Assembly: GCA_008932965.1 (NCBI GenBank)
Contig: WBXG01000009.1
Span: 1 to 32,000 of the forward strand
Length of the DNA stretch: 32,000 bases
Direction: 5' to 3'
Source of the DNA: Verrucomicrobiota bacterium
GTDB lineage: Bacteria > Verrucomicrobiota > Verrucomicrobiia > Chthoniobacterales > UBA6821
Part shown: positions 1 through 32,000 of the stretch, in pieces
Layout: each line of letters starts with the position of its first letter
Position numbering within the stretch: the first letter of the stretch is position 1
Position numbers and translations under genes: made by a program
The notes under the pieces: model-generated
Seen by the model: the letters and a program-made list of their open reading frames with translations, nothing else
Told to the model about the DNA's origin: nothing
Database searches by the model: none

Positions 1-1312
1 AAGGTTTGTAAGAACGATATCGACTCAAAAAAACGCGAATAGGCATCTTGTAAGATTTTCGCTCTAGCCATTTAAAAAAACCGTCAACTCCATACCAACT
101 TTTAGCTCCATTGAGGTCCTCTCGAGAAACATCGGCACCTGGCTCCCCTTGAATGATAAAGTCTTGATCTTTCTTTGATAGTTTTTCAAACGGTGTATGA
201 ATGTTAATGTCATGGTAGGCGCAAGCCCTCAGTAGATCACGTTGTGAATCTCGTGATTGACCACTTTGGAAAGGTTTGATCACCCCGCCTGCAACACTCA
301 GCGAGCGGTCTGGCATCACACGATCATAATCAAATCCAATAACGCGTCCAAAACCACGACAAGAAGGGCATGCTCCTAAAGGATTATTGAAACTAAAGAG
401 ACCAGGGGTGGGGGGGCGAATATTTGTATCACAATGCGCACAATGCCAACCTGCAGAGAAAGGATGCGCCTTGCCATCTTCTTGAGAAATAAAAGTGATT
501 CGATCTTTTCCGAGACGTAGTGCAGTTTCAATGCCCTCACTAACGCGTCCTTGGTTCGCTTCAATAATTTCAATACGGTCTTGAATAACTAAAACAACCG
601 AGGGGAGCAGCGTGAATGTAGGAGGCTCATTAGTACGGTGAATCTTTCCATCAATCCAGACTCGTAGGTATCCCTGCTCTTGTAAAAAATGAAAAAAATC
701 AGCAGGGGAACGCTCTCGGGGCTGAGCTGTTTTTTTTGGAGTGACTGGCTTTGAAAAATCTTCGAAAGCAGCATTAAGATCTTCCTCTTGTTCCTCTTCA
801 AGAATCACTCTTGTAGTAACAGGAAAGGTAATAAAAAGTTGTTTTTTATCAAAATTCTTAAGAACTTTTTTAGCAATTGATTCAGACGATTCCGTTTGGA
901 TAGAGCGTTGGCATTCTGGGCAGGAAGCAGCGGAGGCCCTGGACATGAGAAGCTTAAGGTAATCATTGATCTCAGTAATCGTTCCAACAGTGGAACGCGA
1001 TGTTCTCACATTGTTGTTCTGTTCAATGGCAATTGCAGGAGGGATCCCTTCGATGGAGGCTACTTGTGGCTTGTCCATGCGATCCAGAAACTGACGTGTA
1101 TAAGGACTGAAGGTCTCTACGTAGCGGCGCTGGCCCTCGGCATAAATAGTGTCGAAGGCAAGACTGGACTTGCCACTGCCACTAGGGCCAGTAACTACAA
1201 TCAGCGATTGAGTTGGCAAATTAAGGTCAAAACCTTGAAGGTTATTTTGCCTTACACCGCGAAGATGTATCCGGGAAGAAGTAAGCACTCTATAGGTAGA
1301 AGATCTCTGCAA
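1..1312 (-). CDS. uvrA: Excinuclease ABC subunit A (UvrA family), N-terminal ~435 codons; the rest lies left of the window
   Basis: It is absent from the ORF track because it has no stop inside the window. My reverse-strand translation is open from TTG 1312 (alternative GTG 1288) down to base 1. It reads [84 protein letters not shown]...[16 protein letters not shown]...CPECQ...WHCAHCD...[18 protein letters not shown]. This gives a Walker A motif, the UvrA signature and the Zn-finger cysteines. Confidence 0.85.
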
Positions 1313-1330
1313 AACGAGCTAGCCAACCGG

Positions 1331-1651
1331 TCAGCTCACGGAAGAATTTTTTAATTCCTCAGTACGAAGTAGTACTCGTTGACGCATGATTTTTCCCGCT
1401 TTGAATTTAACAGTTGCACGCGCAGGAATGGAAACATCAACTTCGGGACGATTTGGATTGCGTCCTACTCGAGGACGGGTCAAACGAACTTCAAAAACAC
1501 CAAAATTTCTTAATTCAACATTTTGACCTTGAGCCACTGCTGTAGTAATATGATCTAGCGTCTTTTGAATGACCGCAAAAACGTCTGACTGAATAAGTCC
1601 CGTCTCGTTACTAATGGCTACAACAAGATCACGTTTTGTTAAATTTGACAT
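1331..1651 (-). CDS. HU/IHF-family DNA-binding protein (106 aa)
   Basis: Size and motifs are typical of the bacterial histone-like HU/IHF family: VELRNFGVFEVRLTRPRVGRNPNRPEVDVSIPARATVKFKAGK. It ends 18 nt upstream of the uvrA start on the same strand. Confidence 0.8.
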   Translation of the reverse strand: MSNLTKRDLVVAISNETGLIQSDVFAVIQKTLDHITTAVAQGQNVELRNFGVFEVRLTRPRVGRNPNRPEVDVSIPARATVKFKAGKIMRQRVLLRTEELKNSSVS

Positions 1652-1835
1652 ATAATGAAATTAAATTTTTTAAAGTGGATTGGTTTTATTGCACTAAGGA
1701 ACCCCTGTTATCCAGCAGGCGGCCTGCATTTTAATATTTTTCTCTCCCAATCGCAATAAGAAAAACCTGTTGTAATTTTTACAAACTAACGAAGATCCTT
1801 ATAAAATCAAGGGATAGAGGTGATTAAGAAAAAAA

Positions 1836-3560
1836 TTACACTTTTCGAAATCTCCCACTTTCCTGTAAAGCCTTATCTAAAGAGGCTAGGGTGGTAGTAT
1901 GCTTTTCATTCCAGGAATTAATGGAAAGTGGAATCCTGGCAACCCAATTTGAATTCGTAAGATTACCGGGGTTGTTGAATATTTGCGTCAATCCCAAAAG
2001 ATCGGTGATCATAACTATGACAAGCCAAGAACCGCTTTCATAGAGTGTTTTGAGAAGTGCTTGATGGATTTTTCCTTCATAGGGTGTTAGAGGATCTAAG
2101 TCGGGGAGGTCAATAAAAAAAAGGAGTTCACGTATTGTTTTTTCTGCACCCGGCGCTAAAGATTTTTTTTCTCTAATGTCGTGCTGCCACATTTCCCATT
2201 GTTTTCGAAAAGGGTGATGATCATGCGTTGCATAAGTCGCTACAGAAATAATGGGATAATCACGGGCTGGAATCATTTTATTTTCCTTGTCGCGTATCCA
2301 AAGAGGAATTTTAAATCCTGGGATTTCTAATTTTTTCAAAACGTCAGGAACATATGGAGGGACTTCACCAAGATCCTCTGCAATAAGTTGATATTTGCCT
2401 GCTTCCTGCTGAAAAATAGAAAGTAATCGTGATCCTCTTTCCTTGTTATATGAGGCATGCTCTGGTGTATCGTCTGCATAATCAACAAAATGAGGTAAAA
2501 TCCCTTCTGTTTTTTTAAGTGCCTCTTCTTGTGTCAGCAACATGAATTCATCATTCATCTTTGGTGGCCAAGGAAAGCTATAAATGCGAAAAAGTCCTAA
2601 TGCATGGTCTATGCGTAAAATATGAAAGAAGGATCGTAAGAATCGAATGCGATGGCGCCACCATTGGAAATTATCCTTTTCCATGGAGTCCCATTTATAA
2701 AGTGGGATACCCCAGTTTTGACCCCAACGCATTGTAAAAGGGTCTGACTGGAAAATTTTTTCTGGAGGAGCTCCTCCTAGGTTTTCTATGTCGAATAAAT
2801 CCGATTTAGAAAAAACATCGGCACTTGCAACATGAACCCCTGTGGGAATATCACCGATGAGCAGGACGCCTTGAGAAGATGCTATTGCAAAAACTTTTTT
2901 CCATTGTGTGATTGCAATCCATTGCACATAAGAAAAAAAATCACGACGTTTTTCAAAGGAGAGGTATTCATGTTTAGGGAGTGTAGTAAGCCAGCGCTTC
3001 GCTGAATCAGCATTTTGCGTACAAGGATTCCATGTTGAAAAATCTTCTTGATTGTCATGACGTTCTAGAAGAGCTCGATAGAGCGTATAATCAGCTAACC
3101 AATAGGATTCCTCTTTTTGAAAGCATTGGTAATCGCGGAGATGCTTATCTTGAGCTTCTCTAAGCACAAAACGAGACCAAGCAGCATTTAAAAGCTCTTG
3201 TTTACATTTTTTAACAAGGCAATAGTGAACATTTCCTTCAACCATCTTCTCCACATCATAACGCTCTAAAATGGCCCTGTAATCCTCCTGAGTTAAATCT
3301 TCTAACCAGTCTGGATGTGTTGTGATGGTTGAGGGTTCTAGTGCCATAGCACTAAGAATTTCATAAGGGCTATTGTTACTGCTGGTCTCATTAATTGGCA
3401 ACATTTGAAGAGCTTGAAATCCATGTTCCGCAACCCAGACAATCATTTCGGCGAGTGCTGCCGTATCACCGATTCCAAGGTCCTCTTTTCCCCGTAGTGC
3501 AAAAAGAGGAGCAAGAATGCCAGCTGTTTTTTTATCATACATACTGTTATTAAAGCTCAT
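1836..3560 (-). CDS. malQ: 4-alpha-glucanotransferase (amylomaltase, GH77)
   Basis: 574 aa ORF with GH77 hallmarks: GIGDTAAL near the N-terminus, LRIDHALGLFRIY, AEDLGEVP, YATHDHHP. Confidence 0.85.
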   Translation of the reverse strand: MSFNNSMYDKKTAGILAPLFALRGKEDLGIGDTAALAEMIVWVAEHGFQALQMLPINETSSNNSPYEILSAMALEPSTITTHPDWLEDLTQEDYRAILERYDVEKMVEGNVHYCLVKKCKQELLNAAWSRFVLREAQDKHLRDYQCFQKEESYWLADYTLYRALLERHDNQEDFSTWNPCTQNADSAKRWLTTLPKHEYLSFEKRRDFFSYVQWIAITQWKKVFAIASSQGVLLIGDIPTGVHVASADVFSKSDLFDIENLGGAPPEKIFQSDPFTMRWGQNWGIPLYKWDSMEKDNFQWWRHRIRFLRSFFHILRIDHALGLFRIYSFPWPPKMNDEFMLLTQEEALKKTEGILPHFVDYADDTPEHASYNKERGSRLLSIFQQEAGKYQLIAEDLGEVPPYVPDVLKKLEIPGFKIPLWIRDKENKMIPARDYPIISVATYATHDHHPFRKQWEMWQHDIREKKSLAPGAEKTIRELLFFIDLPDLDPLTPYEGKIHQALLKTLYESGSWLVIVMITDLLGLTQIFNNPGNLTNSNWVARIPLSINSWNEKHTTTLASLDKALQESGRFRKV

Positions 3561-3674
3561 AGTTTTCTTCTCTATGTAAATGCTTTTTTCTTATAGTAAA
3601 AAGCCTTATGATTAATGAACGCACTATCGTCTTAGGCAAATCATTGATATGCTAAATTAAAGGAGTATTCAAAA

Positions 3675-4343
3675 ATGATAACAAAAGTAGGTGTCACAAT
3701 TTTTGCTTTATTGGTCCTCATGCTGTCTTCTAGAGCTGAGCCTTTAGATGCGTGGAATGCTCTTAATGAGAAACAACATGCTCTATTTAATAGTGGAAAA
3801 CAAGTTTTAGTGACCGAGAAAATTCAAGATACCCCTTGGCCTTATTTCCATATTTATTTTTTAGTTCATGCGACTCCTATGCAAGCAGCTGCTGTTTTTT
3901 GGGATGCTCCACGTGCTCCTCACTTTATTCCTCACTGCCTTAATGTTACTGTATGCACTCGTCCTGCCGCTAATGTTGCAGTGGTAGATTATGAGCTTCA
4001 GGTTCCCTTCTTTTCCAATGAAGTTTCCAAAGTGCGTAATATCTTAAAATCATTACCTCAAGATCGAGGTTATGAAGTTTCCTGGAATGTTCTTCACTCG
4101 AAGTATAGTAAATCTGGAAGGGGCAGCTTTCTGGTGGTTCCCCATGAAAAAGAAAGCTTGATTTGCTATTCTAATTTTATAGATCCCGGAAGTATTATTG
4201 CCACTGTGTTGCGCCGGTATGCAGAGAGACAAGTGCAAGAGGTCGCAGTGGCTATTGCTGATCAAATAGAGCATGAGGCCCAACATGACCCAGAGCTCAT
4301 GCGCCAACAAGAAGAGGAGTTAAAAAAAGCATTAGAAAACTAA
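3675..4343 (+). CDS. Secreted hypothetical protein, possibly an SRPBCC/START-like fold
   Basis: AAGGAG sits about 9 nt upstream of the ATG. The N-terminal signal-like segment is MITKVGVTIFALLVLMLSSRAEP. No motif I can name with certainty, so the fold guess is weak. Confidence 0.5.
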   Translation: MITKVGVTIFALLVLMLSSRAEPLDAWNALNEKQHALFNSGKQVLVTEKIQDTPWPYFHIYFLVHATPMQAAAVFWDAPRAPHFIPHCLNVTVCTRPAANVAVVDYELQVPFFSNEVSKVRNILKSLPQDRGYEVSWNVLHSKYSKSGRGSFLVVPHEKESLICYSNFIDPGSIIATVLRRYAERQVQEVAVAIADQIEHEAQHDPELMRQQEEELKKALEN

Positions 4344-4368
4344 AATATGATTTGTATTAAAAATCATC

Positions 4369-6438
4369 GTGAATTTTTCTAAAAATAGATTGTTGTTCAT
4401 TTGTTGTTTTTTAGGGTTATCCCGAATATATCATGCTGATTTTGCTGCGGCTTGCGAAAGCTATAGAGATACAGCGTCAGGCTCGACCTGCTCCTCGAGC
4501 GGTATAGAACATACGCCTCTTGAAAATCATTGCCTTGATTGCCTAGATCAGCCTTCGTGGCCTCCTCGTCATGATCAGTATGATATATCTGGGCTAGGTA
4601 TCATTGGTATTGAGAACTATGTCTTTTTTTTAAATTGTACTGCTAAGAGTGATTCCGGTGGTGCCTTTGATTTGCTTATGGAGGAGGGGAAAAATCAAGT
4701 TATTATTCGTTATGGAGAGCCAGGAAGTTATTTTTACGAAGTAGTTTTAGAGAAAGAGGAGCCTCTCTATTGGATAAGTGAGCATGATGCTATCGGCTAC
4801 TGTGACTGGAGGAATGCATTTCTCCATAATAAAGAATATCATTTAGAAATTGGAGTAGCATTCAAAGAGGTTGATCATGAACTCAAATCCAATCTTAAGA
4901 ATTATCCTTTAATAGAGAATGCCGTTGTTGTTCGGCAAACAGTGTTAGATGCTATGAGTGATTATTCTCTCCTCCTAGAGGATGAGGAACTTTTCATTGG
5001 TCTTGCCTGCCTTTTTTTTGGGACCGCAGCAAATCATTCGATTCAAAAGTGCAGGGATAATCATTACGATCACGTTGAGGTAATTCAAGAAGCAGGAAAT
5101 GCGGTACTAACAACATCTTTGCTTCAGGAAGAAGGCGATAGCCATCTCCCTTCTACTCATCAATGGAATAATCAGGAACTTTTCGAGACATCGGATGCAG
5201 TTCTCAATCATACTTATCCTGCTCGATTAGCTGCTTCTCCTTTGTTACCAAACGAGGAGGGTTCTGATGTGGCTATTCCATTGATATCAAGACGACTCTT
5301 TCCTAACACCCCAGATCGTGATGTGGAAAATTCTGACTCATCGGACAATGCTGTTTCAGGAATGATTTTGGATATGCACAAAATAGATCTCTCGGCGGAA
5401 AGCGATAGTAGTCCCGATTCGAGTGATAGTGAATATGGAGCAAAAACATTAATGCGAAAAGTAGCACACCAGGTGAAGCACATTAAACCAAAGAACTACG
5501 CCATTAACCAAGATGGAACCGAGGAAATTACAGAGGAGGAAATGAAAGCAAATCCTGGGAAATTTTATATAGCAAATTTCCGTGGCGATTATCTCAGTTA
5601 TTTTAAGACAAATCGTGCTAGAAGAAGTTATGTTAAAAAAGCAGTTGATAGCGTTGTTTCCAATCATCCCATTCCTTTCCGCTCAATAGCAGTTAAAGAA
5701 ATAGAAAGAAAATATCCAGGGAAAGAGGAGAGGGCTGAAGCATTCTCCCAACTCAACACCGCGCACAAGATAAAGGACTCTAGCTATGTGAAAACTTATA
5801 AATCACCAACCCATTTTTCCAGGGCAGTTCAGGAGGTCAGTCCTGAATATGGGAATCCCATCATTTCAACTTCAAAAGATACTAAAGTCAGCCCCGTTTA
5901 TGCCGATCATCCCAAAGATAAGGCTTTGTTATTACCTCAATATTCTGAAAACAAAAAACCAAAGCACCGTCTTATTGGTGTGACTACAGTTATTGTGCAT
6001 GAGGCAAACGAATATGCAGCAAGAACAAAAGCTGATATTGAACAGCTCAGAACGCATCGAGAAATCGGAAAGATATCGGCTGTTGAAAGAAAAAATGATG
6101 AAATTCTCTTTGAGGGTGTTATTGAATCGAAAAACATAGCCGGCTATGTTCCTCTTGCGTATCCCAATTTATCCAAAAAATATTCTTTTAAAGATAAAGG
6201 GTTATTCGGTTTAGATGAGGAAGAGGGATTGGGGCTTACAAGAAGTTCTCCAAAAACACTAGGAAAGAAGGCCAAGGAGAATACCCTTTTTAAAGCTAAT
6301 CGGCGCTTTCAATGGAGGTTAGCAGAAAAATATGTTACCGATAAAAATCCTCGAGGAGAATTAATTTGGGTAGATCGAGAGGGGAATTTCAATCGATTTA
6401 GAGCAAATCAAGATTCTAAGCTCTATATTTCAGACTAG
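4369..6438 (+). CDS. Large hypothetical protein (689 aa) with a hydrophobic N-terminus, a repeat-element-encoded segment (codons ~18-76) and an acidic Ser/Asp-rich linker
   Basis: Long open frame in an AT-rich background. No family recognised. The GTG start has no obvious SD, so the start is uncertain (next in-frame ATG at 4678). The TAG stop is formed at the junction with repeat copy M2. Confidence 0.5.
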   Translation: MNFSKNRLLFICCFLGLSRIYHADFAAACESYRDTASGSTCSSSGIEHTPLENHCLDCLDQPSWPPRHDQYDISGLGIIGIENYVFFLNCTAKSDSGGAFDLLMEEGKNQVIIRYGEPGSYFYEVVLEKEEPLYWISEHDAIGYCDWRNAFLHNKEYHLEIGVAFKEVDHELKSNLKNYPLIENAVVVRQTVLDAMSDYSLLLEDEELFIGLACLFFGTAANHSIQKCRDNHYDHVEVIQEAGNAVLTTSLLQEEGDSHLPSTHQWNNQELFETSDAVLNHTYPARLAASPLLPNEEGSDVAIPLISRRLFPNTPDRDVENSDSSDNAVSGMILDMHKIDLSAESDSSPDSSDSEYGAKTLMRKVAHQVKHIKPKNYAINQDGTEEITEEEMKANPGKFYIANFRGDYLSYFKTNRARRSYVKKAVDSVVSNHPIPFRSIAVKEIERKYPGKEERAEAFSQLNTAHKIKDSSYVKTYKSPTHFSRAVQEVSPEYGNPIISTSKDTKVSPVYADHPKDKALLLPQYSENKKPKHRLIGVTTVIVHEANEYAARTKADIEQLRTHREIGKISAVERKNDEILFEGVIESKNIAGYVPLAYPNLSKKYSFKDKGLFGLDEEEGLGLTRSSPKTLGKKAKENTLFKANRRFQWRLAEKYVTDKNPRGELIWVDREGNFNRFRANQDSKLYISD
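4420..4594 (+). mobile_element. MITE-like element copy M1 (175 bp, diverged), inside ORF 4369..6438
   Basis: The left end tcccgaatatatcatgctgattttgctgcggcttgcgaa and the right end cagccttcgtggcctcctcgtcatgatcagtatgatatatctgggc match the family consensus. It is flanked by TA at 4418-4419 and 4595-4596. Confidence 0.85.
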
Positions 6439-6563
6439 CCCGGATATTTCATACCGATTCTGCTGCGGCTTGCGAACACCTGATGGATGCTGCGTTGATC
6501 TCGAAGTCTTTCCCTATAAGCTTTCGTGATCTCCTCGTCACGATCAGTATGAAATATCCGGGC
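6438..6563 (+). mobile_element. MITE-like element copy M2 (126 bp short variant, intact ends)
   Basis: gcccggatatttcataccgat...atcagtatgaaatatccgggc gives 20 of 21 complementary terminal bases. It is flanked by TA (CTAG on both sides) and lies between ORF 4369..6438 and dnaG. Confidence 0.95.
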
Positions 6564-6640
6564 TAGCAACATTTCTTAAAGAGGGCTGTTGTTGAAACCT
6601 GATGAAGTGGATGATAGGATCGTTCATTTTAGATTACTTC

Positions 6641-8419
6641 ATGAAAATTTCCCAAGAAAGTATTGAGCGAGTGGCTGCTGCAAGCGATATCGTCCATGTG
6701 ATTGGGTCCTATTTTCCGTTGAAGCGTGCTGGAGTAAACTTTCGGGCACTATGTCCTTTTCATGATGAAAAAAGTCCTTCGTTTTATGTAAATCCTACGC
6801 GCCAAACATTCCATTGCTTTGGCTGTGGTGTTGGTGGTGGAGTGTTTCGATTTGTCATGGATTATGAGCATGTCGACTTCCCTATGGCAGTAAGGCGTCT
6901 AGCAGAGCGTTCAGGAATAGCTTTAGTAGAGGAATCGAGTCCTCAGGACATCACCCAGCGTAATGAGCGAGGAAGGCTCTTGGATCTCCATCGTCAAGTT
7001 GCACTTTGGTATCACCATCAGCTACTGCGTTCTCCTGCTGCTGCTCCGGCACGTACCTATTTAAAAAGTCGTGGATTCTCTAAAGAGATGGCAGTATCTT
7101 GGCAGCTTGGATATGCACCAGCTAGCTGGGATGGGGTGAAAAAATGGGGTATAGCAGCCGGATTTCGTAATGCAGAGCTCGTGGCAGCAGGATTGCTTTT
7201 AGAACGTAACTCTCAAGAGACGTATGATCGCTTTCGTCATCGCTTGATGTTTCCTATTCGTAATGATTATGGAGATGTTATTGGTTTTAGCGGTCGTATA
7301 TTATCGGAGGAATCTCAGGAGGCCAAGTATGTCAATTCACCTGAAACAACCCTTTTCAGAAAAGGAAAAATTCTCTTTGGAGTTGATAAAAGTAAGAGAG
7401 CTCTCATTCAATCCGGAGAAGCGATTGTTATGGAGGGGCAAATAGATCTTATTTCTGCTTTTGAGCATGGGTGTCACAATGTAGTTGCCCCCCAAGGAAC
7501 AGCTTTTACAACGGATCAAGCTCGATTGTTGCGACGATTTGTGGAGAAGGTAATTCTTTGTTTTGATTCAGATACTGCTGGAAGGAATGCAGTGGAGCGT
7601 TCTTTGCCAGCTTTATTAGCCAACGGTTTTGAAGTGCGTGTTGCAGAGTTACCCTCAGGTGAGGATCCAGATTCGATGATCCAAAAAGAGGGAATAGTGA
7701 CTTTTCAAAAGCTTCTTGCAGGAGCGGAAGACGTTTTTGACTTTATGATCCATCGAGTTCAAAGAGAGGCTGGGTTTCCAATAAGTCCTCATCGTAGCGC
7801 GGCTTTGGCAAAGCAAATTGCTGGCTACTTAGCCATATTACCCAGTGCATCTTTAAGAGAGACAACAAGTGCCCATGTAGCCATGAGGCTTGGAATTTCT
7901 AGTTCAGCATTACTCGCTGCAGTACCCAGTTCTTTGGTAGCTACTGCGGAATCTGTAGAATCAACAGAAAATAGCAGTCATTCCAAAATTTCTGCTGGCA
8001 CGGAACTTTTATGTCGTCTGGCCCTTGTACATCCAGAAGTACGGGCATGGTTGTGTGAACAGAAATCACCGATGCCGCACGAGCTTCATGCAGAATTAGA
8101 AGTGCTTGAGGAATTGCTTACAGTCGATTTTTCTTCTTCTTCTCAACCAATGGCAGTCCTACTTCCATCACTTTCTCTTTCTCTACAACACCTTGTCTCC
8201 TCATGGGATCTTGAAAAAACAGTTTCTGATCCTTTAAGCACCGCACAAGATATTTGGTCTGGATTGCAGATTGCCTATTGGAAGCGTCAACAAACGGAGG
8301 CAACTGTTCAATTGAGAAAGCCAGGAATCTCTTCAGAGCAAATCCTGTTGCTTCAGAAAGAAATCCTTGACCTGCAGTGCTTCATACGCGAGCGTACTGT
8401 GCCTCGCAAGCCAATTTAA
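6641..8419 (+). CDS. dnaG: DNA primase
   Basis: Zn-ribbon CPFHDEKSPSFYVNPTRQTFHCFGCGVGG, TOPRIM segment EGQIDLIS...CFDSDTAGRNA. The ORF opens at 6602, but MKISQESIERV at 6641 matches the usual primase N-terminus. Confidence 0.9.
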   Translation: MKISQESIERVAAASDIVHVIGSYFPLKRAGVNFRALCPFHDEKSPSFYVNPTRQTFHCFGCGVGGGVFRFVMDYEHVDFPMAVRRLAERSGIALVEESSPQDITQRNERGRLLDLHRQVALWYHHQLLRSPAAAPARTYLKSRGFSKEMAVSWQLGYAPASWDGVKKWGIAAGFRNAELVAAGLLLERNSQETYDRFRHRLMFPIRNDYGDVIGFSGRILSEESQEAKYVNSPETTLFRKGKILFGVDKSKRALIQSGEAIVMEGQIDLISAFEHGCHNVVAPQGTAFTTDQARLLRRFVEKVILCFDSDTAGRNAVERSLPALLANGFEVRVAELPSGEDPDSMIQKEGIVTFQKLLAGAEDVFDFMIHRVQREAGFPISPHRSAALAKQIAGYLAILPSASLRETTSAHVAMRLGISSSALLAAVPSSLVATAESVESTENSSHSKISAGTELLCRLALVHPEVRAWLCEQKSPMPHELHAELEVLEELLTVDFSSSSQPMAVLLPSLSLSLQHLVSSWDLEKTVSDPLSTAQDIWSGLQIAYWKRQQTEATVQLRKPGISSEQILLLQKEILDLQCFIRERTVPRKPI

Positions 8420-8523
8420 TGAAAATGGATATAGGGGCTAGTTTTTCCAACGAAAGCGAGTATATTAATTGAGAATCATTTTTCGCCCTTTCATTCTTTC
8501 CATTTTTTACAGTTTATAAATCA

Positions 8524-10677
8524 GTGACTAAAAAGAAATCTTCCTCATCGCCTAAGCCACTAGCCTCACTCAAAGGAAAAAGTCCCTCATTAAAAAAGCA
8601 AGTGGTGAAAAAAAGTAGTGTTTCAAAAGTTATCACAAAAAAAATGATTCCTATAAAGAAGCCTCTATCTAAGAAGCTGCTACCGGCTCTCAAAAAACCA
8701 GTGAGCCCTAAAAAAGTCTCTCCAGCTTCTAAAAAGAAGATATCTCCAAAGAAACCCTTGCCACGATCCACTAAGGTTACAAAGAAACCAACCTTACAAG
8801 TGGTCAAAAAAGTTTCCAAAAAAAAATTACCTCCCCTAAAAGTCTCGTCTAAAAAAAGTGCATTAAAGCCATTCGTGGTACATCAGGAAGAAAAAAAGGG
8901 TCATTCTTCAGTCGAAAAAAAGCCCACTGATAAAACAGTTAAAGAAAAGAAACCGTTAGAAGAGGCTTTTACTCATTCAAACTCTGAAGTAAAAGCTCTT
9001 TTTATTAAGAGCGATGCTGCTCCTAAAAACCCTGCAGAAGCTCAAAAGCTGCTACAAGAAAAAGTCCGTGAGCTCCTGAAATTAGCAAAGGAGCAAGGAT
9101 ATATAACCTTTGAAGATCTCGAGGAACATCTGCCAACGGGAATGAATAATCCCGAAACAGTTGAATCCATTTTGACCCAACTTCGCATTGTAGAAATAGA
9201 TATTATTGATTCCTCTGATGTTGATCGTGTCAAAGAGATCAAGAAATCGGATGATGATGATGACAAGGACGACAAGGATGAAAAATCGGATGGGCGTCTT
9301 GATATTTTAGATGATCCTGTACGCATGTATCTAAAACAGATGGGGCAAGTTCCCCTTCTTACACGTGAGCAAGAAGTAGAAATTTCCAAACGTATTGAAC
9401 AGGCACAAACAGAAATGCAAAATGTTCTCTACCAATTCGGCTTTGTGGCCCATGCACATATTGATTTAGCACAACGGCTACTGGATGCTCGAGAGCGCTT
9501 TGATCGCGTGATTCTCGATAAAAAAATTGAAAGTCGCGAACGCTATTTAAAAACACTACCTCGTTTGTGTCAACAGCTCCAACGCCTTGCTTCTGAGACC
9601 TCGCTCATTTACAGCAAAAAAATTAATGCCAAAAAAGATCCACCTCCTAAAGACATCAAGGAAATGGAAAAACAGATTGAGGAAATTAACAAACTTTACC
9701 CTCGGTTTTATTTCAAACAGAAGATCACTGAAGATTTTGTTACCGTAGCGGACGACCACATTCGTTTGTTGCAGGAATTGCGTCTAGAGCATGAAAACCA
9801 TATTAAAACACCGAGCCCCACATCGCGTCGTTTGATTCAGGCTATTGTTGCTCAACGAGAGGAACATCATCATCGCAACTGGATGTCAACGGAGCACTTT
9901 GAACTGCAGCATCGAGATCTTAAGAAACATTTTCGTTCTGCCTTGCGTGCTAAGACAGAAATGGTCGAAGCAAACCTTCGTCTTGTTATTTCTATTGCAA
10001 AAAAATATACAAACAGAGGTCTTTCATTCCTTGATTTGATTCAAGAAGGAAACATGGGGCTCATGAAGGCTGTAGAAAAATTCGAGTACCGTCGCGGGTA
10101 TAAATTTTCTACCTATGCAACATGGTGGATTCGTCAAGCGATTACTCGTTCTATTGCAGATCAGGCACGTACTATTCGTATTCCTGTGCATATGATTGAA
10201 ACGATTAATAAATTGATACGAGTGCAAAAGCAGCTTGTTCAAGAATATGGTCGTGAGCCAACCCCTGAAGAAATTGCAGATGAAATCCAGCTTCCTGTAG
10301 AGCGTGTTCGAGCTGTTCTTAAAATGGCCCAACAGCCTATCTCACTGCAGGCACCTGTTGGTGATAGTGATGATACAAGTTTTGGTGATTTCATTGAGGA
10401 TAAATCAGCAGAGAACCCTGCTGATATGGCAGCAATTGTACTACTCAAGGATAAAATTAAAGATGTTCTAGATTCATTAACAGAGCGTGAGCGCCAAGTA
10501 TTAGAACAGCGTTTTGGTCTCGTTGATGGATACTCACGAACGTTAGAAGAAGTTGGAAAACAATTTAAGGTGACGCGTGAACGTATTCGACAGATAGAAG
10601 CAAAGGCTCTTCGCAAAATGCGCCATCCAACACGCCTTCGCCAACTCGAAGGTTTCCTGGAGCCGAAAGACGTTTAA
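8524..10677 (+). CDS. rpoD: Primary RNA polymerase sigma factor (sigma-70) with a ~150-codon Lys-rich N-terminal extension
   Basis: Region 2 reads [39 protein letters not shown]. Regions 3 and 4 read [14 protein letters not shown]...[28 protein letters not shown]. It sits immediately downstream of dnaG, the classical dnaG-rpoD arrangement. The start is a GTG. Confidence 0.9.
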
Positions 10678-10813
10678 CTCGGATATTTCATACTGATTGT
10701 GATGAGAAGATTGCTAAGGCTGATGGATCATGCTTTAGAATAACATTCTGGCTCGGGATGTATGTAGACTATGACCAGCATCTCAATGCTTGCCTGCGTT
10801 GACTCGCTTGCTC
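10677..10813 (+). mobile_element. MITE-like element copy M3 (3'-truncated), abutting M4
   Basis: It starts actcggatatttcatactgat on the rpoD TAA. The internal part aligns with M9 (gatggat..tttaga...tatgta...gcctgcgttgactcgcttgctc). It ends at TA 10814-10815, where M4 begins. Confidence 0.75.
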
Positions 10814-10815
10814 TA

Positions 10816-11075
10816 ACCCGCTTATTTCATACCGATTCTGCTGCAGCTTGCGAACACCTGATGGATACTGCGTCAGCTTCGAATTGCTCCTCGGGCAGTA
10901 TGAAACATACAGCCGTCGTCGCAATCCATCTCCTTCGTTGACTCGCTCGCTCCCGCTCGTCTCGCCCCTTTTAGTGCTGCCTAAAGGCAAGTCTCCACCG
11001 CGGTCTCCCGACCGCCGGTGGTGCCCCATCTGCCTTTGTGGCCTCATTGTTACGATCGGTATGAAATATCCAGAC
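10816..11075 (+). mobile_element. MITE-like element copy M4 (260 bp long variant with extra GC-rich module)
   Basis: Left end acccgcttatttcataccgattctgctgcagcttgcgaacacctgatggat. Right end ttacgatcggtatgaaatatccagac followed by TA. It contains the palindromes ACCGCGGT and accgccggtggt. Confidence 0.9.
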
Positions 11076-11162
11076 TAAATTGTTTCACTGAGGTAAGAGC
11101 CAAAGCCAGACAATTGCGATTGATAATTGCACTTAATCTTACAATGAGGTAATAATGACCAA

Positions 11163-13781
11163 ATGTATTTTTCAACTGAGATTAGAAATTATTTTTTTGG
11201 AATCTGTAACAAAAAATGTTTCTTCATTAGGTTTCTAGCGCTTCTTTTTCTTCCCTTTTGTTTATTAAGTTCTCTTAGGTCAGAAAACTCCGGTGATCCT
11301 GCTCAAGAATTTCTTATTGCCTACCAAAACTTTCAGCAGGCAGAGCGTCTTGAGCGTGCTGGAAAACAGAGTGAAGCCATTACGAAATATCAATATTCAG
11401 AAGGTATCCTCAAGGCTCTAAGCACTAATAATCCCGACTGGCAACAGCCTGTTGTTGATTATCGGTTGCATAAAGTAAGGGATAGTCTTGCACGTCTCAA
11501 CGCTACTGTGCACCAAACAACCTCGGACCATGATGAGTCCTTTGAAAAAACCCCTTTCCAAGAGGGGCCTGCCAATAACTACAAGCCCTCCGGCAAGAGT
11601 ATTTCTGACACTAAAGAAGAACAGAACTTAAAGGAAGGCCCTAGTATCTCCATTACCCCTCCTTCAACAAAAAAAAATCTTCCTAATCCTCAAATTGCTC
11701 AACTTCAACAACAGCTTCAAAAATCAGAATTAGAGCTCAAAAAAGTGCTGCAAAATCTCCATGATAAAACCATTGAACTTGATCACTCTAAGGTTGTTAT
11801 TATCGACATGAAGTCTCAGCTAGAGAAAACAGAACGGCAAGTTTCCGATTTAAAGACTGATCTTTCAAAAGCAAATCTACGTGGAATGCAGCGCGAAGAG
11901 GCACTACAGCAATCTGTAAGAACATTAGAAAGCAAATTAGATGCTCTTACAGCGGAGCAAGAGATTGTTTTAGAGGAAAACAAACAATTGCAAGATCACT
12001 TAAATCAAGCAGAGGCTTCGCTTACTGCAGCAATGGGTGCAAGGCAACATTTAGAGGATTTGCAATTAGAGGTGAACAAAGAAAAAAATAATGCTGCTTT
12101 GCTGCACCAGAAACTTCTTATCTCTCAGAGTGAGTATAAAGCAACCAGTGAGCTGAACAGTACGCTTAAAAAACAACTTTTAGAAGCTAATGCATCACTG
12201 ACTCAATCTGAAAAACAAGCAAAGGAAGCAAGTGCTTTGCGTATCCAGCTCGATAACCTTCGTGCTGATGATGCCTCTTTACAAGCACAGATTAGTGCAA
12301 TGAATAAGGATCAACAGGAAAATTCTAATCACCTGAAGGAGGTTGCTCAAACAGCACAATGCGAGTACCAGGTGTTAGAAACTAAAAAAATAGAAATTGA
12401 AAAAAAACTCTCTGAGGCAAATGAAAAAATAAAAAAACTAGAGAATAATTTACTGCATCAAGATGCAATGGAGGAAGAGATCGCTCACTATAAAAAAGAA
12501 CTCCAGGAGAGTTCCCTGAAATTAATAGATCAAGAAAAGAAAATTACTGAATTAGAGAAAGCGAAGCCAGAAAATGATCAAATTTTGAACGCAAAAGAAA
12601 AAGAACTGGCCTTTGAGCGTCTTAATTCTGAAAAGCTCCTCAAAGATCTTGCTACTGCAACTCAGAAAATATCAGTTCTGCAGGAAGAGGTGCACCTCAA
12701 GGATGATCATTATAGCGAGCTCAAAAAACAATTGGATAGTAAAAGTGAAGAGCTCTTAGCGATTCAGAAAAAAGAAGATCCTTATCAGATAGACGAGAAT
12801 GCTATTGTTGAAAATCAATTACTCAAAGGCATTGTTATTCGTGCATTGAAAGCAGAAGCAAAACGACAGCAAATCAAAAAACTTATCACCGATGACCTCC
12901 AAAAACTTAAAGTGAATTCTGTGACCCTATCCAATGAGCTAAAAAGATTAGCAAAACCTATGAAGCTGACTCCCGATGAAAAAGCTCTATTCAAAGATGT
13001 TCCTACGCTACCCACTTCTTCGGTAACTGAAGAAGAAGAGAATGATGATTTCTTAATGCTCGCAGCAGTTGCTACTAAAAAAGAAGACCATTCGAATTTA
13101 AAAGAAGAGTCAGCTCACTCACAGAATTCTCCTTCAGCGACTTCTAATATCACTCAAGAAGATAAAAGTGCTGATCACAGTTCTAATAATGTTGGTCCTG
13201 TAAATGGAAAAAATAATGCTGAAACTTCACAAAAACATCGTGAATTAATTGCTGCTGCGAAAGAAGAGTTTGAGCATCACAACTATTTTGAAGCAGAAAA
13301 AAAATTCCAGGATGCAATCACAATCTCCCCTGATGACTACTTAACACTTTCTAATTTAGGTGTGGTTCAATTTCAACTTGGTAAAATGGCTGAGGCTGAA
13401 TCTGTACTAAAAAAGGCTGTAGCATTAGATCATAAAAAATCTTTTGCACTCACGACGCTTGGAATTGTGGAATATCGTCAAGAAAAAATGAGTGAGGCAG
13501 AGAAGGATTTAAGGGAAGCTATCGCGATTAATGATCAAGATTTTACAGCGCATAATTACTTGGGAATTGTACTCGCAGCATCGGGTAAGGGAAAAGCTGG
13601 TGAAAGTGAAATCATGAAGGCTTTGGAGATTAATCCACAATATGCTGATGCTCATTTTAACTTAGCTGTGATTTATGCAACGAGTATGCCTCCAGCAAAA
13701 GAGATAGCAAAATCCCACTATCAAAAAGCGATTGGATTGGGCGCTCCCACAGATGTATCTCTTGAAAAGATACTAAATTAA
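11163..13781 (+). CDS. Secreted or membrane-anchored coiled-coil protein with C-terminal TPR repeats (872 aa)
   Basis: Hydrophobic N-terminus (FIRFLALLFLPFCLLSSL). A long Q/E/K/L-rich heptad-like central region. The C-terminal TPR-like repeats read YFEAEKKFQDAITISPDDYLTLSNLGVV..., ALEINPQYADAHFNLAVIY. Confidence 0.65.
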   Translation: MYFSTEIRNYFFGICNKKCFFIRFLALLFLPFCLLSSLRSENSGDPAQEFLIAYQNFQQAERLERAGKQSEAITKYQYSEGILKALSTNNPDWQQPVVDYRLHKVRDSLARLNATVHQTTSDHDESFEKTPFQEGPANNYKPSGKSISDTKEEQNLKEGPSISITPPSTKKNLPNPQIAQLQQQLQKSELELKKVLQNLHDKTIELDHSKVVIIDMKSQLEKTERQVSDLKTDLSKANLRGMQREEALQQSVRTLESKLDALTAEQEIVLEENKQLQDHLNQAEASLTAAMGARQHLEDLQLEVNKEKNNAALLHQKLLISQSEYKATSELNSTLKKQLLEANASLTQSEKQAKEASALRIQLDNLRADDASLQAQISAMNKDQQENSNHLKEVAQTAQCEYQVLETKKIEIEKKLSEANEKIKKLENNLLHQDAMEEEIAHYKKELQESSLKLIDQEKKITELEKAKPENDQILNAKEKELAFERLNSEKLLKDLATATQKISVLQEEVHLKDDHYSELKKQLDSKSEELLAIQKKEDPYQIDENAIVENQLLKGIVIRALKAEAKRQQIKKLITDDLQKLKVNSVTLSNELKRLAKPMKLTPDEKALFKDVPTLPTSSVTEEEENDDFLMLAAVATKKEDHSNLKEESAHSQNSPSATSNITQEDKSADHSSNNVGPVNGKNNAETSQKHRELIAAAKEEFEHHNYFEAEKKFQDAITISPDDYLTLSNLGVVQFQLGKMAEAESVLKKAVALDHKKSFALTTLGIVEYRQEKMSEAEKDLREAIAINDQDFTAHNYLGIVLAASGKGKAGESEIMKALEINPQYADAHFNLAVIYATSMPPAKEIAKSHYQKAIGLGAPTDVSLEKILN

Positions 13782-13920
13782 CCCGAATATTTCATACCGA
13801 CCTATTGCGAAGATGGGAAAATTAGACGGATACTGCGTTAGAGTCATATTTTGACTTAGGCGATGGGGACTCATATAGCTCGGCATCACAATACTTCTCC
13901 CACCGTATACGAATACGTTT
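13781..13920 (+). mobile_element. MITE-like element copy M5 (left end intact, right end decayed)
   Basis: acccgaatatttcataccgac starts on the TAA of the TPR gene. The internal ttagagtcatattttgacttaggcgatgg matches M13. The right boundary is approximate. Confidence 0.7.
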
Positions 13921-13962
13921 TGAAGCGTTGCCCGATAATACGTCAATTTAAAATATTCAGGT

Positions 13963-15432
13963 TTAAAAAGTCATGCTTGCTCTCATTCCAACCACAAAGG
14001 CATTGGGATATGCTTGAGTGACTCCAGGATGAATGACGTATTGTATATCAGGTTGAACCGTGAACCATGGAGTGAGTTGAGCCTGATAGGTAAGTTCTAT
14101 GTCAAAAGCTGTATTTGCAGGAGAGGTTCCTTTGTTTTGTTGTATGGTGCTAATCCCTTGATTGCTGAGTAAACCATAAACAAATGCAAGACCAAGGAGA
14201 TCTTGATTTCTGGTAGGAATAATTCCTTTGTAGTTCAAACCCGAATCGCAGTAAAAGTTGAAAATATTGCGATCACCTGGTTCAAAAGCAATACGATGAA
14301 AAACTCCAAGACCTTGATCACTCTTGACCTCAGTAATTTTTATATCATTAGGTTTTGAATCACTTTGGTGAACGTTTTGATTGGGACAATAAACCTTTTG
14401 ATCAATGATTCCATAGATACCGTAGTTTCCAGGAAACGAATCATTTGGGTTACTAAAATTAGTAAATGTAGAAGAGCTAAACCAAGCACCTGCTTTGATT
14501 TTTCCGGGTAAGGTGCAGTGATAACGATAGGCTGCTTCTGTAAGATAAAGATATCCTTGGTTTGAATTCAGGTTCCAATCAAAACCGTGGTTATTCACAT
14601 TTTGTGGGTAGACATTTCCCTGAAAGAGAGCTGCTTTAAAGGAAAATTGATCATTCGGTTCCAACTTGAGACGTACTCCGGGAGCCCCAACTGGGTAGCC
14701 AGGCCCTCCATTTGGAATACTGGTAAAGATGAATGCAGGCCATCCAAGCGTGTTGTTGAGGAAGAGAGCTGCATAGTCAGAAATGACAAATTCCGAATCA
14801 GCATCCATCTGGCCTACACGCAGAGAAATTTTATCATCAAAAAATGTTTGCTCGAGCCAGAGCTCAATATTTCTAATGGTGCTATAACCGGTAATACTAG
14901 AGACCCCAAATATATCACCTACTAAATTTACTGATGGGTCTTGGCCATCTAGATAAAGCCAACGTGAGTAAAAGGTGCCACCTTTCCAATGAATGATTTT
15001 TTCTAAATTAACCGTTGTTGCCAACTGAAGAACAGAAGCGTAAACACTCCCCGTTTTCATTCCTCCTGTTGTGTTTCCCCAAACTTCATTAATGAAGGAA
15101 AAACCGAGATCGATTCCTTCTTTTGAAAGGGTATCTCTTACCCCAAACCAATCTCCTGTAGCATTATTCTTTTCCAACCATGGTTGAAACTTGCGAATAG
15201 ATTGATTTTGATCAGGCGTTGTTTCTAAACCAGCATCCAGATTGCTTTCCGGCATCTGAAGCTGATTTATATGAAACAAGGGATTGGGATCATCGTTATT
15301 AAGGACTGGGGAGAGGGGCTCTGCTTTGAGTGATTGGCTCACAAACAACATCACTAAAAATACAAAGAACAGTACCAATCTTGAAAAAACATCAGAGGTT
15401 ATAAGTACAAGCTTCATGAAAAAAATGAGCAC
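13963..15432 (-). CDS. Carbohydrate-selective porin, OprB family
   Basis: Signal-like N-terminus and a terminal aromatic residue (MTF). The OprB-like core reads IELWLEQTFFDDKISLRVGQMDADSEFVISDYAALFLNNTLGWPAF. The start could be the second ATG at 15417. Confidence 0.75.
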   Translation of the reverse strand: MLIFFMKLVLITSDVFSRLVLFFVFLVMLFVSQSLKAEPLSPVLNNDDPNPLFHINQLQMPESNLDAGLETTPDQNQSIRKFQPWLEKNNATGDWFGVRDTLSKEGIDLGFSFINEVWGNTTGGMKTGSVYASVLQLATTVNLEKIIHWKGGTFYSRWLYLDGQDPSVNLVGDIFGVSSITGYSTIRNIELWLEQTFFDDKISLRVGQMDADSEFVISDYAALFLNNTLGWPAFIFTSIPNGGPGYPVGAPGVRLKLEPNDQFSFKAALFQGNVYPQNVNNHGFDWNLNSNQGYLYLTEAAYRYHCTLPGKIKAGAWFSSSTFTNFSNPNDSFPGNYGIYGIIDQKVYCPNQNVHQSDSKPNDIKITEVKSDQGLGVFHRIAFEPGDRNIFNFYCDSGLNYKGIIPTRNQDLLGLAFVYGLLSNQGISTIQQNKGTSPANTAFDIELTYQAQLTPWFTVQPDIQYVIHPGVTQAYPNAFVVGMRASMTF

Positions 15433-15523
15433 TATCTGCTGTTCATAAAATTCACTCAGATTTCATCATTCCAAGAAGCTGTACCATTCACATCAATATT
15501 CTTGGTCAACATATTTTCTCTAA

Positions 15524-16264
15524 CTAATTTAGGAACTGTGGAATTTTTCCTAATCGTTTAGGATGAAGGCCTCTTTTTTTAGAGACGAGCCCGTTTTGAA
15601 CACAGTACTCAGAGATAGTGGCAACAATTTCACGTGCTGTACGACGGCGATCTATAGAAACACCACTACCCATGGCTCCCCCTACAGAACCTCCTGCATT
15701 AATAAGAACATTGGAGAGAACAAAGGGACCAATGGGAGTGAATGCAGCAGCAGCTCCAGGAGCTATTCCCGAACCTCCTGTTGTTTTTATACTTAACAAA
15801 ATAGGTTGATCTGATTGTTGGGAAAGATCGATAAGTTGAATATTTGTTTCCATTTTTGTTTTACCTAATCCTAATCCAATTCCTGCTCGTAAGAGTCGGC
15901 TCCCTTCCTGGACAGATTCAAAAGAGCCTTTGAGTAACCAGAAATTTCCATTAGGTGGTTTTTCTCCAGGTTCCAAAAGAACGGCAGGAGCAATATGTTT
16001 ATTGAGGCGAAGGATCAAATCATCTGCAAATTGAGTTCGCTCACTTTCAATGAGCTTAACAAGCTCTTTTCCTTTTCGATTCACCTGAAAGTGGAGCGTT
16101 GGAGCTTCAACTTTTTCAACATAAATCCGTTCAGGGAGTTTTGTTGGATGCATGCTACTAGGTTGAATATTATTCACGCTTACAGAAGCGCAGCTCATCA
16201 TTAATAAAGCGATGATGCTGATGATGAAATAACGAAGATAAAAGAGGAATAGAGAATGCTTCAC
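15524..16264 (-). CDS. Lipoprotein (DUF4410-like, tentative)
   Basis: The ORF track starts at 16381, but codons upstream of 16264 are read out of repeat copy M6. GTG 16264 gives MKHSLFLFYLRYFIISIIALLMMSC, a signal peptide with a lipobox-like Cys. A Gly-rich C-terminal half follows. Confidence 0.6.
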   Translation of the reverse strand: MKHSLFLFYLRYFIISIIALLMMSCASVSVNNIQPSSMHPTKLPERIYVEKVEAPTLHFQVNRKGKELVKLIESERTQFADDLILRLNKHIAPAVLLEPGEKPPNGNFWLLKGSFESVQEGSRLLRAGIGLGLGKTKMETNIQLIDLSQQSDQPILLSIKTTGGSGIAPGAAAAFTPIGPFVLSNVLINAGGSVGGAMGSGVSIDRRRTAREIVATISEYCVQNGLVSKKRGLHPKRLGKIPQFLN

Positions 16265-16288
16265 AATGAGAAAATAAAATCGAATAAA

Positions 16289-16463
16289 TGTGGATATTTC
16301 ATACCAATCACCTGCGGAGACCGAGAAGCTAGGTGGATAGTACGTTGATCTCGAAGTCTTCCTCGAGCAGTCTGTACACACAGCAATTATCAGACTTCAT
16401 CGCTCGCCTGGTCCCATCAGCCTTCGCGACCTCCTCGTCACGATCAGTATGAAATATCCGAGT
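16289..16463 (+). mobile_element. MITE-like element copy M6 (~175 bp)
   Basis: tgtggatatttcataccaatc...ccatcagccttcgcgacctcctcgtcacgatcagtatgaaatatccgagt followed by TA. It lies between the divergent lipoprotein and transporter genes. Confidence 0.9.
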
Positions 16464-16545
16464 TAAGAGGTTGAGGCTATAAGTTCCATATTTCTTTTAA
16501 AACTTTAAACTGTCATATCTCCAAAAATCTTTTCAGTATCAAGGA

Positions 16546-17808
16546 ATGAATACTGATCTCATCGTTATGATTCCTTTTGTCATTATGCTCCTAGCTGTAG
16601 CATTTATGCCCTTTGTACATAGCACTTGGTGGAACTTACATTTTAAAAAGGTTTCGTTCTTTTTAGCGGGTATCATTATTCTCTATTATCTCCTGGTACG
16701 ACATGATGTTCCACGGTTGTGTATTCTTTTGAGTGAGTATTTTAGTTTTATCGTTCTTATTGGATCACTTTTTTTGGTTACTGGGGGAATTTATTTACGT
16801 GTTCAGGGTGAAGCAACCCCACTGAGAAACACTATTTTTTTAATAGTAGGTTCCATCATGGCAGTTTTCATTGGAACCACAGGAGCCTCCATGCTTCTGA
16901 TTCGGCCTTGGATTCATAGTAACCGTTATCGCATTACTGCATTTCATATTATATTTTTCATTTTTATGATTAGCAATATTGGTGGATGTTTGAGTCCTAT
17001 TGGGGATCCCCCTCTCTTTTTAGGATATCTTCGTGGAGTCCCTTTTTTTTGGCTTTTTCAACATCTTTGGTTTGCTTGGCTGCTTTCCATGAGTTTACTT
17101 GCAGCCATTTTTTATTTTCTAGACAGAAAAAATTTTCTGAAAGCACCTCTCTCGGTTCGTACTTTTGAAACATATAACGAGGCTTGGACTTTTAAGGGTC
17201 TATTCAATCTTTTCTTTTTAGCAATAATTATTGGAGCGGTTTTTCTTCCTTCTCCATGGAGAGAAATAATGATGATTCTAGCTGCTTTGAGTTCTTATTT
17301 GTTAACTTCAAAAAATATTTTTGTAGCAAATAAATTTACATTTCATCCTATAGAAGAGGTTGCATGGCTTTTCTTTGGTATATTTGCCACAATGGTCCCT
17401 GTTCTTGATTACCTTGAAGAAAGAGTATCTCTCACTTCTTCTTATCCCGCGCTAAAACCCATCCATTTTTATTATTTAACAGGATTTCTTTCCACCTGCC
17501 TGGATAATGCACCTACCTACCTGGCATTGCTTCAACTCCATTTAGGAATGAATGGAATGAGTATAGAGAAAGTCAATGATGTCGCCTATGTTGCCATGAA
17601 CAATCCACAATTTCTTACTGCGATTGCTCTTGGAGCGGTTTTCTTTGGAGCAACTACCTACATTGGTAATGGTCCTAACTTTATGGTAAAAAGTATCGCG
17701 GAAGATGCAGAGATTCGTATGCCAAATTTTGTGCATTATATCTTGTGCTATTCGTTACCAATTTTAGCTCCTATCTTGTTTCTCATTGGATGGGTTTTTT
17801 TCCACTAA
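16546..17808 (+). CDS. Polytopic ion transporter (ArsB/NhaD/citrate-transporter superfamily, Na+/H+ antiporter-like)
   Basis: 420 aa, about 10-12 hydrophobic segments with a GDPP loop motif. The family call is tentative. The TAA stop is formed at the junction with repeat copy M7. Confidence 0.55.
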   Translation: MNTDLIVMIPFVIMLLAVAFMPFVHSTWWNLHFKKVSFFLAGIIILYYLLVRHDVPRLCILLSEYFSFIVLIGSLFLVTGGIYLRVQGEATPLRNTIFLIVGSIMAVFIGTTGASMLLIRPWIHSNRYRITAFHIIFFIFMISNIGGCLSPIGDPPLFLGYLRGVPFFWLFQHLWFAWLLSMSLLAAIFYFLDRKNFLKAPLSVRTFETYNEAWTFKGLFNLFFLAIIIGAVFLPSPWREIMMILAALSSYLLTSKNIFVANKFTFHPIEEVAWLFFGIFATMVPVLDYLEERVSLTSSYPALKPIHFYYLTGFLSTCLDNAPTYLALLQLHLGMNGMSIEKVNDVAYVAMNNPQFLTAIALGAVFFGATTYIGNGPNFMVKSIAEDAEIRMPNFVHYILCYSLPILAPILFLIGWVFFH

Positions 17809-17861
17809 CCCGGATATTTCATACTGATCGTGAGGAGGAGGCCGTGAAGGCTGATGGGCAA
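17808..17861 (-). repeat. MITE-family fragment M7 (right-end ~54 bp only, inverted orientation)
   Basis: acccggatatttcatactgatcgtgaggaggaggccgtgaaggctgatggg is the near-exact reverse complement of the M6 right end. It starts on the transporter TAA. Confidence 0.75.
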
Positions 17862-17894
17862 CCATACCCTGCTATCACTTCTTTTTAAGTTGCT

Positions 17895-19385
17895 CTAATG
17901 AATGAACTCCTCTTCAAGAGAAACCTTGTTAGTAGCATTCTCTTTACAGAAGCGTACATAGCTTGGAGTAGTAATGAAAAAGTAGAATAGAAGAGCAACG
18001 GAAGCAACGTAGAGTGGTCTTTGATCAAAATAGATCAACCATAGATACATCATGAATGGACCTGTTAAAATTATTAATGTCTTAAGGCTCGTTTTTCTTG
18101 TTAACTGAATGGTTCCATAAATACTCATCACGATAACAAGTGAGAGGTTCATTATTAGGAGATCATGCTTGGGTATAGTCCCTAGAATCATAGAGAGTGG
18201 AATAAATACGCAGGCACCGAAATACCGTAGTTTTGGCTTTAACGCTCCCATGCTTATAGGAGCAGCCATGTAACCGAGAATATAGTATCCAGAAACAATC
18301 AGCATGAGCGTTGCCCAACTTTGAGAATTCCATAAAACAATAGCGACCAAAACCCAGTTAATAAGTAAGGATCGTCTGCAAATATTGTATACAGGATTCA
18401 ATTTTGAGATAGTCCATTTAGGCATTTGTCCTTCAGCTGCCATGGCATAGAACATGCGAGATGAGGCTCCCAGATAGGCATAGCCAGTGCCTGTTGGGCT
18501 AACAAGACTATCTGCTGTTAGAAGTAGGGCTAAGAAGTTGAGGCCTAGGATTAGTGCTAAATTCATCAAAGGCGAATGAAAATTAAGTCCAGCCCAACCT
18601 TGCGATAGAAACACTTTTGGTACAGCACCCATAAATGAAAATTGCAGAGCCATATAGACAAACATGATCAACAAAACAGAACAGATCATCGATAAAGGGA
18701 TGTTTTTTCTTGGATTTTTAACCTCACTAGCAAAAGCAGCTGCCAGTTGAAATCCATTATACGAGTAAATAAGACCTGCTCCTAAAATGGCATTGATCGC
18801 TGAACCAGAGTTGTAGATGGTGTTACTTGCTAGTGAAAAATTGCTTTTGTCAAAGCGTGTAATTAAAAAAAGAGTGATAGCAAAAAGAGGAGTGAAAATT
18901 TTTAGAGCTGTGATTGTATTGTTGACTTTAGAGAGGAGTCGAACTCCATAAAAGTTGACCATCAAATAGAAAAGTAAAATCACCATAGCAAATAATTTTC
19001 CATTATAGGTCAGACCATTATTATTCATCAGTATCTCATTTTTTATATAGGCTGAAAGATACTCGGTGGTTGCCTGTGCTTCAGTTGGTACTGAGATGAT
19101 TAGGCCAAACCAGTTTGCGAATGCAAAGGGCATTCCAAAAATGGCATTGTGTGATAATGAGCTAGAGCGTGTGGTGGCTCCTCTTACTGGATAAATAGCA
19201 ACAACATGAGCTAGGCAGAGTCCTACAGCTAAAACAAGTAAAGCTGCCAAAAACCATGCTAAAAAAGCATAATTACCTGCAAGTCGTGCATTAAGTTGTG
19301 CGCTAAATAGCCATCCAGATCCGATCATGGCAGTAGCACTGATAGCCGTAGCGCTTAGGAGTGATACTTTTCTGTGTCGTTGCAT
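17895..19385 (-). CDS. APC-family amino acid permease
   Basis: 496 aa polytopic protein with an N-terminal AMIGSGWLF motif typical of amino-acid/polyamine/organocation permeases. Confidence 0.75.
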   Translation of the reverse strand: MQRHRKVSLLSATAISATAMIGSGWLFSAQLNARLAGNYAFLAWFLAALLVLAVGLCLAHVVAIYPVRGATTRSSSLSHNAIFGMPFAFANWFGLIISVPTEAQATTEYLSAYIKNEILMNNNGLTYNGKLFAMVILLFYLMVNFYGVRLLSKVNNTITALKIFTPLFAITLFLITRFDKSNFSLASNTIYNSGSAINAILGAGLIYSYNGFQLAAAFASEVKNPRKNIPLSMICSVLLIMFVYMALQFSFMGAVPKVFLSQGWAGLNFHSPLMNLALILGLNFLALLLTADSLVSPTGTGYAYLGASSRMFYAMAAEGQMPKWTISKLNPVYNICRRSLLINWVLVAIVLWNSQSWATLMLIVSGYYILGYMAAPISMGALKPKLRYFGACVFIPLSMILGTIPKHDLLIMNLSLVIVMSIYGTIQLTRKTSLKTLIILTGPFMMYLWLIYFDQRPLYVASVALLFYFFITTPSYVRFCKENATNKVSLEEEFIH

Positions 19386-19513
19386 ACTTTTTACTAGGTT
19401 TGCTAAGACAAGAAATGCTGAACTGTTAGGAAATGAAAAGGAAGACTCTTTTAAAAAAATATTGCCTCATGGAGTTTTGATCATTACCCTCAGACTCCTA
19501 ATTAAAATATGCA

Positions 19514-19665
19514 GTCCTGATATTTTATGCTGATCGTACCATCACTAATTAAGAAGCCATCAGGCAGATTGCTTTGGTAGTATTCAATGAGCGAGAAGAA
19601 TGGAGGCTAGCGAGTCAAACGCGGCATCCATGAAGCTCTCTTTGTGGATAGAGAGAAACTTCGGG
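19514..19665 (-). repeat. MITE-family copy M8 (degenerate, inverted orientation), ending 8 nt from tRNA-Val after TTAA
   Basis: gtcctgatattttatgctgatcgt resembles the terminal repeat. agcgagtcaaacgcggcatccatg matches the reverse complement of the M9 interior. It ends gagaaacttcggg followed by ttaa. Aligned by eye, so low certainty. Confidence 0.55.
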
Positions 19666-19677
19666 TTAATTTTATTT

Positions 19678-19752
19678 GCGCGGTTAGCTCAGCGGTAGAG
19701 CACTACACTGACACTGTAGGGGTCGGCAGTTCGAACCTGCCATCGCGCACCA
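19678..19752 (+). tRNA. tRNA-Val (anticodon GAC), CCA encoded
   Basis: Cloverleaf folded by hand. The acceptor GCGCGGT pairs with ATCGCGC. D arm is GCTC-AGCGGTA-GAGC. The anticodon stem CTACA/TGTAG carries loop CTGACAC (GAC at positions 34-36). T arm is GGCAG-TTCGAAC-CTGCC, with discriminator A and CCA. Confidence 0.9.
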
Positions 19753-19760
19753 TGAAGTTA

Positions 19761-19961
19761 GTGTATTTCACACCGATCTACTGCGGAGACCATGAAATCA
19801 CATGGATGCGGCGTTAGACTCCCATTGTGACTTGGGAAGTATGTACTTATACAGCCGTCGTCAAATTACGTGTCTGCGTTGACTCGCTCACTCCCGACCG
19901 CCGGCGGTGCCCCGTTAGCCTTCGCAGCTCCCTCCTTACGATCAGTATGAAATATCCGGGC
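19761..19961 (+). mobile_element. MITE-like element copy M9 (201 bp), 8 nt downstream of tRNA-Val and overlapping the dnaE 3' end
   Basis: The left end has a small deletion (gtgtatttcacaccgatc). The right end ccttacgatcagtatgaaatatccgggc is intact. It is flanked by TA at 19759-60 and 19962-63. It contains the perfect 12-bp palindrome ACCGCCGGCGGT at 19897-19908. Confidence 0.9.
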
Positions 19962-22900
19962 TAGTGTACAAGAATTTTAGAAGTGCTTTTTTAAGAGAGT
20001 TTTCGTCATCCACACGAAAATGAGCTCCTGTTTTTAATGGAACAATACTTCCGTCAGGATGGACTATTTCTAAAATCAAAGAACGAGTACCATGGTGTTG
20101 TTTTAGAATTGTTCTAATACTTGTGAGGTTTTCTAAATTTAATTTTGTGCGATCGAGTTTGATTTTTAATGGTTTTTTCGAAAGTAGAGGTTGGAGCAGT
20201 TTGAAGTCTGAACCGATGGCTCTTACCATGCCCTCCCGTGGAATAATTTTTAAGACACACGAGACTACTGTTCCTGGCTTTAGAAGCTTTTCGTGTTCGG
20301 TGAAAGCTTCATTCCAGACGGTCATTTCAATGTTGCCGCTATAATCCTCTAGGGCAATAATTCCAAATGCTTTCCCTTCCTTCTTTGTGAACTTTTTTTC
20401 TACCGTAGAAATGATGCCTGCTACTTTTTCTTTGAGTGGTTCTGTTGATTCTTGAAGATGAATAAGTGGAGTCAATTTTTCCTTCTCTAATGTCCCTTCA
20501 TAATCCTCTAGAGGATGACCGGTGACATAGAACCCAAGAAGTTCTTTTTCGTATGAAAGCTGAATAGCTCTAGGCCAAGGTATGGCTTGGGGTTTGGAAT
20601 GAGTGGTGTTTTGTGTTTGCGATGGAGCGAAGGATTCTAAGCTGTCAAAAAGTGAAACCTGTCCCGAGGCTCGATCTCGTTGAATTGAGGCAGCTGAGGC
20701 AATAGCAGGTTCAATAGCTTCAAAGAGTTCAGCTCGATGACGTCCGTCAAAATCAAAAGCACCAGCTTTGACTAAACTCTCAAGGATCTTTTTGTTCACA
20801 CTGCGTGTATCGAGTCGCGAGCAAAAATCCTCGAGTGATTTAAAAGGACCATGTGCTTCACGTTCTGCAATAGCTGAGGCCATGGCAGCAGCACCTACAT
20901 TCTTGACAGCAGCAAGGCCGAATCGAATGCCACGTGCTTTTTTCTCCTCTTCAGGCAAAAAGGTGAGTCCGCTCTTATTGATGTTCGGTGGAAGAATTGT
21001 AATTTCCATGCGAGTGCAGTCGGCCACAAAAGTCGTAATCTTCTCAGTATTGTTGACAGCATTACTGAGGAGTCCAGCCATGAATTCAATAGTATAATTT
21101 GCCTTGAGATAGGCTGTCTGATAGGAAATCAGCGCATAGGCAGCACTGTGGCTTTTGTTAAAACCATATTCCGCAAATTTTTCTAAGAAATCAAAAATGG
21201 CATTTGCCTGCTTCTCTGGAATGTTATTGAGCCGCTTACATCCCTCAACAAAAGTGAGGCGTTCTTTGGCCATCTTTTCTTTATCTTTTTTACCCATGGC
21301 ACGACGTAAGAGGTCTGCCTGGCCAAGGGTGTAACCAGCAAGAATATTAGCCGCTTGTTGCACCTGCTCTTGATACACAATGATTCCGTAAGTTTCGGAG
21401 CAAATTGTTTCTAGTAGCGGTTGAGCATAGCTCATTTTTTTTGTCCCTTTTTTTCGTTCAATATACTCATCAATGAACTGCATTGGGCCTGGACGATAGA
21501 GTGCAATTAGTGCAATGAGGTCTTCAAAACGATCTATTTGAAGACGTTTGGCGACACTCGTCATTCCCCCTGACTCGAGCTGGAAGAGGCCAACGGATTC
21601 GCCTCGATTAAGAAGGGCGAAGGTTACTGGATCATCTATGGGAATATTTTCTAAAGAAAATGTAGGATTCTTTTGATGAATGAGTTTTACAGCATCACTC
21701 ATCACAGTAAGTGTCGTAAGTCCCAAAAAATCCATTTTAAGAAGACCTAAGTCGGTAAGGGGAGCCATGGAATATTGGCTTACGATTCCACCATCATTAC
21801 CTCGAGTCAGCGGAATATAGTCAGAAAGATCCCGGTCGGCGATTACGATTCCAGCTGCATGAACGCCACTATTGCGCGTGATCCCTTCTAAAATAGTTGC
21901 GTAGTTCCAGAGCTGGCTTGTCGATTGTTCTTGTTCTACTGCTATTTTTAAATCTGAATTTTTATCTATTGCACCTGGTTCATGTTTCCCTTTTTTATCA
22001 ACACCATTGAGAGTAATGTTAAGTTCATTAGGGATCATTTTTGCAATACGATCTGCGTCGCTGTAGCTCCACCCTAAAACACGTCCTACATCACGAACAA
22101 CGCTCTTAGCACCCATTGTGCCAAAAGTGATGATTTGGGAAACAGCACGCTCCCCATACTTATTGCGAACATAGTCGATAACTTCACCTCGACGGTTCTG
22201 GCAAAAATCAATATCGATATCGGGAGGGCTAATACGATCCGGGTTGAGGAAACGTTCAAAAATCAATCCATATCGTAGTGGGTCAAGGTCTGTAATCCCA
22301 AGAACATAGGCGACTAGGGATCCAGCTGCAGATCCACGTCCAGGGCCAACAGGAATGCCATGTGTTTTTGCATAATGAATAAAATCCCAAACAATGAGGA
22401 AGTAACTCACAAAGCCAGTTTTTTCTAGAATAGAGAGTTCATAGTCAAGTCGCTGGCGCAGCTCTCCATCCGACTGTATACGATCCCCATAGCGTCGCTG
22501 CATCCCCTCTTCAGAAAGCTCACGTAGAAAGCCTTCTCGAGTTTTTCCTTCAGGTGGTTTGTAATCTGGGTACTTAGAATGTCCAAATTCGATGGTCAGG
22601 TTACAACGCTCAGCAATAGTGAGGGTGTTGCTAATTGCATCAGGACAATCGGCAAAGAGAGCTGCCATTTCCTCACCTGATTTAAAGTAGAGTTCCGGAA
22701 CATAGTGCATCCTTTTTTCATCAGCTACCATAGCCCCTGTACCAATGCAAATCATGACATCGTGGGCTTCATGATGGGCGCGTTCGAGAAAGTGGACATC
22801 ATTAGTGGCGACGAGTCCTAATTCAAATTTTTTGGCAAGTTCGATTAACAAGGGACGATTGTGACGTTGTGCTTCAATCCCATGATCGCTTAATTCAATA

Positions 22901-23427
22901 AAGAAATTTTCTTTTCCAAAAATAGTACGATATTCTTGAGTAAGGGTTGATGCTTTTTCGAAATCTCCGCTAGTTAAAGCAACATTAATTTCTCCTTTTA
23001 AGCATCCACTGAGCGCAATGAGGCCCTCGGCATGCTGGGTAAGGAGTTTTTTATCAACGCGTGGTTTATAGTAGAAACCTTCTAGGTGTGCCGCTGTGCT
23101 CAGCTTAATAAGATTGTGATAGCCTGTATCATTCATGGCTAAGAGAGTCAAATGATAGGCACTCTCTTTTCCATGATTGCCACCCTTTTTTTCATACATC
23201 GATCCTGGAGCTACATAAATTTCGCACCCGATGATTGGCTTGATTCCGGCTTCAGTGGCTTTTTGATAAAATTCAATAGCTCCAAAAAGATTTCCGTGAT
23301 CGGTGAGTGCCACAGCAGGCATATTGCATGCATGAGCCTTAGCAATAAGATCATCAATACGAATGGCCCCATCCAGCATGGAATACTCGCTATGAAGATG
23401 CAGATGAACAAAGGGAACCGTAGACAT
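19942..23427 (-). CDS. dnaE: DNA polymerase III alpha subunit
   Basis: 1161 aa with the PHP domain FVHLHLHSEYSMLDGA, GFVSYFLIVWDFI, PDIDIDF, and the finger/OB regions. The last 6 codons (SPDISY) and the TGA stop lie inside the right terminal repeat of copy M9. Confidence 0.92.
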   Translation of the reverse strand: MSTVPFVHLHLHSEYSMLDGAIRIDDLIAKAHACNMPAVALTDHGNLFGAIEFYQKATEAGIKPIIGCEIYVAPGSMYEKKGGNHGKESAYHLTLLAMNDTGYHNLIKLSTAAHLEGFYYKPRVDKKLLTQHAEGLIALSGCLKGEINVALTSGDFEKASTLTQEYRTIFGKENFFIELSDHGIEAQRHNRPLLIELAKKFELGLVATNDVHFLERAHHEAHDVMICIGTGAMVADEKRMHYVPELYFKSGEEMAALFADCPDAISNTLTIAERCNLTIEFGHSKYPDYKPPEGKTREGFLRELSEEGMQRRYGDRIQSDGELRQRLDYELSILEKTGFVSYFLIVWDFIHYAKTHGIPVGPGRGSAAGSLVAYVLGITDLDPLRYGLIFERFLNPDRISPPDIDIDFCQNRRGEVIDYVRNKYGERAVSQIITFGTMGAKSVVRDVGRVLGWSYSDADRIAKMIPNELNITLNGVDKKGKHEPGAIDKNSDLKIAVEQEQSTSQLWNYATILEGITRNSGVHAAGIVIADRDLSDYIPLTRGNDGGIVSQYSMAPLTDLGLLKMDFLGLTTLTVMSDAVKLIHQKNPTFSLENIPIDDPVTFALLNRGESVGLFQLESGGMTSVAKRLQIDRFEDLIALIALYRPGPMQFIDEYIERKKGTKKMSYAQPLLETICSETYGIIVYQEQVQQAANILAGYTLGQADLLRRAMGKKDKEKMAKERLTFVEGCKRLNNIPEKQANAIFDFLEKFAEYGFNKSHSAAYALISYQTAYLKANYTIEFMAGLLSNAVNNTEKITTFVADCTRMEITILPPNINKSGLTFLPEEEKKARGIRFGLAAVKNVGAAAMASAIAEREAHGPFKSLEDFCSRLDTRSVNKKILESLVKAGAFDFDGRHRAELFEAIEPAIASAASIQRDRASGQVSLFDSLESFAPSQTQNTTHSKPQAIPWPRAIQLSYEKELLGFYVTGHPLEDYEGTLEKEKLTPLIHLQESTEPLKEKVAGIISTVEKKFTKKEGKAFGIIALEDYSGNIEMTVWNEAFTEHEKLLKPGTVVSCVLKIIPREGMVRAIGSDFKLLQPLLSKKPLKIKLDRTKLNLENLTSIRTILKQHHGTRSLILEIVHPDGSIVPLKTGAHFRVDDENSLKKALLKFLYTSPDISY

Positions 23428-23479
23428 TCATTACAGCCTACATTCATGGATCAATAGGGTACAGACAGAAGATTTTTTG

Positions 23480-23496
23480 ACTTTAAATATCCGGGC
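23480..23496 (+). repeat. MITE-family relic M10 (right tip only)
   Basis: aaatatccgggc followed by TA, between the dnaE start and the coaX stop. Too short for certainty. Confidence 0.5.
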
Positions 23497-23521
23497 TAGC
23501 TATTTCGTGCTTATCTTAACA

Positions 23522-24370
23522 TCAACTTGTAATACGACATCCTACTTCCCGCAAACCCTCTAGAGTAAGGGTAGTATTGATATGGTCAAAAAGTTGAGTT
23601 CCTTGCGCAACAAGTTTGGCATCTGTCCCAGTTGCGATCACACATGGTCTTTTATTTTTGAAATTTTCTTTTGTTACCCGTGTTACAACCTCTTGAACTA
23701 GACCACGAGCTCCTAAGAGTAATCCAGAGTGAATAGCCGTGAGGGTGCTTTTTCCTACAGCACGACGAATGGGTGAGGGAAGAGATACTGGCAATAGGGC
23801 TGTCTTTTCATGCAATGCATCAGCTCCTGTTTTGAGTCCTGGAGCAATGATTCCACCTAAGTAGGCACCTTGAGCATTAATGATATCAAAAGTAATAGCT
23901 GTCCCAAAGTCGACCACGATGGCTGGAGTACCATAGAGAGCTGTAGTGGCCACCACATTGGCAAGACGGTCTGCCCCAATAGAAGCGGGATCTGGGTAGT
24001 TTATAGGAATGCCAAGTTGGCTTGTTGCATCAATAGAGAGAAACGGAATACGTTGAGATTTAAAGAACGATGCCAGAAGATGTGTTGCTTTTGGAACAAC
24101 AGAGGAAGCGATAACACGTTCTACTTTCCAATCTCCTAGAGCCAAAGCAAGTGTTGTAGGACTTAACAGCGATGTCGCAATTCGGCGAATAGTTATCAAA
24201 CGCTTTGAAGTTGAGAGAGCCAATTTTGAAGTGGAATTACTAGCATCAATCAAAAGCCATTTTCCATGCTGAAGAGGAGAGGGGTTAATCTTTACTGCCT
24301 CCCCGTCACAATCAGTATGAAATATCCAGGCTAGCTCCTTTTTTTTGCTAGCTCTTTTTTTATCATTCAC
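23522..24370 (-). CDS. coaX: Type III pantothenate kinase
   Basis: LLIDASNSTSKLAL at the usual N-terminal position, VVDFGTAITFD, and GTDA near the C-terminus. The start is ambiguous. GTG 24370 adds a 38-residue extension that reads through repeat fragment M11. TTG 24253 gives the canonical MIDASNS N-terminus. Confidence 0.8.
   Translation of the reverse strand: MNDKKRASKKKELAWIFHTDCDGEAVKINPSPLQHGKWLLIDASNSTSKLALSTSKRLITIRRIATSLLSPTTLALALGDWKVERVIASSVVPKATHLLASFFKSQRIPFLSIDATSQLGIPINYPDPASIGADRLANVVATTALYGTPAIVVDFGTAITFDIINAQGAYLGGIIAPGLKTGADALHEKTALLPVSLPSPIRRAVGKSTLTAIHSGLLLGARGLVQEVVTRVTKENFKNKRPCVIATGTDAKLVAQGTQLFDHINTTLTLEGLREVGCRITS
24298..24331 (+). repeat. MITE-family fragment M11 (solo right end, 34 bp)
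   Basis: cctccccgtcacaatcagtatgaaatatccaggc followed by TA. It lies within the upstream-most part of the coaX ORF. Confidence 0.75.
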
Positions 24371-24385
24371 AGGCTATTAATAATG

Positions 24386-24805
24386 CTACTTAACTGAGGG
24401 ATATTCCCTATCGTTTTTTCTACGAGCTCGATATTCTACAATTGCTTCCTGTGCTATGGGGAGTAAAAGGCGGGCTACTGAAATGAGTCCTAACTGTAAG
24501 GTTTTATCTTTAAGTAAAGAGGCGCCAAGCATAGCAGACTGAGATAAAAAGGAGGTTTTCTTTTGTTTTTCTAATGAAGGAATAAAACTGCGCTCTTGAG
24601 ATTTGAAGGGAGTTGACTTGTGAAGCATCCAAGGAAGAGTGATCCCTGCAAAAAAAAGGGTACTTATCCAAGCCCATGGTTTTTTTTGGATCGAGTGCTC
24701 AAGACGTTTAGCTACGTTCAGGGAATCAGTAAAAGAAGCATAGTCACGAGCAATTTGAACTCTGCTTTGTTGGATCTTGTATTGAAAATTAGAAATTGTT
24801 TGCAT
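24386..24805 (-). CDS. Small membrane protein, YqjK-like (tentative)
   Basis: The internal ATG at 24805 (MQTISNFQYKIQQSRVQIARDY...) overlaps the upstream gene's stop by 17 nt. It has one hydrophobic segment (WAWISTLFFAGITLPWML). The longer track ORF (to 24952) overlaps the upstream gene in another frame. Confidence 0.45.
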   Translation of the reverse strand: MQTISNFQYKIQQSRVQIARDYASFTDSLNVAKRLEHSIQKKPWAWISTLFFAGITLPWMLHKSTPFKSQERSFIPSLEKQKKTSFLSQSAMLGASLLKDKTLQLGLISVARLLLPIAQEAIVEYRARRKNDREYPSVK

Positions 24806-25220
24806 TGCTGGTAGAGGCAGAGGCAAGAGCCTCCAAGTCGTGTTGAATTTCAATCGTGGTTTTCTCAAAAGGCAATGAGGAGCTAGAGTGGTAGCGAAGA
24901 ATAAGTAGAAGAAGCCCAGCGATAACGAGATGGGCAACGGCAATAATTCCAAAAACAGTACTCCAGTTGTACTGAAACTGAGTAACCGCGATAATACTTA
25001 CTGTCGTCAAGAGAGCTAGATAGGCAATCAGAAGAGCTGCTACTATTACAATGAGAAGTAAGAGTAAAGTAATGGTTTTTTTAAAAAGCTCTTGTGCCTC
25101 AAGGGAAGCTAATGAAAAAAGTGCTAAGAGATGCTCTGCAACACCACTGATCAGTCCAAAAAAGCGATCAGGAATACTAGGACTTGAGATTGGTGGTCGA
25201 GGAAAAGAAGATGGAATCAT
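24789..25220 (-). CDS. YqjE-like inner-membrane protein (DUF1469 / holin-X-like family)
   Basis: 143 aa with two long hydrophobic helices flanked by an amphipathic N-terminal region and a C-terminal FEKTTIEIQHDLEAL. This architecture matches the YqjE family. Confidence 0.5.
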   Translation of the reverse strand: MIPSSFPRPPISSPSIPDRFFGLISGVAEHLLALFSLASLEAQELFKKTITLLLLLIVIVAALLIAYLALLTTVSIIAVTQFQYNWSTVFGIIAVAHLVIAGLLLLILRYHSSSSLPFEKTTIEIQHDLEALASASTSNANNF

Positions 25221-25452
25221 ATGAAATGAATCAACGAGGTTGAAAAAAAGAATAAGGAGTCGCTATGAAGATGACAATCATTACTGTTTTTATTTCCTGA
25301 AAATTTTATTCGTTCTCATTATTTCACGTTATAGTGCAATAGATTCAAGTGAGCAGATGATTGGACTCTATTTCCCACTTTTTTTTCACAGGCTTTCTTG
25401 CTGACAGAAAGAAACTCTGTTGATAGTTTTACATTTCGATTATTTTCTTAGT

Positions 25453-26295
25453 ATGACCATTTTTAGACGACCTTCCTTAAAATTCGGAGCCAAGCGCAAG
25501 AGGGAGATACCAGAAGGGCTTTGGAAGAAATGTCCCCAGTGTAGTGAAATGATTCACCATTTAGCGCTCGAGGAAAATCTCAATGTCTGTCCAAAATGTG
25601 AACACCATTTCTCACTTTCAGCCAAAGAGCGTATTTCTACTATTGTGGATGAGGGATCTTTTATAGAAATGGACTCAGAAATGAGTTCTGTTGATCCTCT
25701 GGAATTCCAGGGAGTTGCCGCTTATAAAGAACGTTTAGAAACGTATCAAAAAAAAACAGGGCTCATTGAAGCTGTAAGAACAGGAAATGCAATGATAGGA
25801 GGATATCCAGTGGGACTTGCAGTGATGGATTTTCAATTTTTAGCAGCCTCACTGGGTTCTGTTGTAGGAGAAAAGATTACTCGTATTATTGAAGAATCAA
25901 CAGCAGCTCGGCAACCAATCATTATTATCTCTGCATCAGGAGGAGCCAGGATGTATGAAGGAGCACTTAGTCTTATGCAGATGGCTAAAACCAGTGGAGC
26001 TTTAGCGCGTCATAGTGAAGCACGATTGCCATTTATTTCCATTTTAACCCATCCCACAATGGGAGGGGTAACAGCTAGTTTTGCGGTTCTTGGAGATGTG
26101 ATTTTAGCAGAACCTAAAAGTATGATTGGATTTGCTGGTCCTCGTGTGATTCGTGAAATCGCACATCAAGATTTACCTGAAGGATTTCAAACAGCAGAAT
26201 TTCTTTTAGAACATGGCCTCATCGATGAAATCGTTCCTCGTGCTCAGATGAGGAACATCCTGATTACGATTTTAAGTCTTCTTGTAGAAAAATAA
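25453..26295 (+). CDS. accD: Acetyl-CoA carboxylase carboxyltransferase beta subunit
   Basis: N-terminal Zn-ribbon CPQCSEMIHH...CPKCEHH followed by the carboxyltransferase core GGARMYEG...MGGVTASFA. ATG 25453 is preferred over the track's TTG 25420. Confidence 0.9.
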   Translation: MTIFRRPSLKFGAKRKREIPEGLWKKCPQCSEMIHHLALEENLNVCPKCEHHFSLSAKERISTIVDEGSFIEMDSEMSSVDPLEFQGVAAYKERLETYQKKTGLIEAVRTGNAMIGGYPVGLAVMDFQFLAASLGSVVGEKITRIIEESTAARQPIIIISASGGARMYEGALSLMQMAKTSGALARHSEARLPFISILTHPTMGGVTASFAVLGDVILAEPKSMIGFAGPRVIREIAHQDLPEGFQTAEFLLEHGLIDEIVPRAQMRNILITILSLLVEK

Positions 26296-26351
26296 TCATA
26301 GGTGCATGGTCATGGATCATGAGCTACGAGAGCAGATTCTAAGTTCCTGTC

Positions 26352-27656
26352 ATGAGTAGCTTTTCTCCTCTCTCTCCACCGCCTTCCTTTTCTGGACTCG
26401 ACTGGCTCTTCACGCAGCAAAAGAGCGGTATTTCTCGAGACCTCGATGCTATTACTGCTCTCCTGAAAGTTTTGGGTAATCCCGAAAAAAAATTTCCTGT
26501 CTTTCATATTGCTGGGACAAATGGAAAAGGTTCTGTTTCCGCATTTGCAGCCTCACTTTTAAAGGCTGCTGGGGTACGTGTTGGTCTTTATACGTCTCCG
26601 CATTTAATCGATTTTCGAGAACGTATCCAGCTTGAAGGAAGACTCATTTCTCCTGAGGATCTCGAAAGTGGGATAAGAAGACTTCAAGCAGCAACACAGA
26701 CATGGCCTCTGCTACCTACGTTCTTTGAACTGACAACAGCTCTTGCCTTTGATTATTTTGCACTTCAGGAATGTGATGTTGTTGTTTTAGAGACGGGTCT
26801 AGGAGGAAGACTCGATGCAACCAATCTAGCAGAAAAAAAAATAGCCTGTGCAATGACCCCGATCAGTCTAGACCATCAAGAATGGCTTGGCTCTAAGCTT
26901 GTAGATATTGCTCGAGAAAAAGCAGGGATCATGCGTCAGGGAGTTCCTCTTGTGACTTCCCTGCAGCCAAAAGAAGCCATGACTCTCTTGAATAAGGAAG
27001 CGCTTCGGTTGGATGTTCCTATAGTAAGAATTCGTGAGCCACTTTCTAAGAGTGTCTCATTAGGTCTGATCGGTCCTCATCAACGTTGGAATGCAGCCCT
27101 AGCTCTTAGACTTGTAGAACAAGGTCCATGGAAACTTTCTCAAAGGAGTCAACACGAAGGATTCCAGTCTGTTTTCTGGCCCGGACGATTCCAACGTATT
27201 CTAGTAAAAAAAGACCAAGGATTTCTATTATCGAGCTTTATTAATGGGGAGCAGCAAGAAATTATTGTGGATGGAGCCCATAATCCTGCAGCAATCAAGC
27301 AACTTGTCATAACGTGGAAAGAGCAATTTCCTCATCAACAATGCACCCTGATTTTTGGAGCACTCAGTGATAAGGATTGGAAAAGCATGCTTTCCTTATT
27401 GGAACCGATTACCTCAGAGATGATTTTGGTTCCTGTCTCTTCTACTAGAGCTGTTGCTCCTGATGAAATAAGGAGGTTTTTTCCTAATGCGAGGACTGTT
27501 CCATCACTCCAAGAGGCTTTCATAAAAAAAAATGGAAAAGACTTGCTTCTTAAAAGTGGGTGCCGTGCTCCTATTTTACTTACGGGATCACTCTTTCTCG
27601 TTGGTGAGGCACTTTCTCTCTTGCAGGGGAGGGAGTACCATCCTTCAACTCAGTAG
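26352..27656 (+). CDS. folC: Bifunctional folylpolyglutamate synthase / dihydrofolate synthase
   Basis: Mur-ligase P-loop HIAGTNGKGSV, YTSPHL, ETGLGGRLDATN, DGAHNPAA. The position downstream of accD is a well-known conserved pairing. Confidence 0.88.
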   Translation: MSSFSPLSPPPSFSGLDWLFTQQKSGISRDLDAITALLKVLGNPEKKFPVFHIAGTNGKGSVSAFAASLLKAAGVRVGLYTSPHLIDFRERIQLEGRLISPEDLESGIRRLQAATQTWPLLPTFFELTTALAFDYFALQECDVVVLETGLGGRLDATNLAEKKIACAMTPISLDHQEWLGSKLVDIAREKAGIMRQGVPLVTSLQPKEAMTLLNKEALRLDVPIVRIREPLSKSVSLGLIGPHQRWNAALALRLVEQGPWKLSQRSQHEGFQSVFWPGRFQRILVKKDQGFLLSSFINGEQQEIIVDGAHNPAAIKQLVITWKEQFPHQQCTLIFGALSDKDWKSMLSLLEPITSEMILVPVSSTRAVAPDEIRRFFPNARTVPSLQEAFIKKNGKDLLLKSGCRAPILLTGSLFLVGEALSLLQGREYHPSTQ

Positions 27657-27700
27657 TTATCATTTGCGAAGACCTAGTAGGAGAGAGTCAACTTTTTTAA

Positions 27701-27789
27701 TGACACTTTTCATTCTTCTTCTGCTTGCGCTCAATGCCGAAGGATGCAAAATTAATACTTTCTAAAAATTCAGGTATGAAATATCCGGG
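27701..27789 (+). repeat. MITE-family copy M12 (short, degenerate left half, intact right tip)
   Basis: TTAA-tgacacttttcattcttcttctgcttgcgctcaatgccgaaggatgc...caggtatgaaatatccggg-TTAA. The left half aligns only loosely with the consensus. Confidence 0.5.
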
Positions 27790-27913
27790 TTAACCCACTA
27801 ATAGTGAAAAAAATCTTCATTCATCTATATCTGGTGTTTTTAAATTAAAAATTTTAAATATTTTATTTTCTCACATCGCGAAAAATAAAAGCTTTGAAAA
27901 TGAGTCACCACTC

Positions 27914-30778
27914 TTGAACCCTTCCTCGTTAACTAACATTACATCATTCCTTCCAATGAATAGCCCACTCCCTCTACACGCTCTTGATCCACTCTCTGAC
28001 AAAAAATTTTCTGTTCGCAAACGCGATGGTCGAACTGAAATTTTTAATGAAGAACGTATTCGTCTTGCTATTGAAGGAGCTTTTAAAGCAGAGCGTCATC
28101 TTACCCCTGATGCTCCTCTCTCCATAGATGACAAAGAGGCTATCTCAAACATTAATAATGCTGTTGTAGAGCGTTTGTTAGCACGAGCTGTACAAGGTGA
28201 AGAGCTCGAGATCGAATTAATTCAAGATACCGTAGAAGTGGCATTAATGAAGCATGGCCACCATGATATAGCTCGACGTTACATTATTTACCGTGAAGAT
28301 CGTCGCAAAGCGCGTGCTTTGAATGCTCCTTCTGGAGATACAGCATCACTACCCCAAGTAAGCTTGCCAGATGGTCGCCGCAAGACTCTCGAGCCACAAC
28401 GCATTAGACGCACCATCATTCGTGCCTGTCGTGGATATGAGGATCGTTGTCAAATGCGTGAAATGGCCGATGAAGTTCTCAAAAATCTTTACGATGGAGT
28501 TCGCTTAGATGAGATTGAAAAAGCGATGATCTTTTCGGCCAAAACACGCATTGAGAAAGATCCTGCTTATGGCTACGTAACAGCACGTCTTCTCCTGGAG
28601 TCGATCTATCGCGAGGTGATTCCAGGCTTTAAGCATTACCATGATCTTGCTCAGGCCCATAAGGTTCATTTTGAAGCCTATTTAGAACATGGTGTTCGTG
28701 AAAAGCGCCTTTCTCCTGTGTTACTCGATTTTGACTTAAAGTGCCTTGCTGCTGCACTCGCACCAGAGCGTGATTTGCAATTTAACTATATGGGAATTCA
28801 AACAATTTATGATCGTTATCTTATCCATGTTGGAGGGCATCGTATCGAGACTCCTCAATATTTTTGGATGCGTGTTGCCATGGGCTTAGCTATTAACGAA
28901 GGAGAAAAAAAGAATGAACGTGCCTTGGAATTCTATCATCTTCTCTCTTCCTTTCTTTTTACTTCATCAACACCGACCTTGTTTAATGCAGGGACCTTAC
29001 ATCCTCAGCTCAGTTCGTGTTATCTCACTACAGTGATGGATGATCTCGATCATATTTTTAAATGTGTTGCAGATGATGCTAAACTTTCCAAATGGGCCGG
29101 TGGTCTAGGCAATGACTGGACTAATGTTCGTGCAAGTGGCTCCTTAATCAAAGGAACCAATGGGGAGAGCCAGGGGGTCATTCCTTTCCTGAAAGTTGCC
29201 AACGATACAGCAGTAGCCGTCAATCAAGGTGGTAAGCGCAAAGGAGCTATGTGTGCTTACCTCGAAACATGGCACCTTGATGTAGAAGATTTTCTTGAAT
29301 TGCGTAAAAATGTCGGCGATGAGCGTCGTCGGACCCATGATATGAATACCGCTAACTGGATTCCTGATCTTTTCATGAAAAGAGTGCAGCAAAATGCTTC
29401 ATGGACACTCTTTAGCCCAAGTGATGTGACCGATCTTCACGACCTTTATGGTGCCGCTTTTGAAGCACGTTATGAAGCCTATGAAGCCATGGTTGATAAT
29501 GGAAGGATGACTCATTTTAAACGTGTTGAAGCGCTTGCTTTATGGCGTAAAATGTTATCGATGGTTTTTGAAACTGGCCACCCATGGATTACCTTTAAAG
29601 ATCCTTCGAACGTACGCTCTCCTCAAGATCACGTTGGTGTTGTTCATAGTTCCAATCTTTGTACAGAAATATTACTTAATACTTCAGAAGAAGAGACAGC
29701 TGTCTGTAACCTAGGATCCATCAACTTGCCTCTTCATACCAATAAAGAGGGCCTTGATCTTCCTCTTCTAGATAAAACAATCACAACAGCAATGCGCATG
29801 CTCGATAATGTGATTGACATCAATTATTACCCTACCAAAGAGGCTAAAAATGCTAATATGCGTCATCGACCAGTAGGTCTAGGTATTATGGGCTTCCAAG
29901 ATGCGCTCTACAAAATGAAAATGAGCTATGCAAGTCAGGAAGCTGTTGAGTTTGCCGATCATAGCATGGAAGCGATCTCCTATTACGCTATTTTAGCATC
30001 TTCAAAACTTGCTATGCAAAGAGGTTCCTACGAAACTTTTTCTGGTTCGAAATGGGATCGAGGACTTCTTCCACTTGACACCATCGACTTTCTTGAAAAA
30101 GAACGTGGCTTGCCCATTAAGATGGATCGCTCTTCCGCCCTGAATTGGGATTTAGTACGTAAATCGATTCGTCAACATGGAATGCGTAATAGTAATTGCA
30201 TGGCCATTGCTCCTACCGCAACGATTTCTAATATTACGGGTATTTCCCAATCTATTGAACCAACCTTTAAAAACCTTTTTGCTAAAGGGAATCTTAGCGG
30301 TGATTTTACGGTAATTAACGAATATCTTGTGGAGGATCTAAAAAAACTAGACCTTTGGGATGCTTCTATGATTGAGGAATTGAAATATATGGATGGATCG
30401 ATTCAAGAAATTGAGCGCATTCCTCGAGCTCTTCGTGAAATTTATCGGACTGCTTTTGAAATTGAGCCCTACTGGTATGTAGAATGTGCAAGTCGTCGTC
30501 AAAAGTGGATCGATATGGGGCAGTCATTGAACCTTTATATTGCAGCTCCTAACGGTCGAAAATTACACGAAATGTATATGCATGCCTGGGAGAGTGGTTT
30601 GAAAACAACCTATTATTTGAGATCTGTTGCCGCAAACACGATTGAAAAAACAACACTACAGTCACGTCCCCGTTGGGCAAGTGAAGGGAAAGCAGAGGAG
30701 GATGCTCCTGTTGAAGAAATCAAAGCTTGTAGTTTGGAGGCAAGGATGAGGGGCGAGGAATGTGAAGCCTGCCAATAG
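27914..30778 (+). CDS. nrdA: Class I ribonucleotide reductase alpha subunit with N-terminal ATP-cone
   Basis: ATP-cone [20 protein letters not shown], catalytic SNLCTEI, NLGSINL, and a C-terminal redox Cys pair CEAC. The start may be ATG 27956 rather than TTG 27914. No nrdB is adjacent. Confidence 0.9.
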
Positions 30779-30818
30779 AAACTTTTTATCTCATTAATGT
30801 TATACTGAGATCATCCCT

Positions 30819-30998
30819 GCCCGGATATTTCATACCAATCATCTGTGGAGACCTGAAAGCTAGGGTCAATGCTACGTTAGATTCACATTTTGACTTGGGC
30901 GGTAGGAACTCTACTAACCAGCGTCAAAATGCTCGCCTGCTATACCCCATTACCCCTTCGCTGCCTCCTTGTCACACGATGAGCTCAAGTATCTAGTC
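30819..30998 (+). mobile_element. MITE-like element copy M13 (left end intact, right end decayed)
   Basis: gcccggatatttcataccaatc ... cttcgctgcctccttgtcacacgatgagctcaagtatctagtc followed by TA. It ends 21 nt before the aroD ATG. Confidence 0.75.
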
Positions 30999-31018
30999 TA
31001 AGCTCCTATCGGCATTCC

Positions 31019-32000
31019 ATGAGTACTCCTTTTATCGTTGGCACATTGCATTCTAAGGAATGTCTTAGAATGCTAACACATCACTTTCATACTGATTCTG
31101 TTACGACTTGTAAAAATATGATCGATAGAGCATCAGGCTTAACCCGGATATTTCATACTGATCTACTAAGGAAGCCGGGAAGCCAGATGGATGCTGTGTT
31201 GAGCTCGAAGTCTTCCTCGGGCAGTATGTACTCATACAGCCGTCGTCAGACTTCATCACTCGCCTTGCCCCATCAGCCGTCACGGCCTCCTCGTCACGAT
31301 CAGTATGAAATATCCGGGTTAAACTTTTCCTCGAAAGGTATGAAAAATACAGCCATCCTCGAAGACCACAGCCTTCCTTCTCTTCATCAGCCTTCGCAGC
31401 CTCCTCGTCACAATCAATGTGAAATATTCGGGCTCAAGAAAAGTCCTAGAGAACTCTTTGATGGAATTGATCTCTTAGAAGCTCGTCTGGATTCATTACC
31501 TCTTTCTCTATTGCCCTCATTATGGCCCCTTCCAGTGATTGCCACAGCACGTCATCCTGCTGAAGGTGGCGTTTCTCATCATACCACATTACAACGGCAA
31601 CATCTGCTAGAAGAGTCTCTTTCGTGGGCTTGTGCCATCGATATCGAATTACGTTCTATGAAGCACATGAAATCATTAATAGAAAATGCAAAAAAAGAAA
31701 AACGTTTCATCATCTCCTCCTTTCATGATTTCAAGACTGTTCCCTCTTTGTCTCGTTTGAATCAGATGGCCTTGCGTGCTTACGATGCAGGGGCTGATCT
31801 TTTCAAAGTAGCTTGTACGATTCATCATGAAGAGGAGCTGATACGCTTACTTGCTTTTCAACTCATGATGCCAACTCATTTTCCAATCGCATGCATGGGG
31901 ATGGGGGAGGGAGGGAAGCTCTCACGAATACTTCTACCACTCTGCGGATCTTGGCTTAGCTACGGGTGGCTTTATAAACCTCAACTCCATGGACAATGGT
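31019..32000 (+). CDS. aroD: Type I 3-dehydroquinate dehydratase, 3'-truncated by the window edge, carrying ~350 nt of in-frame repeat-element sequence
   Basis: It is not in the ORF track because it has no stop in the window. My translation from ATG 31019 is open to 32000. It reads MSTPFIVGTLHSKECLRMLTHH, then about 117 repeat-derived codons, then KKSPRELFDGIDLLEARLDSLP...VIATARHPAEGG...AIDIEL...FIISSFHDFKTVP...GADLFKVAC...IACMGMGEGGKLSRIL. These are AroD motifs and include the catalytic His (SFHDF) and Schiff-base Lys (FKVA) contexts. Confidence 0.75.
   Translation, partial: MSTPFIVGTLHSKECLRMLTHHFHTDSVTTCKNMIDRASGLTRIFHTDLLRKPGSQMDAVLSSKSSSGSMYSYSRRQTSSLALPHQPSRPPRHDQYEISGLNFSSKGMKNTAILEDHSLPSLHQPSQPPRHNQCEIFGLKKSPRELFDGIDLLEARLDSLPLSLLPSLWPLPVIATARHPAEGGVSHHTTLQRQHLLEESLSWACAIDIELRSMKHMKSLIENAKKEKRFIISSFHDFKTVPSLSRLNQMALRAYDAGADLFKVACTIHHEEELIRLLAFQLMMPTHFPIACMGMGEGGKLSRILLPLCGSWLSYGWLYKPQLHGQW
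31084..31139 (+). repeat. MITE-family fragment M14 (internally deleted or degenerate) inside aroD
   Basis: ctttcatactgattctgttacgacttg resembles the left end (tttcataccgattctgctgcggcttg). The remainder is only weakly like a right end. Confidence 0.45.
31142..31319 (+). mobile_element. MITE-like element copy M15 (178 bp, best-preserved copy, 22-bp perfect TIR) inside aroD
   Basis: acccggatatttcatactgatc ... gatcagtatgaaatatccgggt are perfect 22-bp inverted repeats. It is flanked by TA (TTAA) at 31140-41 and 31320-21. Length plus one TA is 180 bp, or 60 codons. Confidence 0.95.
31323..31433 (+). repeat. MITE-family copy M16 (5'-truncated, right ~110 bp) inside aroD, directly after M15
   Basis: acttttcctcgaaaggtatgaaaaatacagcc...catcagccttcgcagcctcctcgtcacaatcaatgtgaaatattcgggc aligns with the M15 interior and right end. 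Confidence 0.8.

Follow-up and report, generated by a model that had tools for sequence, protein, structure and literature searches.

Gene ends in a Verrucomicrobiota contig and a probable IS1380-related MITE family with a four-base target that carries the stop codon

Several genes in a 32-kb stretch of Verrucomicrobiota DNA (the window, 32,000 nucleotides) end exactly where a short repeat begins, which raises the question of what these repeats are and why they meet stop codons so precisely. The favoured answer, to which a probability of roughly 85% is given, is that they are MITEs, non-autonomous miniature derivatives of IS1380-family insertion sequences widespread in Verrucomicrobiota, and that their pile-up at gene ends reflects a YTAR target together with selection.

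The repeats are short, non-coding and 124-397 bp long, and the 16-bp sequence CCCGGATATTTCATAC is found at both termini as terminal inverted repeats. This terminal repeat matches the window 21 times at up to three mismatches, against 0.54 expected, and its flanks there read YTAR + C. About 14 copies or fragments occupy 1.6 kb of the 32 kb (about 5%), and in the best-preserved one the 25-nt arms (31139-31163 and 31298-31322) are 100% complementary. The copies are as follows:

4421..4593: MITE of 173 bp, in frame within ORF 4369..6438, past its signal-peptide-like N-terminus; flanks TTAT (4417-4420) and CTAG (4594-4597)
6435..6566: CTAG, 124-bp MITE (6439-6562), CTAG; the flanks form a perfect 4-bp direct repeat, and ORF 4369..6438 ends at TAG 6436-6438
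10674..11078: TTAA, partial MITE (10678-10812), CTAA (10813-16), full MITE (10817-11074), CTAA (11075-78); the TTAA contains the rpoD stop, 10675-10677
13778..13966: TTAA, 181-bp MITE (13782-13962, right repeat degenerate), TTAA; TPR stop in the left TTAA, OprB stop in the right
16286..16466: MITE of about 173 bp separating the divergent DUF4410 and transporter genes; right TSD TTAA, left flank degenerate
17805..17864: CTAA and truncated MITE end (17809-17864); transporter stop 17806-08 within the CTAA
19515..19664 (boundaries approximate): degenerate MITE upstream of tRNA-Val; right flank TTAA
19756..19964: 205-bp MITE and CTAG (19961-64), between the tRNA-Val 3' end and dnaE
24294..24334: solo MITE end (37 bp) and CTAG, in the 5' part of the called coaX ORF 23522..24370
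27773..27793: solo 17-bp terminal repeat and TTAA
30820..30910: partial MITE, left end, downstream of nrdA; decayed flank (CCTG)
31085..31126: MITE fragment
31139..31322: TTAA, 176-bp MITE, TTAA; the best-preserved copy
31385..31432: solo MITE end, decayed flank

The sequence-only reading had proposed that at four gene ends the stop codon is the insertion junction. All four read as it claimed, each TAR being the stop of a long ORF:

6435-6438: gaCTAG, then CCCGGATAT; ORF 4369..6438 (689 aa)
10674-10677: gtTTAA, then CTCGGATAT; rpoD, 8524..10677
13778-13781: aaTTAA, then CCCGAATAT; TPR protein, 11163..13781, plus strand, stop 13779-81
17805-17808: caCTAA, then CCCGGATAT; CitMHS_2 transporter, 16546..17808

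A fifth junction lies on the minus strand, where the OprB stop (13963-13965) falls in the right TSD (TTAA, 13963-13966) of element 13782-13962; the OprB and TPR genes are convergent, and this one element leaves a TTAA stop on each side. The element aligns over its full length to L227:10908-11086. The minus-strand dnaE gene (19942..23427) ends differently, reading six codons into the repeat and stopping at the repeat's own TGA, 19942-19944 (ACT AGC CCG GAT ATT TCA TAC TGA; protein ...TSPDISY*).

Some of these stops can be traced in relatives. The rpoD stop occupies the same codon in the orthologues of L226 and L227, which are without the element there, and the transporter orthologues of L125, L127 and L129 likewise have their stop at the corresponding codon, as C/T-TAG, without an element; in one related locus the orthologue stop is again at the same codon. 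Orthologues of ORF 4369..6438 stop four codons earlier, at a TAA that reads TAT in the window, so that, as judged from sequence, its stop at 6436 is not the ancestral position. That exception, one of four, and the small number of sites in the window might favour coincidence or an ORF-calling artefact. The conserved stops speak against such a reading, and a wider census refutes it. In 826 kb of related sequence, 381 non-redundant element ends were counted, of which 41 lie exactly on stop codons of ORFs of 112-1057 codons in other genomes; genes were called as simple ORFs of at least 100 codons, in loci that were picked for containing the repeat. Plotted by distance, the ends form a sharp peak of 41 at d=0 and a second peak at d=-19, made up of 12 ends whose gene terminates at the TGA within the repeat, and elsewhere the profile is flat at about 0.6 ends per nucleotide. 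Chance is left with a negligible probability. A 15-mer genome scan gave many chance matches outside Verrucomicrobiota, which were excluded, and the metagenome contigs may be chimeric across repeats, as the shared flanks of L231/L237 and L234/L236 illustrate.

What is duplicated at these junctions is four bases rather than two. The element had been taken to begin with a purine, so that a TA-only duplication of the IS630/Tc1-like kind would rebuild TAA or TAG from an element-borne base; in keeping with this, all junctions read TA + R + CCCGG. The autonomous copies introduced below argue otherwise: with an identical transposase protein (identity at the protein level), either G (L228, L237) or A (L229/L230, L235) adjoins CCCGG, and that purine lies within a perfect 4-bp direct repeat matching the opposite flank (TTAG...TTAG or CTAA...CTAA). 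CTAG/CTAG flanks occur too among copies encoding this same protein, and a tandem reads CTAA-IS-CTAA-IS-CTAA. Of 122 paired MITEs, 98 have YTAR on both sides and 64 of these 98 have perfect 4-bp repeats; 12 are non-palindromic, whereas inner bases carried by the element would give well under one such repeat. The window itself holds CTAG/CTAG (6435/6563), TTAA/TTAA (31139/31319) and the non-palindromic CTAA/CTAA of MITE 10817-11074 (10813/11075). Across the census, 85% of the 381 ends abut YTAR (TTAA 164, CTAG 72, TTAG 51, CTAA 36), the purine co-varies with the base preceding TA, CTAG and TTAA predominate, and CTAG is common especially in high-GC hosts; neither a flank preference beyond YTAR nor an extended target motif was found. 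The A or G is thus part of the duplicated target rather than the element's opening base. An IS630/Tc1-mariner-type MITE was rejected on the same grounds, since its duplication would be TA only and here the purine varies and forms non-palindromic 4-bp repeats. Because YTAR is duplicated whole, the stop codon comes from the host and is present on both sides.

One observation favours the two-base view. In discordant, older MITE pairs the inner bases of the two ends tend to remain complementary (24 "TIR-consistent" against 10 not), and the outer base differs in 22 cases and the inner in 6, an asymmetry absent from perfect-repeat pairs. This is not predicted by simple decay of a 4-bp duplication and counts against the main reading. 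Donor flank bases carried along in piggyBac style were considered as its source, but by estimate they would produce no such asymmetry, and the idea was dropped. Filled and empty sites are uninformative here because both models predict an identical empty site. They document insertion at L188 against empty L170 (gttTTAAaccc; 95% flank identity), at L065 against empty L179 (92% flank identity) and at 16290-16461 of the window against the orthologous empty site of L125/L126.

The identity of the partner adds a further argument. Other Verrucomicrobiota hold autonomous copies of 1.75-1.8 kb with the same ends and a single ORF for an IS1380-family transposase. The 1.8-kb copy L061:4916-6716 has CTAG/CTAG flanks and a transposase that matches NF033539 (E 1.6e-72) and PF13701, and the 1753-bp copies of L228-L237 encode P0237, which scores about 352 bits against NF033539 over positions 2-418/419. 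The NF033539 scores are 352.5 and 344 bits (cutoff 180), and the PF13701 E value is 2.7e-97. In the ISfinder table, IS1380-family members measure 1.55-2.0 kb, have ends starting with CC and duplicate 4-5 bp; the partner, with 1753-1800 bp, CCCGG ends and 4-bp repeats, fits this description and not IS630. Taken with the variable purine, the 12 non-palindromic repeats and the co-variation, it makes a TA-only duplication very improbable. No autonomous copy was found in the window or in the low-GC Chthoniobacterales of the 826-kb set (tblastn matches: L061 and L091 only); the partner is seen only in higher-GC relatives, and its transposase would presumably act in trans on the MITEs. It has no sequence match among solved structures, piggyBac included. 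The repeats thus combine inverted repeats, a 4-bp TSD, small non-coding multicopy form, an autonomous relative and filled and empty sites, as expected of MITEs.

How far the pile-up at gene ends needs explaining depends on the null. Against the density of TA dinucleotides downstream of genes, the yardstick attached to the original proposal, stop junctions lie far above expectation (p 2e-4 to 3e-8). With YTAR sites as the null and decayed flanks counted, 37 were observed and 34.6 expected within 50 nt downstream (p 0.33), 36 and 29.1 within 100 nt (p 0.08), and 35 and 23.5 within 200 nt (p 0.007), so that the 1.2-2.4-fold excess is confined to wider windows. An enrichment null therefore needs the true target motif: highly significant with TA, the same junctions lie near expectation with YTAR. 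Since the share matches YTAR availability near gene ends, the pile-up is explained mainly by target specificity and selection against in-gene insertions, and selection, not targeting, probably shaped the distribution. Some extra preference or selection at stops may act beyond YTAR availability. Stop sites are occupied 2.4 times as often as other YTAR sites in convergent gene pairs and 1.2 times in tandem arrangements, an order that led to the rejection of promoter avoidance as the source of the residual excess.

That residue could also mean that gene-end copies are kept by positive selection, the transcribed 3'-UTR hairpin serving as terminator, RNase III site or mRNA stabiliser. The folds are very stable, with the stop codon in the stem (-54.6 kcal/mol, z -7.6, for 6435..6566; -85 kcal/mol, z -8.4, for 31139..31322), the excess over distal YTAR within 200 nt and in convergent pairs would suit such a role, and Correia/NEMIS elements affect mRNA processing (PMC2229807). 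Yet the excess vanishes in the first 50 nt, the census showed no orientation bias of elements at stops, and of the window's five junction copies two (10678-10812 and 17809-17864), being truncated or composite, are unable to fold into the complete hairpin. None of the 22 sites resembling an intrinsic terminator (hairpin and T run) in 4000-20500 falls on an element, and Rfam matched tRNA-Val only and no element. An RNA role under positive selection is accordingly held to be unlikely.

Under the YTAR reading, the reading frame of in-gene copies requires no separate rule. YTAR carries a stop on both strands, and an in-frame YTAR is therefore possible only at a gene's own stop codon; it holds that an insertion there leaves the protein intact and that in-frame targets inside genes cannot exist. 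The accompanying argument, that a TA at codon positions 1-2 elsewhere would create a premature stop, is unnecessary because a Tyr-type TA is not YTAR and hence not a target. Of the three frames, frame 0 yields the TAR stop, +1 runs into TGA in CATACTGA after six codons (the 12 census cases and dnaE), and only +2 can stay open. The read-through copies do have T-A at codon positions 2-3 (TTA 4417-4419; CTA 24334-24332), but this frame is forced rather than selected, because the other two hit stops. The idea that one rule accounts for both the pile-up and the frame therefore stands in part: insertion at a stop spares the protein and the read-through frame is as described, whereas the pile-up approximates YTAR availability and the frame is a necessity. 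About one copy in four has an open third frame, and the form found most often lengthens the sequence by exactly 180 bp (60 codons). ORF 4369..6438 gains 53-59 predicted residues from its element; the orthologues P0122 and P0123 have their N-terminus in common with it and are without residues 18-70, and the empty sites for the 4421..4593 copy in L226/L227 read GGA TTA TTT. The coaX-ORF copy (24294..24334) would be read in the CTA, GCC frame, although translation of this 5' part is uncertain because the Pan_kinase domain begins only at residue 39.

The history proposed for these repeats would run as follows. A DDE transposase would recognise the 16-bp ends, integrate into YTAR (TTAA > CTAG > TTAG/CTAA) and duplicate all four bases. 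As TAA or TAG lies on both strands of the target, the duplication would pass an intact stop to the upstream gene, and where convergent genes have one TTAA in common each would be left with a stop. Selection would purge other in-gene insertions, sparing those close to a gene's 3' end, for which the second frame meets the repeat's TGA after six codons, and those for which the third frame is open through the element. The remaining copies would sit in short intergenic spacers, with at least a third of the gene-proximal ones exactly on a stop. A bolder extension, regarded as improbable, is that the family is adapted to translational harmlessness (stops on both strands, TGA in the second frame, the 180-bp form) and that hosts may retain stop-codon hairpins as 3'-end RNA elements. 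In compact genomes such a family could, if this is true, colonise stop codons, common convergent stops and even ORFs.

A target with a stop on both strands lets a transposon pile up on stops and split overlapping convergent ones with both genes unharmed. Annotators who spot such junctions can avoid mis-called gene ends and N-terminal extensions and can mask the repeat in Verrucomicrobiota MAGs. The lineage also offers a bacterial IS1380 setting in which the mechanism and evolution of a piggyBac-like specificity for 4-bp TTAA/CTAG targets could be studied.

Among known systems, the closest likeness is to the IS1380 family (IS1380, IS1247, ISEcp1, ISPme1), since the partner passes the NCBIfam equivalog model at full length and has CC ends. 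ISEcp1 makes 5-bp duplications and is not known to have a YTAR-like target. IS1247 duplicates 5 bp as well (PMC3281130). The window copies differ in being short and non-coding and in having a defined YTAR tetranucleotide as target, and no description of IS1380-derived MITEs was found in the literature searched. Bacterial MITEs with TA-containing termini (Correia/NEMIS, RUP, ERIC) resemble them in size (100-300 bp), inverted repeats, target duplication, mainly intergenic location, strong RNA hairpins and occasional in-frame ORF fusions (PMC2229807), but are linked to TA duplication or IS630-type transposases where 4 bp and IS1380 are found here. Rickettsia palindromic elements (RPE) likewise have some copies read through in frame in protein genes, whereas most copies here are intergenic and the inserted peptide is a predicted one. 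With eukaryotic piggyBac the family has in common a palindromic 4-bp TTAA-type target that is duplicated on insertion. The piggyBac ends are CCC...GGG, like the element ends here. IS1380 has been used as a distant prokaryotic relative of piggyBac (PMC10140906, PMC10813416); the present family differs from piggyBac in its bacterial host and in a relaxed YTAR, of which TTAA is the commonest form (164/381), with CTAG, TTAG and CTAA used too.

The sequence-only reading had placed four gene stop codons directly at the ends of a repeated element, and all four junctions are present in the window exactly as described. At each of them, the TAR (TAA or TAG) of a YTAR tetranucleotide (TTAA, CTAG, TTAG or CTAA) is the stop codon of a long ORF in our ORF calls:

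6436-6438, forward strand: TAG stop of ORF 4369..6438 (689-aa protein, function unassigned), gaC TAG followed by CCCGGATATTTCATAC
10675-10677, forward strand: TAA stop of rpoD (RpoD), gtT TAA followed by CTCGGATATTTCATAC
13779-13781, forward strand: TAA stop of the TPR-protein gene, aaT TAA followed by CCCGAATATTTCATAC
17806-17808, forward strand: TAA stop of the transporter gene (CitMHS_2), caC TAA followed by CCCGGATATTTCATAC

Two additional gene-end contacts were found. The element at 13782-13962, which is full length when aligned to a related copy, is followed on its right by a TTAA (13963-13966) in which OprB, the convergent gene encoded on the minus strand, has its stop codon. The end of dnaE reads ACT AGC CCG GAT ATT TCA TAC TGA, its stop falling within the terminal repeat; the copy that provides it begins 4-9 nt past the 3' end of tRNA-Val (19678-19752), a gene flanked on both sides by MITE copies (19515-19964). 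Within the window, an element occupies 5 of the 10-11 YTAR stop codons, compared with 75 other non-coding YTAR sites that are free, a count for which a wider census is the fairer test because the window was picked for its stop-codon feature.

The 15-mer CCGGATATTTCATAC occurs 21 times in the window at up to 3 mismatches, against 0.54 occurrences expected by chance. A similarity-based inventory returned ~14 copies or fragments, which together cover 1.58 kb (4.9% of the window); a degenerate copy at 19515-19664, not recovered by this inventory, was placed by eye. The elements have terminal inverted repeats of 16 bp, longer and imperfect sub-terminal repeats, and internal variants measuring 124, ~176, ~205 and ~258 bp; coding capacity is absent, and as RNA the elements fold into long hairpins. 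The rpoD-TPR spacer, which carries a composite MITE, differs by 32 bp between strains (454 bp in L115/L119, 486 bp in L116 and the window) whose transporter protein is 100% identical; in L116, the OprB gene is split and 347 bp shorter. Abutting MITEs with one TTAA in common were seen at L068:337/344 and L088:5502/5509. Bounded by CTGTAGCCG...CGGCTACAG, another MITE-like repeat lies 3' of a transporter orthologue (L129:11263-11478) and has an internal module, GAGCGGGAGCGAGCGAGTCAA plus its complement, in common with the longer window variants (10933-10970, 19874-19896), a pattern suggestive of module exchange among repeat families.

When one genome per species was scanned, the ends of the window elements turned up in many Verrucomicrobiota MAGs, whose G+C contents span 40 to 68%. 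In one of these loci (L061), two ends 1.8 kb apart, with CTAG on both flanks, enclose an ORF matching IS1380-family transposase models (NF033539, E = 1.6e-72; PF13701). With this transposase as query, thousands of homologues, each about 480 aa long, were retrieved, mostly on 2-kb contigs; the transposases P0237 and P0218 scored 352 and 344 bits against the IS1380 model (cutoff 180), covering it entirely. The autonomous partner agrees with the IS1380 family on every criterion that could be tested, and the window elements are MITEs by all criteria. Since autonomous elements with the same ends encode an IS1380-family transposase, the window repeats are MITEs of an IS1380-family IS. The window itself lies in a Chthoniobacterales/Verrucomicrobiae MAG near GCA_029866255.1, and no autonomous copy was found in the low-GC loci of the census set. 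Closely related ends also occur in a Sulfuricellaceae MAG (L100:6208-6384, CTAG C CCGGATATTGCATAA) and, as a 33-bp minimal palindrome, CCGGATATTTCATGAATAGTATGAAATATCCGG, in an Omnitrophota MAG (L113:1851-1883), which hints at a host range of this IS lineage wider than Verrucomicrobiota.

The flank is nearly always YTAR, with C-CCGG next to it; of the 381 non-redundant ends, 164 have TTAA, 72 CTAG, 51 TTAG and 36 CTAA. According to the sequence-only reading, the element inserts at TA and begins with a purine of its own, which implies an IS630-type duplication of TA only. This model fails on three counts. First, copies of a 1753-bp IS with identical transposase carry either G or A beside CCCGG, each within a perfect direct repeat: TTAG...TTAG in L228 and L237, CTAA...CTAA in L235, and CTAA-IS-CTAA-IS-CTAA in L229/L230 (contig Ga0562382_10336), where two copies lie head to tail with one CTAA between them; the L061 element has CTAG...CTAG. 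Second, perfect 4-bp repeats surround 64 of the 98 MITE pairs that have YTAR on both sides (122 paired MITEs), and 12 of these repeats are non-palindromic (CTAA/CTAA 7, TTAG/TTAG 5), for which the TA model would need asymmetric element termini. Third, the purine covaries with the base preceding TA, so that CTAG and TTAA predominate. Judging from these three observations, the purine is target sequence and not part of the element.

Discordant IS flanks were all on 2-4 kb contigs, each having one flank in common with another contig (L231/L237, L234/L236), and for this reason are probably assembly chimeras. In discordant older MITE pairs among the 122 paired elements, the two flanks disagree 22 times at the outer base and 6 times at the inner one. 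This bias is absent where the terminal repeats are perfect and is not accounted for by a 4-bp duplication that simply decayed; assembly chimeras may contribute to it. Sequence comparison of filled and empty sites (L188 versus L170, gttTTAAaccc; L065 versus L179; window 16290 versus L125) confirms the elements as mobile. It does not separate the 2-bp and 4-bp models, under which an identical empty site is expected. Flanks also vary with the host: they are almost all CTAG in five high-GC loci (L006, L048, L056, L061, L073), and TTAA dominates in hosts of ~41-45% G+C; either target use follows site availability or CTAG decays to TTAG, CTAA and TTAA.

The census comprised the window, 16 related-genome loci, 3 orthologous loci and 96 metagenome loci (826 kb, 651 ORFs of at least 100 codons), and the distance from each element to the nearest inward-reading stop codon was recorded. 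Over 1-100 nt, the profile shows a uniform background of about 0.6 ends per nucleotide. Two spikes stand out from it, one at distance 0 (41 ends) and one at -19 (12 ends), the latter comprising genes that stop at the TGA of the repeat. For the availability null, target sites were counted over a stretch beginning at the stop codon and extending W nt past it, other coding sequence being excluded. Against the TA dinucleotides proposed by the sequence-only reading as the yardstick, the excess at stops holds (p = 2e-4 to 3e-8 for W = 50-200 nt). Against YTAR sites, decayed flanks included, the pile-up is less unusual than had been supposed: 37 junctions were observed versus 34.6 expected at W = 50 nt (p = 0.33), 36 versus 29.1 at 100 nt (p = 0.08) and 35 versus 23.5 at 200 nt (p = 0.007). 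With intact YTAR flanks only, p ranged from 0.036 to 7e-5 over W = 50-200 nt. Elements occupied 16% of YTAR stop codons and 9-10% of the remaining YTARs within 50-100 nt, and the stop/other ratio was 2.4 for convergent genes and 1.2 for tandem arrangements.

Target specificity combined with purifying selection is the best-supported account of this pattern. A YTAR-specific, 4-bp-duplicating IS1380-type transposase would mobilize the MITEs; since YTAR can be in frame only at stop codons and its duplication preserves the stop, insertions there would be neutral, as had been anticipated from the harmlessness of such insertions to the protein, and other genic insertions would mostly be lost. With low probability, the hairpin may have a functional role at 3' ends: the element hairpins are very stable, and a residual excess at stops appears with larger windows. 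However, the elements lack a terminator signature and match no Rfam family, 2 of 5 junction copies are truncated or composite, and the census revealed no orientation bias at stops, nor any flank preference past YTAR.

Orthologues were compared to see whether the stop codons are ancestral. In L226 and L227, rpoD lacks the element and finishes with aaa gac gtg TAA, the stop being at the same codon; transporter orthologues, 82-89% identical and likewise free of an element, terminate at residue 420 (agC TAG, cgT TAG or cgC TAG). In L088, the element abuts ttt TAG, and the orthologue in L017 has ttt TGA at this codon. The orthologues of ORF 4369..6438 stop four codons earlier, their TAA being aligned to TAT in the window (6409-6438 versus L226:7870-7902 and L227:6540-6574); therefore, the ORF now ends at the TAG within the duplicated CTAG, and the duplication is a "back-up stop". 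At TPR/OprB (13778-13966), deleting the element and one TTAA restores convergent stops overlapping in a single TTAA; the duplication provided each gene with its own stop. Two further census elements have both ends on convergent stops (L167:1731-2000, L177:4499-4672).

Reading frames constrain the copies inside genes. Frame 0 across Y-T-A-R-C-CCGG includes TAR, and frame +1 (xYT ARC CCG GAT ATT TCA TAC TGA) reaches a stop, which leaves frame +2 (YTA RCC CGG ATA TTT CAT ...) as the only one that can remain open. The two in-gene copies of the window are both in frame +2 (TTA 4417-4419; CTA 24334-24332), and the frame rule put forward earlier is correct but is a consequence of the stops in the other two frames. 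The most frequent copy length among the 122 paired elements (window and L003-L225) is 176 bp, exactly 180 bp with the duplication; insert lengths are divisible by 3 in 59 of 122 versus about 41 expected, and the one frame lacking built-in stops is open from end to end, for either direction, in about 25% of copies. In ORF 4369..6438 (region 4369-4600), the MITE directly follows a signal-peptide-like N-terminus and adds 53-59 residues; two orthologous proteins (P0122, P0123) have the N-terminal M-FSK...GL in common with it and lack residues 18-70, by which comparison the MITE is a genuine in-frame insertion. Translation of the second copy, in the coaX ORF, is uncertain because it lies upstream of the pantothenate-kinase domain start (residue 39).

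The original observation is thus confirmed and extended, and its interpretation was partly right. Bacterial MITEs whose termini contain TA and that form ORF fusions are well documented (PMC2229807). In the literature searched, no description of IS1380-derived MITEs or of the stop-codon pattern was found, and the transposase had no sequence match among solved structures. The ends of piggyBac elements are CCC...GGG, and the IS1380-type elements described here are reminiscent of piggyBac in their 4-bp TTAA-type target and their CCC...GGG ends. The transposases of piggyBac are considered distantly related to IS1380 (PMC10140906, PMC10813416).

Follow-up and report, generated by a model that had tools for sequence, protein, structure and literature searches.

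The aroD gene at the end of the window, the whole 32,000-nt stretch of DNA analysed here, from an uncultured freshwater member of the Verrucomicrobiota, is interrupted by a nested pair of MITEs, a young 176-bp element within an older 176-bp element, both exactly in frame. This is probably a working type I 3-dehydroquinate dehydratase gene, which carries the two copies as an in-frame passenger. The frame from the ATG at 31019 is free of stop codons up to base 32000, where the window ends, and the last 13 codons lie past this point; protein P0127 (KAB2644568.1), 340 aa in full length, equals the window AroD over 327 aa. The original prediction described the same open frame, and the peptide it quoted is exact in our translation. 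The repeat DNA separates a conserved N-terminus from a conserved core. The N-terminal part (31019–31072, plus strand; ATG and 18 codons, MSTPFIVGTLHSKECLRM) comprises strand β1 and most of helix α1 according to the orthologue alignment and the AF2 model, and is matched in all orthologues by P(F/L)IVGTLHSxxCLK. The core (31433–32000, plus strand) resumes with LKKSPRELF, contains strand β2 onward with all catalytic motifs, and runs to the window end. Pfam DHquinase_I (PF01487) matches residues 149–326 (E 6.8e-30; 105.3 bits versus a gathering cut-off of 22.2). The earlier statement that the N-terminus, the second strand and the catalytic motifs are intact is borne out. With the insert spliced out, the Pfam match still starts at profile position 22 and leaves the 18 N-terminal residues uncovered; because Pfam stops short, the role of these residues as β1 rests on the orthologue alignment and AF2.

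The upstream neighbour of aroD is nrdA (27914–30778, plus strand), encoding the large subunit of class I ribonucleotide reductase with the Pfam domains ATP-cone, Ribonuc_red_lgN and Ribonuc_red_lgC. The gene order nrdA-aroD-grx-queA is kept in the related loci L001-L004 and L188-L192. A third copy of this MITE family, now degenerate, lies in the nrdA-aroD spacer (30820–30993, plus strand; repeat families D9 and D11) and ends 25 nt before the aroD ATG. This copy is 66% identical to the inner element over 174 nt in blastn and has an exact match to the family's end core at 30823. A scan of 30600–31600 for promoters and terminators found none.

The insert in aroD measures 360 bp or 120 codons (31073–31432, one target duplication counted), instead of the predicted length of about 350 nt or 117 residues at 31084–31433. 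All its parts are given on the plus strand. The left target-site duplication of the outer element (31073–31076) reads CTAA, decayed from TTAA as seen in the DNA alignment with inserted and empty orthologues, and its first three bases form a Leu codon. The left arm of the outer element (31077–31142, repeat family D3) ends with the TTAA at 31139–31142 that was the target of the second insertion. The complete inner element follows at 31143–31318, and its right TTAA duplication is read directly at 31319–31322. The right arm of the outer element (31323–31432; repeat families D2 and D4, blastn) ends in a decayed terminus, ...GTGAAATATTCGGG, and is followed by the likewise decayed right duplication CTCA (31433–31436), which by alignment encodes the Leu that resumes AroD. 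The two outer arms sum to exactly 176 bp. The three tandem pieces originally proposed, M14, M15 and M16, are hence to be redrawn: M14 and M16 together form a single 176-bp element, split by M15 at an internal TTAA. A tandem array was rejected, as TRF finds none in 31019–31500 and the pieces are nested.

The inner element is bounded by perfect 25-nt inverted repeats, TTAA included (31139–31163 and 31298–31322, 100% complementary; inverted repeat I20), and is 92–93% identical to copies on other contigs. Its RNA is predicted to fold into a hairpin of -85 kcal/mol (z -8.4) with a 24-bp perfect stem. The closest relatives of the outer element are about 72% identical to it (L174:434-601 and window 4431-4595). 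It resembles another subfamily, and was rejected as a mere decayed copy of the inner type. An intein or self-splicing intron was also considered; Pfam at E up to 1 gives DHquinase_I only, and at gathering thresholds Rfam matches a tRNA as the sole RNA in the window, with no intron and no known RNA family.

Repeat families connect 31073–31437 with about 11 further copies in the window, and the 13-nt end core GGATATTTCATAC occurs there 18 times versus 1.06 expected, with none of 100 shuffles reaching 18. This is in line with the original view that dispersed repeat elements interrupt aroD in frame. Our family set, collected from the window plus related contigs of 1.37 Mb in total, contains 127 copies (122 unique), and the family termini are found in more than 100 metagenome contigs among the matches listed. 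The copies have inverted ends of about 24 nt (CCCGGATATTTCATACTGATC...) and a modal length of 176 bp (39 copies), with a second length class near 272 bp. The target duplication is a 4-bp direct repeat, YTAR. Among the flank pairs of the 127 copies, TTAA/TTAA is the commonest (37), followed by CTAG (11), CTAA/CTAA (6) and TTAG/TTAG (6). Because the non-palindromic 4-mers CTAA and TTAG are directly duplicated, a TA duplication of the IS630/mariner-like type is ruled out; the predicted total of 180 bp for M15 with its duplication holds, whereas the TA assigned to it gives way to the 4-bp YTAR. The element is a MITE, being small and without a transposase gene, with terminal inverted repeats, a target duplication of fixed length, dispersed copies and empty sites. 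We found no literature on this MITE family for Verrucomicrobia, Spartobacteria or Chthoniobacterales.

The host frame is kept because 176+4 equals 180 bp, YTA is a Leu codon, and one phase of the element is stop-free in both orientations. Both length classes, 176 and 272, are of the form 3n-4, and length plus 4 is divisible by three in 67 of the 122 unique copies. Phase 0 is open in 45–55% of these 67 copies per orientation versus 14–15% for interior-shuffled copies, and therefore two elements would both be open by chance in about 2% of cases. The two remaining phases are open in hardly any copy, and in none of the 176-bp class. The stop-free phase in both orientations is found across several subfamilies, and the peptides that the elements can encode match no Pfam family. 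A simulation of decay from a mixed-subfamily consensus gave a figure of 4%, which is indicative only because this consensus itself has a stop. We suggest tentatively, and regard as somewhat doubtful, that the 3n-4 length, the YTAR target and the two-way stop-free phase are an element-level adaptation of the family to persistence within genes. If true, the 'protein-coding palindromes', earlier described as peculiar to Rickettsia, would have originated a second time and independently, here with a transposition geometry that, unlike that of the Rickettsia elements, is readable, and with element turnover at a fixed permissive site via gene conversion or re-insertion.

About 20 of the 122 sampled copies lie within long ORFs. 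Pfam domains flank in-frame copies on either side in GcvP and FtsX/MacB, and likewise in an aldose 1-epimerase and DR2241/Fer4_23, which a separate peptide search added. The copy in LptF/LptG lies between the two LptF_LptG matches, and that in PyrF is situated just past strand 1. SBP_bac_5 and HAD proteins contain in-frame copies with a Pfam match on one side only. The long host genes emerged from an exhaustive peptide search, while a word-indexed search gave short spurious ORFs only. These in-frame copies in unrelated conserved genes, with the ORF preserved in the sequence, point to a behaviour like that of the Rickettsia palindromic elements (RPEs), the comparison made in the original prediction, which is apt. 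RPEs are short (100–150 bp) palindromic repeats that occur between genes and in frame within housekeeping genes (Ogata et al. 2000 Science 290:347; PMC10969869, PMC1779305). Like them, the family described here consists of dispersed short palindromic repeats (176 bp), both intergenic and in unrelated housekeeping genes, inserted in frame in host genes under selection; the extra peptide is likewise probably read through, judging from sequence, and predicted to be compatible with the fold. The two families differ in host, freshwater Chthoniobacterales (Verrucomicrobiota) here and obligate intracellular alpha-proteobacteria there. Moreover, the present family has MITE hallmarks (TIRs of about 24 nt, 4-bp YTAR) that explain frame preservation arithmetically, is open in both orientations, and has one element nested in another within a gene. 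We liken it to RPEs by behaviour, as a verrucomicrobial family that appears to work like them and is not filed as a member; a sequence relationship to RPE families is not expected.

In-frame fusions of MITEs or repeats are documented in several bacteria (PMC10969869, PMC3184786), including QMITE of Coxiella (PMC5896051), intragenic ERIC/YPAL, pneumococcal BOX/RUP/SPRITE and cyanobacterial MITEs (PMC3184786, PMC10969869). Like other bacterial MITEs, the present family consists of non-autonomous elements with TIRs that lie mostly between genes and occasionally form in-frame fusions, internal or 3'-terminal; strong RNA hairpins and spurious small ORFs called on intergenic copies are also common to both. 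In those MITEs, internal read-through in conserved enzymes is sporadic, in contrast to the share of copies in long ORFs found here; a modal length that together with the target duplication is a multiple of three also sets the present family apart.

Orthologous loci display the insertion site in empty and occupied states, providing the uninterrupted alleles that an orthologue alignment had been proposed to reveal. Nothing is inserted at the aroD site of L006, L007, L008 and about 14 further MAGs of Chthoniobacterales/Spartobacteria, and most aroD orthologues are without any insert. L001 and L002-L004 carry one element, at the same TTAA, and the window carries two. The aroD core has a dN/dS of 0.18 between the window and L001 (dS 0.72) and of 0.12 between L001 and L002, values from which the core is judged to be under purifying selection. 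The 18 N-terminal codons have a dN/dS of 0.11 (window versus L001), and element-to-element values are 0.4–0.57. The double insert occurs in seven distinct 340-aa strain variants, with the frame kept in all of them. It is fixed: every assembly found carries it, and these assemblies come from several samples.

The predicted structure agrees with a tolerated insertion. In the AF2 model of P0001, the barrel has pLDDT above 90 and strand β1 about 88 (strand 5–10 and helix 13–25, pLDDT about 88), and residues 47–136 fall below 50. In the AF2 model of the uninserted orthologue P0004, the insertion site lies after L48, at the end of helix 42–50. The prediction is thus of a preserved TIM barrel, from which the insert loops out in disordered form where helix α1 ends. 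Foldseek returned the AroD structures 3s42, 1qfe and 3js3 as top PDB matches of the model (E 9e-16, about 1e-15), and the model superposes on these solved type I 3-dehydroquinate dehydratases, which share the DHquinase_I domain and are without the 120-residue predicted-disordered insertion at the end of helix α1. The Schiff-base Lys (FKVA) and the general-base His (SFHDF) of this enzyme type are both kept. They are K263 and H236, which we take to be equivalent to Salmonella K170 and H143, and together with the substrate-binding Arg and Glu residues R156, R178, E182 and R303 they form invariant columns in alignments of 18 and 76 sequences.

We propose that the target of the first element was a Leu-Lys codon pair, TTA-AAG, at the C-terminus of helix α1, and that the second later entered a TTAA within the first. 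With a Leu codon (YTA) plus a purine as target, each insertion would add 60 codons, and the stop-free phase in either orientation would keep the host frame. The ribosome would translate through all 120 extra codons, and the resulting peptide would project as a disordered loop from the side of the (β/α)8 barrel that faces away from the active site, and the enzyme would stay active. Of the three options originally offered, it is this tolerance of a surface insertion that is favoured by the uninserted and single-insert orthologues, the purifying selection, the conserved N-terminal strand, the in-frame strain variants and the intact predicted barrel. The inner hairpin could hinder ribosomes or be a target of RNase III, effects that have been reported for hairpins of other MITEs, and aroD expression may therefore be reduced.

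The same hairpin suits the idea of a very recent pseudogene, in which the first insertion was tolerated and the second, with its strong hairpin and a total of 120 residues, inactivated aroD too recently for stops or frameshifts to accumulate. The inner copy indeed looks young, given its perfect termini and target duplication and its high identity to copies elsewhere. In addition, four distinct DNA alleles from other members of the P0001 cluster differ at only 9–17 positions in 981 nt; the power to detect decay is therefore low, and any selection signal since the second insertion comes from few substitutions. Even so, none of these alleles has an indel or a stop. Among the seven variants, 9 of the 120 insert residues are polymorphic versus 2 of the 202 core residues (Fisher p 0.003), and the DNA differences are mostly synonymous in the core (4 synonymous-only codons, 2 non-synonymous) and mostly non-synonymous in the insert. 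Together with the fixation of the double insert, this makes a dead gene unlikely. We consider it very improbable that translation instead starts within or after the insert, leaving the upstream part as an untranslated leader. Gene callers do disagree on the product (340, 271 or 233 aa), JGI calls on the same contigs placing the start at M70 (271 aa) or M108 (233 aa), both within the insert, and Pfam coverage begins only at residue 149. However, the protein sequence encoded by the 18 N-terminal codons is conserved in all orthologues, inserted or not, and forms β1 in both AF2 models, and a (β/α)8 barrel without β1, as in the 233-aa form, is unlikely to fold. An open 360-bp frame would then be needless, yet it is kept in every allele and in the single-insert relatives, and the ATG that the element terminus contains (GTATGAAAT) lies in a different frame at this locus.

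Co-option of the 120 element-derived residues for a function of their own, as a linker, interaction or regulatory segment, would fit the persistence of elements at this site across lineages with dS of about 0.7, the element dN/dS below 1 and the enrichment of open frames over shuffles. We give it little credence, as the insert is predicted to be disordered, changes faster among strains than any other part of the protein, encodes peptides of no Pfam family and is missing from most orthologues. Furthermore, the central 60 nt of the L001 and L002 elements are only 50% identical although their aroD cores are 96% identical, and no specific insert sequence is therefore conserved. Since the window comes from a MAG contig and dispersed repeats classically cause chimeric joins, a repeat-induced misassembly that placed MITE copies in aroD was also weighed. 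It is scarcely credible, because NCBI, ENA and JGI assemblies of different samples independently contain the same double insert and show different alleles of it, and single-insert versions occupy the identical site in two other lineages.

On the preferred reading, a working gene with two passenger elements, the elements would have been mobilised in trans by a transposase. Pfam identified no cognate transposase among the window ORFs, and no full-length IS sharing the family termini (CCCGGATATTTCATAC) was present in the window, the related loci or the metagenome matches listed. Within the 1.37 Mb, neither end pairs 600–2600 bp apart with matched target duplications and no intervening element ends nor a recurrent inward ORF beside unpaired element ends were seen. 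ISs assemble poorly in MAGs. According to ISfinder descriptions, the IS5 group generates a 4-bp duplication at YTAR and has termini starting with GG. The present family shares this target and its duplication (TTAA, CTAG, CTAA, TTAG), whereas its termini start with CCCGG. IS1380/piggyBac-like elements have CC... ends and 4-bp TTAA-type targets, and are an alternative lead for the parent IS.

RPE-like in-frame MITEs are already known, and a new kind of biological system is not revealed here. The present family carries the theme of in-frame 'selfish DNA in protein genes' over from intracellular Rickettsia to Verrucomicrobiota that live free in freshwater, and offers a simple mechanistic reason for frame survival, a YTAR target read as Leu and an increment of 180 bp. 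The aroD locus, where first 60 and then 120 residues were added at the end of helix α1, would also serve as a natural experiment on the tolerance of a TIM-barrel enzyme for disordered sequence. There are consequences for annotation as well, among them the disagreement of callers on aroD. Dozens of bogus 'hypothetical proteins' are annotated on intergenic copies, and some apparent gene fusions, for example Vut_1+FtsX, may be read-through artefacts.

The aroD frame starting at ATG 31019 contains no stop as far as base 32000, and its re-translation agreed exactly with the original prediction. No ATG, GTG or TTG occurs in this frame between the preceding stop and ATG 31019. The 18-residue N-terminus MSTPFIVGTLHSKECLRM is separated from LKKSPRELFDGIDLLEARLD by 120 codons without AroD counterpart, corresponding to an insert of 360 bp (31073-31432), that is, two units of 176+4. 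The Pfam DHquinase_I profile (positions 23-220) matches residues 149-326 of the product with an E value of 6.8e-30. Removal of the insert as an intein or intron found no support in the Pfam search of the product or the Rfam search.

The two elements of the insert are nested, and not arranged in tandem as had been proposed from the sequence. The inner element is complete, with TTAA, 176 bp and TTAA at 31139-31322 and with 25-nt ends that show 100% complementarity to each other (inverted repeat I20). The apparent further pieces are the two arms of a single outer element. Its left arm (31077-31142, 66 nt) has at its end the TTAA that was hit by the second insertion, and its right arm comprises 110 nt (31323-31432); together they sum to exactly 176 bp. 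The outer element is flanked by CTAA (31073-31076) and CTCA (31433-31436), both decayed copies of TTAA, and resembles a different subfamily from the inner one (related locus L174:434-601; window 4431-4595). Because the inner copy shows 92-93% identity to copies on other contigs and the outer one ~72% at best to anything found, an old aroD insertion was struck later by a young one.

The window AroD matches P0127 (KAB2644568.1, "MAG: Verrucomicrobia bacterium") over 327 aa without a difference. Its relatives are Chthoniobacterales/Spartobacteria MAGs, and the order nrdA-aroD-grx-queA is conserved among them. In about 17 related MAGs the insert is absent, and strand 1 to strand 2 spans 38-41 residues. 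Exactly one 180-bp unit occupies the same aroD site in two lineages, represented by loci L001/L005 and L002-L004, with the junctions ...AAG ATG TTA T/CCCGG...CCGGG/TTA AAG AAA.... The reconstructed empty site reads ...CLKM-L-KK(N/S)PRELF, equal in length to the uninserted CLKRLAKRPQEIF. The L001 element (L001:724-907) uses the same TTAA as that of L002. The aroD core DNA (strand 2 onward) of these two loci is 96% identical, whereas their elements share only 76% and the central 60 nt only 50%; the outer element of the window is a third variant. This difference points either to repeated insertion at the site or to overwriting of an ancestral element through gene conversion by copies from elsewhere. 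As the AroD proteins P0013 and P0008 carry unrelated extra segments of about 24-50 residues on both sides of strand beta-2 (columns 209-294 of protein alignment A1), the region around strand 2 tolerates length variation independently of the MITE.

The inserted DNA is part of a family of dispersed repeats. Repeat search and blastn linked 31073-31437 to window copies at about 4417-4596, 6436-6565, 10674-10766, 10814-11078, 13778-13904, 16292-16466, 17806-17858, 19764-19963, 24294-24333, 27774-27793 and 30820-30993. The window contains 18 occurrences of the 13-nt end core GGATATTTCATAC, versus 1.06 expected, and a metagenome scan matched the terminus CCCGGATATTTCATACYGAT in >100 contigs among the matches listed. 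In the window and all fetched loci (1.37 Mb) we found 127 paired-end copies, 122 of them unique, with a modal length of 176 bp (39 copies) and a second class near 272 bp. The four bases on either side form YTAR direct repeats, with flank pairs TTAA/TTAA (37 copies), CTAG/CTAG (11), CTAA/CTAA (6) and TTAG/TTAG (6). Because the non-palindromic pairs CTAA/CTAA and TTAG/TTAG are directly repeated, the duplication is 4 bp, replacing the TA duplication originally suggested. The family is a canonical MITE with YTAR duplication. YTAR is the target of the IS5 group, to which the termini show no obvious fit. A cognate transposase was not found among the window ORFs, or among end pairs and ORFs near unpaired ends in the 1.37 Mb of related loci. 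The MITE RNA folds into a long hairpin (-85 kcal/mol, z -8.4) and matched no Rfam family at gathering thresholds; this strong hairpin may reduce expression when present in aroD mRNA.

Both size classes, together with the duplication, are divisible by three (176+4 = 180; 272+4 = 276), as is length+4 in 67 of the 122 unique copies. In the phase that reads YTA as a Leu codon (phase 0), the termini are translated as L-(T/A/S)-R-I-F-H-T-D ... (Q/E)-Y-E-I-S-G-L in either orientation. The remaining two phases meet a stop, either the TGA in CATACTGAT or the TAA where the duplication is of TTAA type, and are hardly ever open; in the 176-bp class they never are. Among frame-compatible copies, phase 0 is open in 45% on one strand, in 55% on the other and on both strands in 25%, versus 14%, 15% and 1.5% after interior shuffling, percentages that are descriptive and not a test because the copies share ancestry. 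The aroD frame probably owes its maintenance to element geometry plus selection against disruptive insertions.

Other genes carry in-frame copies as well, and approximately 20 of the 122 copies lie in phase 0 within an ORF that has 40 or more open codons to either side of the copy. That genuine genes are among these hosts is confirmed by Pfam. Domains flank the MITE on both sides in GcvP (glycine dehydrogenase, with 465 codons on one side and 536 on the other), FtsX/MacB and a phosphodiesterase/sulfotransferase protein, and on one side only in an SBP_bac_5 protein and a HAD hydrolase. In LptF/LptG the copy lies between the two LptF_LptG matches, and in PyrF (OMP decarboxylase) just past strand 1. 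The gcvP orthologues of two genomes are interrupted in frame at an identical position, by inserts that with the TSD measure 213 and 282 bp (L155:1894-2102, L168:4336-4613); the 213-bp insert looks as if it derived from the long variant by loss of 69 bp in frame. Exhaustive phmmer with the 61-aa element peptide against 1.84 billion representatives found 112 proteins, most of them short spurious ORFs, with ~15 long hosts, among them a split aldose 1-epimerase and DR2241/Fer4_23. Open copies also bridge apparent fusions of Vut_1 with FtsX (P0212, 576 aa) and of two LptF_LptG units (L102:2515-5076), which may not be true fusions but neighbouring genes connected because the element between them is read through.

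The AlphaFold2 model of the AroD protein P0001 with 76 homologues (pTM 0.71) contains strand 1 at residues 5-10 (pLDDT about 88), helix 1 at 13-25, a segment with pLDDT < 50 at 47-136, and a complete barrel from residue 150 on (pLDDT 90-98). The best Foldseek PDB matches are AroD of Salmonella, Clostridioides and Staphylococcus, with E about 1e-15. In the model of the uninserted orthologue P0004 (pLDDT 90.5), strand 1 (34-39) is followed by a helix (42-50), a short helix (52-56) and strand 2 (61-65). The insertion point maps just behind L48, where helix 1 ends at its C-terminal side. Going by the general architecture of TIM barrels, an alpha-to-beta connection such as this one is found on the opposite face from the catalytic C-terminal ends of the strands.

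Most probably, the enzyme is functional and tolerates the insert as a passenger that is read through. The columns of the catalytic motifs EARLD, ATARHPAEGG, SFHDF, FKVA and MGMG..G..SR, including H236 and K263, are invariant in the 18- and 76-sequence alignments. By the Nei-Gojobori method, core dN/dS is 0.18 for the window versus L001 (dS 0.72), 0.16 versus L002, 0.12 between L001 and L002, and about 0.21 versus the uninserted L006; that of the 18 N-terminal codons is 0.11. Both elements are in frame in all seven distinct full-length 340-aa variants (NCBI, ENA and JGI assemblies), in which polymorphic residues number 2/18 in the N-terminus, 9/120 in the insert and 2/202 in the core (insert vs core, Fisher p 0.003). 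Four distinct aroD DNA alleles contain no indel or stop; their variable codons are nine non-synonymous and two synonymous-only in the insert, and two and four, respectively, in the core (p 0.11 on its own). By these ratios and counts, the insert drifts, whereas core and frame are maintained.

An unlikely alternative is that aroD became a pseudogene only with the second insertion; these same variants and alleles speak against it. Translation initiating inside the insert, as in the JGI calls, is very improbable, given that the N-terminal strand is conserved and selected and the frame across the insert is maintained. Equally improbable is co-option, as the insert is predicted to be disordered and changes fast, and the element centres are non-conserved. 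Misassembly is hardly credible, the elements being present in independent assemblies.

In-frame repeat insertion as such is already known: it is established for Rickettsia RPEs and has sporadic reports for Coxiella QMITEs, ERIC, and pneumococcal and cyanobacterial repeats (PMC10969869, PMC3184786, PMC5896051, PMC1779305). The verrucomicrobial family is like the RPEs in behaviour, although relatedness to them would not be expected. No description of it was found in literature on Verrucomicrobia, Spartobacteria or Chthoniobacterales. Mildly novel are the arithmetic frame explanation, the frames open in either orientation, the nesting of one element in another and the element turnover at a single site.

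The MITE also touches gene boundaries and annotation. A third copy (30820-30993) occupies the nrdA-aroD spacer just 5' of the aroD start codon. As the called aroD start of P0007 and P0010 (MKY(A/P)GL...; L007:3416-3508) is an ATG within the terminus GTATGAAATATCC, the MITE may supply or mislead start codons. ORF 4369-6438 (689 aa, no Pfam match) opens with an in-frame copy (LSRIYHADFAAACES...DQYDISGL, 4369-4608), and its true start may lie 3' of this copy. The TAA/TAG of a YTAR duplication bordering a MITE forms the stop of rpoD, a TPR protein, a CitMHS_2 transporter and ORF 4369-6438 (10675-10677, 13779-13781, 17806-17808 and 6436-6438). Since every YTAR holds a stop triplet, stop codons after a pyrimidine look like natural targets at which the gene retains its stop. 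The end of dnaE (DNA polymerase III alpha; 19942-23427, minus strand) is a 3'-terminal MITE fusion, with the last six residues and stop (...LYT-SPDISY*) provided by the terminus CTAGCCCGGATATTTCATACTGA (19942-19964).

A tRNA gene (19678-19749, Rfam 66.5 bits) lies 12 nt from a 200-bp copy (19761-19964). In relatives, at a place that lies past the window end, the aroD 3' end directly adjoins an opposite-strand tRNA-Glu(CTC) gene (L188:2518-2592, L001:1507-1581, L006:4808-4880, L008:4644-4718), and in L188 and L001 the two overlap by a few bases; several AroD orthologues are predicted to continue into this tRNA gene, and their ending ...ARTGVEPVRQP looks like translated tRNA. The aroD calls differ (P0122-P0133), with 340 aa in PGAP and ENA, 233 aa (M108) or 271 aa (M70) in JGI, and 246 versus 280 aa in the single-insert lineage. 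Dozens of "hypothetical proteins" of 45-107 aa annotated in related MAGs (locus tags K9M81_*, QE493_*, DVB29_*; P0136-P0192) are the open frame of intergenic copies, and P0024 and P0064 are ORFs across two such copies.
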